64,000 nt of DNA, taken from Mobula hypostoma. Lineage: Eukaryota. This document shows, one piece after another, positions 1 to 64,000 of this stretch. The translations under genes were made by a program, and so were the position numbers. Position 1 is the stretch's first letter. Every line of letters begins with the position of its first letter. The stretch is taken from contig NC_086123.1 in assembly GCF_963921235.1 (NCBI RefSeq), positions 31,000,001 through 31,064,000 of the forward strand. The letters run 5' to 3'. Below the pieces are notes generated by a model. It was not told where the DNA came from. It saw only the letters and a program-made list of their open reading frames with translations, and searched no databases.

Positions 1-80
1 AAAAATTCCCCGCAGTAAATTGGAAACGTTTTCGCCCTGTTACAGGGTTCAACGCTATCGGCTGATTCACTTTCGGATTC
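1..80 (-). promoter_or_regulatory. Distal part of the promoter of a fourth ISG15-like copy lying left of the window
   Basis: Position 1 onward matches 19272 onward (offset 19271), directly after the ISRE of copy 2; retains most of the kB-like site and the GAAAGTGAAT motif. Confidence 0.8.
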
Positions 81-619
81 CGTTCTGGTGTCAGCATCTG
101 CAACAATAACACAGGCACAGGGAAGCCGAGAATGTGAAGCCCGATCTTGACCGGAACATAACCTGAAACGTGTCATCTCTGAATACATTTATCTGGTTCA
201 TTCAGTGACAACCTAAGTGATAAAATGCTCGAATCCACCCAAACAATACAACACAACTGTGCCCAATCCACATCACCTCTATTTCCCCATCTTTCTTGCC
301 CAGATCCCCGTGGGCAGACAGCCGTAGTTTTACCCCGTTTCCCGAGCTTCACCCCATCCAGCATATCAATCTTTTCAACGTCCACTATCTCCACCGTGAT
401 TCCACCATTTGTAACACATTCTGTTCTGCACCTCTTTCTGTTTTCGGCATGGACCCCTCGGTCCGTAACTCACAGGTCCTCAGATACCTCCCCCACCCCA
501 CCTCCCCCACCCTCACCAGCGAAACTTTGTAAGTGTAGGATGTGTTACAGCTGACCTCTCCAATGGTCAGCCCGCCTCCATCACCAACCAGTGCCCTAAA
601 GAGAGACCCAGGAGATCAT

Positions 620-1360
620 ACAGACGCCAGGAATCTTGAAGAGCAGCCAAAATTGTTGGGGGAACTCTGGAGGTCAGGCAGCATCAATGGAGGGAAATGA
701 ACATCCATAATTCACTCGAGATCCTTCATCAGGATTGGAAAGAAAGGGGGCTGAAGCCAGAATAAGGAGGAGGGATGAGAGAGAGGTGGAGTATAAATTA
801 GTGAGGGGGAGAGTGGATGAGTGTGGGAGTGGGGATGATGTGTGAAGATGGGAGGTGATCGGTGTAAGCACTAAGGGGCTGAAGAAGAAGGAATCTGATT
901 GGAAAGGACAGGAGACCATGGAAGGATATGGGGATCCTGGGAGGGTCATGAGGGTGGGGGAGGAAAGAGGTGAGAGGATCACTAAAATAGGAAAAAAACT
1001 AAAGGGGAGGTGTTGACCAGAACTTAGAGTTTAATGCCATCGGGTTAAAGACTACTCAGAACGAGTATGAGATATTGCTCCCCCAGATTGTGTTTGGCTT
1101 CATCGTAGCAGTGTCCTAAACTGCACTTCCAGGTGAGGCGGACATTCACGTGCACCTCCCTTGGCTTTCTTTATTGTAGCAACTGCTTCTGATGTGGTGT
1201 CCTCTATATTGGTGAGACCAGGTGGAAATTAGACTGGGAATCTCTTATCAGATTCCATCATCTGCAGCTCTTTATCACCTCCACCCATCACTTCCCAGCT
1301 TCTGTCCCCATGTCCACACTCCCTCCTCCATCCGCCTATCATTCATTCTCAACCGGATCC
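620..1360. mobile_element. Degenerate Penelope-like element remnants, repeated in each array unit (also ~13380-14120, ~19890-20630, ~32450-34420)
   Basis: Decayed CTGATGA..GAA hammerhead-like terminus on minus at ~710-735; decayed GIY-YIG-like segment (FQVR..FTC..LYIGET) on plus at ~1127-1220. Confidence 0.55.
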
Positions 1361-2719
1361 ATCTTGTGTTTAGGACAGCAATAAAGGACCTCCATCTCCA
1401 TCTGGACACAAGGTTTCTTCATTGCTGTTTCTGTGACAATTATTTTTTGACCAGTCACTGTTCTTATCCATGAGCTGAACACCTGAACCTGGAGATGTGG
1501 TGGTCCACTGTTAGTTTGCCCTCTGTTAGAGTGAAGTTTTTTGGATAGATGATTTGTTTACACTTAAATGACTTTTGCCACCAGACTTCTATTTGACAAA
1601 GTACTGTGGATTGAGTCCACAACAATGCGCTTCCTAAAGGTGTGAATACCAGATGCTTCTGGTGCCATAGTTTGACCAGATGCTGTAGTTTCAAAGACAG
1701 TATTATCTGTACTTTATAAATATTAATTGTCTTCTATGTTAGCACATAAAATGCCAAATAAATGTATGGTGGATTTAACTAAAGGCTGTGGATACCAACC
1801 CAGACATGTTGGCGTCGGAAGGAAAGGATGAAATCCGAAGATGTGATGTTTGTATGTAGCTTCAAAAGGAAGCATTGTCTATAACTTTTTAGGTAGTGAT
1901 GGCCTTTGAGTTTAGCATATAAATATCTGAACCCACATTGGACTAACAGTCCTTTCTACTGGAAGCGTCTCCGTCCATATGATGCCTGCTTGTTGTGTCG
2001 AATGTCGAATAAAGAAGCTGGTTTGAATCTACCAGTGACTCTGACTCTCCATTAATGTCATCCACGCTACAACACCCTCTACCCTTTGACCTGTTTGGCA
2101 CACGTGACCCTACCAAGAGCCAAAGCAAAAGGCCCTGACTCCAGCCAACGTAACTCTCTGGGTCATTGAGGCACACAAGCCTCCAAGCCCTGCGACAAGG
2201 TTGTGGTGCTCTTGGAATAGATTTACCTGAGCAAACATTAACTATTTGAGAGGTCAGGTGGACATTGCTAATGCTCAGTGTAAGCATACTAAAAATTGTG
2301 GAATCATATAATTTGTTTAAGTTAATATGTAGAATTATCTTCTGGCATGTGTTAATACCTTAGTTATTATCTTTGGGACTCAGCACAAAATTGAAAAGAT
2401 GTTAAACCATCAATTTACACCTAATTCTTAAAATGCACAGACTCATTGATAGATTTGTTTCCTTTGCCTCTTCTTGATCCTGCAGGAGTCTGTTAAAGTT
2501 CTTAAAGTAAAATTCTAGGACAATTAAAGGACAATTTTGAAACCTTTATTCTGGGCTACAGCAATTAATTATTCAGGTTTTAAATGACAAAAGGATCAAT
2601 TCCACCTCGCTACATCAGCAAAATTGGAGGTGAGTTTAAATTCAGAACCTTAATACCATCCGCCCCAATCAAAGGTGCTTCCATTTCAATTAAGATCGAT
2701 ATCTTAAGACAATAATAAG

Positions 2720-3550
2720 ACACTAACCTATCCCTCAACGTCAGCAAGACGATGGAATTGGTTGTTGACTTCAGAAGGAGTAGTGGACCGCACAACCCTA
2801 TTTACATTGGTGGTGCGCAAGTGGAACAGGTCAAAAGCTTTAAGTTCCTCAGGGTCAATATCACAAATGACCTGACTTGGTCTAACCAAGCAGAGTTCAC
2901 TGCCAAGAAGGCCCACCAGTGCCTTTACTTCCTGAGAAGACTAAAGAAATTTGGCCTGTCCCCTAAAACCCTCACTAATTTTTATAGATGCACCGTAGAA
3001 AGCATTCTTCTCGGATGCATCACAACCTGGTATGGAAGTTGTCCTGTCAAAGACTGAAAGAAGTTGCGGAAGATCGTGAACATGGCGCAGCACATCACAC
3101 AAACCAATCTTCTGTCTGTGGACTCACTGTACACTGCACGCTGTCGGAGAAGTGCTGCCAGGATAATCAAGGACACCACCCACCCAGCCAACAGACTTTT
3201 TGTCCCTCTTCCCTCCGGGAGAAGGCTCAGGAGCTTGAAGACTCATATGGCCAGAATTGGGTACAGCTTCTTTTCTACTGTGATAAGACTGCTGAACGGA
3301 TCCTGAGCCAGATCTGGGCCGTACCCTCCAAATATCCGGACCTGCCTCTTGGTTTTTTTGCACTACCTTACATTCCATTTGTCTATTTTATATGTATGAT
3401 TTATAATTTATATTTTTATTATTTACTAATTTTAACTATTTTTAATATTTAATATTTGTAATCCAGGGAGTGTGAAGTGCAGATTCAAATATTGCTGTGA
3501 TGATTGTACATTCTAGTACTAGTTGTTTGGTGACAATAAAGTGTAAAGTA
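2720..3550 (+). mobile_element. 5'-truncated Rex1/Babar-type LINE (RT C-terminus + 3' UTR), degenerate
   Basis: ORFs ELVVDFRR...KFL.VNIT.DLTWS...LYFLRRLKKF...FYRCTVESIL and HPA..LF.PLPSGRR; internal stop; AATAAA at the end. Confidence 0.8.
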
Positions 3551-3647
3551 TATCCTAGGCAAGGGGCTGGCAAACATGCAAATGTGTGCAGAAGAGGGAA
3601 TTCATACTGGAACTTTCGAAAACTGTTATCACAATTCCATGCATAAT

Positions 3648-4764
3648 ATAGAAACATAGAAACATAGAAAATAGGTGCAGGAGTAGGCTATTCGGCCCTT
3701 CGAGCCTGCACCGCCATTTATTATGATCATGGCCGATCATACAACTCTGAACCCCGCCCCAGCCTTCCCTCCATACCCCCTGACCCCCGTAGCCACAAGG
3801 AAAATATCTAACTCCCTCTTAAATATAGCCAATGAACTGGCCACAACTGTTTCCTGTGGCAGAGAATTCCACAGATTCACCACTCTCTGTGTGAAGAAGT
3901 TTTTCCTAATCTCGGTCCTAAAAGGCTTCCCCTCTATCCTCAAACTGTGGCCCCTCGTTCTGGACTTCCCCAACATCGGGAACAATCTTCCTGCATCTAG
4001 CCTGTCCAATCCCTTTAGGATCTTATACGTTTCAATCAGATCCCCCCTCAATCTTCTAAATTCCAACGAGTACACGCCCAGTTCATCCAGTCTTTCTTGA
4101 TATGAAAGTTCTGCCATCCCAGGAATCAATCTGGTGAACCTTCTTTGTACTCCCTCTATGGCAAGGATGTCTTTCCTCAGATTAGGGGACCAAAACTGCA
4201 CACAATACTCCAGGTGTGGTCTCACCAAGGCCTTGTACAACTGCAGTAGTACCTCCCTGCTCCTGTACTCGAATCCTCTCGCTATAAATGCCAGCATACC
4301 ATTCGCCTTTTTCACCGCCTGCTGTACCTGCATGCCCACTTTCAATGACTGGTGTATAAGGACACCCAGGTCTCGTTGCACCTCCCCTTTTCCTAATCGG
4401 CCACCATTCAGATAATAATTTGTTTTCCTATTTTTGCCACCAAAGTGGATAACTTCACATTTATCCACATTAAATTGCATCTGCCATGAATTTGCCCACT
4501 CACCCAACCTATCCAAGTCACCCTGCATCCTCTTAGCATCCTCCTCACAGCTAACACTGCCACCCAGCTTCGTGTCATCCACAAACTTGGAGATGCTGCA
4601 TTTAATTCCCTCATCCAAGTCATTAATATATATTGTAAACAACTGGGGTCCCAGCACTGAGCCTTGCAGTACCCCACTAGTCACCGCCTGCCATTCTGAA
4701 AAGGCCCCGTTTATTCCCACTCTTTGCTTCCTGTCTGCCAACCAATTCTCCACCCACACCAATA
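3648..4764 (-). mobile_element. 5'-truncated CR1 LINE (RT domain)
   Basis: ORF 3737-4798 with QGSVLGP..F..YINDL, KFVDDTK, RPHLEYCVQFWSP; (CATAGAAA)n CR1 tail; ATAAT at both junctions relative to the empty site at 16185. Confidence 0.92.
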
Positions 4765-4784
4765 ATGATGTAGGAAAGGGAGCA

Positions 4785-6640
4785 GCCTTGGCAGTCAAAG
4801 TGAAGGATAATCCAAAGAGCTTTTACAAGTATATTAAGAGCAAAAGGATTGTAAGGGATAAAATTGGTCCTCTTGAAGATCAGAGTGGCCGGCTTTGTGC
4901 GGAACCAAAAGAAATGGGGGAGATCTTAAATAGGTTTTTTGTGTCTGTATTTACTAAGGAAGCTGGCATGAAGTCTATGGAATTGAGGGAATCAAGTAGT
5001 GAGACCATGGAAAGTGTACAGATTAAAAAGGAGGAGGTGCTTGCTGTCTTGAGGAAAATTAAAGTGGATAAATCCCCAGGACCTGACAGAGTGTTCCCTC
5101 GGACCTTGAAGGAGACTAGTGTTGAAATTGTGGGGGCCCTGGCAGAAATATTTAAAATGTCGCTGTGTATGGGTGAAGTGCCGGAGGATTGGAGAGTGGC
5201 TCATGTTGTTCCATTGTTTAAAAAAGGATCGAAAAGTAATCTGGGAAATTATAGGCCGGTGAGTTTAGCGTCAGTAGTAGGTAAGTTATTGGAGGGAGTT
5301 CTAAGAGACAGAATCTACAAGCATTTGGATAGACAGGGGCTTATCAGGGAGAGTCAACATGGCTTTGTGCGTGGTAGGTTATGTTTGACCAATCTGTTGG
5401 AGATTTTCGAGGAGGTTACCAGGAAAGTGGATGAAGGGAAGGCAGTGGATATTGTCTACATGGACTTCAGTAAGGCCTTTGACAAGGTCCCGCATGAGAG
5501 GTTAGTTAGGAAAATTCAGTCGCTAGGTATACATGGAGAGGTGGTAAATTAGATTAGACATTGGCTCAATGGAAGAAGCCAGAGAGTGGTGGTACAGAAT
5601 TGCTTTTCTGAGTGGAGGTCTGTGACTAGTGGTGTGCCACAGGGATCAGTGCTGGGTCCATTGTTATTTGTCATCTATATCAATGATCTGGATGATAATG
5701 TGGTAAATTGGATCAGCAAGTTTGCTGATGATACAAAGATTGGAGGTGTAGTAGACAGTGAGGAAGGTTTTCAGAGCCTGCAGAGGGACTTGGACCAGCT
5801 GGAAAAATGGGCTGAAAAATGGCAGATGGAGTTTAATACTGACAAGTGTGAGGTATTGCACGTTGGAAGGACAAACCAAGGTAGAACATACAGGGTTAAT
5901 GGTAAGGCACTGAGGAGTGCAGTGGAACAGAGGGATCTGAGAATACAGATACCAGATTCCCTAAAAGTGTCATCACAGGTAGATAGGGTCGTAAAGAGAG
6001 CTTTTGGTACATTGGCTTTTATTAATCAAAGTATTGAGTATAAGAGCTGGAATGTTATGATGAGGTTGTATAAGGCATTGGTGAGGCCGATTCTGGAGTA
6101 TTGTGTTCAGTTTTGGTCACCAAATTACAGGAAGGATATAAATAAGGTTGAAGGAGTGCAGAGAAGGTTTACAAGGATGTTGCCGGGACTTGAGAAACTC
6201 AGTTACAGAGAAAGGCTGAATAGGTTAGGACTTTATTCCCTGGAGCGTAGAAGAATGAGGGGAGATTTGATAGAGGTATATAAAATTATGATGGGTATAG
6301 ATAGAGTGAATGCAAGCAGGCTTTTTCCACTGAGGCAAGGGGAGAAGAAAACCAGAGGACATGGATTAAGGGTGAGGGGGGAAAAATTTAAAGGGAACAT
6401 TAGGTGGGGCTTCTTCACACAGAAAGTGGTGGGAGTATGGAATGAGCTGCCAGACGAGGTGGTAAATGCGGGTTCTTTTGTAACATTTAAGAATAAATTG
6501 GACAGATACATGGATGGGAGGTGTATGGAGGGATATGGTCCGTGTGCAGGTCAGTGGGACTAGGCAGAAAATGGTTCGGCACAGCCAAGAACGGCCAAAA
6601 GGCCTGTTTCTGTGCTCTAGTTTCTATGGTTTCTATGGTT
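4785..6640 (+). mobile_element. 5'-truncated CR1 LINE (second subfamily), one in-frame stop at ~5550
   Basis: ORFs 4434-5552 (3' part) and 5586-6563 with NYRPVSL, YMDFSKAFDKV, FADDTK; (TTTCTATGG)n tail. Confidence 0.92.
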
Positions 6641-6904
6641 GAGTGAGGTAAAAGTAACACAGTGGGGAATAGTGACAGTTAAACTTCAATATTTACTTTG
6701 GATTAAATAGGAAAGAATGCAGAATAGCTAACATAATGATTCCATTGTGTAAAGTGTTGAATGTGAATTGGGGTTTTTGAGAATCTTGTACATGGTTCAA
6801 ATGCCACAATCAAACTTTGGTCAAGATACTTCATCTCTTACCAGGGTCTACAGAAATAGATGAACGCAATCACACAGAAATGCCAGTGTTCCTGCATTTA
6901 GACT

Positions 6905-6910
6905 TTTATT
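6905..6910 (-). terminator. Candidate polyadenylation signal (AATAAA) of ISG15 copy 1
   Basis: TTTATT on plus ~670 nt downstream of the stop; same position in all copies (16469-16474, 28994-28999). Confidence 0.55.
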
Positions 6911-7577
6911 AAAAAAATCATTTCAAATCATATTGGAAATTTCAACAATGAAAATTGCAAAACATTTAGAACTTCAACTAATCTGATTTCATTAAATGTT
7001 AATGCTAAAATGAAAATCAAGACCCATTGGAAGAACACAGTAACTGAAGCAAACAATTTTTGAGGTCGTTAAGTCATCTCCCCCTCCCCCATCAAACCCA
7101 ATCTTATTAGTGGGATTTGTTTCAAAACATTGTAAATTGAAATTGCCACAGCAGTTATTTCTGGGTCTCTGAGTGAAACCCATTATATGTGGGAAATCAT
7201 AGACCATCAGATTATGATCAGCCATTCGGAGTTACATTGATCTGAAGAGGAGGTGCAGGTTGCCAGAGTTCCTTTGATATTGTTAATATCTGGCCTCTGC
7301 AAAATTGACAACCCATGTTTTCCAGGCTAAGAAGGCAACAAGGTGATAAGCGACAAACGTCGATGGGAATTTATGTCATTGTCCGACAGACACCCCATCA
7401 GTACAGCATTAATACAGAGCGGAAATCGGTCCTTTCTCCAACTTGTGAATGTCAGTGTGGAACGTAGCAGATACACAGGATAAAGTAACAAAGTGCTCAC
7501 GACAGAATATAGGAATGCAATAAAATACCAATAAATTATTTTTAATCACAGTTTTCTCAACCGTCTGCAGGAGTAAA

Positions 7578-8045
7578 TCAGCCTCCACGTAGCCGGAGCA
7601 GCAGAGAGATGGTGGTTAGTGGTCTGATGTTGTAGTAGGAGAGCAATCGCCCATCCTCCAACTGTTTGCCCTCGTAAACCAGGCGCTGCTGGTCGGGTCT
7701 GACTCCCTCCTGCCGATGGACCCGCTCTTTAAACTTCTGCACGGACTCAGAGGGCATCACGTCGTACGTCGTCGTTTTCCCCTTGTCGTTCAGGAGAAAT
7801 ATCTGCATGGATTCCTCTTTCCTGACCAGCAACATGACGGTGGGGCTGGGGTTGAGGTTGTAGTAGCTCAGACTTCTGTCGTCCTGCATCTCCACGCTTT
7901 GGCCATTTTGCATCATCAGACGCTGTTGGGAAATGGGCACGTTGGTCTTTTCCTGGATTTTCATCTTGAGTGTCGACACTTGAATGGAAGGGTCGACATC
8001 AAGGTCGAAACCATCGCCGGTGATGAACCTCACCTGAAGTCTCAT
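7578..8045 (-). CDS. isg15: ISG15-like ubiquitin-like protein, copy 1 (155 aa, two UBLs, exposed LRLRGG)
   Basis: Tandem UBL with C-terminal LRLRGG-stop; acceptor cctttctctacag 12 nt upstream of ATG (exon starts 8057), i.e. a 5'-UTR intron as in fish ISG15; upstream ISRE. Confidence 0.9.
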
Positions 8046-8728
8046 CTTGTCAAATCGCTGTAGAGAAAGGAGAAGTGATTAGAGAGTTTTTACACCAGAT
8101 GTGCATGAACTATGATGTATTAATATGGCATTGCCTATAATATCAACATAATTAGACTATTTACTAAGATCTGTAGACAAACGGGAAAAGACAGACCCCT
8201 CTTTCCCAGCAGTTCTGAATGTGTGACAGGAATTTTGAGCCGCAATACTGACAATTGACGGGAGAGGGACTCCGTGAGCCGGTGGGTTTAAACATTTTTG
8301 AACCTGATTCGATCAGCAGCAAAAAAATGTGTAAATGTCTCATTGGGACCGTAGTAAGTGTGCAACTTGTTTAGATTTCTAAGCCAGGACCATTCCAACC
8401 GCCGCTTAATAGGGGAAAAAAAATCACTTTTGTCACATCGCGTTAATGGTGTACCGGGGAGAGCATTCGGACTTGTTGCATCACCGTCTGATATGGAGGG
8501 ACCACGACACAGGGTCAGAAAAAGCTGCGGAGGGTGGTAAACTCATCCAGCTCCATCATGGGCACCAACAGAGGGTATCTTCAAAAGGTGATGTCTCAAG
8601 GAGAAGGCATCGATCATTCTCGGCCTGCAGGTCATGCCCACTTCTCATTGCTACCATCAGCGAGGAGCCTGAAGACTCACGCTCAACGTTTTAGGAACAG
8701 ATGAACTAATGAACAGTATTTTTGTCTG

Positions 8729-8764
8729 ACACACACACACACACACACACACACACTCGTATAT

Positions 8765-8800
<36 letters not shown>
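8729..8800. repeat. Inverted microsatellite (AC)14-spacer-(TG)16 in the ISG15 copy 1 intron
   Basis: Read directly from the sequence. Confidence 0.95.
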
Positions 8801-8802
<2 letters not shown>

Positions 8803-9599
8803 ATTATAATTTATATTATATGTTATGTACTGCATTGTACTGCCGCCCCAAATTGCCAAATTTAACGATTTAAATTAGTGGTGATCACCCGAATTCTGAT
8901 TCTAAATCGATTCTGCTGAGAATGAACTCCATTTACTTTCAACCAAACATTCACCCTCCACCCCCGCTTTCCTGCACAGAAAGTGTTCACTCCCGACCCA
9001 GACTTCCCGAGTCACTCAATTCACACGCAAATTATTGTCGTGACATGAACGAAGATTTCATGCACCGTTTTAACAAGACCGTCACTCTACATCAGCCGAT
9101 TAACGGGTTTCACCGAACCGTGAGCCGATCAATCTGAGAAGCAGGAGTGGCCATTCGGCCTGCACCGCTATTCAATGATATCCCCGATGATTCTTTACCT
9201 CGCCGCTAGTTGACAACAATTTGTCTCGTATCTATTGCCCCTTTCTGTAAAGTTAGTTTTCTACTAACTTGTTCTCGCCCCGCGTTTTGTCAGCGGTAGA
9301 GACTACATTTCCTGCCCGGTTCAGAGGATCTTAGTAATTTAAATTATATTGTCAATGTTGTAAATAGCTAGATAAAAATGAGAACTTTGAGATAATCAAA
9401 TAAAGTCTTACAATTTTTGTCGACAGTACCGGAAGTCAGGACGAATCTGAAGAAAATCTGATCCGCAGCTTTTTTTCTTTGCCCTTTATTCCGCACCGAC
9501 TTTCAGCTCTGGTCCGGGTAAATCAATAGAAATTTTCCGGCTGCTGCTGATCGGTATCCCCGCTCCTGCAACTCTGCGTCTCTCCGCCTCCCCCGGCTC

Positions 9600-9790
9600 G
9601 CTTTATCTTCTGCTCCCGTTTCTGAACGTCACCGCACCGCTGGGCTGATCTCACGGCCCGCTGTCGCTGTGTTGACAAACAAACCAATCAGGTTCCAGCC
9701 GAAGTTTCGTTTCCGAAAAATTCCCCGCAGTAAATTGGAAACGTTTTCGCTCTGTTACAGGGTTCAACGCTATCGGCTGATTCACTTTCG
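9600..9790 (-). promoter_or_regulatory. ISG15 copy 1 promoter: ISRE GGAAACGAAACT (9703-9714), abutting kB-like GGGGAATTTTTC (9715-9726), IRF half-match GAAAGTGAAT (~9780-9789), CCAAT, GATAAA TATA-like
   Basis: Motif matches in a CpG-rich block ~1.6 kb upstream of the coding exon, conserved in all copies. Confidence 0.8.
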
Positions 9791-10101
9791 GATTCCGTTC
9801 TGGTGTCAGCATCTGCAACAATAACACAGGCACAGGGAAGCCGAGAATGTGAAGCCCGATCTTGACCGGAAAATAACCTTAAACGTGTCATCTCTGAATA
9901 CATTTATCTAGTTCATTCAGTGACAACGTAAATGATGAAATGCACGAATCCACCCAAACAATACAACACAACTGTGCCCAATCCACATCACCTCTATTTC
10001 CCCATCTTGCTTGCCCATCTCCCCGTGGGCAGTCAGTCGTAGTGTTACCCCGTTTCCCGAGCTTCACCCCATCCAGCATATCAATCTTTTCAACGTCCGC
10101 C

Positions 10102-13100
10102 ATAGAACATAGAACACAGAATAGTACAGCACAGTACAGGCCCTTCGGCCCACAATGTTGTGCCGACCCTGAAACTCTGCCTCCCATATAAGCCCCCACC
10201 TTAAATTCCTCCATATACCTGTCTAGTAGTCTGTTAAACTTCACTGGTGTATCTGGCTCCACCACTGACTCAGGCAGTGAGTTCCACGCACCAACCACTC
10301 TCTGAGTAAAAAACCTTCCTCTAATATCCCCCTTGAACTTCCCACCCATTACCTTAAAGGAATGTCCCCTTGTATTGAGCAGTGGTGACCTGGGGAAGAG
10401 GCGATGGCTATCCACTCTATCTATTCCTCTTATTATCTTGTACACCTCTATCATGTCTCCTCTCATCCTCCTTCTCTCCAAAGAGTAAAACCCTAAATCT
10501 CTGATCATAGTGCATACTCTCTAAACCAGGCAGCACCCTGGTAAATCTCCTCTGTACCATTTCCAATGCTTCCACATCCTTCCTATAGTGAGGTGACCAG
10601 AACTAGACACAGTACTCCAAGTGTGGCCTAACCAGAGTTTTATAGAGCTGCATCATTACATCGTGACTCTTAAACTCTATCCCTCGACTTATGAAAGCTA
10701 ACACCCCATAAGCTTTCTTAACTACCCTATCCACCTGTGAGGCAACTTTCAGGGATCTGTGGACATGTACCCCCCCGATCCCTCTGCTCCTCCACACTAA
10801 CAAGTATCCTGCCATTTACTTTGTACTCTGCCTTGGAGTTTGTCCTTCCAAAGTGTACCACCTCACACTTCTCTGGGTTGAATTCCATCTACCACTTCTC
10901 AGCCCACTTCTGCATCATATCAATGTCTCTCTGTAATCTTTGACAATCCTCTACACTATCTACAACACCACCAACCTTTGTGTCGTCTGCAAACTTGCCA
11001 ACCCACCCTTCTACCCCCCCACATCCAGGTCGTTAATACCAGTAGTCACAATCCTCCTATCTGAATGTACTCCCTCCACCACGACCCTCTGCCTTCTGCA
11101 GGCAGGCCAATTCTGAATCCACCTGGCCAAACTTCCCTGGATCCCATGCCTTCTGACTTTCTGAATAAGCTTACCATGTGGAACCTTGTCAAATGCCTTA
11201 CTAAAATCCATACCGATCACATCCACTGCAATACCCTCATCTATATGCCTGGTCACCTCCTCAAAGAACTCTATCAGGCTTGTTAGACATGATCTGCCCT
11301 GCACAAAGCCATGCTGACTGTCCCTGATCAGACCATGATTCTCTAAATGCCCAGAGATCCTACCTCTAAGAATCTTTTCCAACAGCTTCCCACCACAGAT
11401 GTAAGGCTCACTGGTCTATAATTACCCGGACTATCCCTACTACCTTTTTTGAACAAGGGGACAACATTCGCCTCCCTCCAGTCCTCCGGTACCATTCCCG
11501 TGGACAATGAGGACATAAAGATCCTAGCCAGAGGCTCAGCAATCTCTTCCCTCGCCTTGTGGAGCAGCCTGGGGAATATTCCGTCATGCCCTGGGGTCTT
11601 ATCCGTCCTAATGTATTTTAACAACTCCAGCACCTCCTCTCCCTTAATATCAGCATGCTCCAGAACGTCACCCTCACTCATATTGTCCTCACCGTCATCA
11701 AGTTCCCTCTCATTGGTGAATACCGAAGAGAAGTATTCATTGAGGACCTTACGCACTTCCACGGCCTCCAGGCACATCTTCCCACCTTTATCTCTAATTG
11801 GTCCTACCTTCACTCCTGTCATCCTTTTTTTCTTCACATAATTGAAGAATGCCTTGGGGTTTTCCTTTACTCCACTCGCCAAGGCCTTCTCATGCCCCCT
11901 TCTTGCTCTTCTCAGCCCCTTCTTAAGCTCCTTTCTTGCTTCCCTATATTCCTCAATAGACCCATCTGATCCTTGCTTCCTAAACCTCATGTATGCTGCC
12001 TTCTTCCACCTGACTAGATTTTCCACCTCACTTGTCACCCATGGTTCCTTCACCCTACCATTCTTTATCTTCATCACTGGGACAAATTTATCCCTAACAT
12101 CCTGCAAGAGATCTCTAAACATCGACCACATGCCCATAGTACATTTCCCTGCAAAAACATCATCCCAATTCACACTCGCAAGTTCTAGTCTTATAGCCTC
12201 ATAATTTGCCCTTCCCCAATTAAAAATTTTCCTGTCCTCTCTGATTCTATCCTTTTCCATGATAATGCTAAAGGCCAGGGAACACTGGTCACTGTCCCCC
12301 AGATGCTCACCCATTGAGAGATCTGTGACCTGACCCGGTTCATTACCTAGTACTAGATCTAGTATGGCATTCCCCCTAGTCGGCCTGTCCACATACTGTG
12401 ACAGGAATCCGTCCTGGACACACTTAACAAACTCTGCCCCATCTAAACCCTTGGAACTAATCAGGTGCCAATCAATATTAGGAAGTTAAAGTCACCTATG
12501 ATAACAACACTGTTATTTTTGCATCTTTCCAAAATCTGCCTCCCAATCTGCTCCTCTGTATCTCTGCTGCTACCGAGGGCCTATAGAATACTCCCAATAG
12601 AGTAACTGCTCCCTTCCTGTTCCTGACTTCCACCCATACTGACTCAAAAGAGGATCCTGCTACATTACCCACCCTTTCTGTAGCTGTAATAGTACCCTTG
12701 ACCAGTAATGCCACCCCTCCTCCCCTTTTTCTGCCCTCTCTATCCCTTTTAAAGCACTGAAATCGGGGAATATTGAGAATCCATTCCTGCCCTGGTGCCA
12801 GCCAAGTCTCTGTAATGGCCACTACATCATAATTCCATGTATGTATCCAAGCTCTCAGTTCATCACCTTTGTTCCTGATGCTTCTTGCATTGAGGTACAT
12901 ACACTTCAGCCCTTCTACCTTACGACCTTTACACCCTTTATTCTGCTTCTCTTTCCACAAAGCTTTCTATATTTTAGATCTGGCTTTACTCCATGCACTT
13001 CTTTCACTGCTCTATCGCTCTGGGTCCCATCCCCCTCGCAAATTAGTTTAAACCCTCCCGAACCATGCTAACAAACCTACCTGCAAGGATATTGCTCCCC

Positions 13101-13140
13101 CTCGAGTTCAGGTGCAACCCATCCAATCAGTACAGGTTCA
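10102..13140 (-). mobile_element. CR1 LINE (APE + RT, frameshifted, with internal deletions) inserted ~390 bp upstream of the copy 1 ISRE
   Basis: ORFs 12496-12960 (YLNARS, ITETWL), 11343-12392, 11011-11382, 9888-10508; absent at the homologous sites ~385 and ~19655. Confidence 0.9.
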
Positions 13141-14534
13141 TCTGTACCATCTCCGCCGTGATTCCACCACCTATCACACATTCTGCTCTGCACCTCTTTC
13201 TGCTTTCAGCATGGACCCCTCGGTCTGTGACTCACTGGTCCTCAGATCCCTCACCCCACCCTGCCTCCCCCAACCTCACCAGCGGAACTTTGTAAGTGTA
13301 GGATGTGTTACAGCTGACCTCACCAATGGTCAGCCCGCCTCCATCACCAACCAGGGCCCTAAAGAGAAACCCAGGGGATCCTACAGATGCCAGGAATCTT
13401 GAAGAGCACGCCAACATAGTTGGGGGAACTCTGGAGGTCAGGCAGCATCAATGGAGGGAAATGAACATCCGTAATTCACTCGAGATCCTTCATCAGGATT
13501 GGAAAGAAAGGGGGCTGAAGCCAGAATAAGGAGGAGGGATGAGAGAGAGGTGGAGTATAAATTAGTGAGGGAGAGAACGGATGGGTGTGGGAGTGGGGAT
13601 GATGTGAGAAGATGGGAGGTGATCGGTGTAAGCACTAAGGGGCTGAAGAAGAAGGAATCTGATCAGTAAGGACAGGAAACCATGGAAGGAGATGGGGAAC
13701 CTGGTGGGGTCATGAGGGTAGGGGAGGAAAGAGATCAGAGAATCACCAAAATAGGAAAAAAACTAAAGACGGAGTGTTGACCAGAAGTTAGAGGTTAATG
13801 CCGTTAGGTTAAAGACTACTCAGATGGATTATGAGATATTGCTCCCCCAGATTGTATTTGGCTTCATCGTGGCAGTGTCCTAAACTGCCCTTCCAGGTGA
13901 GGCAGACATTCATGTGCACCTCCCTTGGCTTTCTTTATTGTAGCAACTGCTTCTGATGTGGTGTCCTCTATATTGGTGAGACCAGGTGGAAATTAGACTG
14001 GGAATCTCTTATCAGATTCCATCATCTGCAGCTCTTTATCACTTCCACCCATCACTTCCCAGCTTCTGTCCCCATGTTCACTCTCCCTCCTCCATCCACC
14101 TATCATCCCTTTTCACCAGGATTCATCTTGCATTTAGGACAGCAATAAAATACCTCCATCTCCATCTGTACAAAAGGTTTCCTCATTGCTGTTTCTATGA
14201 CAATTGTTTATTGACCAGTCACGGCTCTTATCCATGAGCTGAACACCTGAACCTGGAGGTGCAGTGGTCCACTGTTACTCTGCTCTCTAACCTTTGACCT
14301 GTTTGGCACAGGTGACCCTACCAAGAGCCAAAGCAAAAGGCCCTGACTCCAGCTAACGTAACTCTCTGGGTCATTGAAGCACACAAGCCTCCAAGCCCTA
14401 TTTCAAGTTTGTGGTCCTCTTGGAATAGATTTACCCGAGCAACGATTAACCATTTGAGAGGTCAGGTGGACATTGCTAACGCTCAGTGTAAGCATACTAA
14501 CAATTGTGGAATCATATAATTTGATTAAGTTAAT

Positions 14535-14865
14535 ATAGAAACATAGAAAATAGGTGCAGGAGTAGGCCATTCAGCCCTTCGAGCCTGCACCGCCATTCAG
14601 TATGATCATGGCTGATCATCCAACTCAGAACCCTGTACCTGCCATCTCTCCATACCCCCTGATCCCTTTAGCCACAAGGGCCATATCTAACTCCCTCTTA
14701 AATATAGCCAATGAACTGGCCTCAACTGTTTCCTGTGGCAGAGAATTCCACAGATTCGCCACTCTCTGTGTGAAGAAGTTTTTCCTCATCTCGGTCCTAA
14801 AAGGCTTCCCCTCTATCCTCAAACTGTGGCCCCTCGTTCTGGACTTCCCCAACATCGGGAACAAT
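14535..14865 (-). mobile_element. Short CR1 3' fragment with TAAGTTAAT target duplication
   Basis: Same subfamily as 3648-4764; TAAGTTAAT at 14526-14534 and 14869-14877; empty site at ~2318 and ~21588. Confidence 0.85.
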
Positions 14866-15264
14866 TAATAAGTTAATATGTAGAATTATCTTCTGGCAGG
14901 TGTTATTGCCTTAATGATTATCTTTGGGACTCAGCACAAAATTGAAAAAATGTTAAACCATCAATTTACACCTAATTCTTAAAATGCACAGACTCATTGA
15001 TAGATTTGTTTCCTTCACCTCTTCTTGATCCTGCAGGAGTCTATTAAAGTTCTTAAAGGAAAAAAATATGGGACAATTTTGAAATCTTTATTTATGGCTA
15101 CAGCAATTGATTATTCAGGTTTTAAATGACGAAAGGATCAATTCCACCTCGCTACATCAGCAAAATTGGAGGTGAGTTTAAATTCAGAACCTTAATACCA
15201 TCCGCCCCAATCAAAGGTGGTTCCATTTCAATTAAGATCAATATCTTAAGACAATAATAAGACA

Positions 15265-16095
15265 ATAACCTATCCCTCAACGTCAGCAAGACGAAGGAAT
15301 TGGTTGTTGACTTCAGAAGGAGTAGTGGACCGCACAACCGAATTTACATCGGTGGTGCGCAAGTGGAACAGGTCAAAAGCTTTAAGTTCCTTGAGGTCAA
15401 TATTACAAATGACCTGACTTGGTCCAACCAAGCAGAGTTCACTGCCAAGAAGGCCTACCAGTGCCTTTACTTCCTGAGAAAACTAAAGAAATTTGGCCTG
15501 TCCCTTAAAACCCTCACTAATTTTTATAGATGCACCGTAGAAAGCATTCTTCTAGGGTGCATCACAACCTGGTATGGAAGTTCTCCTGTCAAAGACTGAA
15601 AGAAGCTGCGGAAGATCGTGAACATGGCGCAGCACGTCACACAAGCCAATCTTCCGTCCGTGGACTCATTGTACACCGCATGCTGTCGGAGGAGTGCTGC
15701 CAGGATAATCAAGGACACGACCCACCCAGCCAACAAACTTTTTGTCCCTCTTCCCTCCGGGAGAAGGCTCAGGAGCTTGAAGACTCGTATGGCCAGATTT
15801 GGGAACAGCTTCTTTCCTACTGTGATAAGATTGCTGAACAGATCCTGAGCCAGATCTGGGCCGTACCCTCCAAATATCCGGACCTGCCTCTCGGTTTTTT
15901 TGCACTACCTTACTTTCCATTTTTCTATTTTGTATTTATGAATTATAATTTAAAATTTTAATATTTACTAATTTTAACTATTTTTGATATTTAATATTTG
16001 TAATCCAGGGAGTGTAAAGTGTAGATTCAAATATTGCAGTGATAATTGTACATTCTAGTACTAGTTGTTTGGCGACAATGAAGTATAAAGTATAT
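15265..16095 (+). mobile_element. Rex1/Babar-type LINE fragment (paralogue of 2720-3550)
   Basis: ORFs 15300-15599 and 15618-15848. Confidence 0.8.
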
Positions 16096-17141
16096 CCAAG
16101 GCAAGGGGCTGGCAAACATGCAAATGTGTGCAGAAGAGGGAATTCATACTGGAACTTTCGAAAACTGTTATCACAATTCCATGCATAATGATGTAGGAAA
16201 GGGAGAAGTGAGGTAAGAGTAACACAGTGGGGAATAGTAACAGTTAAACTTCAATATTTGCTTCGGATAGAATAGGAAAGATGCAGAATAGCTAACATAA
16301 TGATTCCATTGTGTAAAGTGTTGAATGTGAATTGGGGTTTTTGAGAATCTTGTACATGGTTCAAACGCCACAATCAAACTTTGGTCAAGATACTTCATCT
16401 CTTACCAGGGTCTACAGAACTAGATGAAAGCAATCACACAGAAATGCCAGTGTTCATGCATTTAGACTTTTATTAAAAAAATCATTTCAAATCATATTGG
16501 AAATTTCAACAATGAAAACTGCAAAACATTTAGAACTTCAACCAATCTGATTGCATTAAATTTTAATGCTAAAATGAAAATCAAGACCCATTGGAAGAAC
16601 ACAGTAACTGAAGCAAACAATTTTTGAGGTCCTTAAGTCATCTCCCCCTCCCCCATCAAACCCAATCTTTTTACTGGGATTTGTTTTAAAACATTGTAAA
16701 TTGAAATTGCCACAGCAGTTATTTCTGGGTCTGTGAGTGACACCCATTTTATGTGGGAAGTCATAGACCATCAGATTGTGATCAGCCATTCGGAGTTACA
16801 TTGATCTGAAGAGGAGGTGCAGGTTGCCAGAGTTCCTTTGATATTGTTAATATCTGGCCTCTGCAAAACTGACAACCCATGTTTTCCAGGCTAAGAAGGC
16901 AACAAGGTTACAAGCGACAAACCTCGATGGGAATTTATGTCATTGTCCGACAGACACCCCATCAGTACAGCATTAATACAGAGCGGAAATGGGTCCTTTG
17001 TCCCATTTGTGAATGTCAGTGTGGAACGTAGCAGATACACAGGATAAAGTAACAAAGTGCTCACGACAGAATATAGGAATGCAATAAAATACCAATAAAT
17101 TATTTTTAATCACAGTTTTCTCAACCGTCTGCAGGAGTAAA

Positions 17142-17609
17142 TCAGCCTCCACGTAGCCGGAGCAGCAGAGAGATGGTGGTTAGTGGTCTGATGTTGTAGT
17201 CGGAGAGCAATCGCCCATCCTCCAACTGTTTGCCCTCGTAAACCAGGCGCTGCTGGTCGGGTCTGACCCCCTCCTGCCGATGGACCCGCTCTTTAAAATT
17301 CTGCACGGACTCAGAGGGCATCACGTCGTACGTCGAGGTTTTCCCTTTGTCATTCAGGAGAAATATCTGCATGGATTCCTCTTTCCTGACCAGCAACATG
17401 ACGGTGGGGCTGGGGTTGAGGTTGTAGTAGCTTAGACTTCTCTGGTCCTGCATCTCCACGCTTTGGCCATTTTGCATCATCAGACGCTGTTGGGAAATGG
17501 GCACGTTGGTCTTTTCCTGGATTTTCATCTTGAGTGTCGACACTTGAATGGAAGGGTCGACATCAAGTTCGAAACCATCGCCGGTGATAAACCTCACCTG
17601 AAGTCTCAT
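17142..17609 (-). CDS. isg15: ISG15-like protein, copy 2 (155 aa)
   Basis: Tandem UBL, LRLRGG-stop; acceptor 12 nt before ATG (exon starts 17621). Confidence 0.9.
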
Positions 17610-18293
17610 CTTGTCAAATCGCTGTAGAGAAAGGAGAAATGATTAAAGAGTTTTTACACCAGATGTGCATGAACTATGATGTATTAATATGGCATTGCCT
17701 ATAATATCAACACAATTAGATTACTTACTAAGATCTGTAGACAAGCGGGAAAAGACAGACCCCTCTTTCCCAGCAGTTCAGAATGTGTGACAGGAATTTT
17801 GAGCCGCAATACTGACAATTGACGGGAGAGGGACTCCGCGAGCCGGTGGGTTTAAACATTTTTGAACTTGATTCGATCAGCGGCAAAAAAATATGTAAAT
17901 GTTACTCATTGGGACCGTAGTAAATGTGCAACTTGTTTAGATTTCTAAGCCAGGACTGTTCCAACCGCCGCTTAATAGGGGAAAAAAATCACTTTTGTCA
18001 CATCGCATTAATGGTGTACCGGGGAGAGCATTCGGACTTGTTGCATCACCGTCTGATATGGAGGGACCACGACACAGGGTCAGAAAAAGCTGCGGACAGT
18101 GGTAAACTCATCCAGCTCCATCATGGGCACCAACAGAGTGTATCTTCAAAAGGTGATGTCTCACGGAGAAGGCATCGATCATTCTCGGCCTGCAGGTCAT
18201 GCCCGCTTCTCATTGCTACCACCAGCGAGGAGCCTGAAGTCTCACGCTCAACGTTTTAGGAACAGATGAACTAATGAACAGTATTTTTGTCTG

Positions 18294-18352
18294 ACACACA
18301 CACACACACACACACACTCGTATATATACTGTGTGTGTGTGTGTGTGTGTGT
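18294..18352. repeat. Inverted (AC)12 / (TG)~11 microsatellite in the ISG15 copy 2 intron
   Basis: Read directly from the sequence. Confidence 0.95.
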
Positions 18353-19154
18353 ATGCTATTATTATTTATATTATATGTTATGTACTGCATTGTACTGCCG
18401 CCCCAAATTGCCAAATTTATCGATTTAAATTAGTGGTGATCACCCGAGTTCTGATTCTAAATCGATTCTGCTGCGAATAAACTCCATTTTACTTTCAACC
18501 AAACATTCACCCTCCACCCCCGCTTTCCTGCACAGAAAGTGTTCATTCCCGACCCAGACTTCCCGAGTCACTGAACTCACACGCAAATTATTGTCGTGAT
18601 ATGAACGAAGATTTCATGCACCGTTTTAACAAGACCGTCACTCTACATCAGCCGATTAACGGGTTTCACCGAACCGTGAGCCTATCAATCCGAGTAGCAG
18701 GAGTGGCCATTCGGCCTGCACCGCTATTCAATGATATCCCCGATGATCTTTTACCTCGCCGCCAGTTGACAACAATTTGTCGCGGATCTATTGCCACTTT
18801 CTGTAAAGTTAGTTTTCTACTAACTTGTTCTCGCCCCGCGTTTTGTCAGCGGTAGAGACTACATTTCCTGCCCGGTTCAGAGGATCTTAGTAATTTAAAT
18901 TATATTGTCAATGTTGTAAACAGCTAGATAAAAATGAGAACTTTAAGATAATTAAATAAAGTCTTAAAATTTTTGTCGACAGTACCGGAAGTCAGGACGA
19001 ATCTGAAGAAAATCTGATCCGCAGCTTTTTTTCTTTGCCCTTTATTCCGCACCGACTTCCAGCTCCGGTCCGGGTAAATCAATAGAAATTCTCCGGCTGC
19101 TGCTGATCGGTATCCCCGCTCCTGCAACTCTGCGTCTCTCCGCCTCCCCCGGCT

Positions 19155-19346
19155 CGCTTTATCTTCTACCCCCGTTTCTGAACGTCACCGCGCCGCTGGG
19201 CTGATCTCACGGCCCGCTGTCGCTGTGTTGACAAACACACCAATCAGGTTCCAGCCGAAGTTTCGTTTCCGAAAAATTCCCCGCAGTAAATTGGAAACGT
19301 TTTCGCCCTGTTACAGGGTTCAACGCTATCGGCTGATTCACTTTCG
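19155..19346 (-). promoter_or_regulatory. ISG15 copy 2 promoter: ISRE 19259-19270, kB-like 19271-19282, IRF half-match ~19336-19345
   Basis: Same motifs as copy 1. Confidence 0.8.
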
Positions 19347-21989
19347 GATTCCGTTCTGGTGTCAGCATCTGCAACAATAACACAGGCACAGGGAAGCCGA
19401 GAATGTGAAGCCCGATCTTGACCGGAACATAACCTGAAACGTGTCATCTCTGAATACATTTATCTGGTTCATTCAGTGACAACCTAAGTGATAAAATGCT
19501 CGAATCCACCCAAACAATACAACACAACTGTGCCCAATCCACATCACCTCTATTTCCCCATCTTTCTTGCCCAGATCCCCGTGGGCAGACAGCCGTAGTT
19601 TTACCCCGTTTCCCGAGCTTCACCCCATCCAGCATATCAATCTTTTCAACGTCCACCATCTCCACCGTGATTCCACCATTTGTAACACATTCTGTTCTGC
19701 ACCTCTTTCTGTTTTCGGCATGGACCCCTCGGTCCGTGACTCACAGGTCCTCAGATACCTCCCCCACCCCACCTCCCCCACCCTCACCAGCGAAACTTTG
19801 TAAGTGTAGGATGTGTTACAGCTGACCTCTCCAATGGTCAGCCCGCCTCCATCACCAACCAGTGCCCTAAAGAGAGACCCAGGAGATCATACAGACGCCA
19901 GGAATCTTGAAGAGCAGCCAAAATTGTTGGGGGAACTCTGGAGGTCAGGCAGCATCAATGGAGGGAAATGAACATCCATAATTCACTCGAGATCCTTCAT
20001 CAGGATTGGAAAGAAAGGGGGCTGAAGCCAGAATAAGGAGGAGGGATGAGAGAGAGGTGGAGTATAAATTAGTGAGGGGGAGAGTGGATGAGTGTGGGAG
20101 TGGGGATGATGTGTGAAGATGGGAGGTGATCGGTGTAAGCACTAAGGGGCTGAAGAAGAAGGAATCTGATTGGAAAGGACAGGAGACCATGGAAGGATAT
20201 GGGGATCCTGGGAGGGTCATGAGGGTGGGGGAGGAAAGAGGTGAGAGGATCACTAAAATAGGAAAAAAACTAAAGGGGAGGTGTTGACCAGAACTTAGAG
20301 TTTAATGCCATCGGGTTAAAGACTACTCAGAACGAGTATGAGATATTGCTCCCCCAGATTGTGTTTGGCTTCATCGTAGCAGTGTCCTAAACTGCACTTC
20401 CAGGTGAGGCGGACATTCACGTGCACCTCCCTTGGCTTTCTTTATTGTAGCAACTGCTTCTGATGTGGTGTCCTCTATATTGGTGAGACCAGGTGGAAAT
20501 TAGACTGGGAATCTCTTATCAGATTCCATCATCTGCAGCTCTTTATCACCTCCACCCATCACTTCCCAGCTTCTGTCCCCATGTCCACACTCCCTCCTCC
20601 ATCCGCCTATCATTCATTCTCAACCGGATCCATCTTGTGTTTAGGACAGCAATAAAGGACCTCCATCTCCATCTGGACACAAGGTTTCTTCATTGCTGTT
20701 TCTGTGACAATTATTTTTTGACCAGTCACTGTTCTTATCCATGAGCTGAACACCTGAACCTGGAGATGTGGTGGTCCACTGTTAGTTTGCCCTCTGTTAG
20801 AGTGAAGTTTTTTGGATAGATGATTTGTTTACACTTAAATGACTTTTGCCACCAGACTTCTATTTGACAAAGTACTGTGGATTGAGTCCACAACAATGCG
20901 CTTCCTAAAGGTGTGAATACCAGATGCTTCTGGTGCCGTAGTTTGACCAGATGCTGTAGTTTCAAAGACAGTATTATCTGTACTTTATAAATATTAATTG
21001 TCTTCTATGTTAGCACATAAAATGCCAAATAAATGTATGGTGGATTTAACTAAAGGCTGTGGATACCAACCCAGACATGTTGGCGTCGGAAGGAAAGGAT
21101 GAAATCCGAAGATGTGATGTTTGTATGTAGCTTCAAAAGGAAGCATTGTCTATAACTTTTTAAGTAGTGATGGCCTTTGAGTTTAGCATATAAATATCTG
21201 AACCCACATTGGACTAACAGTCCTTTCTACTGGAAGCGTCTCCGTCCATATGATGCCTGCTTGTTGTGTCGAATGTCGAATAAAGAAGCTGGTTTGAATC
21301 TACCAGTGACTCTGACTCTCCATTAATGTCATCCACGCTACAACACCCTCTACCCTTTGACCTGTTTGGCACACATGACCCTACCAAGAGCCAAAGCAAA
21401 AGGCCTGACTCCAGCCAACGTAACTCTCAGGGTCATTGAGGCACACAAGCTTCCAAGCCCTGCGACAAGGTTGTGGTCCTCTTGGAATAGATTTACCCGA
21501 GCAACGATTAACTATTTGAGAGGTCAGGTGGACATTGCTAATGCTCAGTGTAAGCATACTAAAAATTGTGGAATCATATAATTTGTTTAAGTTAATATGT
21601 AGAATTATCTTCTGGCATGTGTTAATGCCTTAGTTATTATCTTTGGGACTCAGCACAAAATTGAAAAGATGTTAAACCATCAATTTACACCTAATTCTTA
21701 AAATGCACAGACTCATTGATAGATTTGTTTCCTTTGCCTCTTCTTGATCCTGCAGGAGTCTATTAAAGTTCTTAAAGTAAAATTCTAGGACAATTAAAGG
21801 ACAATTTTGAAATCTTTATTCAGGGCTACAGCAATTAATTATTCAGGTTTTAAATGACAAAAGGATCAATTCCACCTCGCTACATCAGCAAAATTGGAAG
21901 TGTGTTTAAATTCAGAACCTTAATACCATCCGCCCCAATCAAAGGTGGTTCCATTTCAATTAAGATCAATATCATAAGACAATAATAAG

Positions 21990-22790
21990 ACAATAGCCTA
22001 TCCCTCAACGTCAGCAAGACAAAGGAATTGGTTGTTGACTTCAGAAGGAGTAGTGGACCGCACAACCCAATTTACATCGGTGGTGTGCAAGTGGAACAGG
22101 TCAAAAGCTTTAAGTTCCTCGGGGTCAATATCACAAATGACCTGACTTGGTCCAACCAAGCAGAGTTCACTGCCAAGAAGGCCCACCAGTGCCTTTACTT
22201 CCTGAGAAAACTAAAGAAATTTGGCCTGTCCCCTAAAACCCTCACTAATTTTATAGATGCACCGTAGAAAGCATACTTCTAGGGTGCATCACAACCTGGT
22301 ATGGAAGTTGTCCTGTCAAAGACTGAAAGAAGCTGCGGAAGATCGTGAACATGGTGCAGCACATCACACAAGTACGCACGCTGTCAGAGAAGTGCTGCCA
22401 GGATAATCAAGGACACCACACACCCAGCCAACAGACTTTTTGTCCCTCTTCCCTCCGGGAGAAGGCTCAGGAGCTTGAAGACTCATATGGCCAGATTTGG
22501 GAACAGCTTCTTTTCTACTGTGATAAGACTGCTGAACGGATCCTGACCTGGATCTGGGCCGTACCCTCCAAATATCCAGACCTGCCTCTCGGTTTTTCTG
22601 CACTACCTTACATTCCATTTGTCTGTTTTATATTCATGATTTATAACTTAAATTTTTAATATTTACTAATTTTAACTATTTTTAATATTTAATATTTGTA
22701 ATCCAGGGAGTGTGAAGTGCAGATTCAAATATTGCTGTGATGATTGTACATTCTAGTACTAGCTGTTTGGTGACAATAAAGTGTAAGGTA
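21990..22790 (+). mobile_element. Rex1/Babar-type LINE fragment (paralogue, additionally frameshifted and deleted)
   Basis: ORF 22028-22267 and downstream homology to 2720-3550. Confidence 0.8.
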
Positions 22791-22887
22791 TATCCTAGGC
22801 AAGGGGCTGGCAAACATGCAAATGTGTGCAGAAGAGGGAATTCATACTGGAACTTTCGAAAACTGTTATCACAATTCCATGCATAAT

Positions 22888-25089
22888 ATAGAAACATAGA
22901 AACATAGAAAATAGGTGCAGGGGTAGGCTATTCGGCCCTTCGAGCCTGCACCGCCATTTATTATGATCTTGGCTGATCATCCAACTCAGATCCCCGCCCC
23001 AGCCTTCCGTCCATACCCCCTGACCCCCGTAGCCACAAGGGCCATATCTAACTCCCTCTTAAATATAGCCAATGAACTGGCCACAACTGTTTCCTGTGGC
23101 AGAGAATTCCACAGATTCACCACTCTCTGTGTGAAGAAGTTTTTCCTAATCTCGGTCCTAAAAGTCTTCCCCTCTATCCTCAAACCGTGGCCCCTCGTTC
23201 TGGACTTCCCCAACATCGGGAACAATCTTCCTGCATCTAGCCTGTCCAATCCCTTTAGGATCTTATACGTTTCAATCAGATCCCCCCTCAATCTTCTAAA
23301 TTCCAACGAGTAGAAGCCCAGTTCATCCAGTCTTTCTTGATATGAAAGTCCTGCCATCCCAGGAATCAATCTGGTGAACCTTCTTTGTACTCCCTCTATG
23401 GCAAGGATGTCTTTCCTCAGATTAGGGGACCAAAACTGCACACAATACTCCAGGTGTGGTCTCGCCAAGGCCTTGTACAACTGCAGTAGTACCTCCCTGC
23501 TCCTGTACTCGAATCCTCTCGCTATAAATGCCAGCATACCATTCGCCTTTTTCACCGCCTGCTGTACCTGCATGCCCACTTTCAATGACTGGTGTATAAG
23601 GACACCCAGGTCTCGTTGCACCTCCCCTTTTCCTAATCGGCCACCATTCAGATAATAATTTGTTTTCCTATTTTTGCCACCAAAGTGGATAACTTCACAT
23701 TTATCCACATTAAATTGCATCTGCCATGAATTTGCCCACTCACCCAACCTATCCAAGTTACCCTGCATCCTCTTAGCATCCTCCTCACAGCTAACACTGC
23801 CACCCAGCTTCGTGTCATCCGCAAACTTGGAGCTGCTGCATTTAATTCCCTCATCCAAGTCATTAATATATATTGTAAACAACTGGGGTCCCAGCACTGA
23901 GCCTTGCAGTACCCCACTAGTCACCGCCTGCCATTCTGAAAAGGTCCCGTTTATTCCCACTCTTTGCTTCCTGTCTGCCAACCAATTCTCCACCCACACC
24001 AATACCTTACCCCCAATACTGTGTGCTTTAAGTTTGCACACTAACCTCCTGTGTGGGACCTTGTCAAAAGCCTTTTGAAAATCCAAATATACCACATCCA
24101 CTGGTTCTCCCCTATCCACTCTACTAGTTACATCCTCAAAAAATTCTATGAGATTCGTCAGACATGATTTTCCTTTCACAAATCCATGCTGACTTTGTCC
24201 GATGATTTCGCCGCTTTCCAAATGTGCTGTTATCACATCCTTGATAACTGACTCCAGCAGTTTCCCCACCACCGACGTTAGGCTAACCGGTCTATAATTC
24301 CCCGGTTTCTCTCTCCCTCCTTTTTTAAAAAGTGGAGTTACATTAGCCACCCTCCAATCCTCAGGAACTAGTCCAGAATCTAACGACTTTTGAAAAATTA
24401 TCACTAATGCATCGACTATTTCTTGGGCTGCTTCTTTAAGCACTCTAGGATGCAGACCATCTGGCCCTGGGGATTTATCTGCCTTCAATCCCTTCAATTT
24501 ACCTAACACCACTTCCCTACTAACATGTATTTTGCTCAGTTCCTCCATCCCACTGGACCCTCTGTCCCTTACTATTTTTGGAAGATTATTTATGTCCCCC
24601 TTAGTGAAGACAGAACCAAAGTAACTATTCAATTGGTCTGCCATGTCCTTGCTCCCCATAATCAATTCACCTGTTTCTGTCTGCAGGGGACCTACATTTG
24701 TCTTTACCAGTCTTTTCCTTTTTACATATCTATAAAAGCTTTTACAGTCCGTTTTTATGTTCCCTGCCAGTTTTCTCTCATAATCTTTTTTCCCCTTCCT
24801 AATTAAGCCCTTTGTCCTCCTCTGCTGAACTCTGAATTTCTCCCAGTCCTCAGGTGAGCCACTTTTTCTGGCTAATTTGTATGCTTCTTCTTTGGAATTG
24901 ATACTATCCCTAATTTCTCTTGTCAGCCACGGGTGCACTACCTTCCTTGATTTATTCTTTTGCCAAACTGGGATGAACAATTGTTGTAGTTCATCCATGC
25001 AACCTTTAAATGCTTGCCATTGCATATCCACCGTCAATCCTTTAAGTGTCATTTGCCATTCTATCTTAGCTAATTCACGTCTCATACTT
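22888..25089 (-). mobile_element. CR1 LINE, 5'-truncated, open 699-aa RT-containing frame
   Basis: ORF 22986-25085 (NYRPVSL, YLDFQKAFDKV, KFADDTK); same 3' insertion point as 3648-4764. Confidence 0.93.
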
Positions 25090-25432
25090 TGACCTCACTC
25101 ATTAACGAGACATTTTTACCTACAGAAGTGACAGTCACTTGTCATTTTATGTTTTTCACACCATTCTCTCTAAACTCTACAGACCGTTGTGCATGAAAAT
25201 TCCAAGAGATCAGCAGTTTCTGAGATAATCAAACCACCCCATCTGGCACCAACAACCATTCTACAGTCAAAGTTGCTAAGATCACATTTCTACCCTATTC
25301 TGATATTTGGTCTGAACAACAACTGAACATCTTGACCATTCTGCATTGAGTTGCTGCCACATGGTTAGCTGATGAGATATTTGCATTAATGAACAGGTAT
25401 ACAGGTGTACCTAACAAAGTTGCCACTGAGTG
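25090..25432. mobile_element. Partial Tc1/mariner-type MITE (one TIR)
   Basis: Ends GGTGTACCTAACAAAGTTGCCACTGAGTG; collinear with the right part of the 41991-42519 element. Confidence 0.7.
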
Positions 25433-25439
25433 TGACCTC

Positions 25440-25823
25440 ATGGTGCTGTTGGACAGGGATCTGCAGAATTTAGATCCAGCTATGATGAGAGTCTACATGG
25501 CAATGTAGTTCCAAGTCAGGATGGTGTTTGGCTTCAAAGGGAACCTGCATTTGGTGGGGTTCCCACATGCCTGCAGCCTTTATCCTTCTTGATGTTCGAA
25601 TTTGTGGGTTTGACAGATGCTATCAGAGCAGCCAGGACAAAAAAATACTGCAGTGCAGTTTGTAAATGGTACATAGTGGGGCTACTATGCGTGGATAATG
25701 GAAGGAATCAATGTTTGGTGTGTTTGAGGAACCAATCAGTCTTCTTTTAACCTGGACGATCATGGGCTTCTTGAGAATTGCTGGTTTTGCACTCATCCAG
25801 TTAAGCAGAGAGTATTCCATCAC
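25440..25823 (-). mobile_element. Old degenerate LINE RT C-terminal fragment
   Basis: ORF 25623-25823 MEYS...W...NIDSFHYPR.VAPLCTIYKLHC resembles a CR1/L2-group C-terminus. Confidence 0.5.
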
Positions 25824-28729
25824 ATGAGTGGTGGTAAAATTCTTCTGAGGTGTATATATTTCAATGCTAGGAGTATTGCGGGGAAGGCAGATGAATTGAG
25901 GGCGTGGATTGACACGTGGAATTATGATGTTATAGCAATTAGTGAAACTTGGCTACAGGAGGGGCAGGACTGGCAGCTTAATATTCCAGGGTTCAGATGT
26001 TTCAGATGTGATCGAGGCAGAGGAATGAAAGGTGGGGGAGTAGCATTGCTTGTTAGGGAAAATATTACAGCAGTGCTCAGGCAGGACAGATTAGAGGGCT
26101 TGTCTACTGAGTCCTTATGGGTGGAGCTGAGAAACAGGAAAGGTATGGCCACATTAGTGGGATTGTATTACAGACCACCCAATAGTCAACGAGACTTGGA
26201 AGAGCAAATCTGCAAAGAGATAGCAGGCAACTGCAGGAAACATAAAGTTGTGGTGGTAGGGGATTTTAATTTTCCATACATTGATTGGGACTCCCATACT
26301 GTTAGGGGTCCAGATGGTTTAGAGTTTGTAAAATGTGTTCAGGAAAGTTTTCTAAATCAGTATATAGAGGGACCAACTAGAGGGGATGCAATATTGGATC
26401 TCCTGTTAGGAAACGAATTAGGGCAAGTGACAGAAGTCTGTGTAGGGGAGCACTTTGGTTCCAGTGATCATAACACCATTAGTTTCAATTTGATCATGGG
26501 CAAGGATAGATCTGGTCCTAGGGTTGAGGTTCTGAACTGGAAGAAGGCCAAATTTGAAGAAATGAGAAAGGATCTAAAAAGCGTGGATTGGGACAGGTTG
26601 TTCTCTGGCAAAGATGTGATTGGTAGGTGGGAAGCCTTCAAAGGGGAAATTTTGAGAGTGCAGAGTTTGTATGTTCCTGTCAGGATTAAAGGCAAATTGA
26701 ATAGAAATAAGGAACCTTGGTTCTCAAGGGATATTGCAACTCTGATAAAGAAGAAGAGGGAGTTGTATGAAATGTATAGGAAACAGGGAGTAAATCAGGT
26801 GCTTGAGGAGTATAAGAAGTGTAAGAAAATACTTAAGAAAGAAATCAGGAGGGCTAAAAGAAGACATGAGGTTGCCTTGGCAGTCAAAGTGAAGGATAAT
26901 CCAAAGAGCTTTTACAAGTATATTAAGAGCAAAAGGATTGTAAGGGATAAAATTGGTCCTCTTGAAGATCAGAGTGGTCAGCTTTGTGCGGAACCAAAGG
27001 AAATGGGGGAGATCTTAAATAGGTTTTTTGCATCTGTATTTACTAAGGAAGCTGGCATGAAATCTATGGAATTGAGGGAATCAAGTAGTGAGACCATGGA
27101 AAGTGTACAGATGAAAAAGGAGGAGGTGCTTGCTGTCTTGAGGAAAATTAAAGTGGATAAATCCCCAGGACCTGACAGGGTGTTCCCTCGGACCTTGAAG
27201 GAGACTAGTGTTGAAATTGCGGGGGCCCTGGCAGAAATATTTAAAATGTCGCTGTCTACGGGTGAAGTGCCGGAGGATTGGAGAGTGGCTCATGTTGTTC
27301 CGTTGTTTAAAAAAGGATCGAAAAGTAATCCGGGAAATTATAGGCCGGTGAGTTTAACGTCAGTAGTAGGTAAATTATTGGAGGGAGTACTAAGAGACAG
27401 AATCTACAAGCATCTGGATAGACAGGGGCTTATTAGGGAGAGTCAACATGGCTTTGTGCGTGGTAGGTCATGTTTGACCAATCTGTTGGAGTTTTTCGAG
27501 GAGGTTACCAGGAAAGTGGATGAAGGGAAGGCAGTGGATATTGTCTACATGGACTTCAGTAAGGCCTTTGACAAGGTCCCGCATGAGAGGTTAGTTAGGA
27601 AAATTCAGTCGCTAGGTATACATGGAGAGGTGGTAAATTGGATTAGACATTGGCTCGATGGAAGAAGCCAGAGAGTGGTGGTAGAGAATTGCTTCTCCGA
27701 GTGGAGGCCTGTGACTAGTGGTGTGCCACAGGGATCAGTGCTGGGTCCGTTGTTATTTGTCATCTATATCAATGATCTGGATGATAATGTGGTAAATTGG
27801 ATCAGCAAGTTTGCTGATGATACAAAGATTGGAGGTGCAGTAGACAGTGAGGAAGGTTTTCAGAGCCTGCAGAGGGACTTGGACCAGCTGGAAAAATGGG
27901 CTGAAAAATGGCAGATGGAGTTTAATACTGACAAGTGTGAGGTATTGCACGTTGGAAGGACAAACCAAGGTAGAACATACAGGGTTAATGGTAAGGCACT
28001 GAGTAGTGCAGTGGAACAGCGGGATCTGGGAATACAGATACCAGATTCTCTAAAAGTGTCATCACAGGTAGATAGGGTCGTAAAGAGAGCTTTTGGTACA
28101 TTGGCTTTTATTAATCGAAGTATTGAGTATAAGAGCTGGAATGTTATGATGAGGTTGTATAAGTCATTGGTGAGGCCAAATCTGGAGTATTGTGTTCAGT
28201 TTTGGTCACCAAATTACAGGAAGGATATAAATAAGGTTGAAAGAGTGCAGAGAAGGTTTACAAGGATGTTGCCGGGACTTGAGAAACTCAGTTACAGAGA
28301 AAGATTGAATAGGTTAGGACTTTATTCCCTGGAGCGTAGAAGAATGAGGGGAGATTTGATAGAGGTATATAAAATTATGATGGGTATAGATAGAGTGAAT
28401 GCAAGCAGGCTTTTTCCACTGAGGCAAGAGGAGAAAAAAACCAGAGGACATGGATTAAGGGTGAGGAGGGAAAAGTTTAAAGGGAACATTAGGTGGGGCT
28501 TCTTCACACAGAGAGCGGTGGGAGTATGGAATGAGCTGCCAGACGAGGTGGTAAATGCGGGTTCTTTTGTAACATTTAAGAATAAATTGGACAGATACAT
28601 GGATGGGAGGTGTATGGAGGGATATGGTCCGTGTGCAGGTCAGTGGAACTAGGCAGAAAATGGTTCGGCACAGCCAAGAAGGGCCAGAAGGCCTGTTTCT
28701 GTGCTCTAGTTTCTATGGTTTCTATGGTT
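25824..28729 (+). mobile_element. CR1 LINE with uninterrupted ORF2 (942 aa, APE endonuclease + RT; CDS 25824-28652), no ORF1
   Basis: YFNARS, ISETWL, VGDFNFP, SDHN (APE); NYRPVSL, YMDFSKAFD, FADD (RT); (TTTCTATGG)n tail. Confidence 0.95.
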
Positions 28730-29667
28730 GAGTGAGGTAAAAGTAACACAGTGGGGAATAGTGACAGTTAAACTTCAATATTTGCTTCGGATTTAATAGG
28801 AAAGAATGCAGAATAGCTAATATAATAATTCCATTGTGTAAAGTGTTGAATGTGAATTGGGGTTTTTGAGAATCTTGTACATGGTTCAAACGCCACAATC
28901 AAACTTTGGTCAAGATACTTCATCTCTTACCAGGGTCTACAGAAATAGATGAACGCAATCACACAGAAATGCCAGTGTTCCTGCATTTAGACTTTTATTA
29001 AAAAAAATCATTTCAAATCATATTGGAAATTTCAACAATGAAAATTGCAAAACATTTAGAACTTCAACTAATCTGATTTCATTAAATTTTAATGCTAAAA
29101 TGAAAATCAAGACCCATTGGAAGAACACAGTAACTGAAGCAAACAATTTTTGAGGTCCTTAAGTCATCTCCCCCTCCCCCATCAAACCCAATCTTTTTAC
29201 TGGGATTTGTTTTAAAACATTGTAAATTGAAATTGCCACAGCAGTTATTTCTGGGTCTGTGAGTGAGACCCATTTTATGTGGGAAGTCATAGACCATCAG
29301 ATTGTGATCAGCCATTCGGAGTTACATTGATCTGAAGAGGAGGTGCAGGTTGCCAGAGTTCCTTTGATATTGTTAATATCTGGCCTCTGCAAAACTGACA
29401 ACCCATGTTTTCCAGGCTAAGAAGGCAACAAGGTGACAAGCGACAAACCTCGATGGGAATTTATGTCATTGTCCGACAGACACCCCATCAGTACAGCATT
29501 AATACAGAGCGGAAATCGGTCCTTTGTCCAACTTGTGAATGTCAGTGTGGAACGTAGCAGATACACAGGATAATGTAACAAAGTGCTCACGACAGAATAT
29601 AGGAATGCAATAAAATACCAATAAATTATTTTTAATCACAGTTTTCTCAACCGTCTGCAGGAGTAAA

Positions 29668-30135
29668 TCAGCCTCCACGTAGCCGGAGCAGCAGAGAGAT
29701 GGTGGTTAGTGGTCTGATGTTGTAGTCGGAGAGCAATCGCCCATCCTCCAACTGTTTGCCCTCGTAAACCAGGCGCTGCTGGTCGGGTCTGACCCCCTCC
29801 TGCCGATGGACCCGCTCTTTAAACTTCTGCACGGACTCAGAGGGCATCACGTCGTACGTCGAGGTTTTCCCCTTGTCATTCAGGAGAAATATCTGCATGG
29901 ATTCCTCTTTCCTGACCAGCAACATGACGGTGGGGCTGGGGTTGAGGTTGTAGTAGCTCAGACTTCTGTCGTCCTGCATCTCCACGCTTTGGCCATTTTG
30001 CACCATCAGACGCTGTTGGGAAATGGGCACGTTGGTCTTTTCCTGGATTTTCATCTTGAGTGTCGACACTCGAATGGAAGCGTCGACATCAAGTTCGAAA
30101 CCATCGCCGGTGATAAACCTCACCTGAAGTCTCAT
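29668..30135 (-). CDS. isg15: ISG15-like protein, copy 3 (155 aa), nearest to OASL
   Basis: Tandem UBL, LRLRGG-stop; acceptor cctttctccacag, exon starts 30147. Confidence 0.9.
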
Positions 30136-30794
30136 CTTGTCAAATCGCTGTGGAGAAAGGAGAAATGATTAGAGAGTTTTTACATCAGCAGGGCATGAAC
30201 TATGAGGTATTAATATGGCATTGCCTATAATATCAACATAATTAGACTATTTACTAAGAGCTGTAGACAAACGGGAAAAGACAGACCCCTCTTTCCCAGC
30301 AGTTCTAAATGTGAGACAGGAATTTTGAGCCGCAATACTGACAATTTAAGGGGGAGGGACTGCGTGAGCCGGTGAACTTAAACATTTTTGAATGTAATCC
30401 GATCAGCGGCAAACAAATGTGTAAGTGACATTTGTAAATGCACATGTGTAAATGTGCAATTTGTTTAGATTTCTAAGCCAGGGCCATTCCAATCGCCGCT
30501 TAATAGGAAAAAAATCACTTTTGTCATATCGCTTTAATGGTGTACCCCGCATTCGGACTTGTTGCATCACCGTCTGATATGGAGGGACCACGACAGAGGG
30601 TCAGAAAAAGCTGCGGAGGGAGGTAAACTCATCCAGCTCCATCATGGGCATCAACAGAGTGTATCTTCAAAAGGTGATGACTGAAGGAGAAGGCATCGAT
30701 CAGTATGGGCCTGCCGGTCATGCCCGCTTCTCATTGCTACCATCAGCGAGGAGTCTGAAGACTCACGCTCAGCGCTTTAGGAACAGATGAACTA

Positions 30795-30967
30795 NNNNNN
30801 NNNNNNNNNNNNNNNNNNNNNNNNNNNNNNNNNNNNNNNNNNNNNNNNNNNNNNNNNNNNNNNNNNNNNNNNNNNNNNNNNNNNNNNNNNNNNNNNNNNN
30901 NNNNNNNNNNNNNNNNNNNNNNNNNNNNNNNNNNNNNNNNNNNNNNNNNNNNNNNNNNNNNNNNNNN
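30795..30967. other. Assembly gap (N run) at the position of the intronic inverted microsatellite
   Basis: Flanks match those of 8729-8800 and 18294-18352. Confidence 0.95.
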
Positions 30968-31769
30968 GTGAGTGTGCTATTATAGTTTATATTATATGCT
31001 CTGTACTGCACTGTGCTGCCGCCACAAGCTGCCAAGTTTATCGATTTAAGTTAGTGGTGATCACCCCAATTCTGATTCTAAATCGATTCTGCTGCGAATA
31101 AACTCCATTTGACTTTCAACCAAACATTCACCCCCCCCCCGCTCTCCTGCACAGAAAGTGGTCACTTCCGACCCAGACTTCCCGATGCACTGAATTCACA
31201 CGCAAATTATTGTCATGACATGAGCGAAGATTTGATGCACCATTTTAACAAGACCGTCACTCTACATCAGCCGATTAACGGGTTTCACCGAATCGTGAGC
31301 CGATCAATCTGAGAAGCAGGAGTGGCCATTCGGCCTGCACCTCTATTCAATGATATCCCCGATGATCTTTTACCTCGCCGCTAGTTGACAACAATTTGTC
31401 GCGTATCTATTGCCACTTTCTGTAAAGTTAGTTTTCTACTAACTTGTTCTCGCCCCGCGTTTTGTCAGCGGTAGAGACTACATTTCCTGCCCAGTTCAGA
31501 GGATCTTAGTAATTTAAATTATATTGTCAATGTTGTAAACAGGTAGATAAAAATGAACTTTGAGATAATCAAATAAAGTCTTACAATTTTTGTCGACAGT
31601 GCAGGAAGTCAGGACGAATCTGAAGAAAATCTGATCCGCAGCTTTTTTTCTTTGCCCTTTATTCCGCACCGACTTTCAGCTCTGGTCCGGGTAAATCAAT
31701 AGAAATTCTCGGGCTGCTGCTGATCGGTATCCCCGCTCCTGCAACTCTGCGTCTCTCCGCCTCCCCCGG

Positions 31770-32180
31770 CTCGCTTTATCTTCTGCTCCCGTTTCTGAAC
31801 GTCACCGCGCCGCTGGGCTGATCTCACGGCCCGCTGTCGCTGTGTTGATAAACAAACCAATCAGGTTCCAGCCGAAGTTTCGTTTCCGAAAAATTCCCCG
31901 CAGGGAATTGGAAATGCATGCGCCCTGTTACAGGGTTCAACGCTATCGGCTGTTTCACTTTCGGATTCCGGGAATGACACAACAGCTGGAAGCCGAGAAT
32001 GCGAAGCCGGATCTGAATTGAATATAACCTTAGACGTGTCATCTCTGAATACAATTATGTGGTTCATGAAGTGACTATGTAAGTGATAAAATGTAACACA
32101 AGAAAACAATTGTGCTCCATCCACAGCACCTCTATTTCCCCACCTCTGTCGCCCATCTCCCCGAGGACAGAACCGAAACA
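31770..32180 (-). promoter_or_regulatory. ISG15 copy 3 promoter: ISRE 31876-31887, kB-like 31888-31899, second full ISRE GAAAGTGAAAC (~31952-31962), extra IRF-type AACCGAAAC 32171-32179
   Basis: Motif matches. Confidence 0.8.
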
Positions 32181-32905
32181 GTGTGTACCCCCGGACCTTA
32201 ACTTTCACCCCATCTATGCTTTGTGACGTGCACCATTTCCAACGTGATCCCAGCACCTGCCGTACATCCCGCTCTCCACTTCTTTCTGCTTTCGGCATGG
32301 AGCCCTCTCTCTGAGACTCCCTGGTCCTCACATCTCTCTTCCTCCTGCCCACCTGCACTTTGTCCGGTAGGATGTGTTACAGCTGACCTCACCAGTGCTC
32401 ACCCAGCCCCCATCAACAACCAGGGCCTCATATAAGGAAACCCAAAGGAATTCTACAGATGCTGGGAATCTTGAAGAAAACACAAAAGATGTTGGGGGGG
32501 GGGGGGACTCAGGAGGTCAGGTAACATCAAAGGAGGGAAATGAACAGTCCATGATTCAGTCCAGATCCTTCATCAGAATTGCAAAGGAAGCCAGAATAAG
32601 AAGAGAGGGGTAGGAATGGGGAGGAGGGGGTACAAATTGGTGAGGGGGAGACTGGATGGGTGTGGGAGTGGGGATGATGTGAGAAGCTGGCAGGTGATAG
32701 CTGGAAGAAGTATGGGACTGAGGAAGAAGAAGAAGAAATCTGATAGGAAAGGACAGTGGACCACGGAAGTAGATGGGGAACCACAGAGGTGATGGGCAGG
32801 TCATGTGGGTGGGGGAGGAAAGTGGTGAGAGGATTACTAAACTGGGGAAAACAACTAAAGGGGGAGGGGAGAACCACAGAGGAGTGGGTACCTACCAGAA
32901 GTTAG

Positions 32906-34092
32906 TGTCACAATGGGGGCGTTGAGAACAGATCCAAATGTGAGACTCGCACACTGAAGTACAAGGAACAGGACTTGACTGGAGTAGGGACGTGACGGGA
33001 TATAGACCAGGAGCAGGGACAAGAACGCAGACTAGGGCCAGGACATGGACTAGACAGGGAACCCGGACAAGGAACTATGAACAAGGAGCCTGTGCTTGGA
33101 TTCCAAGCCAGAGACTGGACAAGGACCTAGAACCTGGGTCTTGCCTCGGGTTCGGTCCCCAGAACCAGGCAAGGACATGACATGGCTACAGGACAGGACG
33201 TGGCTGGGGTCTTGGCTCTTGAGTCTTGAGGCTAGAAGCTGGGGACTTAGAATGCGGAGGCTGATAACTCAGAGGCTGGAGCTCAGAGACAGACTGGGAA
33301 CTGTACATCAACCTAGAGCCAGGACTTATCCATCGAAAAGCCGGGACTCATCTTTAACATGACACTAACACGAGACTGGACAGTACATAGACATAGAGCC
33401 GGGACTCAACTTTATCTCCATACCAAGGTGGGACAGGTCCACTTGTTGGGTAATGGCAGAACAGCCGGACTTACCCAACAGAGGCGAGGACAAGACAAAA
33501 CAAGACAGGACCCCCCACAGGGCAACGGCAGAACAGCCTGACTTATCCCACGGAGGCAAGGACAAGACAGATCCCCCACAGGGCAACGGCAGAATGGCCT
33601 GACTTACCCCATAGAGGTGAGGACAAGAAGAGACAAACACCAAAGAACAACAGACAGTTTCTTCTCTGCATCGGGGTTGCTCCGAGTCACAGTTCAGCCA
33701 GCAACCTCAGCTGGCTATGGAAACAGCCAGATCCCTACCTAGCTCTGAGCGGCTGGCAGCCACTCAGCTGGCCCAGGAAACAGCCAAATCCATACCACAA
33801 AGACAGCTCCAACTGCCGACAGCAGGGCTCCATGAAGCGATGGTTCTCCAACATGGCCTAAAGGTGACAAGTGGCCGCTCTAGCCTTCCACCGGCAGGTT
33901 GCGCCCAGGAAATCATGACAAGGCAAACCAGCAGCTCACACCCAAGGCCTCTTATATTCCAAGCCCCAAGATGGGAATCAGGTACCTATGATTAACTCAA
34001 ACAAAACAAGGGACAGCTGGAAGACCCGGAATCCTGAGTCCATGGACCGGACTGTGAACCGGAAGGCAGTCTTCACGGACCGGACAATGACA
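32906..34092 (-). mobile_element. Solo LTR (TGTCA...TGACA) with 5-bp TSD GTTAG; internal ~60-bp tandem repeats at ~33450-33630
   Basis: GTTAG at 32901-32905 and 34093-34097; single GTTAG at the paralogous empty site ~13787; related copy at 56675. Confidence 0.85.
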
Positions 34093-36269
34093 GTTAGAGG
34101 TTAATGACTACTCAGACAGAGTATGAGGTGTTCCTCCTCCAACTTGCATTTGGCTTCATCGTGGCAGTGTCCTGAGCAGCTCTTCCAGGTGAGCCGGGCA
34201 TCCACATGCATCTCCTCTGGTCTTGTTTATTGTATCAGGTGCTTCCGATATGACATCTTCTACATTGGTGAGACCAGTGCAAACTAGGCCTTCCTCTCTT
34301 ACCAGATTCCTTCATCTGCAGCCCTTTATCGCCTCCAGCCGTCACCTCCCAGCTTCTGTCCCCATGTCCACTCCTCCTTCTTCCATCTGCCTATCATCCC
34401 TTCTCACCTGGATCCAGCTTTTGGTCCACCCCTTCCCCTCACTTCTTAATATTGGCCATCTCTGTTCTGTCTTTCAGTCCAGATAAAGAATGTCACATTG
34501 ACTGTCCATTTCCATCCATAGATGCTGCCTGACATACTGAGTTCCTCCAGTATCTCTTCTGGAGCTTCACATTTATCAAGTTCTGAGTTGATTGAGAAGC
34601 TTTCATGTCGGAAATTCCTGGGACCCCGCACCAGCGGCACAAGTGATTTGGAGTGAGACTTACCTCACTTTCCCACTCTTTGGTGCTCCTGTGGTCAAGA
34701 TAAATGGAATTACTCCATCTATCTTCCCTTCTGCTTATTCCTCTGAAACACTGAACAGTTGTAAATGTTCATTTCCGGGACTTGTTCACTTTGTCAGATT
34801 GTACTTGTTCTGTTGTGAAAAAGTCACCAGAGAGACACTAAAGTTTGTGGATATAGAAGTGTTTTATTCAACAAAAACCAGCAGCAGGCATCATATTGAG
34901 ACACTTTTGTAAGAGGAGGCCTGCTCAACCCAATATTACATGACATTTTATCTGCTGAAGATCAAAGGTATCAGCACAGCAATTCTACCGTTTCAATGTA
35001 TGTAAAATACTTCCTTTTGAATTACACATAGTTATCACACGCCATCTCCTTTGCACCCACACTCCAGACACCCAAAATGAATATTAACGTCCACTGACTC
35101 TCGGCTGCATTCATGCATATGCAGGCTTCTGAGGTCTGATTGTTCTGAGCTGTGCCTTAAATTCAATCTACAATCCACATTCAAGTCTGAAGATTGTTTG
35201 CTGGTGAAATTAATATTTGCCAACTCCAGAATACACCCTAACAGTACTCCTTTAGAGAGTCATTGCAATTCAATGCAGAAATGGCCACCATGTCCATGCC
35301 AACCACTAAGCTCCGATTTTATACCCATCCTGCACTCATCCCTTGTTTATTTCATAGGACCTCGTGTGGGAGACCCATATCTCATTCATTAACAAAAAGT
35401 CTTGGCAGAGATTGTTGGTAAGATGTTCTTACCCAAAATCTATTGGTGTAATTCTTCATAGAGAGCATCCTCACATCAGCCATTACTATCTGGTTTGGTG
35501 CAATACACAAAAACTACAGCCAACTGTCAGGTCAGCAGAAAACATTATTGGCTGCAGTCTACCAACAATGCAGGGGTCGTATGTGTCCAGAACAAAGAAA
35601 CAGGCGGAAAAAGTCATTGTGGTTACTTCCCACCCAGCAAACGTCCTTCATTTGTTTGCTTCGACTATGAGAAGATTGGAGTGCAAGAGAAAAGGTGTCT
35701 TACTGATTTATGAAGTACCATTATTACACCACAGCTGGAGTATTATGTAGACGATTGTCTCTTTAGGTAAGAAAGAATATACACGCCATTGAGGTAATGT
35801 GGTCAAGATCAACTTGACTACCTTCTGGGATAGTGAGCTTGCCTATGAGTATTTATAGGCAAGAAATGAAGGCCCAGAGATGGTCTGTCCTGAGGTTGGA
35901 GGCCAGTCTGACTGTGTGAGTGGGTGGGAAAGGGGACTGTTTTGCTTTTATTGTTGCTGTTGCTACTTGTACTGTGCAGATGAACATTGTGGGCATGTTA
36001 CGTTGGTGATTTGTGGGCTGCCCCCAGCACATCCTTGGGTTATGTTGCATGATAACACAAATGACACAGTTCACTGTATGTTCCAAGTACATGTGATGAA
36101 TAAATTTGAGTCTGAAGTCTGCAATCTCCAGACATCAGCAGAATGAAAAGTGACCTCATTTAAAGTTACCAATTTCTACTGGCCTTGGCAGTTTGTATGC
36201 AGAAGGGATGTTTCCTCTGGCCTAGGGCTCTAGAATCTGGGGTCACTGTCTCAGAACAAAGTCACTTGT

Positions 36270-36860
36270 GAAGATGCCATCCTCTTCTCTCAATTCCAAC
36301 ATCTCTGCCCACATCTGCTCTCAGGATGAGGCTTTTCATTCCAAAAAAAGTGAGATGTCTTCCTTCTTTAAAGAAAGGGACTTCCCTTGCTCCACCATCA
36401 ATGCTGCCCTCACATGCATCTCTTCCATTTCATGCATGTCTGCCTTCACCCATCCCCCTGCCACCCCATCAGGGATAGGGTTCCTCTTGTCCTCACCTAC
36501 CACCCCATCAGCCTCTGCATCCAGCACAAAATTTTCCATAATTTCCGCCATCTCTAACAGGATTCCACCACCAAACACATCTTTCCCTCACCTCCACTTT
36601 CCACTTTCTGCAGTAATCACTCCCTATGCAATTCCCTTGCCCATTCACACTCTCCACTGATGTCCCTCCTTGTACTTGCCTTTGCAAGTGGAACAAGTGC
36701 TACACCTGCTCTAACGAGGCACTATTCATGGCCCTTTCCAGGTGAGGCGACACATCACCTTGACTCTGTTGGGGTCATCTACTGTATCTGGTGCTCCCGG
36801 AGTGGCCTCCTGTACATCAGTGAGACCGCTTCACCGAGCGTCTGTCCTGATGAAGAGTCT
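36270..36860 (+). mobile_element. Penelope-like element fragment (RT C-terminus / GIY-YIG), degenerate
   Basis: ICSQDEAFH..SEMSSFFKERDFP..TINAAL; VIYCIWCSRSGLLYISET; truncated CTGATGA hammerhead-like end. Confidence 0.7.
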
Positions 36861-38019
36861 CAGCAATTTTGGACCCCACCACATCTTCATCTTGGAGTGT
36901 GACCATCCCACTTCCCCAGAAGGTGGTGAATGGCGACGACAGAATCACAAGTGGGAATGGCTCCCCACACCGCCCCACTGCAGCAAAATGATCCCCCAGG
37001 CTGTTGTTCTCAAAACAGGGGAGCACTTTGTGTGGAGATGAACCCCCTGCTCCTTGACTGAAACAGGTAGAAGACGCAGGTGGTGGCAGTGAGAGTAGGA
37101 AGTACTAGTGGTGGGGACTTGCTAGTGAACAGGATATTCAGCTCCTTTTTCTGGTTCCCAGCAGATTGTGCAGAAGGATACAAAGTCAGCATCAAATAGA
37201 GAGCGGTGATGTGGACCAGGTAATGAGAGGGTTTAGGGTTTGGGCACTTGTAGGGAAAGAAGTGAAAATGACAGGGGATCAGAGTGAAGCAGAGGGTGAG
37301 GGATGTGACAGGCATGCCACTGTGAGAAGGGTTTGTGGGTGGTAGAGGAAGGGAAACCCTATCCTTTGAAGAAGGGAGATATCTCTGATGCTCTGCAGAT
37401 CTGTTCCTAGGATGAGGTTTTCCTTTCCAGAACATCGGAGATGTCTCCCCACCTCTACTCAACACAGGGATTGGACTCTCCATTATCCTATCTCCTCCAA
37501 GCTTCTCACTTCATTCCCCTTTCCCCTCACCTTGTAGCTTGCATTCCTTCCCCTCCCCCAATTTATTATTCTGCATTCTTCCCATTTCTTTCCGGTCTGG
37601 GCCCCAAACATCGGCTGATTATTCCTCTCCATAGCTGCTGCCTGACCTGCTGAGTTCCTCCAGTATTTTCCCGTGTGTTGCTCTGGATTTCCAGCATCTG
37701 TAGACTCTCTTGTGTTTAGACTGAGCCTCAGCAATGTGAAGGTTGATTTTAATTTCATACGCACAGGTGCAATGAAAAACTTGCGCAGGCACAGAGTACA
37801 GACAGGGACAGGAGAGGAACAGTGAAGAGGACAGGGCCCCTGAACCGTGGGTGGAGGGATTCAGACTCTGACATACAAGTAAGTTCATTTTGAGATGCGA
37901 GACGTGTTTTAGAGGAGGGCAGTTTGCCCCGTGGGTTGGAATGTTATTCCGGGTGTCCGAATAACGAGAGCGAGAGTCTGAAGGAAAGATGCTTTTAAAA
38001 AGTAAAAACAAGTGATCAG

Positions 38020-38308
38020 CGCACAGTGAGTCAGCATTGATGGGGCCAGGAAAAGCGATGGAAAGAAAAGGAACCGAACTACGGCGTTATCCACTGAAAT
38101 CGAAATGGGCGCGGTGCTGCCATTAATCAGCTCGAGCGATGACAGCCAACCAGAGCAGTGCCGTGCATAAAATGTAATGTACCGGCAAATTTCACTATAT
38201 TAGAATAATTTGAAGGCGGGGCTGGCGACCGGTTTATAAACAGCTTCTCTGCGGTGGAAGCAAGAAGTTTGGACGCCGCCTGTGAGGAAGAACGTACGCT
38301 CAGTAACG
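38020..38308 (+). promoter_or_regulatory. OASL promoter: AP-1/ARE GTGAGTCAGCA (38026-38036), GAAA-rich tract, ISRE-like GAAATCGAAA (38096-38105), GC box (~38216), TATAAA (38235-38240)
   Basis: Motif matches in a CpG-rich block; TATA ~70 nt upstream of the ATG. Confidence 0.75.
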
Positions 38309-38479
38309 ATGGAGCTACACGAAATAGACCCCGAGAAACTGGACGACTTCATTAAAAAGAACTTGGAGCCAAGCGGATTTAATGTCGAGGTGAGAGAGGC
38401 CATGAACAGGATCTGCGAGTTTTTAAAAAATCAGTGTTTCACCAAACAACCCGACGTTAAAGTGATCAAAGCCGTTAAG
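38309..38479 (+). CDS. oasl: OASL exon 1 ([21 protein letters not shown]...VIKAVK)
   Basis: OAS N-terminal LD.FI...L.P motif; donor AAG|GTGAGT. Confidence 0.88.
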
Positions 38480-41400
38480 GTGAGTCGGTTAGTTTTTAAA
38501 TGAAAAATACTTACCGAGTGGTACTTACTATAATTCAGTTTTTAAAACAGCAAGCACTTCTTTTCCTCGTGAATGAAGATGCTGATAAATCAATCTACTC
38601 ATAAAAATAAGAGATAAGCTTAAGAGTAACAAGACAAACATTATATAGGATAAACTGTAATCGAATATACCAAATTATATAAATGTAATCAACATCAAGA
38701 GACATTAAGTAATCCTATATAGTAAGAAAGCCAAATTTAAAAAGTAGTTTTTTGGAAGTGTTTTGAAACTAGTCTGGCGTATCTCAGTCATTAAGAGTTT
38801 TTTTTTGCAAGATCGCATCACCAGTTCTTGTATGCTTGACTCTAGGAACTTTAAGCAAACCAGTATTCACGGATTTAAGATTACGATTAGGGACGTAAGG
38901 GATATATTGAGGAGCTAGATTATTTAGAGTCTTGTATACAGTTAAAATTATTTTTACGTCACCATGTGCTAGACTGGGGCTCATACAATTTAAAGTTTTA
39001 CACAGGGTACATTTAAGTAAAGCCAGGCTTGCTGACATATATCCCGGGACAGACGCAGGCTGTGACAGGTGTTTCTTCTCTCCGGCTGGTTTAGTGTATG
39101 CAGTTTGGTCTTGCCCTCGGCTTGATGGCTATGGGACACTGGTTTTTAAATTATCAGAGAGGTTTTGGGGGTGACACTGAGATCTTGCCCGCTTATAGCT
39201 GAATTTGGTGTGGCAGATGATGTTTTGGTTTTAAATGCAAGCCAGTGAGATATCATTGCATTTACATCGCTATTGGCCCGTAGGAAAATCTTGCTGGTCT
39301 GGAAATATGCCACTCCCCCATCTGCTGCTGCTTGGTTAGAGAGCGTAATGTTTTTTCCTAAAATTAGAAAAGATTAAATTCACTTTGAGAGGGTCTGTGA
39401 AAAAGTTCTATTCGAAATGGGGACCTTTCTTGTCATATTTTGGGAGTCTTAAGGAATTACCTACGAGTTGAGGGCATTTGATTGTACTTGGGAAGCTGCC
39501 TCCCTTTTAACACGCATATGGTTTACCTCACAGGGTGGTTGACGAATTGTAATATGAGTGTATTTTGGATCATCTGACATGTTGTGGATGTGTGTGGGCC
39601 TTCGTCTTGAAGTGGTGTGGGAGTATGGCTGTGAAATGTCCGCACTTGTATTTCTGAATTGTTGTATTGTAAATACATTAGCTGCCATGGTATGTTCGAG
39701 GAGGGCGGGTGAGGGGAGGTTTGTTTAGGGGTAAGATATATTTTTAAAATTATTTAAAAATTAATCCTATAGGACACGGGCAGCCAGTGTAATGATGGCA
39801 AAACTGGTGAATAGTTCTCATTTTTTTAAAAAACTAAGGGCGAAGCTGTCAACAGTTTTGTAATGCAGTCAGTGTGGTTCGGTCCAAAGGTCTTTGTTAA
39901 ATTGTGTACATTCCCAGGTCCAATGGGGGATCTTATCAACTTGCCACAGCTTTCTCCCTCTTGGGCAGCATTTCAGGACAAGTCCGACTTGTTTCTACCA
40001 CAGGTCTGAGTGCTCTGTGGTGGATGAAGAGTTCTGAGTGGAAAGCACGGATCTACACTACCGGCAAGAAAATTAATTTCAGGGCAGAATATGGCGACAT
40101 GTATATGTACTTTGATAATAAATTTGTCTTGAGCTTTGGAAGTTCCACTGGGAGTAAGTCTGGAGTTCTCGCTTTTTTAAAAAAACTTTCGGCCTCGCTG
40201 CTTGAAGTAGGCGCGGTGTATGGCGAGTAATTTACGAGGTGGTCCCCTGATCCTTGTGTGAAGCTTCTGTCAGCACCCAGTGCATGACCCTGAGGCGCTT
40301 AGCAGTGAGTGAAGGGGAAGTGGTCTCCAGCTGAGTGGCCACTTTGAGAAGGTCTTCCTTGAGGTGGAAGTGTTGCTGGGCGGTTAACGTGTGCGCGATG
40401 ATGAACACCGGGCTTCTGTAAGAAGGGCGAGCCGCGGTGAGGCAAGGCCGGAGAAGAATTTTCTCTTTTCCAAGTCTGCTGTTTATTAAAGGGGCAGGAC
40501 AGCAGCCGGTGAAGTGATGGAAGCCGGACAGATCAGGGAGGGTTCAACGGGAATGACCTGACACTCGCAACATCAACAGAAGGAGAGGTGAAGTCCTGCA
40601 AGGTCAATTCAGAAATTTAGGCGGCAAGTCCTGAAAAAAACAGTACCTTAGGGTTGTAATTTCAGGATTACTCCCAGAGCCCTGGGCTAAGAAGGCAACA
40701 AATCGGAAGTTAATAGAATTAAACCTGTGGCTCCAGGGCAGCTGGGAACTGTAGATGAAAGATGGGTTACACGGGGGCAAGTAAGTAATCCCGCCGCCCC
40801 CCCCGTTCAAGAATCTGATGGTTGAGGGGTAATAACTTCCTGAACCTGGTGGTGTGAGTCCTGAGGCTCCTGTACCTTCTTCCTGATGGCAGCAGCGAGA
40901 GGAGAGCATGACCTGGGTGGTGGGGGTCCCTGATGATGGATGCTGCTTTCCTGTGACAATGCTCCATGCAGATGTGCTCAATGGTGGGGAGGACGTGACC
41001 TGTGTCTTCAGGGCGTAACAAGGCATACATTCGGCTTCAACAAATTGTTGTTTGTCAGTGAATATGGGCTTAGAATGCATGGAATTATGCTAAATTAAAA
41101 AAAAATAGTGAAATAGAAAAAGATTAGGGCGTTAATTTTGGTGGCAGTGTTCTGGATAAGGTGGAGGTATATACAAAGGTTACCTCACCATTTCCTTGGG
41201 AAGACTGTATGTGTGTCCTCCAGTGAGGACAAGGCTGGATGGTAATAGCGATGACCAACTGTCAAATGTCTTCTATGAACGTAGTGCATGTCTACTTGGG
41301 GATATCCTTAAAGAGTGTTTGTTCAACTGCCTCCCTTCTGGATTTTCAGGAAAAGGGGAAAGTTCTGAACTAAAGGGACAGAACAAAGCACCACCATGTT

Positions 41401-44400
41401 AATCCTGCACACAAAACATATGCTGGCTATGTTAAACCTGATTTCAATTCTAATTCTGGAAATGTTTGAAAAGAACGATAATTAGATGTGTAACTTTTTT
41501 TGTTGACAGGGTGGATCATCAGGAAAAGGAACAGCTTTAAAAAATAGCTCAGATGCAGATCTCGTCGTCTTTCTCAGTTGCTTCAAAAGTTTCCAGCACC
41601 AGAGAGACACCAGGCATGAAATTCTTGAGGGAATTCGGGCAATGTTGGATAAATATTCTCAAAGCCTTGCATATCAAGTCGATAATATCAATATCAACAT
41701 CATAAAGCAAAGTACCACATCGCCAAAATCTCTGAGTTTTGAGCTGCAATCAAAGAAGAGTTCAGAGACCGTGTCCTTTGATGTTCTGCCAACCTATGAT
41801 GCATTAAGTAAGAATTAATAGCAATGATACGTTGACTATAATTAATAGTAATGTTACATCTCAAATGTAATTTTAATTCTTCTGTCACTGCTTCTGTGGA
41901 TAGGCGGTTTGAAAGGAGCTTGTCTAATTTGCTCTCTTCAGAGTCTTATTCTGAGTCAAGTTGTTGCTGCTGTTGTTAAGGAAGAAAATGCGCTCAGTGA
42001 CCATTTTATTCGGTACTTCCTGTAATCTTGGCCTTCTGCTGCTGTAGCCCATCCACCTCAAGGTTCGAAGTGTTGTACATTCACAAATGCGCTCCTGCAT
42101 GGCTCTGCTGTAACACAAGGCTATTGAATTACTGTCACCTTCCTGTCGGCTTGAACCAGTCTGGCCATTTTCCTCTGACGTCTCACTAACAAGGAGAGTC
42201 TAGCCACTGAACTGCACTCACTGGATGTCTTGTTTTTTATTCGTCTATTCTAAGCCATCTCTAGTGACTGTTGCACATAAGAATCCCAGGAGATCGGCAT
42301 TTTCTGAGATACTCCAACCACCCTGTCTGGCACCAACAATCATGCCACAGTCAGTCACTTAGAATGCATTTCTTCCCTATTCGGATGTTTGATCCAAACA
42401 ACAACTGAACCTGTTGACCAGGACTGCATGCTTTTGTACATTGAATTGCTGCTATGTGATTGGTTGATTAGACATTTGCATTAACGAGCAGGTGTACCTA
42501 ATAAAGTGGCCACTGAATGTAGATTACAGTTCACTTTTTGTCTGTATATGGCACATAAGATTCTTTCATAGGAGAAATAACAAGGAATATTAACCCTAAA
42601 TCTTACTGCTATTGCTTTAACGCTGACATTAAACCAGTTTGATAACAAAATGAATTCCATGGGAAGTCTTGGGTAGCAAGTCTAAAACTTGCTGTTAAAA
42701 GATAATATCTGCCTTTTTCCTTTCCTTTCATAAGAAAGGGATTCATTTTCTTGGCCACTCTTACCAAGATGCAAAAAGCATTAGTCATTATCTTGGGTTA
42801 AATTTACAGGTGATTCTTAGCAGAAATAGAGTTATGGAACACTACAGCATAGAAACAGGCCCTTCAGCCCACCTAGTGCATGCTGAACTATGATTTTGCC
42901 CAGTCCCATCAACTTGTACCTGGACCACAGCCCTCCATACCACACCCATCTATGTATCTATCCGAATTTCTTTTAAATGTTGAAATTGAACCCGCAGCCA
43001 TCACTCTGCTGGCAGCTCATTCCACACACTCACAACCATCTTGTGTGAAGAAGTTCCCCCAAATGTTTTTAAACCAGGGGTTCCCACCCTGGGGTCCACA
43101 GGTTCCTTGGTTAATGGTGCATGGCATAAAAAAGGATGGGGACCCCTGCCTTTAAAATAATCACTTCTCAACCTTAAACCATAACCTCTATTTCTAGTGT
43201 CACCCAACCTCAGTGGGGAAAAAAGCCTGCTTGCTTTTACCCCATCTATAACGGTCATAATTTTGAATACCTCTATCAAATCTCCCCTCATTCTCCTTTG
43301 TTATGCAAACTTCAGCAAACTCTTTCTGGGAACCTTTGGGAAGGTGGAAAATATCCTGAGATTAAATAAACTGGAGTGAATCCAATAGAATGGCCTATTT
43401 GGTCTTGGAGGTGATACTTGACCAGATATTAATCAATAGTCTTTTGACCATGTTCTCATTCATCATTTTATTTCTTGCAGCACCACAGTGTGATAGAAGC
43501 AAAGCACATCTCGAACTAACCCAATTTGCAAACGAGAACGAGATGACAGATGGAGAATTTTCTGCTTGTTTTACGGAACTTCAGAGATCATTTGTGAAGC
43601 GGCAATTTCCAAAGGTTAAAGACTTGATTCGCCTGCTGAAATATTGGTACAAGGAGGTGAGTGACGGAAGAAAGTGATAATTGTTAATCATTGAAAGCCT
43701 ATGGAAGGGTTGTTGTATCAAACCTAAAATGCTATCTTGCTTTGATATCTCAGATTACACCTTCTTCCTCTTTGGCATTTCCTCAGGATCATGGAGTAAG
43801 TGTGTCCCTAGTCCAATGCATCAGGTTCTCAATACAGTCTTGAATATCCCTTCTCCAATTTTGAATGGTTATGGACCGAAGACCCCCAGAATCTTTGGGG
43901 ATGTTGCTATTTGCTTTTGTCTCCCAAGGACCTGCCCAATAGCCAATGCAGGAAACCCATGAGATACCATTGTATGTTTGTGGGCAGAACGCAGCTCTCC
44001 AATGAAATCACTGACTTCCATGGTACAATTTTGGATTGAGTCCCTAGTTTCCAGAGTATACTCCCAGCATGCAACCTGCTTCAGGCTAGAAATGGTCACA
44101 AAGACATTTCTAATTGAATTCAAAATTTATTTTTGATTCAATTTCTCATTCGGTTGAGATTTAACCTAAGGATGTGATGGTCCTCTCTGCTTGACTGATG
44201 GCACCACAGAACTATCAGAGATTGGACAACATGTACTCCCCAACTGACTGACAATATACAGATCATTTCGCCATTTCCATCATTGCCCTGTGTGAGATCT
44301 TGCTTTATACACAAATGGGGTACTTAAATCCAAGTCTTTTCCCTATATATTCTTCTGGTACTCTCAGAACATTCATAAGGCCAAGAAAACAGGAGGAGGA

Positions 44401-47400
44401 GTCATCCCATGGGACTTTGACTTCAGGCTGTGATCATGGCTGACCTGACCTAGATCTCAGTGCAGATTCAGCAATTTGTGTGATGGAGATGTTGAGATAG
44501 GGGCCACTTGGGAATGATCCCATGTAGCCATTGGTCTAGGTGTGGTCTTGGCATGTAACCTCAGGGAGGCTGTTTCATCAGAGAAAATAATGAAGATTCG
44601 AAGTATAGAACCAAAACAGAGGGTAATGAGTGTGCTTAACATCACATTTGCTTATCCGTGATTGTCAATAATTCTCCCTAGTATGTCAAACCACGGAAAT
44701 CAGAGCTGAGAAATGGAGCACGACTGCCTGCAAAGTATGCCTTAGAGTTATTGACCATTTATGCCTGGGAGGAAGGTAATCATCAAGAGAGATTTGACAC
44801 GGCTGAAGGGTTCCGCACAGTCTTGGAACTGATCTGCAGATATCAGGATCTATGTATCTACTGGACTAACTACTATGATGTCAATAATGCAGTTCTTGCA
44901 GAGTTCATAATCAAGAAACTCAGCAACAGAAGGTAAGATTCCCAACCACACTTCAAACTATGCCAAATAATGGGACCCTTTGTTTTTAAATTGGGTTCAC
45001 CTTCTGGATTCTTGTACACACAGGTCCAATAGAAAGTATTACATGGCATCACATTCTTAAAACATAAGACCACAAGGTATAGGAGCAGAATTAGGCCATT
45101 TCGCCCATCAGGTCTGCTGTCATTTCATCATGGCTGTTTCAATTTTCCCCTTAGCCCCAATCTGCTGCCTTCACCTGTATCACTTCATGCACTGATCAGT
45201 CAAGAATCTATCAATCTCTGCCTTAAATATACATAAAGGCTTGGCCTCCACAGTTGGCTGTGGCAAAGAATTCCACAGATTCACCACCCTTTGGCTAAAG
45301 AAATTCCTCCTTATTTCCAATCTAAAAGGACACCCTTCTATTCTGGGGCTGTGTCCTCTGGTGTTAAACTCTCCCACCATACCACTCTATCATGGCCTTT
45401 CACCATTCATTATGTTTCATTGAGGTCACCCTCATCCTTCTGAATTCTAGTGAGTGCAGGCACAGAGCCATCAAATGCTCTTCATATGACAAACCATTCA
45501 ATCCTGGAATCATTTTCGTGAACCTCCTTTGAACCCTCTACAGTTCCGAAGGTAACATCTGAAAGTATCTCTTAATGTTCCTCATTTCCTAACTAACCAC
45601 TGTTGCCTACCTTACTCAGATGATTGACTTCAGAGTCCTCAGCCTTATTTACAATTCTCTACCTCACCACAGTCTACCCTCTGTCACCTCACCATTTTTT
45701 GCCTCCTCAAGCTCTTTTAGCCAGTGTTTCTATTTCACTTTTTGGCCATTTTCCATCAGTAGTAGTATTTTCTGTCAGCTTTCTCTCATCTTATGGAGTT
45801 TTCCGTAGAGTACTTCCTCATTTCAAAGTTTGACTCAAAATCTCAGAATACATTCCTCACATTTTGTGGATGTCCATTTCTGTTTCTGTTGTGATGGCAG
45901 ATGGGGAATGTGTAGATCTGTACGCATTGTGACATGTATTCAGTGATACATCTGTTTGAATTATTGTTACCATGTTTGGGAATACTGTGATGATCAATGA
46001 CAAATTCTGAGGCTGCGGAGGAATGGAGAGTTGAGGCCACAGACACTACCATTGTAGCCGACTAGAGCTGGGCAGGAAAGTTGATTCCTTTTTCTGCTCA
46101 TTGTGCTGCCTGTGTATGGGATGGGGAATGGGTGGCTTTGATGTTCTGATGTTCCTGTCATTCATTCATTTGTTTTTTTTAATTTTGTGGATGTCTGTGA
46201 AGAGTAAGAATTTCGGGTTGTATACTGTATACTTTCTCTGATAATAAATTGAACACTTTTGTCATAAACTGATGGAGGATTAATGCAAATTGATCACAAA
46301 GATGGCCATTATACGCAGTGCGTGTACTGTCAGCAAATAGCTCAAAGTTCAATCTTGTCATTGGAATGCTTTTATTTTTCAGACCGATCATTCTTGATCC
46401 AGCTGATCCAACTGGAAACGTGGCTTCATCAGATGGTTGGAATGTGATGAAAGATGAGGCCAGGAAATGGCTAAGCATGCCTTGTGTCTCTAATGTTGAG
46501 GCATGGGATGTCCAGGTAAGAGTTTGAATAATTGATTTTCAGATATAAGGGAGTGGAGATACATTATTCCCCATTTTCTTTCACCCTGCCAGTGTCTGGC
46601 TACTGATAAACATCCCAGACTGCCTCTGCCCAGGGGATATGCTACAGTCTGTCGCAGGCCTTCTGATTTTGCACTGCTTGAATTGTCCTCTATGGTAATT
46701 TGCAGTCTCTGGTGCTGAAAACCAGCCACCTTACCTCACCTTGTTGCTCATTATTGGGTGGAGTTTCGAGCTAAGCAAGGTCCTGGTGAACATGGCACAT
46801 GTATTACGTGCAGATTTGAATGCCTTGTGACATGGTTCTATTTCATTATCTAGGTTAATCATCCTAAATGTTTAAAGCCTAACCATTTTAAAATACAGTT
46901 GATTACTAGGTAATACACAACCGAAGCAGGGGGTGACCCAGCTTTTGGGGTCTTGAACTGTGGATTTATACAACATGTTTAATATTGGAAAAAACTTATT
47001 GAGGTGGCAATCTTATTGAAACCCATCAAATATTGAAAGGGCTAGACCGTGGACGTGGAGTGGATGCTTCCTACAGTGGGGACTCTAGGACTAGAGGCCA
47101 AGCCTCAGAATAGAGGGACATCCATTCAGAATGGCGATGAGAAGGAACTTCTGTAACCAGAGGCTGGTGAATGTGTGGAATTCATTGTCACAGACGGATG
47201 TGGAGGCCAAATCACTTAGTGTATTAAAAGAGGAGGTTGATTGGTTCTTGATTAGTCAGGGCATCAAAAGTTAAGAGGAGAAAGCAGAAGAATGGGGTTG
47301 AGAGGGAAAATATATCAGCCATGATAGAATGGTGAAGCAAACTCAATGGGCTGAATGGCCTAATTCTGTTGCTATGTCTTATGGATTTAAGTTTTCAGTG

Positions 47401-48984
47401 ATGTGTTTGGGAAAACTGATCGGTGGTAGTATCTGTGGCTGTGGAGGAATGGGCAGTTGAGGTTATAGACATAACTATTTTACCCAGATCAAGCCAAAAA
47501 AGTTCAGTTCTGGTTGATTTCTTTTTCTCCTACTCCTTGTGTTCGATTCACTAAGTTGCTTGACGACAACTGGTAGAAATGATTATAGAATTCAACAGAA
47601 AAACTGAGTTACAACAAGTGAAATGAACAAGTGTCTGACCTGTAACTTGACACTCATCACACCAAAGTGGGTTCCTTTTTTGATTGTATCTTCAGCTGTG
47701 TAACATTAATAAGATGAGGTTTAATATCACAGGCACATGTCATGAAATTTATTATCTTTGCAGCAATGCAGTACATAATAGAGGAAAAAATGACCTACAT
47801 TATGTGTGTGTGTATACTATATCTTAAATAGTTGAATTAAATAAAGTAGTGCAAAAAAGAAAGTTGTGGTGTAGTGTTTGTGGCTTCAATGTCCATTCAG
47901 ACAGGAAGAAGTTGTTGGGTGTGACCTTCAGGCTTCTGTACCTCCACCCTGATGGTAGCAATGACACGAGGGCATGTCCTGGGGAGGGGGGTCTTTAATG
48001 AAGGACACCACCCTTCTGAGGCATCGTTCCTTGAAGATGTCCTGGATACTACGAAGGCTAGTGCCCATGATGGAGCGGACTAATTTTACAACTCTGTGCT
48101 GGTTACCTAATCCTGTGCAGTAGCTCCACTCCCCCACACCACCCATACCAGATGGTGATGCAGTCAGTTAGAAAGCTCTGTCGAAATTTGCAGGAGTTTT
48201 TGGTGACAGACCGAATAGTGGAGAATGGAGCTCCAAATGAACAGCAAATCAGAGTTGTCTGCTGATTGAGACCATGACAGCCTACGCCACACTGTTGGAG
48301 CTCGCAATCCCATGGCACGCATCCACCCTCACTTCAGCCCTTGCAATTTATTCCACAGAGTGCTCTTGGTGCAAGTGTAGTTTTGCACACTAACGACACC
48401 CATAACTACCCTTCAAGTTGTCGTTTCCCATCTCCCTCTTTTGTTTTCTGTCGCCTCTGAAGTATAAAAGGAACATATTTTACTTCTGCCCATTTTTGTT
48501 TTGTTTACCTCAGTCAGTGAAGACATTCCGAGTCACGGTGACGGCCCTGAATGGTAATTCGTTACAGCAAAATGCCAGCATTTACAACAAGGTCTCTGAG
48601 ATCAAACGTGGCATCCAGGAAGAGTGGAACATCCCAGCTCTTCAGCAATGCCTGCAATTCAAAGACACCATTCTGGATGATAGGATCACCTTGCTGGTTG
48701 CCAAGATCTTCTTTGATGCAGAAATCCAGCTGCTCACCCTGAGTGTAATGGAGATATTTGTCGGGATAGACGGGCGTAACCGGACGATCCAGGTTTTGCC
48801 AAGTGACAAGGTTTCAAGTTTAAAAGCTAAAATTGAATCCCTGGAGCGAATCCGGCGAAGCCAGTACTACTTAACCTTTCAATCAACGCCGCTTGAAGAT
48901 GAACGTACACTGCAATCTTACGGCATTACGCAATATTCTACCATCCTTGTCAACCTGAGAGTGCGTGGTGGCAGCGAGATTTAA
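38309..48984 (+). CDS. oasl: 2'-5'-oligoadenylate synthetase-like protein with two C-terminal UBLs; join(38309..38479,41510..41807,43481..43656,44682..44932,46383..46515,48514..48984) = 1500 nt, 499 aa
   Basis: All five introns GT-AG with matching phases (0,1,0,2,0); OAS motifs [63 protein letters not shown]; last exon is a tandem UBL. Confidence 0.92.
38690..38935 (-). mobile_element. L2-type LINE 3' fragment in OASL intron 1
   Basis: [22 protein letters not shown]....LLKVPRV. Confidence 0.6.
38935..39770 (+). mobile_element. L1/Tx1-type LINE 3' fragment (Cys-rich ORF2 C-terminus)
   Basis: [14 protein letters not shown]......CDRC......L.Y.VWSCP.L. Confidence 0.7.
41510..41807 (+). CDS. oasl: OASL exon 2: NTase core ([16 protein letters not shown]); missed by the ORF track
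   Basis: Hand translation; acceptor ttgacag, donor A|GTAAGA. Confidence 0.92.
41991..42519. mobile_element. Tc1/mariner-type MITE with TIRs in OASL intron 2
   Basis: CGCTCAGTGACCATTTTATTCGGTAC ... GTACCTAATAAAGTGGCCACTGAATG, followed by TA. Confidence 0.75.
42830..43280 (-). mobile_element. CR1 3' fragment
   Basis: [12 protein letters not shown]...WNELP. Confidence 0.75.
43481..43656 (+). CDS. oasl: OASL exon 3 ([12 protein letters not shown]...[15 protein letters not shown])
   Basis: Acceptor ttgcag, donor GAG|GTGAGT. Confidence 0.92.
44682..44932 (+). CDS. oasl: OASL exon 4 ([16 protein letters not shown]...[11 protein letters not shown]...LCIYWTNYY)
   Basis: Acceptor ccctag, donor AG|GTAAGA. 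Confidence 0.92.
45060..45545 (-). mobile_element. CR1 3' fragment
   Basis: [31 protein letters not shown]. Confidence 0.75.
46383..46515 (+). CDS. oasl: OASL exon 5 ([14 protein letters not shown]...WDVQ)
   Basis: Acceptor tttcag, donor CAG|GTAAGA. Confidence 0.92.
48514..48984 (+). CDS. oasl: OASL exon 6: tandem UBL ending LRVRGG-SEI
   Basis: Polypyrimidine tract + cctcag acceptor, phase 0; aligns to ISG15 and ubiquitin. Confidence 0.9.
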   Translation, partial: SVKTFRVTVTALNGNSLQQNASIYNKVSEIKRGIQEEWNIPALQQCLQFKDTILDDRITLLVAKIFFDAEIQLLTLSVMEIFVGIDGRNRTIQVLPSDKVSSLKAKIESLERIRRSQYYLTFQSTPLEDERTLQSYGITQYSTILVNLRVRGGSEI

Positions 48985-49644
48985 CTTTCTAATGCAGAGG
49001 ATCCTAACTAAACAGTTTGAAAATCAATGGCAGTGATAAAGACCTGAATTAGTTTTTACATTTAAAGTACCTTTGGTTAATTACCTTGGTCGAATCAGCA
49101 CTAACTGTAACTGATGTGAGGTAGGAACTCTTGAAACACATATTCCATATTGTGTTCTTTCTGAGGGAACATAGCCCAGGTTAGCTAATGTGACCAATAT
49201 CTGCTGATGGAACTGGGGTGATTTGGAAGCTTGGATGATTTATGCATCTTGGGTACCTTGTAAGTGCACAATCCAACCCCCCTTGGACCTCATCAAACCC
49301 ATGTGGACACTTCTCCCATGGTGGACTTTAAACTCTGGCAAGCCTTAAACTTGTCCACAACTCTCATCTCTTACACCACACACGTACAAAGTGGATAGCC
49401 GTGCCTATTGATTTTTGAATCTATTCAATTATTATGCTTTTTTTTCCCTCAAGGCACTTCTCTTAAGTATCATAAATATAATGACTTGAACCGAGTAAAT
49501 GATTTTTCTGCGACTCCACATCGATACAACGTGAAAAATAGCCATTGGCTGAATGGCAGGGAAGAAGCTTTGCTCAAATTATCTGAATAATATTAATTTA
49601 ATATAATGTAAATTCTGTTTTGTACTGTGTGAAATTCGGCTGTC

Positions 49645-49654
49645 AATAAATAAA
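49645..49654 (+). terminator. OASL polyadenylation signal (overlapping AATAAA x2)
   Basis: AATAAATAAA ~660 nt after the stop, followed by T/GT-rich sequence. Confidence 0.65.
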
Positions 49655-50955
49655 GCTGTTTTAATGTTTGAAGGATTATCGGGCTGGTTTTGCTTAATCA
49701 AGGATCTTATATTCATTTGCTCAAATTATCTATTGTGGGCTATTTAAACTGATTGACTATAAAAGGTAGAACAGAATTTGGCCATTTGCACTATTGGGCC
49801 TGGTCCACCATTCCATCATGGCCAATTTATTTGCCCTCTCAACTCCATTCTGTTGCCTTCTCCCTGTAACCTTTGATGTTTTTACCAACTGAGAACCTAT
49901 CAAACTCTGCATTAAATAAACCCAATGACCTAGCCTCCACAGCCATCCGTAGCAATGAAATATGCAGATTTACCACCATCTGGCTGAAGAAGTACCGAAG
50001 TACTCCCCATCTTTGTTCTGAAGGTTGTGTGCCCTGGTCTCCGAATGCTCCATTATAGGAGACATCCTCTCCACATCCAGTCTATTGAGACCTTTCAATT
50101 TTCAATAAGTTTCAATGAGATTTCCCCCCTCATTCTTCTAAACTCCAGTGAGTACAGGCCCAGAGCCATCATACACTCCGCATATGTTAATCCTTTCATT
50201 CCCAGACCATTCTTGTGATCCTCCTCTGGATCCTCTCAAGTACCAGCACATCCTTTTCACCGATAATGGGCACAAAACTGTTCACAGAATTCCAAGTGTA
50301 GTCTGATCGATCACCACTGAATTATTTTCCCATTGTGTTCTAAGTGTCCATTTTGTAAGGATCAGTGTGCTTGGTTTTTTTTATTCACATGATGTGTGTA
50401 TCTCCAACAAGATCGGTATTCAATGACTATCCATCACTACTCCTGAGTGGCTTACTGGCCAGTTCAGTGAACAGTTAAAAGTCAACACATTGCTGTGAAT
50501 CTGGTGAGGCAGAATGGGTTAGAAAGTCACTGAACTGGTTGGGGGCTTAAACAAGCTTAAACTTTCCTGGCAACCACCTGCAGCACCAGAGTTTACAGAG
50601 GGATATTGACTGCCCAGCCTTTTCAGTGACAATAGGTCTTATACATTTGGATCAATGTGCAGATCTATGCAATGTCAATTAACTCCTGTGATCATAATCA
50701 GCATATTTACAAATGATTCAGATGATGAGAAAGAAAGCAAAGTTTATTCATGATTGACAGATTGACACAAGGGTTTTTTTTTATTAATATGGGTGGTGTT
50801 AAGGCAATTTTGGAGTTAGCACATATATCAAATAACTTCAGCCACCAATCTTCAGATCTGAATATGGACTGTAGATTACGTGTAAAATGCTCTGGAGCAT
50901 GGGATCGTAGAGGTGTGAAAACAACAATTGATTGAAGGACCAGAAAATACCAAAA

Positions 50956-53470
50956 TGAACCACGTCACACTTATCTGGGTTGAACTCCATCTGCCACTTC
51001 TCAGCCCAGTTTTGCAACCTATCAATGTCCCGCTGCACCCTCTGACAGCCCTCTACACTATCCACAACACCCCCAACCTTTGTGTCATCAGCAAACTTAC
51101 TAACCCATCCGTCCACTTCCTCTTCCCGGTTATTTATAAAAATCACGAAGAGCAAGGGTCCCAGAACAGATCTCTGAGGGACACCACAAGTCACCGACTT
51201 CCATGCAGAATATGACCTGTCTACAACCACTCTTTGCCTTCTGTAGGAAAGCCAGTTCTGGATCCACAAAGCAATGTCCCCTTGGATCCCATGCCTCCTT
51301 AGTCAAGTCAAGTCACTTTTTATTGTCATTTTGACCATAAACTGCTGGTACAGTACACAGTAAAAATGAAACAACGTTCCTCCAGGAACATGGTGCCACA
51401 TAATGCTTAATTTCTCAATAAGCCTTGCATGGCCTACCTTATCAAATGCCTTGCTGAAATCTATATACACTACATCTACTGCTCTACCTTCATCAATGTG
51501 TTTAGTCACATCCTCAAATAATTCAATCAGGCTCGTAAGGCACGACCTGCCCTTGACAAAGCCATGCTGACTATTCCTAACAATATTATACCTCTCCAAA
51601 TATTCATAAATCCTGCCTCTCAGGATCTTCTCCATCAACTTACCAACCACTGAAGTAAGACTCACTGGTCCATAATTTCCTGGGCTATCTCAACTCCCTT
51701 TCTTGAATAAGGGAACAACATCCGTAACCTCCGGAACCTCTCCCGTCCCCATTGATGATGCAAAAATCATTGCCAGAGGCTCAACAATCTCCTCCCTCGC
51801 CTCCCACAGTAGCCTGGGGTACATCTCATCGTCCCTGTGACTTATCCAACTTGATGCTTTCCAAAAACTCCAGCACATCCTCTTTCTTAATATCGATATG
51901 CTCAAACCTTTCAGTCTGCTGCAAGTCATCCCTACAATCGCCAAGCTCCTTTTCCATAGTGAATACTGAAGCAAAATATTAATTAAGAACTTCTGGTATT
52001 TTCTCCGGTTCTATACACACTTTCCCACTGTCATTCTTGATAGGTCCTATCCTTTCTTGTCTTATCCTCTTGCTCTTCACATACTTGTAGAATGCCTTGG
52101 GGTTTTCCTTAATCCTACCCACCAAGGTCTTCTCATGGCCCCTTCTGGCTCTCCTAATTTCCTTCTTAAGCTCTTTCCTGTTAGCCTTATAATCTTCTGG
52201 ATCTCTAACATTACCTAGCTCTCTGTACCTTTTATAAGCTTTTCTTCTCGACTAGATTTACTCCAGCCTTTGTACACCACGGTTCCTGTACCCTACCATA
52301 ACTTCCCTCTCTCATTGGAATGTACCTATGCGGAACTCCACACAAATATCCCCTGAACATTTGCCACATTTCTTCTGTACCTTTCCCTGAGAACATCTGT
52401 TCCCAATTTAAGCTTCCAAGTTCCTGCCTGATAGCCTCATAATTCCCCTTACTCCAATTAAACACTTTTCTAACTTGTCTGAACCTATCTTTCTCCAAGG
52501 CTATTGTAAAGGAGATAGAATTATGATCACTATCTCCAAAATGCTCTCCTACTGAGAGATCTGACACCTGACCAGGTTCATTTCCCAATAACAAATGAAG
52601 TACAGACTCTCCTCTTGTAGGCTTATCTACATATTGTGTCAAGAAACCTTCCTGAACACACCTATCAAACTCCACCCCATCTAAACCCCTTGCTCTAGGA
52701 AGATGCCAATCAACATTTGGGAAATTAAAATCTCCCACCATGACAACTCTGTTATTATTACACATTTCCAGGGTCTGTTACCTTATCTGCTCCTTGATAT
52801 CCCTGTTACTATTGGGCGGCCTATAAAAAACACACACTAGAGTTATTGACCCCTTCCTGTTCCTAACCTCCACCCACAGAGACTCCGTAGACAATCTCTC
52901 CATGTTGTCCACCTTTTCTGCTGCCTTGACGCTATCTCTGATCAACAGTGCCATGCCCCCACCTCTTTTACCTCCCTCCCTGTCCTTTCTGAAACATCTA
53001 AAACCTGGCACTTGAAGTAACCATTCCTGTCCCTGAGCCATCCAAGTCTCGGCAATGGCTACCACATCATAGCTCCAAGTACTGATCCATGCTCTAAGCT
53101 CATCCGCTTTGTTCACAATACTCCTTGCATTAAAATAGACACCATCGGTCTGAATGCTTCCCTTCTTTATCACCTGCCTATCCTCCCTCACACACTGTCT
53201 CCAAGCTTTCTCTATTTGTGAGCCAACCACCTCTTCCCCAGTCTCTTCAGTTCAGTTCCCTGACCAGACGAAGGTCATCGAGCTACACCTCCAGTTCCCT
53301 AACGCGGTCCCATAGGAGCTGCAGCTCGACACACCGGCAGCAGATATGGATGTCTGGGAGGCTGGGAGACTCCAGGGCTTCCCACATCTGACACCGAGCG
53401 CAGAAAATCGGCCGCACACACATTCTTCCTTTCCACAATTAACACGGGTAAACCTGCCTCGCCTCATCCC
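50956..53470 (-). mobile_element. Degenerate CR1 (5' region, APE and part of RT), lacking its 3' end, with a ~100-bp nested LINE tail at ~51301-51400
   Basis: ORFs 52778-53230, 52232-52765, 51303-51665, 50838-51269 with CR1 motifs. Confidence 0.88.
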
Positions 53471-55220
53471 ATTACCGCCAAAGCCCTCTCACTTCGCTGC
53501 CTGCTCCGAACCGAAAGTGACAGTTTTGTGTGGTTCAAAGAAAGCATTGCAGATACATTGTAAATATAGAATTGGCCTTTTATCTTTAGCATATAAAATG
53601 TCATGTAGTCTTATGTTGAGCAGACCTCTTCCTCTGAAAAGGTCTCAATATGGTGCCTGCCATGTCTCATTTTGTCGAATCAAGAGACAGCTTCATATCT
53701 ACCAGCTACTTCTCTCTGGTGACTTTGTTCATGTGACAACAGGTGCAAGATTTACACTGGCAGGTAATATTAATTGTTCAAGTGAATAAGCAATACTTTG
53801 GGAAATAGATATCCATGCAGGAGAATTTAAGTTTATCTACGTTGGCCTAAATATTGGAAGTGCAGCATGAGTATTTAAAAGATGGAATGATTAAAGTAAT
53901 CTTTACAGGTTCAGGGTACAGTCAAAGGGCCAGTAGATGGTTGTCCTTTATACTGAGGTATTGAACAGTGGAGGACATAGGATTCATTACGGCTGCACGA
54001 ACTTTGGTTCAATCACCACATGAGTACTTCTGAACAGCATCAGCATAGATGGGATATAATAGCCCAGACAGACAGAGCAACAAAGATTTAAGTTCAACTT
54101 CAACTTCAAGTCTATTGTCATTCAACTATACATACGTATACAACTAATATGAACCATCGTTCCTCTGCGGACAAGGTGCAAAACACATACAGCACATATA
54201 GTGATGACCAAGCACATACAGTCACAAAATAACATTAGCACAATGCAGAATGATTGCAGGACTCCAGGGTTAAATTATGAGGTGAAATAACAGTCTCATT
54301 TGAAATCCTTGGAATTTAACAGGGTAAGGATGACTTGGTTTACGGTTCCAAGGTAAAGGTGTATAATTGACAGAGCTATATACGATAATAAGAAGCACTG
54401 ATAAGAGTAGACAGCCAGTGCCTTTTTTTTCCAGAGTGGAAATGGCTAATACAAGAGGAGATAATTTTCAGGTAATTGGAGGTAATTGGCTCCCCACACA
54501 GACTTCCAATCTGCGCCTTGTAAGGCATGAAAATACCCGACACAGGCCTCCCACGGTCTGAGTTAACATTCTCCCCTCCCCTCCCTCTGCTTTTTTGGAG
54601 GAATGTGTAGGAGAGTGGTAATTGTGTGGAATGCATTGCCAGAAGAGAGGGTAAAGGCAATACATTATGGAGATTTACCAGTCTCTTAGCCTACGTCCAC
54701 ACTAGACTGGATAATTTTGAAAACGCCGGTTTCGCGTAAAAACGATAGGCGCCCACATGAGGCATTCTTGAAAATACCTCCGTCCACATTAAAGCGGGTA
54801 TTTGGGCAAATCTCCTCCAACTGGGCATACGCAGGACACACAGGAAACAAGCGAAGAGGAAATGGTATACTTGGTGCATGTTTGTCCAGTTACACACTTG
54901 AAAAGCTTAAAAGGAAATTGCGAAATGAAAGACTTGGTGCGCGTTTGTCCAGAAGCATTTCCTACAGCCAGTCTCTTCACCGATGAAAGGGATGACAGCT
55001 ACAACAAAATGCAATAAGGCTTGTTACTGGGCAAAAGTGAAATTTGCTGTTACCTCATTTGTTTGCCTTTACTTTTGCCGTGTCTTTACGTATTATTTTG
55101 CTGTATTAACATGTGCAATAAAAAGAGTTACTGGACAGAAGTGACAATTGCATCTATTGAATGTTTGCACAAGCAATACATTAATAAAGCACCTTGTTAA
55201 ATGTATAAAACATGTCTGCA

Positions 55221-55571
55221 ACACACATCAAAGTTGCTGGTGAACGCAGCAGGCCAGGCAGCATCTCTAGGAAGAGGTACAGTCGACGTTTCGGGCCGAG
55301 ACCCTTCGTCAGGACTAACTGAAAGAAGAGCCAGTAAGAGATTTGAAAGTGGGAAGGGGAGGGGGAGATCCGAAATTATAGGAGAAGACTCCTCCCCTCT
55401 CCCTCCCACTTTCAAATCTCTTACTGGCTCTTCTTTCAGTTAGTCCTGATGAAGGGTCTCGGCCTGAAACGTCAACCGTACCTCTTCCTAGAGATGCTGC
55501 GTTCACCAGCAACTTTGATGTGTGTTGCTTGAATTTCCAGCATCTGCAGATTTCCTCCTGTTTGCATTTTT
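55221..55571. mobile_element. Inverted pair of Penelope-like termini (palindrome, ~135-bp arms) with 13-bp TSD AAACATGTCTGCA
   Basis: ~55221-55355 is the reverse complement of ~55392-55526; TSD at 55208-55220 and 55572-55584. Confidence 0.8.
55281..55316 (-). ncRNA. Minimal type I hammerhead ribozyme (Penelope-associated)
   Basis: AGTC-CTGACGA-A-GGG(TCTCGG)CCC-GAAAC-GTC^GACT: both core boxes, stem II, GUC cleavage triplet and stem I (AGTC/GACT) present. Confidence 0.7.
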
Positions 55572-56674
55572 AAACATGTCTGCACCAGTGTTATCTTGAA
55601 TTTCCATACAATGTTACATTAGGCTGTTAGACATCTATTGTCAGATATTGTTGTGGGGTTGGAGGTTGCGTTGAAGAAAATGCAGCACGGTGCTGCCTCC
55701 ACTGTTTGTTCTGACACGTCATGACAGCGTTTTCACAATTAGCCGGTTACCCCGTACACGCTACAACGGCCAACCGGCGTTTTCAGATTTAAAAACGCTG
55801 CAGAGTGTTTCAGAAAAGCTCCGTTTCTGGGGGAGGAAAACGCCATTTCAGTGTGGACGGAGGGTCAAAATGAAGAGAAAAAGCTTTGGTTGTGGATTTA
55901 TCCGGTCTAGTGTGGACGTAGCCTTAGATAGGCAAATGGATGAAAGAAAAACAGAGGGCTCTGTGCGAGGTATGCATCAGAGTGATCTTGGCCTCAGTTA
56001 AAAGGTCGACATACATCTTGGGCCAAGGGGTCTGGACTGTGCTATACTATTCTGTGTTAAGTGGAAGTGAGTGGTTGGATAGAAATAAACCCATCTCTTT
56101 TTGAGAGTCCAACCCTTTGTAAATGGTCTGAAAGTTCGAGATTCTCATTTCAGGAGTGACTTTAGGAAACATTTCAAAACAGACAGTGGTATAAACTTGG
56201 ATAAGTTTATTCTCATTTGCATATTGTAATTGATGCCAGATTCGTTGTTAATTTTAATTTTGAGATTAAAATTCTGAGATTGATTGTTGAAAGCCAGTGG
56301 TATTATGGGACAAGGGGAAAGAGCTCTGTGGCTGTCGCAGTTCAGCCAGACAAGGAAAATTGAGACTGTAGGAGTCTGGCAGAGATTTTGTGAAGAGTTG
56401 TGTGGGAATGTCGGACAGGGTGGACTCAGAGAGTTCCATCAGGGGTACAGCTCTCCCACCATCGAGGATATCTACAAGAGGCAATGTTCCAGGAAAGGAG
56501 CATCCCTCATCAGAGATCCCCGCTATCTGGATGCTGCCATCAGGCAGGAGAAACAGGAATCTGAAGACCCAAGTCTCAAAGCTTCATTCCCACTGCTATT
56601 AAGTCCATGAGCCAATCTGAAAAACCTTGACGATAGCTCAGAATATTTTTTTTCCGCTGTCAATCGCATTGGTG

Positions 56675-57635
56675 TGTCATGGTCCGGTCCGTGAAGCCAT
56701 ATTCCAGTTCATGGTCCGGTTCATTGATTCCTTACTCTGGGTTTTCCTGTTTTCCCTTGTTCCATTGGGTGCCTTAATTGAGGCACCTGATTCTAGTTCC
56801 GGGCTGGCTTCATAAATAGCTCCTGGATTCAGCTTGGGGTGCTGGACTGTTCCCTTCCCTCTCCCTTCTGCCTGAAACTTTTGGCTGCAACCCTGTCAGT
56901 ATCCCCGCGAAGTGCAACACCACTGGAGTGAGACCGGAGCTTTGCCATGCCAAGATAAGGAGCTATCTAACATTGAGTTTGGAACTGTTCTCTTTGTGTC
57001 TCCGTGCTTAGTGTCTGTGTCAAAGAAGAATCCCGGCCCTAAGCCCTGTTCCCAAGGAGGGGTCCTGGCTCTGTGTTCCATGTTCCTGTGTTCCTGTCTC
57101 TCAAGTCCAGGTGCCATGTTCCAGCCCTGTCTAAGTCTGAGCTTCATGTCCTCGCCCAGCCCAGGAGTGCCTCACCCAGCCCGGCGCTGGAGTTCCCTCG
57201 CCCTGTCCAATCCAAGTCCAGGAACCTCGCCCTGTCCAAGCCAAGTCCTAGAACCTTGCCCTGTCCAAGCCAAGGCTTTGTTTTCTCATCCTGTCCATGT
57301 GCCTCGTCCTGTGCAGGATTTCCACGTCCAGTCTTGAGTCCTAGCCTAGAACCGGGTTCCGGTTCCGAGTCAGGACCCAGGTTCCGAGTCCCAACCAAGA
57401 CCCAGGTTCCAGGTCCTTGTCCAGACGCTGGTTCAGGAGTTCCTAGTTCCACGTCCGGGTCCTGTGCTTCTAGCCCAAGTCCTTGCCCAGGCCCTGCATC
57501 CTAGTCTCATCCAGGGCCTGTGTCAATGTCTAGCATTGTTTCTTCCCTCGCTTTCCTGTCAAACCTAGTCCTGTTCCTAGTACTCCAGCGTCCGTGTCTT
57601 CTATTTGGGTCCGCCATTAACGCACACTTGTAACA
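56675..57635 (+). mobile_element. Solo LTR (TG...CA) with 5-bp TSD TGGTG; same family as 32906-34092, opposite orientation
   Basis: TGGTG at 56670-56674 and 57636-57640; termini homologous to the other copy. Confidence 0.85.
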
Positions 57636-58366
57636 TGGTGTCACTGTTTAATTTGCACATGTGCAAGTTATTGATAATTTATGTAATTTAAGTTTATTTT
57701 AACTTATGCTTCTCCTCATCTTGTAATTATCTGCAAAAAGCTCATTGTTATGGCATTTACACCCTGCCAATGTATGTCTACAATAATAGCAGACGTGAAC
57801 TCTACAAGTTCAGAGTAAATTTATTATCAAAGTGTGTATGTCAGCATATACCACCCTGAGATTAATTTTCTTGCAGGTTTTAAAACACAGAAATACATAG
57901 AATTAATGAAAAACTACACACTGACAACCAATTTGAAAATAAAAAGAAACTGTTCAAATATAAAATAATACGATAAAATAGTTAAATAAAGAATACTGAG
58001 AACATCAGTGATTGAATTTGAGTCCACAGGCTGTGGAATCAGTTCAGTGTTGAGGTGAGTGAAGTGTCGGGGTTAATACTGTCCCTGAACCTGGTGGTGT
58101 CCGACTTAAAATGACGAAATTTACTGGGTTTCCACATCCCTCCGGGGTAGAGAGTTATCCATTCTCCATCTCAGAGTTCAATTCTTCCTGTCAACGATGT
58201 CTCTTGGTCCCAGGCTACCCCGTAAGAGGAAACATCATCACTGCATCTCACCTGTCAGTCACTTTAACCATGGCCTCGCTCTACCAGAGATACAAAATCC
58301 CCTTTGCCTGCTCTCTGCACTTAACGATAACTTGCTCTCTCCGATCTCTAACACTTGCTGCCTGCT

Positions 58367-60370
58367 GATATTTTTTCCTACAGTTTCCTGCTTCTGACTT
58401 TGAACGTTTCCTCTGTTAACAGCAACGTCAGATCTCGAAATCGAAACTTAGCCTGAGAACGGGGAAATGAAAACTTGTGCAAAACAATGTTTGAACTTCA
58501 GCCTGTGAATCGACACAAAGATTGTTTACTTGTGTTGAAACAACACCTCTCATCTCCACTCGTTCGATTAACCCTGGGCTGTACTCTTCGCAGTGAAATT
58601 TAACATGATTGCTTCCATTTACTGTATTGCTGAGGTCAGAATTTACACAGAGGGGCCACTGCACTCCTGTAGTAATTGTGGCGCAGAACGCGTCATGGTT
58701 ATGTGCTGGGCTTTCTGAGCTTTGCAATAAGTGACTTTAATTCTTTTTTTCACAGTTGGTATCAAACATCCTACCGAGTGTTTAGTTTCACGGCACATCG
58801 AGTATCATTCACTCGGACAAGCCGATCTGTTCCCTTTCTGATTGGATGAGCTGTGAAGATAGGCATGCAAGTTGTCCAATAGAAGAGAGAGTGGGCTGGA
58901 TGTTTGGGACAACATAACACATGAGGAATGAGCCAAAGAGCAGTTTGATAATAGGTTTGTTTTATTCCACTCCATTTTGACACCTGCTGCCCTTTCCAGC
59001 TCAATTCCACAGAACATTTAATTTCAAATTCAAAGAAAATGTTATTATCAAAGTAGATATATGTCATTATATACAATCCTGAGATTCATTTTCTTGTCTC
59101 TATAATAGTAACTATAAAAGGATTAATGAAAGAATAAATGGTAATAAATAACAAGAACATGAGATAATGAGATAAAGAGTCCCTAAAAGTGAGATCATTG
59201 GTTGTGGGAAGGTTTCAATGATGGGGCAAGCACGAGGCCCTTCATTTTATTCATGAGACTAATGGTTAAGGGGTAGTAACTGTTCCTGAACCTGGTGGTG
59301 GGAGTCCTGAGGCTCTTGTGCCTTCTACCTGATGGCAGAAGCAAAAAGAATGCATGTCCTGGGAGATGGGGATCTCTGATGATGGATGCTGCTTTCCTAT
59401 GACAGCATTTCATGTAGATATTTTTTTCTAGAGTTTCCTGCTTCTGACTTTAAACATTTCCTCTGTTATTTGCAACGTCAGATCTTGAAATCGAAACTTA
59501 GCCCGAGAACGGGGTAATGGAAACTTGTGCAAAAAAAATGTTTGCTGAACGCCAGCCTGTGAATTGACATAAAGATTGTTCACTTGTGTTGAAACAACAC
59601 CGTTCATCTCCACTCCTTTGATTAACCCTGGGCTGTACTCTTCGCAGTGAAACTTAATATGATTGCTTCCATTTATTGCTGAGGTCCGAATTTACACATA
59701 GGGCCACTGCACTCCTGAAGCAATTGTGGTGCAGAACGCATCGCGGCTGTGTCCTGGGCTTTCGGAGCTTTGCAATAAGTGACTTTCATTCTCTTTTCAC
59801 ATGCCTGATATATAAAAAAAGGGATGTAAACAGGATTTGTTTTATTCCAGTCCATTTTGACATCTGCAGCCCTTTCCAGCCTAATTCCACAGAACACTTA
59901 ACATCAAATTCAAAGTAAATTTTATTATCAAAGTACATATATGCCATCATTTTCATCGTTTTCCCTAAGATTCATTTTCTTGTGGGCATACTCAGCAAAT
60001 CTATATAGTAGTAACTATAACAGGATCAATGAAAGATCAACCAGAGTGCAGAAGACAACAAACTGCGCAAATGCAAATACAGTATAAATAAATGGTAATA
60101 AGTAACAAGAACATGAGATAATGAGATAAAGATTCCCTAAAAGTGAGATCATTGGTTGTGGGAAGGTTTCAATGATGAGGCAAGCACGAGGCCCTTCATT
60201 TTATTCACGAGACTAATGGTTAAGGGGTAGTAATTGTTCCTGAACCTGGTGGTGGGAGTCCTGAGGCTCTTGTGCCTTCTACCTGATGGCAGAAGCGAAA
60301 AGAATGCATGTCCTGGGAGATGGGGATCTCTGATGAGGGATGCTGCTTCCCTATGACAACATTTCATGTA
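58367..60370. repeat. Tandem duplication (~1050-bp period), each unit with a perfect ISRE and a Rex-type LINE 3' fragment
   Basis: 58367 and 59417 both start GATATTTTTT; GAAATCGAAACT at 58437 and 59487; near-identical ORFs 59195-59413 and 60149-60418. Confidence 0.85.
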
Positions 60371-61199
60371 GACGTGCTCAGTGGTTAGGATGGTTTTACC
60401 TGTGATGAACTTCCCCATAGAACAATCGTGTGTCCATCTCAGTCTGGGATATATTCATTCTTCACCTCTCTCCTCATTTTTGAAAATATGCCCTCTCCCA
60501 CAACGCATCTACTTGTTCACCATCTGTCTCATCGATTCCTCTCAGACTTTCAGTGAGAAAACCTCTCATCTTTCTGTAACTCCAGTGGGTATAATTTCCA
60601 AAGAGGAAATGACCAACCCCTCAACCTTTCCTCATAAAACAGCTTTTGATCCCAGGAATCAAGCTTACAAACTGTTTCCCATCTTCCCATGAATAAGCAG
60701 ACCAGAAAGAATGCTCAGATAGCACTCCACATATTGCCTCAGTAATGCCCCGTTGAGTTGTATGGAGACGTTTCCTTCTTTCACACTCCACCGCATTGGC
60801 TACAAGGTACAGATTCCAATTGTGTTCCCAATTACTTGTTGTCCCTGTATGCTAATTCTCATGCTTCCTGTATGGTTCCTCTGCATAGCAACATTCTCGA
60901 AGACAGACGTTCCCCACTGGGAGTCCACAGACCCCTCAGTTAATGTTGGGGTCCAGTGCGTATAACAAGCTTGAGAATCCCTGCTCTAGGACCATGTGTA
61001 TTTCTGATTTTTATCCTTTTCTTCTAAAGTGGACGACCTCATTTTCCCTATATTTCATTCTGTTTCTCACACGTGTAACTTGTAACACATCGCTTTACAG
61101 CTTCACTGTATTCTCCTCCAATGTGCTTTCCCACTGAAGTATTCAGCAAATATACATACAACACACTTACATGAACAGAAGTCTGTCCAACTGCTAAAA

Positions 61200-63990
61200 T
61201 AGCACTGTCCAGACTCCACCTGTGGAGAGTTTGAACAATGGTTGCAAGAGGTTGACAGCACTGGCTTTCCAGGGCGGTTTAAGGCATGGATTTACCAGCA
61301 CGGTGTGCTACCAAGAATCCTCTGGCCACTGCTTCTCTAGGATTTTCCAGTTTCCACTGCTGCTGAATTAGAGAGGGTAGTCAGCCAGTTGCTGTGAAGA
61401 TGGCTGGGTTTACCGAGGAACATCAGCAGCATCGCTCTGTACAGGAATAACTGCAAACCGAGGCTCCCCCTGAAGTCCATCGAGGAGGAGTTCAAGGTTT
61501 GGTGAGCAAGAGAGGTGCTGCAGTTCCGGGAGTCTTCAGATCCAAAAAGGTTGCCGGAGCAGGAGTGGAAGTGAGAACTGGAAGAGAGCGGAGAGCAGAG
61601 GCTGCAGTGAGAGAAGCTGAGACGCGACTGAGCCACAAAGTGCCTGTGGGGGCAGTCGCCAAGGGAAGAGTTGGACTTGGAAGCCTTGAAGTCCCCCATT
61701 TTGACAAAGTACAAGGGCAGGAGTGACAAGAACTGGTCCGGAATGAAATAAGGGCAGCTGTCGAGGAGGAGAGGACCAGCAGAGCAGTGGCAATGAAACA
61801 GCAAAGAGCCTGGACCAAATGGGAGCAGGTGATCGAGCGAAAGATCACGTGGAACCATCTCTGGAAGGTGGATCCACACCACATCAAGTTCCTTATCCAG
61901 GCTGTTTATAGAGAACAAGGTGGATGATCTTAAAGGGAGACTCACCTAATGCAGAGAGATGCAGAACTGCTGTGTATTCTGTTTCACCAAGACCTGGCTC
62001 TCCCCGCCACTCCAGACTGTGCCATCCGACCGGAGGGATTTTCGATCCATCGGATGGACTGCACGGCGTCTTCAGGCAAGACGAAAGGAGGTGGTGTCTG
62101 CTTACTGATCAACACTGGGTGGTGCTCGGACACAGTGGCACGGACAAGCTCCTGCAGCCCAGACCTGGAACACCTGTCAGTGAAGTGTCGTCTCTACTAT
62201 CTGCCACGGGAATTCACCTCGGTCATACTGACAGCGGTCTACATTCCCCCCCCAGGCGGACGTGGAGTGTGCTCTGAACATACTGTATGCCAACATCAGT
62301 GAACTTGAGACCAGGTATCCGGAGGCTTTGCTCATTACAGCCGGGGACTTTAACCAGGGCAACCTCAGAAAGGCACTGCCAAAGTTATACCAACATGTCT
62401 GCTGCCCCACTAGAGGCCCCAATATACTTGACCACTGCTACACAGCAGTCAAGGATGCCTACCATTCCGTCCCACGACCTCACTTCGGAAAATCGGACCA
62501 TCAGGCCGTACTCCTCCTCCCAGCTTACAAACAGAAACTGAAGCGGGAGGTCACGGTGTCAAAAGTAGTGTCGCATTGGACGGAGGAAATGGATGAGGTC
62601 CTCCGTGACTGCTTTGAATCGGTGGACTGGTTAGTATTCAAGGATTCGTCAGCTAACCTCGATGAGTATGCCTCAGCTGTCACGGACTTTATTTGGAAAT
62701 GCACGGACACTGTGTGCCTCGCAAGACGATCCGGGTATTCCCCAACCGGAAACCTTGGATGAATTATGAGGTCAAGTCCCTTTTAAAGGCTAGAGCTGCG
62801 GCTTTTAGGTCCAGGGATACGAGTCGCTACACGGAATCCAGGCGTGAACTCTGGAAAGCCATTAAGGGTGCCAAGAGGCAATATCGAGCCTAGTTGGAAG
62901 CCCAGGCTTGCATTTGGGTCCATTCCCAACGTCCCCATTGTGAAACTTGAAGTCCCCCATTTTGACAAAGTGCAAGGGAAAGAGCGACGAGAACTGGTCC
63001 AGAATGAAGTAAGGGCAGCTGTGGAGGAGGAGAGGACCAGCAGAGCAGTGGCAATGAAACAGCAAGGAGCCTGGACCAAATAGGAGCAGGTGATCGAGCG
63101 AAAGATCACGTGGAACCATCTCTGGAAGGTGGATCCACACCACATCAAGTTCCTTATCCAGGCTGTTTATGACATCCATCCTAGCCCATCCAACCTGCAC
63201 TGCTGGGGCCTTGCAGAACCACCAGCTTGCCCCCTTTGTGAGAAGACCAGTACACTAGAGCACATTCTGAGCTGCTGCCCCAGAGCTCTTGCTGATGGCC
63301 GGTATCAGTGGCAGCATGACCAGGTCCTCCGGACAATTGCTAAAACATCTGCAGCACCCCTAACATCTGCCGGAAAAGAATACCACCTGCTTTGTCAAAG
63401 AGGGGGAAAATCGAACAGAACACCGGAAAGCAACCGGCTTGCTCTTCACTTCACAGTATTGGAAGCTAAAACCAGACCTGGGAAAACAGCTGCAGTTTCC
63501 ACCCCACGTCACAGAGACTACATTGCAGCCCGACATTGTGTCTGTGGTCCGACTCATTGAAGCATGTTTTTGCTTGAGCTTACTGTGCCATGGGAAGAAC
63601 GCATGGAGGAGGCCTACGAGCGGAAAAGAGCCAAGTATGAGGATCTGAAGAACAGCTGCCAAAGAAGAGGCTGGAGAGCAAAGTGCTGGCCCGCGGAGGT
63701 CGGGGGTCGTGGCTTTGCCGGCCAGTCACGCTCAAAGTGTACACTGCACTTGGAATCACGGGAGAGAGAAGGAGGAGAGCCACTTCTACCACCACAGATG
63801 CAGCAGAGGAAGCGTCAAGGTGGCTCTGGATAAAGAGGGCAGATCTGTGGGTTGCCGCTAGGGCACAGGCCGGGGTCTGATCAACCCCGGTTGGGTCACC
63901 TGGGCGAGGGTGTACGATGTTGAAAGACCCAAAACACCCGACGACCCCAGGTAACATCACCGATGATGTGCCCTAGCTTAGCATCATGCA
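61200..63990 (+). mobile_element. HERO-type (R2-like, restriction-like endonuclease) non-LTR retrotransposon 3' portion, degenerate and interrupted
   Basis: GRFKAWIYQHGVLPRILWPLL; CPLC...LEHILSCC; RY.W.HDQVL; PDIV; LLELTVPWEE; EVG.RGF. Confidence 0.8.
61910..62906 (+). mobile_element. Internal APE-endonuclease fragment of a Rex1/Babar-type LINE embedded in the HERO element
   Basis: GGGVCLLIN..WC, YLPREFTSVILTAVYIPP, AGDFN, LDHCY, FGKSDH. Confidence 0.8.
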
Positions 63991-64000
63991 GATGTTTCTG

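Follow-up and report, generated by a model that had tools for sequence, protein, structure and literature searches.

The genes for ISG15 and OASL encode two interferon effectors, each with a tandem pair of UBL domains. In human they are unlinked, on different chromosomes, whereas in Mobula hypostoma an ISG15-type gene adjoins OASL. A preliminary description of the 64,000-nucleotide stretch of DNA analysed here (the whole of which is called the window) proposed that an ISG15 array and OASL are direct head-to-head neighbours, that the locus may be where the two effectors split, and that they may be regulated as one module. This raises the question of whether the arrangement is real and conserved, and if so what it says about the regulation and the origin of the two genes. 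The features identified are listed in Table 1.

Table 1. Features of the Mobula hypostoma window, with positions numbered from its first nucleotide and the basis for each assignment.
Feature	Position	Strand	Basis or remark
ISG15-type copy 1, coding exon, 155 aa	7578-8045	minus	ORF; Pfam ubiquitin x2; ends LRLRGG-stop
ISRE-like motif GGAAACGAAACT, copy 1 promoter	9703-9714	minus	homologous position in all three units and skate
ISG15-type copy 2, coding exon, 155 aa	17142-17609	minus	ORF; Pfam ubiquitin x2; ends LRLRGG-stop
ISRE-like motif GGAAACGAAACT, copy 2 promoter	19259-19270	minus	homologous position in all three units and skate
Two adjacent LINE ORFs in tandem unit 3	22986-28652	699-aa ORF minus, 942-aa ORF plus	Pfam RVT_1, Exo_endo_phos
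ISG15-type copy 3, exon 2 (12 nt of 5'UTR and 155-aa coding sequence)	29668-30147	minus	ORF; Pfam ubiquitin x2
Copy 3, predicted 5'-UTR intron	30148-31584	minus	analogy with RNA-supported skate gene; donor GT 31584-31583; holds assembly gap
Assembly gap, 173 N	30795-30967		inside predicted copy 3 5'-UTR intron
Copy 3, predicted non-coding exon 1	31585-31750	minus	downstream of TATA-like ATAAAG (31779-31774) and CCAAT box (31861-31857)
Copy 3 promoter elements GGAAACGAAACT (31876-31887) and GAAAGTGAAA (31953-31962)	31876-31962	minus	motif conservation
Intergenic spacer, repeat-unit remnants and LINE debris (e.g. 35650-36270)	31963-38095		no detectable gene
ISRE-like motif GAAATCGAAA, 213 bp upstream of OASL ATG	38096-38105	plus	decamer shared with Heptranchias
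OASL TATA box TTTATAAA	38233-38240	plus	
OASL exon 1 (ATG, 57 codons)	38309-38479	plus	tblastn with Heptranchias OASL; splice sites
OASL exon 2, nucleotidyltransferase core with GS loop and all three catalytic Asp	41510-41807	plus	Pfam NTP_transf_2; alignment to human and pig OAS1, OAS2
OASL exon 3 (OAS1_C)	43481-43656	plus	Pfam; tblastn; splice sites
OASL exon 4 (OAS1_C)	44682-44932	plus	tblastn; splice sites; Pfam
OASL exon 5 (end of OAS1_C)	46383-46515	plus	tblastn; splice sites; Pfam
OASL exon 6, whole di-UBL tail in one phase-0 exon, ends RVRGGSEI-stop	48514-48984	plus	ORF; Pfam ubiquitin x2; splice sites

The ISG15-type array of Mobula contains at least three tandem copies. The repeated units are approximately 9.6-12.5 kb each and 92-98% identical, and the coding exon of copy 1 is 97-98% identical to those of the other two copies in the window. 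Comparison of the units shows that the extra length of unit 3 is largely because its second LINE, with the 942-aa ORF (endonuclease and reverse transcriptase), is full-length there and 5'-truncated in unit 1; the 699-aa LINE ORF is a reverse transcriptase. The copy nearest to OASL, copy 3, has its ORF at 29668-30135, with the ATG at 30135 and an LRLRGG-stop ending. Its splice acceptor AG (30149-30148) is 12 nt before the ATG, the same position as in skate, where the ISG15-type gene is transcribed and the 5'-UTR splice is proven by RNA contigs. Heptranchias and Rhinoraja share conserved sequence with it in the region of exon 1. A protein identical to that of copy 3 is recorded for Mobula hypostoma (GCA_963921235.1), and its upstream neighbour there is an OAS+UBL gene model on the opposite strand.

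The OASL gene is intact. It has six GT-AG exons and 499 codons, with no stop in the reading frame, and Pfam recognises NTP_transf_2 (exon 2), OAS1_C (exons 3-5) and two ubiquitin domains (exon 6). The protein matches solved structures of OAS1, OAS2, OAS3 and OASL, and its tail shares 55-81% identity with those of other cartilaginous-fish OASLs. The architecture of two UBLs after NTP_transf_2 and OAS1_C, in six exons of which the final one carries the tail, is that of OASL/OASa.U (PMC10400998, PMC6307210). Unlike human OASL, the Mobula protein has the catalytic Asp triad and the GS loop, as do bird OASL and mouse Oasl2 (PMC6307210); these elements (the GS loop, DAD and the third Asp in FDVLP) align to the human OAS1 motifs, and its alignment scores are higher with human OAS1 and OAS2 than with human OASL. 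Judged by these residues the enzyme is probably active. The OASa of Callorhinchus is reported to cooperate with RNase L in yeast (PMC10400998). Only the first gene of the tandem OAS array falls within the Mobula window: relaxed tblastn found no second OASL copy downstream of 48984, and two perfect ISREs at 58.4 and 59.5 kb have no similarity to the OASL promoter.

The two genes are indeed direct head-to-head neighbours, with 8.2 kb from the copy 3 ATG to the OASL ATG (38309) and no gene between them. The ISRE-like motifs upstream of copy 3 and of OASL are approximately 6.2 kb apart, as had been described, and the interval was said to hold only TE debris. This agrees with our analysis, in that the intergenic ORFs gave no Pfam matches and the interval no Rfam matches, the public annotation of the source assembly has no gene between copy 3 and OASL, and LINE tails are present. 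Two collinear 120-bp matches to Heptranchias in the spacer were considered as conserved regulatory elements and rejected, being degenerate LINE reverse-transcriptase tails.

Both promoters carry ISRE-type motifs, and the motifs are conserved across species. Upstream of the ISG15-type genes, GGAAACGAAACT and GAAAGTGAAA are conserved together with their flanking bases in Leucoraja (L004, 7115 and 7160) and Rhinoraja (L008, 2800 and 2757), and ISRE/IRF-type motifs at these genes are conserved in Mobula, Leucoraja, Rhinoraja and Callorhinchus. For OASL, both Heptranchias copies of the gene have the decamer GAAATCGAAA as well, at 162-179 bp upstream. As an ISRE, the OASL motif GAAATCGAAAT is imperfect. 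In the window as a whole GAAANNGAAA is mildly enriched (8 found, 4.7 expected). The proposal that the two genes are regulated as one module fared less well. In a bidirectional pair with a shared promoter the divergent starts lie within about 1 kb, whereas the predicted start sites of Mobula copy 3 and OASL are approximately 6.5 kb apart and each has its own ISRE motifs, so that the Mobula genes are not such a pair. In Callorhinchus alone there is a single ISRE cluster, about 1.1 kb from the annotated OASL start, and a shared promoter may hold there.

The arrangement is not confined to this species or this assembly. Independent assemblies of Heptranchias perlo (6.1 kb), Rhinoraja longicauda (9.8 kb) and the chimaera Callorhinchus milii (5.5 kb) (loci L003, L008 and L007, respectively) each have an ISG15-type gene and OASL head to head. 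Cetorhinus maximus shows no more than close linkage: its OASL gene model is a merged one, and the 155-aa gene falls inside the span of this model, on the other strand. The linkage is therefore found in five species including Mobula, and in both subclasses (elasmobranchs, and Holocephali in the form of Callorhinchus), which makes it ancestral at least for Chondrichthyes; the head-to-head arrangement predates the split between chimaeras and elasmobranchs. We found no earlier report of ISG15-OASL linkage in the literature, in which subscription journals were partially covered, and the linkage is apparently unreported so far. Taken together, these results lead us to see the region as a real cluster of interferon effectors that has been conserved in the evolution of the cartilaginous fishes, and we put the probability of this at roughly 85%.

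In the public annotation of shark and ray genomes, the ISG15-type genes are named "polyubiquitin-like", the OASL relatives are annotated "OAS1-like" or merged into multi-unit models, and tandem copies of both ISG15 and OASL are fused into multi-unit gene models.

The conservation of the pair can be read in more than one way. The two genes may have been joined once in the cartilaginous-fish stem, or have been kept together by chance in slowly rearranging genomes, and on such a reading the adjacency would be uninformative on the origin of either gene or on shared regulation. Every positive synteny case is a cartilaginous fish, which fits. So do the spacers, which share no conserved non-TE sequence besides each gene's own promoter and vary in length from 5.5 to 9.8 kb, and the presence in elasmobranchs of separate ISRE motifs at each gene. 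However, the persistence of the divergent orientation since before chimaeras and elasmobranchs separated, in spite of repeated tandem duplication on either side, suggests constraint, and two observations hint at proximity outside the cartilaginous fishes: the ISG15-like tail of coelacanth OASL unit 1, and a 230-aa ubiquitin-family gene inside the OASL array of the caecilian Rhinatrema. We give this lineage-specific linkage slightly under an even chance.

A deeper history is conceivable, in which a di-UBL unit was duplicated locally to give both a free ISG15 and the terminal exon of an OAS gene, which thereby became OASL, with the linkage ancestral to jawed vertebrates. The vertebrate antiviral OAS lineage arose by UBL gain, with OASa acquiring its UBLs before the jawed-vertebrate ancestor, and the source is unstated and no donor named (PMC10400998). 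Each di-UBL unit occupies one exon, and the two exons are almost equal in size (468 and 471 bp). The acceptor of OASL exon 6 is 12 nt ahead of the residue aligned with the ISG15 Met, and the elasmobranch ISG15 acceptor is likewise 12 nt ahead of its ATG. This match is not general, because the chimaera ISG15 acceptor abuts the ATG. The OASL tail aligns with ISG15 structures in one stretch over both domains, at 63 bits, as good as the 59 bits over the same span to a solved 160-residue 2'-5' oligoadenylate synthase chain, and the coelacanth and caecilian observations also favour such a history. Against it, the sequences of the domains themselves lend no support to a split at this locus and give no positive sign that ISG15 and the OASL tail are sisters. 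Between the ISG15-type protein and the cartilaginous-fish OASL tail, the N domains are 25% identical and the C domains 40%, while their identities to ubiquitin are 31-34% (N) and 45-56% (C), so that each is nearer to ubiquitin than to the other. A grouping of all N domains had a bootstrap value of 21% in simple neighbour-joining distance trees, which with about 76-155 columns are indicative only. The ISG15-like tail in coelacanth suggests a later swap.

The linkage extends to four other cartilaginous fishes. In two tetrapods, no ISG15-like gene was found within ±10 kb of Rhineura OASL or Microcaecilia OAS1, which is weak negative evidence, as intergenic distances there may exceed this range. 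The absence of linkage in human also speaks against an origin at this locus. The preliminary description was correct that teleosts lack OAS, which matches the loss of OAS in ray-finned fishes (PMC10400998; 10.1101/693333), and that birds lack ISG15, which matches its loss in Archosauria (PMC5381560). On balance we regard an origin of both genes by local duplication as unlikely. A specific form of it, in which the divergent pair is the ancestral jawed-vertebrate configuration, the ISG15-type exon was the donor of the OASa UBL tail, and the coelacanth tail is a second and later capture from the same neighbour, is offered as a tentative suggestion that is similarly doubtful; if it is true, local exon exchange between ISG15 and OASL would be a recurrent process.

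We have called the 155-aa genes ISG15-type on the basis of their sequence, and their orthology to bony-vertebrate ISG15 is putative. They could instead be a fused di-ubiquitin family specific to cartilaginous fishes, as the public name would imply: the C-terminal domain shares 56% of its residues with ubiquitin, and the whole protein scores 159 bits to di-ubiquitin (two stretches summed) and 99 bits to mammalian ISG15. We consider this improbable. The protein gives full-length, single-stretch matches to solved ISG15 structures, with E down to 1e-27, and its N-terminal domain alone is nearer to ISG15 N domains (47.7 bits) than to mono-ubiquitin (at most 41). Alignment shows no internal GG cleavage site in the linker between the two domains. 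Of the 18 cartilaginous-fish relatives examined, 16 share the length of 155 aa, the others being Hemitrygon (165 aa) and Rhincodon (157 aa). All 18 have a C-terminal RL(R/C)GG, which is exactly LRLRGG in 17 (all three window copies and 14 of 15 relatives, with one Mobula birostris paralogue ending LRLCGG); the motif is at the very C-terminus in 17 of the 18, and in Rhincodon it is followed by 2 further residues. The ISRE motifs in the promoters point the same way, as does the 5'-UTR intron just before the ATG, RNA-supported in skate, which is a feature of ISG15 genes. In the search for bony-vertebrate ISG15, polyubiquitins crowded out other matches, and a search restricted to the N domain gave 8 candidates, all of them ray proteins.

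The gap in the assembly is non-coding and about 660 bp upstream of the copy 3 ATG, so that the copy 3 reading frame is unaffected. To its left, the sequence runs collinear with copies 1 and 2 as far as 8708 and 18273, and to its right collinearity begins again at 8792 and 18347; the paralogous units thus have 73-83 bp where the copy 3 unit has 173 N. Although the length of the gap is an estimate, and although it separates the copy 3 coding sequence from OASL and falls in a tandem repeat, a setting in which assembly often goes wrong, it is very hard to believe that it joins unrelated contigs and that the two genes are not true neighbours, given that the two flanks match two paralogous units collinearly at one and the same point, that part of the intron, exon 1 and the promoter of copy 3 (30968-31962) are contiguous with OASL on its right, and that the assemblies of three other species have the head-to-head pair and a fourth has close linkage. 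Continuity from the copy 3 coding sequence to OASL across the 173 N is itself unproven, and collapsed copies may be present.

The conserved interferon-effector cluster can be described as follows. Two tandem arrays, one of ISG15-type modifier genes and one of OAS genes, point away from each other in transcription, and the OAS genes retain the ancient NTase-OAS1_C-di-UBL architecture. Each gene is predicted to be controlled by its own TATA-type promoter with ISRE/IRF-type motifs. It follows that interferon, acting by way of IRF and ISGF3-type factors, should induce both arrays together. Since the ISG15-type protein ends directly in LRLRGG, it would need no processing before conjugation. The OAS protein, with its catalytic residues kept, is expected to synthesise 2'-5' oligoadenylates on dsRNA. 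The arrangement has survived repeated tandem duplication and LINE insertion.

The components of this cluster resemble known systems, with some differences. Like bony-vertebrate ISG15, the Mobula protein has two fused UBL domains in about 155 aa, a C-terminal LRLRGG and full-length matches to solved structures, and its gene has ISRE-type promoter motifs and a one-exon coding sequence, with an intron located at the start codon or immediately upstream of it. Unlike bony-vertebrate ISG15, it stops exactly at the GG, with no extension to cleave, and its N domain has three more residues in one loop than ubiquitin or mammalian ISG15. The Mobula OASL tail has an RGG motif and then three residues. The tandem array differs from the single isolated ISG15 of zebrafish and human (10.1101/693333). 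For the cluster as a whole there is a parallel in clusters of interferon-stimulated genes such as mammalian OAS1-OAS2-OAS3, which also consist of tandem interferon effectors with ISRE promoters and undergo birth-and-death evolution (PMC10400998). The Mobula cluster differs in combining two families, a modifier and a nucleotidyltransferase, which share only the di-UBL module, and in having a divergent orientation that is fixed across Chondrichthyes.

The analysis flags a systematic mis-annotation of ISG15 and OASL in shark and ray genomes. The presence of ISG15 next to OASL throughout the history of the cartilaginous fishes provides a concrete hypothesis for the donor of the UBLs, which can be tested by comparative genomics. 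The cluster is also a natural system for asking whether two families of interferon effectors share a regulatory chromatin domain.

The ISG15-type array of the window and its OASL gene, a six-exon OAS gene with a tail of two ubiquitin-like (UBL) domains, are direct neighbours. Copy 3, the ISG15-type gene nearest to OASL, diverges from it at a distance of 8.2 kb, and no gene is detectable in these 8.2 kb, which bears out the head-to-head arrangement claimed in the preliminary description. Nor is the linkage confined to one species or assembly. In Heptranchias perlo, a full-length ISG15-type ORF (71% identical) is head-to-head with the first in a tandem series of three or more OASL genes, 6.1 kb away, with a second ISG15-type copy approximately 38 kb further out (ATG to stop, in record coordinates). 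In Callorhinchus milii, a 155-aa gene (57% identical) is head-to-head 5.5 kb from the first OASL, with further OASL copies behind. The pair is also head-to-head in Rhinoraja longicauda (spacing 9.8 kb), while in Cetorhinus maximus a 155-aa gene is found on the opposite strand, within the stretch covered by a merged OASL model, and in Hemitrygon the two families are on one chromosome. Because the same neighbourhood is present in Heptranchias, Rhinoraja, Cetorhinus and Callorhinchus, the arrangement is older than the chimaera-elasmobranch split. Keyword searches of the literature found no report of ISG15-OASL linkage, and the OAS-evolution papers examined contain neither the word ISG15 nor the word synteny; the neighbourhood has apparently not been reported before in cartilaginous fishes.

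Features of the ISG15-type array and OASL in the window
Feature	Position	Strand	Description
ISG15-type copy 1	7578-8045	minus	intact 155-aa ORF, two ubiquitin-family domains, end LRLRGG-stop
ISG15-type copy 2	17142-17609	minus	intact 155-aa ORF, two ubiquitin-family domains, end LRLRGG-stop
Second LINE ORF	22986-25085	minus	699 aa, reverse-transcriptase; in ISG15 unit 3
LINE ORF	25824-28652	plus	942 aa, uninterrupted, endonuclease and reverse-transcriptase domains; in ISG15 unit 3
ISG15-type copy 3	29668-30135	minus	intact 155-aa ORF, two ubiquitin-family domains, end LRLRGG-stop
OASL	38309-48984	plus	six exons, two UBL domains as tail

The window is vertebrate, LINE-rich DNA, and the exact product of copy 3 is recorded on a 39.5-Mb chromosome of Mobula hypostoma GCA_963921235.1. 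The three tandem units carrying the ISG15-type copies are 92-98% identical. Since identity among the copies is alike in coding and flanking sequence (about 97-98%), they are either recent duplicates or homogenised. Unit 3 is the longest, having a full-length LINE whose copy in unit 1 has lost its 5' part, adjoined by a second LINE; both have related copies in unit 1, and the activity of the LINE with the 942-aa ORF looks recent. The source annotation has more ISG15-type copies to the left of the window, some merged into 561-aa and 365-aa models.

The assembly has a gap of 173 N at 30795-30967. It lies within the intron predicted for the 5' UTR of copy 3, and therefore affects no reading frame. 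The sequence on either side is collinear with units 1 and 2, where the matching end points are 73-83 bp apart, and collapsed repeat copies could be hidden in the gap. The rest of the intron, the first exon and the promoter are on the OASL side, contiguous with OASL.

The nearest relatives of the ISG15-type protein are 155-aa proteins of other rays, skates, sharks and one chimaera, publicly named "polyubiquitin-like" or "uncharacterized". It aligns with solved ISG15 structures over its full length in a single stretch (E 1e-27), and its first (N) domain alone scores 47.7 bits against ISG15 N domains and at most 41 bits against mono-ubiquitin. The second (C) domain is 56% identical to ubiquitin. 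The alignment of ISG15-type proteins shows no GG in the linker that joins the two domains. Among the 18 cartilaginous-fish sequences examined, 16 have 155 aa, all end in RL(R/C)GG, and 17 have LRLRGG. The label ISG15-type reflects these structure matches, domain scores and motifs; the trees described below compare the proteins with OASL tails and ubiquitin.

Two RNA-derived contigs of the little skate show a non-coding first exon, a 2.5-kb intron and a second exon beginning 12 nt upstream of the ATG. The acceptor is at the same position in all Mobula copies, Heptranchias and Rhinoraja, and directly at the ATG in Callorhinchus. Upstream of each Mobula copy is a block, near-invariant in the three units compared, containing GAAAGTGAA(A/T), GGAAACGAAACT, a CCAAT box and a TATA-like ATAAAG. 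Both ISRE/IRF-type motifs recur with their flanking bases in Rhinoraja and in Leucoraja, in the latter immediately 5' of the RNA-supported first exon. Outside TE sequence, nothing in the spacer other than this promoter block aligns with Heptranchias and Rhinoraja. A canonical GGAAATGGAAACTGAAAGTGA, oriented the same way, is present in Callorhinchus.

The six plus-strand segments of OASL align collinearly with a Heptranchias OAS+UBL protein; every junction is GT-AG, and splicing the exons together yields a stop-free frame of 499 codons, encoding NTP_transf_2, OAS1_C and two ubiquitin domains. Exon 2 aligns with human and pig OAS1, retains their GS loop and each of the three catalytic Asp residues, and scores far higher with OAS1 and OAS2 than with human OASL. 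The NTase-OAS1_C-UBL architecture is regarded as ancient and active, and Callorhinchus OASa is reported to work with RNase L (PMC10400998); the features of Mobula exon 2 fit this view. The promoter has a TATA box approximately 70 bp 5' of the ATG and the decamer GAAATCGAAA 213 bp 5' of it, the decamer being also found 162-179 bp 5' of the ATG in two Heptranchias OASL copies. The window holds no second OASL copy, and the source annotation merges its OASL with later copies into a 1479-aa model.

The OASL tail (exon 6, 48514-48984) has RVRGG followed by only three residues, and the other OASL tails examined (cartilaginous fishes, coelacanth, birds) end in LRLRGG plus a few residues. A precursor-like end is thus kept on an enzyme, and one may ask if the tail at any stage becomes exposed or conjugated.

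Perfect ISRE matches (GAAATCGAAACT) occur just twice in the window, at 58437-58448 and 59487-59498 (plus), within a direct repeat of approximately 390 bp (58367-58754 and 59417-59801) and adjoined by more GAAA-rich motifs. They have no similarity to the OASL promoter and are followed by no OAS exon within the window. Possible readings are ISREs carried by a TE, or the promoter of an interferon-induced transcript missing from the annotation.

It is worth adding that public annotations of Mobula, Cetorhinus, Callorhinchus, Heptranchias and Carcharodon merge tandem OASL copies into models of 1411-2277 aa, and tandem ISG15-type copies into models of 237-561 aa, and name the ISG15-type genes "polyubiquitin-like". 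Copy-number or orthology tables drawn from these shark, ray and chimaera annotations will be wrong. At the Callorhinchus locus (L007), the first OASL copy has a tail whose match is split between two reading frames (14795-15225), and its product is annotated with a short 466 aa; the second UBL of this copy therefore appears disrupted, and the next copy is complete. Upstream of the second copy, at 18166-18178, is CGGAAACGAAACT, identical to the proximal motif of batoid ISG15 promoters, a match too short to tell common descent from convergence towards a site for one factor.

It had been proposed that the pair might form one co-regulated module, both promoters carrying ISRE-type motifs. The motifs hold up, the ISG15-type ones recurring in Leucoraja and Rhinoraja and the OASL decamer in Heptranchias. 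The two genes have separate motifs in Mobula, Heptranchias and Rhinoraja, with predicted start sites approximately 4.6 to 7 kb apart, and therefore there is no shared bidirectional promoter in these species. In Callorhinchus the sole ISRE cluster between the pair is approximately 1.1 kb from the annotated OASL start, and a shared regulatory element is possible. Either way, interferon would be expected to co-induce both genes.

The preliminary description further proposed that the two di-UBL effectors split at this locus, on a background of gene losses that agrees with the literature: ray-finned fishes lost OAS and RNase L (PMC10400998; 10.1101/693333), and Archosauria lost ISG15 (PMC5381560). 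The di-UBL units are each a single exon, of 468 bp (ISG15-type) and 471 bp (OASL), and the OASL acceptor is 12 nt ahead of the residue aligned to the ISG15 Met, circumstantial evidence favouring a common origin. The sequences do not positively favour the proposed split: identity between ISG15-type and cartilaginous-fish OASL domains is 25% (N) and 40% (C), and both are nearer to ubiquitin. In the single-domain tree, a grouping of all N domains has 21% bootstrap, and the full-length tree is an unresolved three-way split between ISG15-type genes (85%), OASL tails minus coelacanth (79%) and di-ubiquitin.

The coelacanth tail behaves differently. In the Latimeria chalumnae OASL models P0135 and P0243, the di-UBL tail of the first OAS unit is ISG15-type, being 49-51% identical to ISG15-type proteins of ray, shark and chimaera, and 29-38% to their OASL tails. 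By domain its identity to ISG15-type genes is 40% (N) and 63% (C), higher than to ubiquitin; it clusters with them (83% bootstrap) and shares a three-residue loop insertion. The second unit carries just one UBL, of the OASL type, and an OASL-type N domain bearing a GIF(F/Y) motif is common to this unit, tetrapod OASLs and cartilaginous-fish OASLs. The simplest reading of these similarities is that in the coelacanth lineage an ISG15-type unit later took the place of an OASL tail, and such a swap would be easiest if the two were neighbours. In human, ISG15 (1p36.33) and OASL (12q24.31) are unlinked. Within 10-kb flanks, no ISG15-like gene was found near Rhineura OASL or Microcaecilia OAS1. In Rhinatrema bivittatum (GCA_901001135.2), a 165-kb merged OASL model/array contains a separately called gene of approximately 2 kb encoding a 230-aa ubiquitin-family-domain protein, which may be ISG15-type. 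That the linkage dates back to the jawed-vertebrate ancestor, and had a part in the origin of the OASL tail, is attractive but unproven; in cartilaginous fishes, this neighbourhood of two well-known interferon effectors is real and conserved.

Follow-up and report, generated by a model that had tools for sequence, protein, structure and literature searches.

A six-exon OASL gene head-to-head with three ISG15 genes in the ray Mobula hypostoma, and the likely common ancestry of their tandem ubiquitin-like exons

The window, a stretch of 64,000 nucleotides from Mobula hypostoma (NC_086123.1, positions 31,000,001 to 31,064,000), contains an intact OASL gene on the plus strand, and the segment 48514-48984 is exon 6, the terminal coding exon of its six. 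A splice model was built for the gene, with tblastn locating exon 1 (Hemitrygon OASL P0291 as the query), exon 3 and exon 4. The coding part of exon 1 (38309-38479) starts with the ATG at 38309 and ends in a phase-0 donor, AAG/gtgagt. Exon 2 (41510-41807) carries the nucleotidyltransferase core (Pfam PF01909, E=3e-6) with GSSGKGT, SDADLVV and FDVLP, all of which are present in the spliced product. It is followed by exon 3 (43481-43656), by exon 4 with the OAS1_C domain (44682-44932; PF10421, E=3e-30) and by exon 5 (46383-46515), which ends in WDVQ at the phase-0 donor GTC CAG/gtaaga; the WDVQ/gt donor is also present in emu. Exon 6 reads tttacctcag/TCAGTGAAGACA/TTC, with the acceptor AG at 48512-48513 and 48514 as the first base of the exon. 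Another AG lies 4 nt downstream of this acceptor; splicing there would change the frame and run into a stop. A 12-nt linker encoding SVKT (48514-48525) leads into UBL1 (48526-48747), which by alignment and Pfam is 74 aa long, two fewer than ubiquitin, and lacks the ISG15-type insertion. UBL2 (48748-48972; alignment, BLASTP and Pfam) has 75 aa and terminates with LRVRGG at 48955-48972, and a three-residue tail, SEI, with the TAA stop completes the exon (48973-48984; tblastn with Hemitrygon OASL, which extends 9 residues beyond the Mobula end). Pfam places two PF00240 ubiquitin stretches on 48514-48981 of this last exon, and an alignment with 20 OASL tails agrees. With exon phases 0,1,0,2,0 and an intact reading frame, the spliced product is 499 aa long and joins an OAS nucleotidyltransferase and OAS1_C to a tandem ubiquitin-like tail.

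Exon by exon, Mobula OASL is 70-82% identical to Hemitrygon P0291, and in the di-UBL tree its tail clusters with ray OASL tails (99/95*). Mobula OASL itself is an ordinary orthologue. It has the OAS unit with two C-terminal UBLs of the OASa.U class (Wang et al., PNAS 2023, PMC10400998), and it shares with other OASL genes the six coding exons, the placement of the entire tail in the last one, and WDVQ, four residues and UBL1 in the positions seen in emu. The end LRVRGG-SEI is bird-like and unlike that of mammals (PMC8764230), while UBL1 lacks the insertion of sarcopterygian OASL. Because the OAS part retains its P-loop as well as all three catalytic aspartates, the latter unlike human OASL as described in the literature, ray OASL probably makes 2'-5' oligoadenylate upon dsRNA binding. 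The tail, ending as in bird OASL with LRVRGG plus three residues, could by analogy serve as a protein-interaction module or, once trimmed, as a conjugatable ISG15-like module.

Head-to-head with OASL, the window holds three ISG15 genes on the minus strand, the product of a recent tandem triplication. Copy 1 (7578-8045) encodes 155 aa ending in LRLRGG and a stop, with a 12-nt leader at 8046-8057 and the acceptor AG at 8058-8059. Copies 2 (17142-17609) and 3 (29668-30135) have their 12-nt leaders at 17610-17621 and 30136-30147, and copy 3 equals NCBI Mobula hypostoma XP_062890480 exactly. All three read polypyrimidine-cag/CGATTTGACAAG/ATG on the minus strand, with the ATG at 8045, 17609 and 30135, and are therefore predicted to be bi-exonic with a consensus acceptor 12 nt before the ATG. 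The leader is open in the ATG frame and reads RFDK in each of them. An NCBI model of Hemitrygon ISG15 uses the same acceptor (span 1257 nt for 165 aa, product MSTSDE-RFDK-M...), and a Hemitrygon-like coding exon 1 (MSTSDE) was sought upstream of the Mobula copies and none was found.

The assignment of these di-UBL genes to ISG15 draws on the N-terminal domain, which scores 47.7 bits to mouse ISG15 versus about 38-41 to single ubiquitin, and on collinearity with mammalian ISG15 in one stretch (3-155 to 5-157), the tree being one without bony-vertebrate ISG15. The tandem UBLs, the C-terminal LRLRGG and a length within about 155-165 aa agree with it, as does the placement of the whole CDS in one exon behind a close acceptor; teleost ISG15 likewise has an intron in the 5'UTR and its entire CDS in exon 2 (PMC9680060). 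Unlike mammalian ISG15, the ray protein has stayed rather near to ubiquitin (about 45% identity) and NCBI labels it 'polyubiquitin-like'; it has no C-terminal propeptide, is tandemly triplicated and is linked to OASL. Polyubiquitin genes of the UBB/UBC type resemble the window genes in having one coding exon and an acceptor a few bases before the ATG, but the 8-nt leader at the mackerel locus is out of frame and their repeats are identical, each ending in GG, whereas the window proteins have diverged halves (ISG15 being about 45% identical to polyubiquitin) and no internal GG, UBL1 ending in RKEES (ISG15) or LTLSV (OASL).

Motifs resembling an ISRE were found near both kinds of gene with relaxed patterns only, the strict pattern GAAANNGAAACT having no match near ISG15 or OASL. 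On the plus strand GAAATCGAAA (38096-38105) precedes the OASL ATG by about 210 nt, and on the minus strand GGAAACGAAACT and GAAAGTGAAAC lie upstream of ISG15 copy 3 (31878-31963), the latter at 31953. GGAAACGAAACT, which has a 1-nt spacer, occurs about 1.65 kb upstream of each ISG15 ATG and recurs near 9705 and 19261 for copies 1 and 2. Both ray OASL and ray ISG15 may be under interferon control.

A preliminary description of the window had drawn attention to an identical distance of 12 nt from acceptor to UBL1 in the OASL exon and in the ISG15 exons, and this spacing holds for OASL exon 6 and for 3/3 ISG15 copies. The leader readings RFDK and SVKT were also confirmed, the phase-0 donor of exon 5 putting SVKT in the frame of UBL1, and each exon does contain the whole di-UBL through LRxRGG, directly followed by the stop in ISG15 and by SEI and the stop in OASL. 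The two exon products are 31% identical in BLASTP (E=2e-17). A gapless alignment over 43 residues had been put forward as a further link and is real; with the four upstream codons added to both, F5 pairs with M5 and 47 residues pass before a gap opens. It is not specific to ISG15 and OASL, since OASL UBL1 is also gapless against ubiquitin at the N-terminus (residues 3-61 to 3-61), and the run therefore reflects the fold rather than an ISG15-OASL relationship.

The comparison of acceptor offsets across vertebrates, suggested in the same description, gave 12 nt for OASL wherever examined and 12, 0 or 3 nt for ISG15. For OASL the genes were those of Mobula, Heptranchias (2 copies), Callorhinchus (2 copies) and emu; the four-residue linker is present in all aligned OASL proteins, including coelacanth, monitor lizard, bird and dog, and in the NCBI protein models P0291 and P0220. 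The OASL exon 5/6 junction, with a phase-0 donor after WDVQ, a four-codon linker and UBL1, is thus an ancestral jawed-vertebrate feature. The ISG15 offset is 12 nt in the three elasmobranch lineages sampled, namely Mobula (3 copies), Heptranchias and Rhinoraja. Callorhinchus, a chimaera, has 0 nt, and human, where exon 2 begins at c.4 (PMC7331931) and residue n+2 pairs with ray residue n, has 3 nt. The values from chimaera and human leave the ancestral ISG15 offset ambiguous. The leader of the skate Rhinoraja contains a TGA in frame and so is under no constraint to stay open. The polyubiquitin gene at the mackerel locus shows the layout tag/8 nt/ATG twice; as the ISG15 offset varies and polyubiquitin shares the layout, the equality of 12 and 12 in Mobula can be due to chance. 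By hand count, the OASL and ISG15 12-mers of Mobula have only 4/12 positions in common and those of Heptranchias 6/12, about 3/12 being expected by chance. The equal spacing cannot be taken as diagnostic of an ISG15-OASL relationship. The 12-nt ISG15 leader is an elasmobranch-specific 5'UTR state, and the numerical match is for that reason most likely coincidental. The argument that the ISG15 exon is phase-0 'plug compatible' with the OAS exon 5 donor keeps its geometry and loses most of its force, only the OASL offset being constant across vertebrates. As a cause of the match, gene conversion between the ISG15 and OASL exons of Mobula was dismissed, the exons being only 31% identical and the 12-mers dissimilar.

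Head-to-head ISG15 and OASL genes were found in the ray window, in the hexanchiform shark Heptranchias (CM068661.1, within about 60 kb, layout as in the ray) and in the chimaera Callorhinchus, where an ISG15-like gene lies 5.4 kb upstream of OASL in divergent orientation. In the basking shark Cetorhinus an ISG15-like gene lies inside an OASL array on the opposite strand, and in Rhinoraja and Hemitrygon ISG15-like and OASL genes share one chromosome-scale contig. Adjacency to ISG15 is one of the differences of the ray gene from the OASa.U class; in human, ISG15 is located at 1p36 and OASL at 12q24. Co-regulation of two interferon-stimulated genes could maintain such linkage without reflecting origin.

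The trees left out bony-vertebrate ISG15, FAT10 and NEDD8, and protein searches with di-UBL queries were dominated by polyubiquitin. In the domain tree all gnathostome UBL1 domains, of ISG15 and OASL, form one clade (93/97; branch length 0.8) apart from ubiquitin and from all UBL2. The test by separate domain trees proposed beforehand hence came out for UBL1 with OASL grouping with ISG15 and not with ubiquitin, in a tree without FAT10; no FAT10 (UBD) chain was found among the best 60 PDB matches, which do include ISG15. The clade is unstarred and unites two long branches, and long-branch attraction may contribute to it. AU tests reject a clade of UBL1 and UBL2 within ISG15 (p=7e-5) and within OASL (p=0.011), and separate internal duplications are thereby rejected. 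None of the arrangements tested in the di-UBL tree was rejected, be it OASL monophyly (p=0.12), ISG15 with sarcopterygian OASL (p=0.22) or ISG15 with all OASL (p=0.31). The similarity ranking of PDB matches was discarded as evidence of descent, because the true orthologue chicken OASL ranks below ISG15 and both rank below di-ubiquitin.

Taken as a whole, it appears likely that Mobula OASL is an orthologue with a coincidental 12-nt match whose tail shares an ancestral di-UBL cassette with ISG15. Both di-UBL exons would most probably come from one single-exon cassette with halves already diverged, whose own source was probably a gene of the polyubiquitin type that had an intron shortly before its ATG. 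The joining of one cassette copy to the exon 5 donor of OAS would predate the ancestor of jawed vertebrates, and the ISG15 and OASL loci would have remained neighbours in cartilaginous fishes. The preliminary description had suggested that OASL could have arisen by local duplication/inversion of an ISG15 exon behind an OAS gene, or ISG15 by fission from OASL. The common descent in this proposal is supported by the linkage, the UBL1 clade and the AU tests, and also by an ISG15-type motif in UBL2 of coelacanth, bird and chimaera OASL; a duplication event is inferred, and nothing found tells fusion from fission. Lamprey di-UBL proteins were considered as a single-exon cassette and rejected, being PARP fusions with UBL halves that match DNA about 1 kb apart.

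A somewhat unlikely alternative is that the OAS exon 5 donor took up ISG15-type cassettes repeatedly, by gene conversion or exon replacement, so that the OASL tails differ in age and the coelacanth tail is a recent copy of ISG15. That tail does fall with ISG15 in each of the two domain trees as well as in the di-UBL tree (98/92*), shows 47-51% identity with ISG15 of sharks and rays versus 28-40% with other OASL tails, and has the ISG15-type +3 insertion (VQQNGH vs VQNGQS). Squamate OAS genes are moreover reported to have gained UBL domains independently (PMC10400998). On the other hand, AU tests do not reject placing the coelacanth tail with other OASL tails (p=0.12, 0.27, 0.10), the coelacanth protein is a UniRef/Ensembl model, and a slowly evolving true orthologue could also resemble ISG15.

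Against the common cassette with a coincidental offset, which we prefer, the equality of 12 nt may instead have been retained, the ISG15 and OASL intron 5 acceptors being one ancestral splice site and the four OASL linker codons having descended from the leader of ISG15, or the leader from them if ISG15 is a fission product of OASL exon 6. This we regard as unlikely. It would suit the 12 nt in all sampled elasmobranch ISG15 lineages and in every OASL sampled, the adjacency of the two genes, the Hemitrygon ISG15 paralogue modelled with an exon 1 ATG reading through the 12 nt in phase 0, and human ISG15, in which a phase-0 intron likewise interrupts the coding sequence behind Met1. The ISG15 offsets, three independent values, also keep the frame, which the 8 nt of polyubiquitin do not. 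The ambiguous ancestral ISG15 state, the TGA of the skate leader and the poor agreement of the 12-mers speak against it; offsets span roughly 0-12 nt, and a chance match in one lineage is not unlikely. That 0, 3 and 12 are all multiples of three does count against coincidence, and such in-frame offsets fit a once-coding phase-0 intron, a real relic, better than pure chance. Going further, ISG15 and the OASL tail exon could both stem from a single inverted duplication that took place locally in the jawed-vertebrate ancestor, with the ISG15 intron a former phase-0 OASL intron 5 or the reverse and the exon 5 donor reused in coelacanth. This idea is similarly doubtful, but if true it would account for the always in-frame ISG15 offsets and the recurring exon 1 ATGs (human, Hemitrygon), and would make the OAS exon 5 donor a reusable docking site at which an ISG15 cassette was taken up again in coelacanth.

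Of the resemblances within the domains, some lie between ISG15 and OASL and others lead back to ubiquitin. Ray OASL UBL1 scores 20-21 bits to the N-terminal domains of chicken OASL and ISG15 versus 6.9 per ubiquitin unit, 8/17 non-ubiquitin states of UBL2 are common to ISG15 and sauropsid OASL, and the xDKGxxxTYxV-type motif of ISG15 UBL2 is also present in coelacanth and bird OASL UBL2 and partly in that of chimaera. Derived residues common to chondrichthyan ISG15 and OASL are very few (UBL1 2/15, UBL2 2/14), and their alignment shows no common indel, ISG15 UBL1 having three extra residues where OASL UBL1 keeps the ubiquitin spacing. In chondrichthyan OASL UBL1 the strings QQRLIF and TLHL still have the ubiquitin form, the Mobula OASL tail is 34.9% identical to di-ubiquitin versus 30.9% to Mobula ISG15, and ray ISG15 and the OASL tail each score higher with linear di-ubiquitin than with mammalian ISG15. 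Separate origins of ISG15 and the OASL tail from polyubiquitin, with ubiquitin ancestry plus parallel relaxation of UBL1 behind their likeness and interferon regulation behind their adjacency, would agree with linear di-ubiquitin as the best score for both proteins, the ubiquitin-type strings, the scarcity of common derived states, the exon layout of polyubiquitin and the ISRE-like motifs flanking both genes, but are quite improbable given the joint UBL1 clade on its long branch, the per-domain scores, the UBL2 motif and a divergent layout conserved for more than 400 My.

According to two recent papers on OAS evolution (PMC6307210, PMC10400998), vertebrate OAS started out, earlier than the ancestor of jawed vertebrates, as a fusion of OAS with UBL; in these papers the UBL donor is not named and ISG15 is not mentioned. 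A full-text literature search found no paper combining ISG15, OASL, synteny and shark. That ISG15 and OASL are neighbours in each of the three cartilaginous-fish lineages, and that their UBL1 domains form a common lineage, gives a concrete candidate for the UBL donor or its sibling, and the origin of OASL, perhaps of ISG15 too, becomes a question answerable by comparative genomics. A common origin would explain how bird OASL stands in for the missing ISG15. The tandem UBL of chicken OASL (PDB 7SBI, PMC8764230) is described as ISG15-like, is conjugation-competent and ends in LRLRGG plus a short tail; the ray tail matches it with E=4e-15 at only about 37% identity, and the 5-residue insertion of bird UBL1 is absent in the ray.

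The exon at window positions 48514-48984 (+) is the ordinary, intact terminal exon of OASL. Searching with the Hemitrygon OASL by tblastn, together with a splice-site search, gave an intact plus-strand gene of six exons, located at 38309-38479, 41510-41807 (Pfam NTP_transf_2), 43481-43656, 44682-44932 (Pfam OAS1_C), 46383-46515 and 48514-48984, the last with two Pfam ubiquitin-family stretches. Intron phases are 0, 1, 0, 2 and 0, and the spliced product of 499 aa contains the P-loop and all three catalytic aspartate motifs. It ends in LRVRGGSEI before a TAA stop (48982-48984); Hemitrygon OASL has Q at this position and runs 9 residues further, and the Mobula frame past the stop still encodes a similar peptide (LSNAEDPN). 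Three intact 155-aa ISG15 genes occupy the minus strand at 7578-8045, 17142-17609 and 29668-30135, the third matching exactly Mobula hypostoma XP_062890480, which NCBI labels 'polyubiquitin-like'. They form a recent tandem triplication (window 1-32000) whose units measure approximately 9.56 and 12.5 kb, show 95-100% identity and are broken up by LINE copies, one of them with an intact 942-aa endonuclease and reverse-transcriptase ORF (25824-28652). ISG15 and OASL point away from each other; the ATG of ISG15 copy 3 is about 8 kb from that of OASL. An N run at 30795-30967 separates copy 3 from its putative promoter. Two perfect ISRE matches (GAAATCGAAACT) were found at 58437-58448 and 59487-59498, each with another GAAA-rich element after it, in segments about 1 kb apart and approximately 88% identical; no coding gene was recognised downstream of them in the window.

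The preliminary description held that the OASL and ISG15 exons have identical geometry, with the acceptor 12 nt before the first ubiquitin-like domain (UBL1), and this is correct as written. All three ISG15 copies read polypyrimidine tract, cag, CGATTTGACAAG and ATG, and OASL exon 6 begins with cag, TCAGTGAAGACA and TTC. Since exon 5 ends CAG/gtaaga in phase 0, the 12 nt of OASL exon 6 are translated as SVKT. The exon products also bear out that the whole tandem pair of domains (di-UBL) is contained in a single exon in both genes; they are 31% identical (E=2e-17), and BLASTP pairs their first UBL1 residues. The gapless N-terminal alignment stands, but the OASL UBL1 aligns equally without gaps to ubiquitin. 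The ISG15 and OASL 12-mers match in 4/12 positions (Mobula) and 6/12 (Heptranchias).

Across species, deep conservation is seen on the OASL side: the distance from acceptor to UBL1 is exactly 12 nt at all loci measured, including two genes each in Heptranchias (linker PVKE) and Callorhinchus (PMTE, PVTE) and the emu OASL (PARP), where exon 5 ends WDVQ before gt, and a four-residue linker was aligned in the OASL proteins of coelacanth, monitor lizard, bird and dog. The ISG15 side is not conserved. A 12-nt leader is common to shark, ray and skate, that of Rhinoraja longicauda (L007:9989-10000, TGATTTGGCAAG) containing an in-frame stop, whereas in the chimaera the offset is 0, with cag and ATG directly after the polypyrimidine tract. 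Human ISG15 exon 2 starts at c.4, as seen from the acceptor variant c.4-1G>A (PMC7331931), which puts the start 3 nt upstream of the residue matching ray ISG15 Met1 in the alignment, and teleost ISG15 has its intron in the 5'UTR and the entire CDS in exon 2 (PMC9680060). For a Hemitrygon akajei ISG15 paralogue (P0008, 165 aa), the NCBI model splices exactly at the 12-nt leader in phase 0, giving a product that starts MSTSDE-RFDK-M with MSTSDE as modelled coding exon 1; its gene span of 1257 nt implies 18 nt of CDS in exon 1, about 759 nt of intron and a 480-nt exon 2. A start codon in exon 1 is likewise a feature of mammalian ISG15. A mackerel polyubiquitin locus has the same layout as the ISG15 and OASL exons but, twice, an 8-nt leader. 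Taken with the ISG15 offsets of 12, 0 and 3 nt, this limits the exact equality to elasmobranchs and makes a close acceptor before one coding exon the generic layout of ubiquitin-type genes. The numerical match is true, yet by itself it is not evidence, and that it represents a relic is doubtful.

The proposal that the OASL and ISG15 modules are related by local duplication consequently loses the 12-nt equality as an argument, but it is supported by linkage and domain phylogeny. Callorhinchus has a 155-aa ISG15-like gene 5.4 kb upstream of an OASL array and pointing away from it. Heptranchias shows the same arrangement of orientations, with its ISG15-like gene and an OASL array within approximately 60 kb. 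The span of a merged basking shark OASL model encloses an ISG15-like gene on the opposite strand, and Rhinoraja and Hemitrygon each carry both genes on one chromosome-scale contig, so that holocephalans, sharks and batoids are all covered. Three kb downstream of the intact Heptranchias perlo ISG15-like gene, an isolated fragment (L002:13081-13239) resembles ISG15 UBL2 (60% over 53 residues) and is probably a decayed tandem ISG15 copy.

A domain-level ML tree (LG+C20+F+G4) placed every gnathostome UBL1 of ISG15 and OASL in one clade (support 93/97, stem 0.8) that takes in neither ubiquitin nor any UBL2 domain, although the set was without bony-vertebrate ISG15, FAT10 and NEDD8 and the clade joins long branches. 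AU tests rejected a clade of both ISG15 domains (p=7e-5) and one of both OASL domains (p=0.011). Per-domain scores agree, the ray OASL UBL1 reaching 20-21 bits to the N-terminal domains of chicken OASL and of ISG15 against 6.9 bits per unit for ubiquitin, as do the UBL2 states: ISG15 and sauropsid OASL have 8/17 non-ubiquitin states in common, against 9/19 between true OASL orthologues. Among the states shared by ISG15 and sauropsid OASL UBL2 is an xDKGxxxTYxV-type motif, which coelacanth OASL also has and chimaera OASL has in part. Against a specific kinship, raw similarity of the modules is highest to di-ubiquitin, and in the cartilaginous fishes aligned, ISG15 and OASL have no indel and few derived states in common (2/15 in UBL1, 2/14 in UBL2). 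On balance, descent of both modules from one differentiated di-UBL cassette is likely; a shared, locally duplicated cassette is plausible, by either fusion or fission. Hu et al. 2018 (PMC6307210) and Wang et al. 2023 (PMC10400998) previously inferred that OAS and UBL had fused before the jawed-vertebrate ancestor and that OAS1-3 lost the UBL later; neither identified the UBL source or mentioned ISG15. Structural work describes bird OASL tails as ISG15-like (PMC8764230). A full-text search, with most subscription journals outside its scope and novelty therefore not proven, found no literature joining ISG15, OASL, synteny and shark.

Of all OASL tails compared, that of the coelacanth (Latimeria chalumnae, P0449) resembles ISG15 by far the most closely. 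Both the di-UBL tree (98/92*) and the two domain trees group it with ISG15, its identity to cartilaginous-fish ISG15 is 47-51% versus 28-40% to other OASL tails, and it has the three-residue insertion typical of ISG15; a grouping with the other OASL tails is, however, not rejected by AU tests. Its UBL1 begins with Ile rather than Met, so the model is not obviously mis-joined. An ISG15 cassette could secondarily have replaced the original tail; if real, the coelacanth gene would be a second, naturally occurring case of an ISG15-type cassette placed after the OAS exon 5 donor. In Callorhinchus milii OASL (L003:21499-21984, P0304), UBL1 has 10 extra residues (NFSPSRQSPP-like) ahead of the QQRL motif, an insertion seen in no other OASL tail aligned. 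Two NCBI models, P0249 (Hypanus sabinus, 171 aa) and P0216 (Leucoraja erinacea, 263 aa), are stand-alone OASL-type di-UBLs with a short unrelated N-terminus that nest inside the ray OASL tails; they may be fragments created by annotation or genuine products of fission. Lamprey 'polyubiquitin-like' proteins (Lethenteron reissneri locus L005; P0265, P0277, P0209) join PARP domains to di-UBL units. Their second UBL shows a weak grouping (92/59) with UBL2 of chondrichthyan OASL, and the DNA matches of the two halves lie about 1 kb apart, which probably makes them separate exons.

Follow-up and report, generated by a model that had tools for sequence, protein, structure and literature searches.

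Chicken OASL is made as a pro-form that undergoes LRLRGG-dependent conjugation, mainly to itself, and that can be cleaved by some viral OTU proteases; such conjugation has been treated as something peculiar to birds, in which ISG15 is missing (PMC8764230). The locus described here, from the ray Mobula hypostoma, encodes an OASL that likewise carries a di-glycine motif near its C terminus, and free ISG15 genes are found close by. The question it raises is whether such a tail is an ancestral part of OASL or an avian compensation for ISG15 loss, and whether the ray protein, too, may be processed and attached to targets. We addressed this in a window of 64,000 nucleotides (GCF_963921235.1, contig NC_086123.1, positions 31,000,001 to 31,064,000 of the forward strand), numbered below from its first letter.

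Organization and catalytic core of the OASL gene

The gene comprises six exons with GT/AG at every intron, giving a continuous 1500-nt coding sequence and a predicted protein of 499 aa.

38309..38479 (+), exon 1: 57 codons from the ATG at 38309, GT donor at 38480; tblastn matches to ray and shark OASL N termini
41510..41807 (+), exon 2: nucleotidyltransferase core, Pfam NTP_transf_2 (PF01909)
41510-41533 (+), P-loop GGSSGKGT in exon 2
41552-41554, 41558-41560, and 41780-41782 (+), catalytic Asp codons (D72, D74, and D148 of the OASL model)
43481..43656 (+), exon 3: start of OAS1_C (PF10421, E = 8e-15)
44682..44932 (+), exon 4: core of OAS1_C (PF10421, E = 3.4e-30)
46383..46515 (+), exon 5: end of OAS1_C (PF10421, E = 1.3e-11)
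48514..48984 (+), exon 6: tandem ubiquitin-like region and stop (PF00240, two stretches)
~48523-48738 and ~48748-48972 (+), UBL1 and UBL2, both inside exon 6

Database searches were run exon by exon. Because Pfam places NTP_transf_2 in exon 2, OAS1_C in exons 3 to 5, and two ubiquitin-family domains in exon 6, the first-pass annotation was right to name the gene OASL. The features that mark an OAS core, a nucleotidyltransferase domain (PF01909) and then OAS1_C (PF10421), run across exons 2 to 5, and in the predicted transcript the two C-terminal UBLs are in frame with the OAS exons through a phase-matched canonical splice junction. The nearest full-length proteins are chondrichthyan OAS-UBL-UBL proteins, the Hemitrygon orthologue being 84% identical. 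Jawed vertebrates ancestrally had the architecture NTase-OAS1_C-UBL (PMC10400998), and the OAS unit with a C-terminal tandem UBL is the type named OASa.U in that work. We also searched the window for a further OAS gene and for an OAS-UBL-CaaX paralogue and found neither.

It is also important to consider whether the UBL exon might be a separate ISG15-like gene that is not spliced to the OAS exons, as automated models elsewhere are often chimeric (e.g., the multi-unit P0003, with 1,657 aa, and P0001, with 2,277 aa). We regard such an artifact as very improbable. Exon 6 lies on the same strand as exon 5 and 2 kb past it, opens at a polypyrimidine tract and an AG acceptor with matching phase, and has no upstream in-frame ATG; since its open frame holds no ATG ahead of the second UBL, it is not a separate ISG15-like gene. 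In addition, about ten other chondrichthyan species have single-unit models of ~500 aa with the identical junction.

The P-loop and the three catalytic Asp residues, FDVLP included, are conserved in the alignment to OAS1 structure 4ig8, and the predicted protein carries the GSxGKGT P-loop and Asp triad of active-type OAS. Its OAS domain matches OAS1/2/3 structures. Human OASL is catalytically inactive (PMC8764230, PMC10400998), whereas the ray OASL keeps the Asp triad and scores 63.7 to 87.3 bits against OAS1/OAS2 structures, a much better match than the 35.8 bits against human OASL structure 4xq7.

Candidate regulatory elements flank the gene.

38096..38107 (+), ISRE-like element GAAATCGAAATG, 213 nt upstream of the OASL ATG
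38233-38240 (+), TATA-like TTTATAAA, upstream of the OASL ATG
49645..49650 (+), first AATAAA past the OASL stop, candidate poly(A) signal

Across the window there are 8 matches to the ISRE core pattern where 4.7 would be expected, which is no significant enrichment, so the ISRE-like element is suggestive by its position (-213) only. The window contains an intact OASL gene that is probably interferon-inducible.

A conserved LRxRGG motif followed by a variable cap

The last codons of exon 6, at 48940-48984 (+), read ACC ATC CTT GTC AAC CTG AGA GTG CGT GGT GGC AGC GAG ATT TAA, and the claim that OASL ends in LRVRGG plus SEI was confirmed, with the stop at 48982-48984.

48955-48972 (+), LRVRGG, ubiquitin/ISG15-type C-terminal motif, read directly from the sequence
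48973..48984 (+), tail SEI (48973-48981) and TAA stop (48982-48984)
48985..49011 (+), relic tail LSNAEDPN and stop, in frame behind the OASL stop (DNA compared with Hemitrygon P0158)

The motif has Val where Leu is usual, four residues ahead of the cleavage point; this Val is private to the ray OASL among 15 chondrichthyan sequences, all of its relatives having Leu there. The hexamer is the lowest-entropy six-residue stretch of the 156-aa di-UBL. It averages 0.12 bit against a domain mean of 1.01 in the 15 chondrichthyan OASLs, and 0.19 against 1.46 bit in 20 non-mammalian OASL rows, which include the coelacanth and snake sequences later found to be ISG15-derived. Column by column, L-R-L-R-G-G gives 0, 0.35, 0.35, 0, 0, and 0 bit, and conservation collapses directly past the GG, where the three following residues score 2.0 to 2.4 bit (2.37, 1.37, and 2.28 in the column-by-column reading). 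Judged from this alignment, the LRxRGG motif exceeds chance and is held under strong purifying selection beside free ISG15.

The positions of the cap behind the motif are highly variable in sequence among relatives and its length ranges from 3 to 21 residues, with 3-aa tails in several sharks as well as in the ray OASL. Hemitrygon P0158 ends GGSEIQLPNAVDPN; the relic matches it at 6 of 8 residues and its stop falls at the same position, and we conclude from these two correspondences that the stop now in use replaces a Gln codon. By this comparison, a premature stop has cut back what was a 12-residue tail to 3 residues, with the older tail still readable in the DNA, and the cap, variable in length and sequence and recently truncated in the Mobula hypostoma genome, is dispensable.

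The predicted structure of exon 6 (AlphaFold2, pLDDT 90.4) consists of two beta-grasp domains, with residues 153 to 156 (G153 onward) below a pLDDT of 50, and a full-length model of the Hemitrygon orthologue likewise has two confident beta-grasp folds and a low-confidence C-terminal tail. In Foldseek, the folds closest to the di-UBL are those of linear di-ubiquitin, of 7SBI (the di-UBL of chicken OASL), and of ISG15, all at E ~1e-15. The layout of a type I UBL is therefore present: a beta-grasp fold, a flexible tail, and GG followed by 3 residues. UBL2 does not, in its alignment to ubiquitin, keep the Ile44 patch (L8->I, I44->T, H68->L, V70->N). As these substitutions are nearly fixed among chondrichthyan OASLs, it is not safe to take for granted that UBL2 fits UBA1/UBA7 and their E2s; the patch is, however, a mark of ubiquitin proper and not of all modifiers, since ISG15 departs from it too.

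Distribution of the di-glycine and phylogeny of the UBLs

Conservation of the GG across chondrichthyan OASL had been proposed as a check on the first-pass reading, which passed it. The GG is present in 15 of 15 aligned chondrichthyan OASLs (the ray OASL and 14 others, from 13 species) and in two partial models. Lungfish, caecilian, axolotl, and finch OASL have it as well, and among the OASLs sampled it is missing solely in mammals; sauropsids are represented here by one finch sequence and the six bird species reported in PMC8764230. A whole-protein search with Heptranchias OASL yielded mostly OAS2/OAS3 and polyubiquitin. Mammalian OASL sequences have no GG motif at all (P0057, P0085, and P0095; see also PMC8764230). 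Human OASL and mouse OASL1/OASL2 otherwise share the orthologous architecture of the ray protein and have their UBLs in the same clade.

Deep nodes of the OAS-domain tree were unsupported. The UBL tree groups the ray OASL with finch and mammal OASL: a single clade with moderate support (89/89) takes in the OASL UBLs of ray, shark, chimaera, lungfish, axolotl, finch, and mammals, apart from an ISG15 clade (95/88). Thirteen of the 16 OASL rows carry GG, and the three that do not form a single mammalian subclade (99/96). On this tree, the motif is part of a UBL lineage that is specific to OASL and common to cartilaginous fishes, lungfish, amphibians, birds, and mammals.

The LRLRGG ends of coelacanth and snake OAS proteins were at first counted as retention as well. 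This was rejected on the UBL tree and an AU test (p = 0.0003, for a grouping that was named after the tree was seen): the UBLs of both are ISG15-derived, that of coelacanth being 77.6% identical to coelacanth ISG15, and their motifs are not countable as retention. In a word-indexed search with coelacanth OASL UBL1 alone, the query matched only itself, UBL1 being too divergent for shared words.

Because there is one OASL clade apart from ISG15 and a single GG-less mammalian subclade, the parsimonious reading, supported by these sequences, is that the GG tail was kept from an ancestor alongside ISG15 and did not arise as an avian compensation for ISG15 loss. The first-pass suggestion of an ancestral tail thus gains support from both the GG distribution and the UBL tree, which suggest an old conserved feature that was lost once, in mammals, and not a bird novelty.

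Relationship to the neighboring ISG15 genes

The claim that the organism also has free ISG15 holds within the window itself, where three ISG15 ORFs lie 8 to 30 kb upstream of OASL on the opposite strand.

7578..8045 (-), ISG15 copy 1: 155-aa ORF ending LRLRGG-stop
17142..17609 (-), ISG15 copy 2: 155-aa ORF ending LRLRGG-stop
29668..30135 (-), ISG15 copy nearest OASL: 155 aa, LRLRGG-stop, head-to-head with OASL and ~8 kb from its start

The copies are 95 to 96% nucleotide-identical to each other over at least 2 kb, and the nearest differs from Mobula hypostoma P0277 at 3 of 155 residues (98% identity). ISG15 is kept in all cartilaginous fishes examined and adjoins OASL in the four genomes with readable context (the window, Hemitrygon, Cetorhinus, and Callorhinchus). 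The OASL di-UBL resembles ISG15 in its two beta-grasp domains and LRLRGG-type end and aligns over its full length with ISG15 structures (E ~1e-16); both genes belong to an interferon-system setting and are physically linked in chondrichthyan genomes. ISG15 is nevertheless a stand-alone protein of 155 aa, encoded in mature form and ending at GG in the window and in most cartilaginous-fish ISG15s examined, whereas in OASL the di-UBL follows a 340-aa enzyme and is itself followed by a cap.

It is conceivable that the OASL motif is a functionless inherited relic, held ISG15-like by gene conversion or by repeated capture of an ISG15 exon. The adjacency of the two genes in the four genomes would allow this, OAS genes or gene models of coelacanth and of a snake do carry ISG15-derived UBLs (77.6% identical to the species' ISG15 in coelacanth), and independent gain of a UBL has been reported in squamates (PMC10400998). 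Yet within the window the OASL di-UBL and ISG15 have just 33% protein identity and fall into separate clades, and the motif codons are unlike (CTG AGA GTG CGT GGT GGC in OASL against CTC CGG CTA CGT GGA GGC in ISG15). Gene conversion from the adjoining ISG15 was rejected on these two grounds, and since the codons differ it offers no explanation for retention of the motif. The OASL di-UBL also differs from ISG15 in being an internal exon with no start codon, and on the tree it falls outside the ISG15 clade (95/88); the UBLs of chondrichthyan OASLs group by themselves (100/99), well removed from chondrichthyan ISG15. Moreover, the hexamer stayed fixed across the chimaera-elasmobranch split while the remaining domain diverged freely. 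We find a relic decidedly improbable.

Comparison with other OAS-UBL proteins and with CBASS

The closest known system is avian OASL (chicken, 7SBI; Shepard et al. 2022, PMC8764230). Both proteins have one OAS unit and two UBLs, keep the catalytic Asp triad, end in an LRLRGG-type motif with a few extra residues, belong to one fold class (Foldseek E = 1.1e-15; phmmer E = 4.3e-15), and place their UBLs in the same OASL-UBL clade. They differ in sequence (~33 to 35% di-UBL identity), in the motif residue that is Val in the ray and Leu in birds, and in genomic setting, as birds have no ISG15 and the ray has three free copies beside OASL. Conjugation and protease cleavage have been shown for chicken OASL only.

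Other relatives are more distant in design. The OAS-UBL-CaaX paralogues (Scyliorhinus P0065/P0274 and caecilian P0105) also have an OAS unit and then a UBL, and occur in the same chondrichthyan genomes, but they have one UBL and a prenylation-type CaaX end (CILM, CTLL, and others) in place of two UBLs and LRxRGG, and form a separate OAS-domain clade (99). In bacterial type II CBASS, an E1/E2-like enzyme links the cGAS/CD-NTase, an antiviral nucleotidyltransferase from the same broad superfamily, to targets by way of its C-terminal Gly, and a protease sets it free again (Jenson et al. 2023, PMC10097602). The analogy is functional only: the CBASS enzyme has no UBL domain, its machinery (Cap2/Cap3) is unrelated in detail, and there is no sign of common descent for conjugation.

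Is the ray OASL conjugated?

We propose, with slightly better than even confidence, that the ray gene encodes an OASL core fused to an ISG15-like UBL pair whose capped LRVRGG end is processed and conjugated, an arrangement that would be ancestral and lost in mammals. From chicken OASL, we infer tail removal, E1 activation, and target attachment for the ray protein. On the model of chicken OASL and of ubiquitin-family precursors, a deubiquitinase or deISGylase would clip the SEI cap; the exposed Gly could then be activated by an ISG15- or ubiquitin-type E1-E2-E3 cascade, and the whole 56-kDa enzyme would be joined by isopeptide bonds to its own lysines or to those of other proteins. Such attachment might tether or oligomerize an active dsRNA sensor and synthetase. 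Two observations count against conjugation: UBL2 is without the ubiquitin Ile44 patch, and Val replaces Leu at a position read by LXGG-specific proteases.

Alternatively, the LRxRGG end may be kept for a non-covalent role, with OASL never conjugated and the UBL2 tail serving as a docking site or pseudo-substrate for host USP18 or ISG15 machinery, as a decoy for viral deubiquitinating or deISGylating proteases, or as a docking site for ubiquitin-binding partners such as RIG-I-like receptors. Conservation alone cannot separate binding from conjugation, because proteases and binding domains that read ubiquitin or ISG15 need the RLRGG tail too. The missing Ile44 patch, used by much ubiquitin machinery, also fits this explanation, as does the non-covalent, UBL-dependent RIG-I binding through which mammalian OASL works (summarized in PMC8764230). 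However, mammalian OASL fills that role without the motif, which is therefore unnecessary for it, and chicken OASL, with the same layout as the ray protein, is conjugated (PMC8764230). An invariant GG followed by a tail free in length and sequence is, moreover, the signature of processed ubiquitin-family precursors. Binding-only UBL domains generally lose the GG. We consider a purely non-covalent role rather unlikely.

It may also be that clipping after GG is itself the end point, with the tail tuning stability, localization, or oligomerization (for example, through an exposed C-terminal degron or interaction surface) and no E1 step. The tail is predicted to be disordered and accessible in the models, viral OTU proteases are able to cut the chicken pro-form (PMC8764230), and evolution tolerates tail loss, given the 3-aa tails of several sharks and the ray. 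A regulatory tail should nonetheless be conserved, yet these residues are among the most variable positions and were truncated in the ray without gene loss, and the fixed Arg-Leu-Arg ahead of GG, as in conjugated modifiers, would be left unexplained. Clipping alone strikes us as improbable.

Implications

Because the conjugation of OASL has already been published for chicken (PMC8764230), the mechanism is not new, and the advance lies in its evolutionary scope and not in its kind. No report of the motif outside birds was found in the literature searched. A capped LRxRGG that is fixed in rays, sharks, and chimaeras, and also present in lungfish and amphibians, is at odds with a bird-only framing. 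If the motif is used, "OASLylation" would be an old vertebrate antiviral arm that was lost in mammals, and the enzyme-modifier fusion is worth testing outside birds. The ray protein offers two practical handles for this, a naturally pre-shortened tail and a Val-for-Leu change that should separate OASL remnants by mass from those of ubiquitin and ISG15 in non-tryptic digests.

More tentatively, and on balance less likely than not, the OAS-UBL fusion may have arisen in the earliest jawed vertebrates for the very purpose of attaching OASL covalently, leaving cartilaginous fishes with two parallel modifiers and mammals with a secondary loss. If this is true, cartilaginous fishes would possess two interferon-induced modifiers, a ready-made ISG15 ending at GG and a capped OASL pro-form that needs clipping, and an active 2-5A synthetase could be tethered on demand to itself or to targets. 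Eukaryotes would then have their own parallel to bacterial CBASS, where it is the antiviral nucleotidyltransferase that undergoes conjugation, via its C-terminal glycine.

OASL gene structure and catalytic unit

The 3' end of OASL (48940-48984, +) reads ACC ATC CTT GTC AAC, then the motif codons CTG AGA GTG CGT GGT GGC and, before the TAA stop, AGC GAG ATT; the first-pass annotation had transcribed it exactly, and we obtained the same reading from the DNA. Five upstream exons join exon 6 across phase-matched GT/AG introns, giving a CDS of 1500 nt and 499 codons.

Exons of OASL in the window
38309-38479, +, exon 1, canonical GT/AG and matching phase
41510-41807, +, exon 2, Pfam NTP_transf_2
43481-43656, +, exon 3, Pfam OAS1_C
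44682-44932, +, exon 4, Pfam OAS1_C
46383-46515, +, exon 5, Pfam OAS1_C
48514-48984, +, exon 6, 471 nt, Pfam ubiquitin family in two stretches

Exon 6 is preceded by a polypyrimidine tract and an AG acceptor, and within it no in-frame ATG was found ahead of the second ubiquitin-like domain. Because NTP_transf_2, OAS1_C, and two ubiquitin stretches follow one another across exons 2-6, the gene is an OASL in the architectural sense, which bears out its earlier naming. Alignment of exon 2 to OAS1 and OAS2 structures showed that the P-loop GGSSGKGT is kept, and the catalytic Asp triad is intact (D72, D74, and D148 of the model, within SDADL and FDVLP). Exon 2 matched OAS2 at 87.3 bits and OAS1 at 63.7 bits, but the inactive human OASL structure at just 35.8. 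Judged by its sequence, the synthetase is of the active type, with features like those of avian OASL and unlike those of mammalian OASL. Its closest full-length relative is Hemitrygon akajei OASL (84% identity), and we would file the gene, on architecture and phylogeny, under OASL (OASa.U).

Conservation of LRxRGG and the tail behind it

A phmmer search with exon 4 against 1.84 billion representatives returned 182 OAS-family clusters; chondrichthyan OASLs were gathered by a further search with Heptranchias OASL, and 14 of them, from 13 species, were aligned. The proposal that OASL is processed and conjugated had been made to depend on conservation of the GG in relatives, and the GG is present in all 14 chondrichthyan OASLs besides that of the window, as LRLRGG in 13 and LQLRGG in one (a skate paralogue); the window has LRVRGG. 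Across the 15 chondrichthyan sequences, entropy along the motif was 0 (L), 0.35 (R), 0.35 (L/V), 0 (R), 0 (G), and 0 bit (G), and past the GG it was 2.37, 1.37, and 2.28 bit at +1, +2, and +3. Of all six-residue windows in the domain, LRxRGG was the most conserved in chondrichthyans (0.12 versus a mean of 1.01 bit) and also the lowest-entropy hexamer in 20 non-mammalian OASL rows (0.19 versus a mean of 1.46 bit), which include coelacanth and snake sequences later found to be ISG15-derived. The C-terminal LRxRGG is thus under strong constraint.

The tail is three residues long in the window, Cetorhinus, Chiloscyllium, Stegostoma, and S. canicula, and is longest in Callorhinchus (21 residues). 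Past the OASL stop of the window, the DNA still encodes LSNAEDPN-stop (48982-49011 with the OASL stop included), and the Hemitrygon tail has QLPNAVDPN-stop; the OASL stop codon occupies the position of the Hemitrygon Gln, and the next eight codons and second stop match the longer tail. This relic points to a nonsense mutation that recently cut the tail from 12 to 3 residues and left the gene unharmed. The cap is disordered and evolutionarily dispensable, and a fixed GG with an unconstrained, dispensable tail behind it is what would be expected of a processed ubiquitin-family precursor.

Most chondrichthyan OASL tails start x-E-[I/L/V/T], and the longer ones go on with Q (window 48973-48981; columns 173-177 of alignment A1). 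This start resembles the way a UBL or a ubiquitin repeat opens (M-E-I or M-Q-I), and GG-SEI of OASL was paired by HMMER with GG-MQI of polyubiquitin. The likeness may be left over from an ancestor built of head-to-tail repeats, or it may be chance.

Fold and recognition surface of the di-UBL

The AlphaFold2 model of the 156-aa exon-6 product, with 23 relatives as alignment input, comprised two beta-grasp domains (mean pLDDT, 90.4), with pLDDT below 50 restricted to residues 153-156 (G-S-E-I). When the Hemitrygon orthologue (84% identical) was modeled at full length (pLDDT, 83.9), its post-GG tail was again of low confidence. Foldseek matched the exon-6 model to linear di-ubiquitin, chicken OASL di-UBL (7SBI), and ISG15 in the PDB, each at E ~1e-15, and in phmmer against PDB sequences, ISG15 and 7SBI each aligned over the full length of the di-UBL. 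Relative to ubiquitin, UBL2 retains R72, R74, G75, and G76, with L73 replaced by V, and its Ile44 patch is altered (L8->I, I44->T, H68->L, and V70->N); the T and N of I44->T and V70->N are near-fixed in chondrichthyan OASLs. OASL has the fold, GG, flexible tail, and selection of a conjugatable modifier, and UBL2 lacks the ubiquitin-specific hydrophobic patch.

Evolutionary history of the GG motif

OASL C-termini in other vertebrates
Lungfish, LRLRGG
Caecilian, SLRLRGG
Axolotl, LRLKGG and MRLRGG; one copy MRLREG
Zebra finch, LRLRGG + VGPQLP
Coelacanth, LRLRGG + SIPY
Snake (Candoia), PRLRGG
Marsupial OASL1 and OASL2 and bat OASL, no GG

Tandem-UBL regions (33 rows) were placed in a maximum-likelihood tree with di-ubiquitin as root, which contained an OASL UBL clade (89/89) of chondrichthyans (100/99*), lungfish, axolotl, finch, and mammals, and a separate ISG15 UBL clade (95/88*). 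The GG occurs in 13 of the 16 rows of the OASL clade; the three rows without it form a single mammalian subclade (99/96*), and one loss, in mammals, is the most parsimonious history.

Coelacanth OASL UBLs pair with coelacanth ISG15 (P0019 / P0322; 100/98*, 77.6% identity), the OAS-linked di-UBL of Candoia (P0045) falls among ISG15s, and an AU test, whose group was named only after the tree had been inspected, rejected the grouping of all OASL UBLs in one clade (p = 0.0003). On the tree and this test, we dropped the coelacanth and snake GG ends as cases of retention. These UBLs reflect either secondary (repeated) ISG15 capture or chimeric public models that merge adjacent genes. Independent UBL gain in squamates has been described, as has NTase-OAS1_C-UBL as the ancestral architecture in jawed vertebrates (PMC10400998). 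The first-pass view that the potentially conjugatable tail is ancestral, and not an avian compensation, is supported by the GG of the OASL UBL clade, absent from mammals alone, once corrected for the ISG15-derived coelacanth and snake UBLs.

The OAS-domain tree separated two chondrichthyan clades, OAS-UBL-UBL (100*) and OAS-UBL-CaaX (99*), with deeper nodes lacking resolution. OAS-UBL-CaaX is a second old paralogue class, in which just one UBL follows the OAS unit and the C-terminus is a CaaX prenylation box (CILM, CSIL, CTLL, CVCL, or CCII). It includes the proteins P0065 and P0274 (Scyliorhinus), P0017, P0105 (caecilian), and P0039, and the tails of P0001, P0003, P0004, and P0006. The class occurs in sharks, coelacanth, caecilians, and an amphisbaenian. 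In the OAS-domain tree, its members from sharks and rays group by themselves, and no copy was found in the window. In the chimaera OASL locus (L001), the first OAS-UBL gene has a UBL exon (14795-15225) that matches the window UBL in two pieces in different reading frames. This suggests a frameshift, either mutational or from misassembly, and may be the reason for the truncated isoform P0216; the UBL exon of the next gene downstream is intact.

Linkage of OASL to ISG15

Free ISG15 had been claimed beside OASL, and three ISG15 genes indeed lie within the same window.

ISG15 copies in the window
7578-8045, -, 155 aa, LRLRGG-stop
17142-17609, -, 155 aa, LRLRGG-stop
29668-30135, -, 155 aa, LRLRGG-stop

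The copies are in tandem at ~10-12 kb spacing, are 95-96% identical in DNA over at least 2 kb, and each differ from a Mobula hypostoma protein by 3-4 residues; they are recent duplicates. Their closeness to that protein places the origin of the window in a mobulid ray or near relative. A similar array, spaced at roughly 10 kb, surrounds the Mobula hypostoma ISG15 gene. All three are encoded in mature form, ending exactly at LRLRGG-stop without a propeptide. Most cartilaginous-fish ISG15s examined likewise end at GG, whereas mammalian ISG15 does not.

ISG15 and OASL are head-to-head in the window (29668-38479). The same orientation is seen in Callorhinchus, whose 155-aa ISG15, likewise with a GG end, lies 5.4 kb upstream of OASL (L001 4146-4613, -, versus 10001-15070, +). 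In Hemitrygon and Cetorhinus, too, OASL has a neighbor of the ubiquitin family or ISG15 type. Linkage of the two genes thus seems to be as ancient as the cartilaginous fishes, and it may bear on the origin of the OASL UBL exon. Gene conversion from the neighboring ISG15 in the window is excluded because protein identity is just 33% and the motif codons differ (CTG AGA GTG CGT GGT GGC in OASL versus CTC CGG CTA CGT GGA GGC in ISG15).

LINE-type ORFs, one of them uninterrupted (942 aa), take up much of the DNA that separates the ISG15 copies and that follows OASL downstream, and a run of 173 N (30795-30967) lies just upstream of the OASL-nearest ISG15 copy.

LINE-type retroelement ORFs, with endonuclease and reverse-transcriptase motifs
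9888-12960, -
22986-25085, -
25824-28652, +
50838-53230, -
61900-63600

Regulatory elements

Elements around OASL
213 nt upstream of the ATG, ISRE-like GAAATCGAAATG
~70 nt upstream of the ATG, TATA-like element
~660 nt past the stop, first AATAAA

The ISRE core pattern was not significantly enriched across the whole window, so interferon inducibility of OASL is only suggested. Two identical perfect ISRE 12-mers (GAAATCGAAACT) lie 1,050 nt apart at 58437-58448 and 59487-59498 (+), with no recognizable gene adjoining them and no OAS exons downstream; they may be part of a repeat element or of a gene past the window edge.

Putative processing and conjugation

By analogy with chicken OASL and with ubiquitin, ISG15, NEDD8, and SUMO precursors, the cap would be clipped by a deubiquitinase or deISGylase, the exposed Gly would be activated by an E1, and the whole enzyme would be linked to lysines, possibly mostly its own. 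Chicken OASL is made as a pro-form that some nairovirus OTU proteases cleave, and GG-remnant sites are mainly on chicken OASL itself (PMC8764230). OASL conjugation is thus already published for chicken and is not new here; in the literature searched, the GG motif of OASL was discussed for birds only. A functional parallel, for which we claim no homology, is bacterial CBASS, where a cGAS-like nucleotidyltransferase is conjugated via its C-terminal glycine (PMC10097602). The altered Ile44 patch counts against easy extrapolation from chicken OASL, as does the Leu-to-Val change private to the window, at a position that LXGG-specific proteases read. Tail processing and conjugation of ray OASL are plausible but unproven. 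Taken together, we observe an active-type OAS fused intact to a di-UBL, coexisting with and linked to free ISG15.
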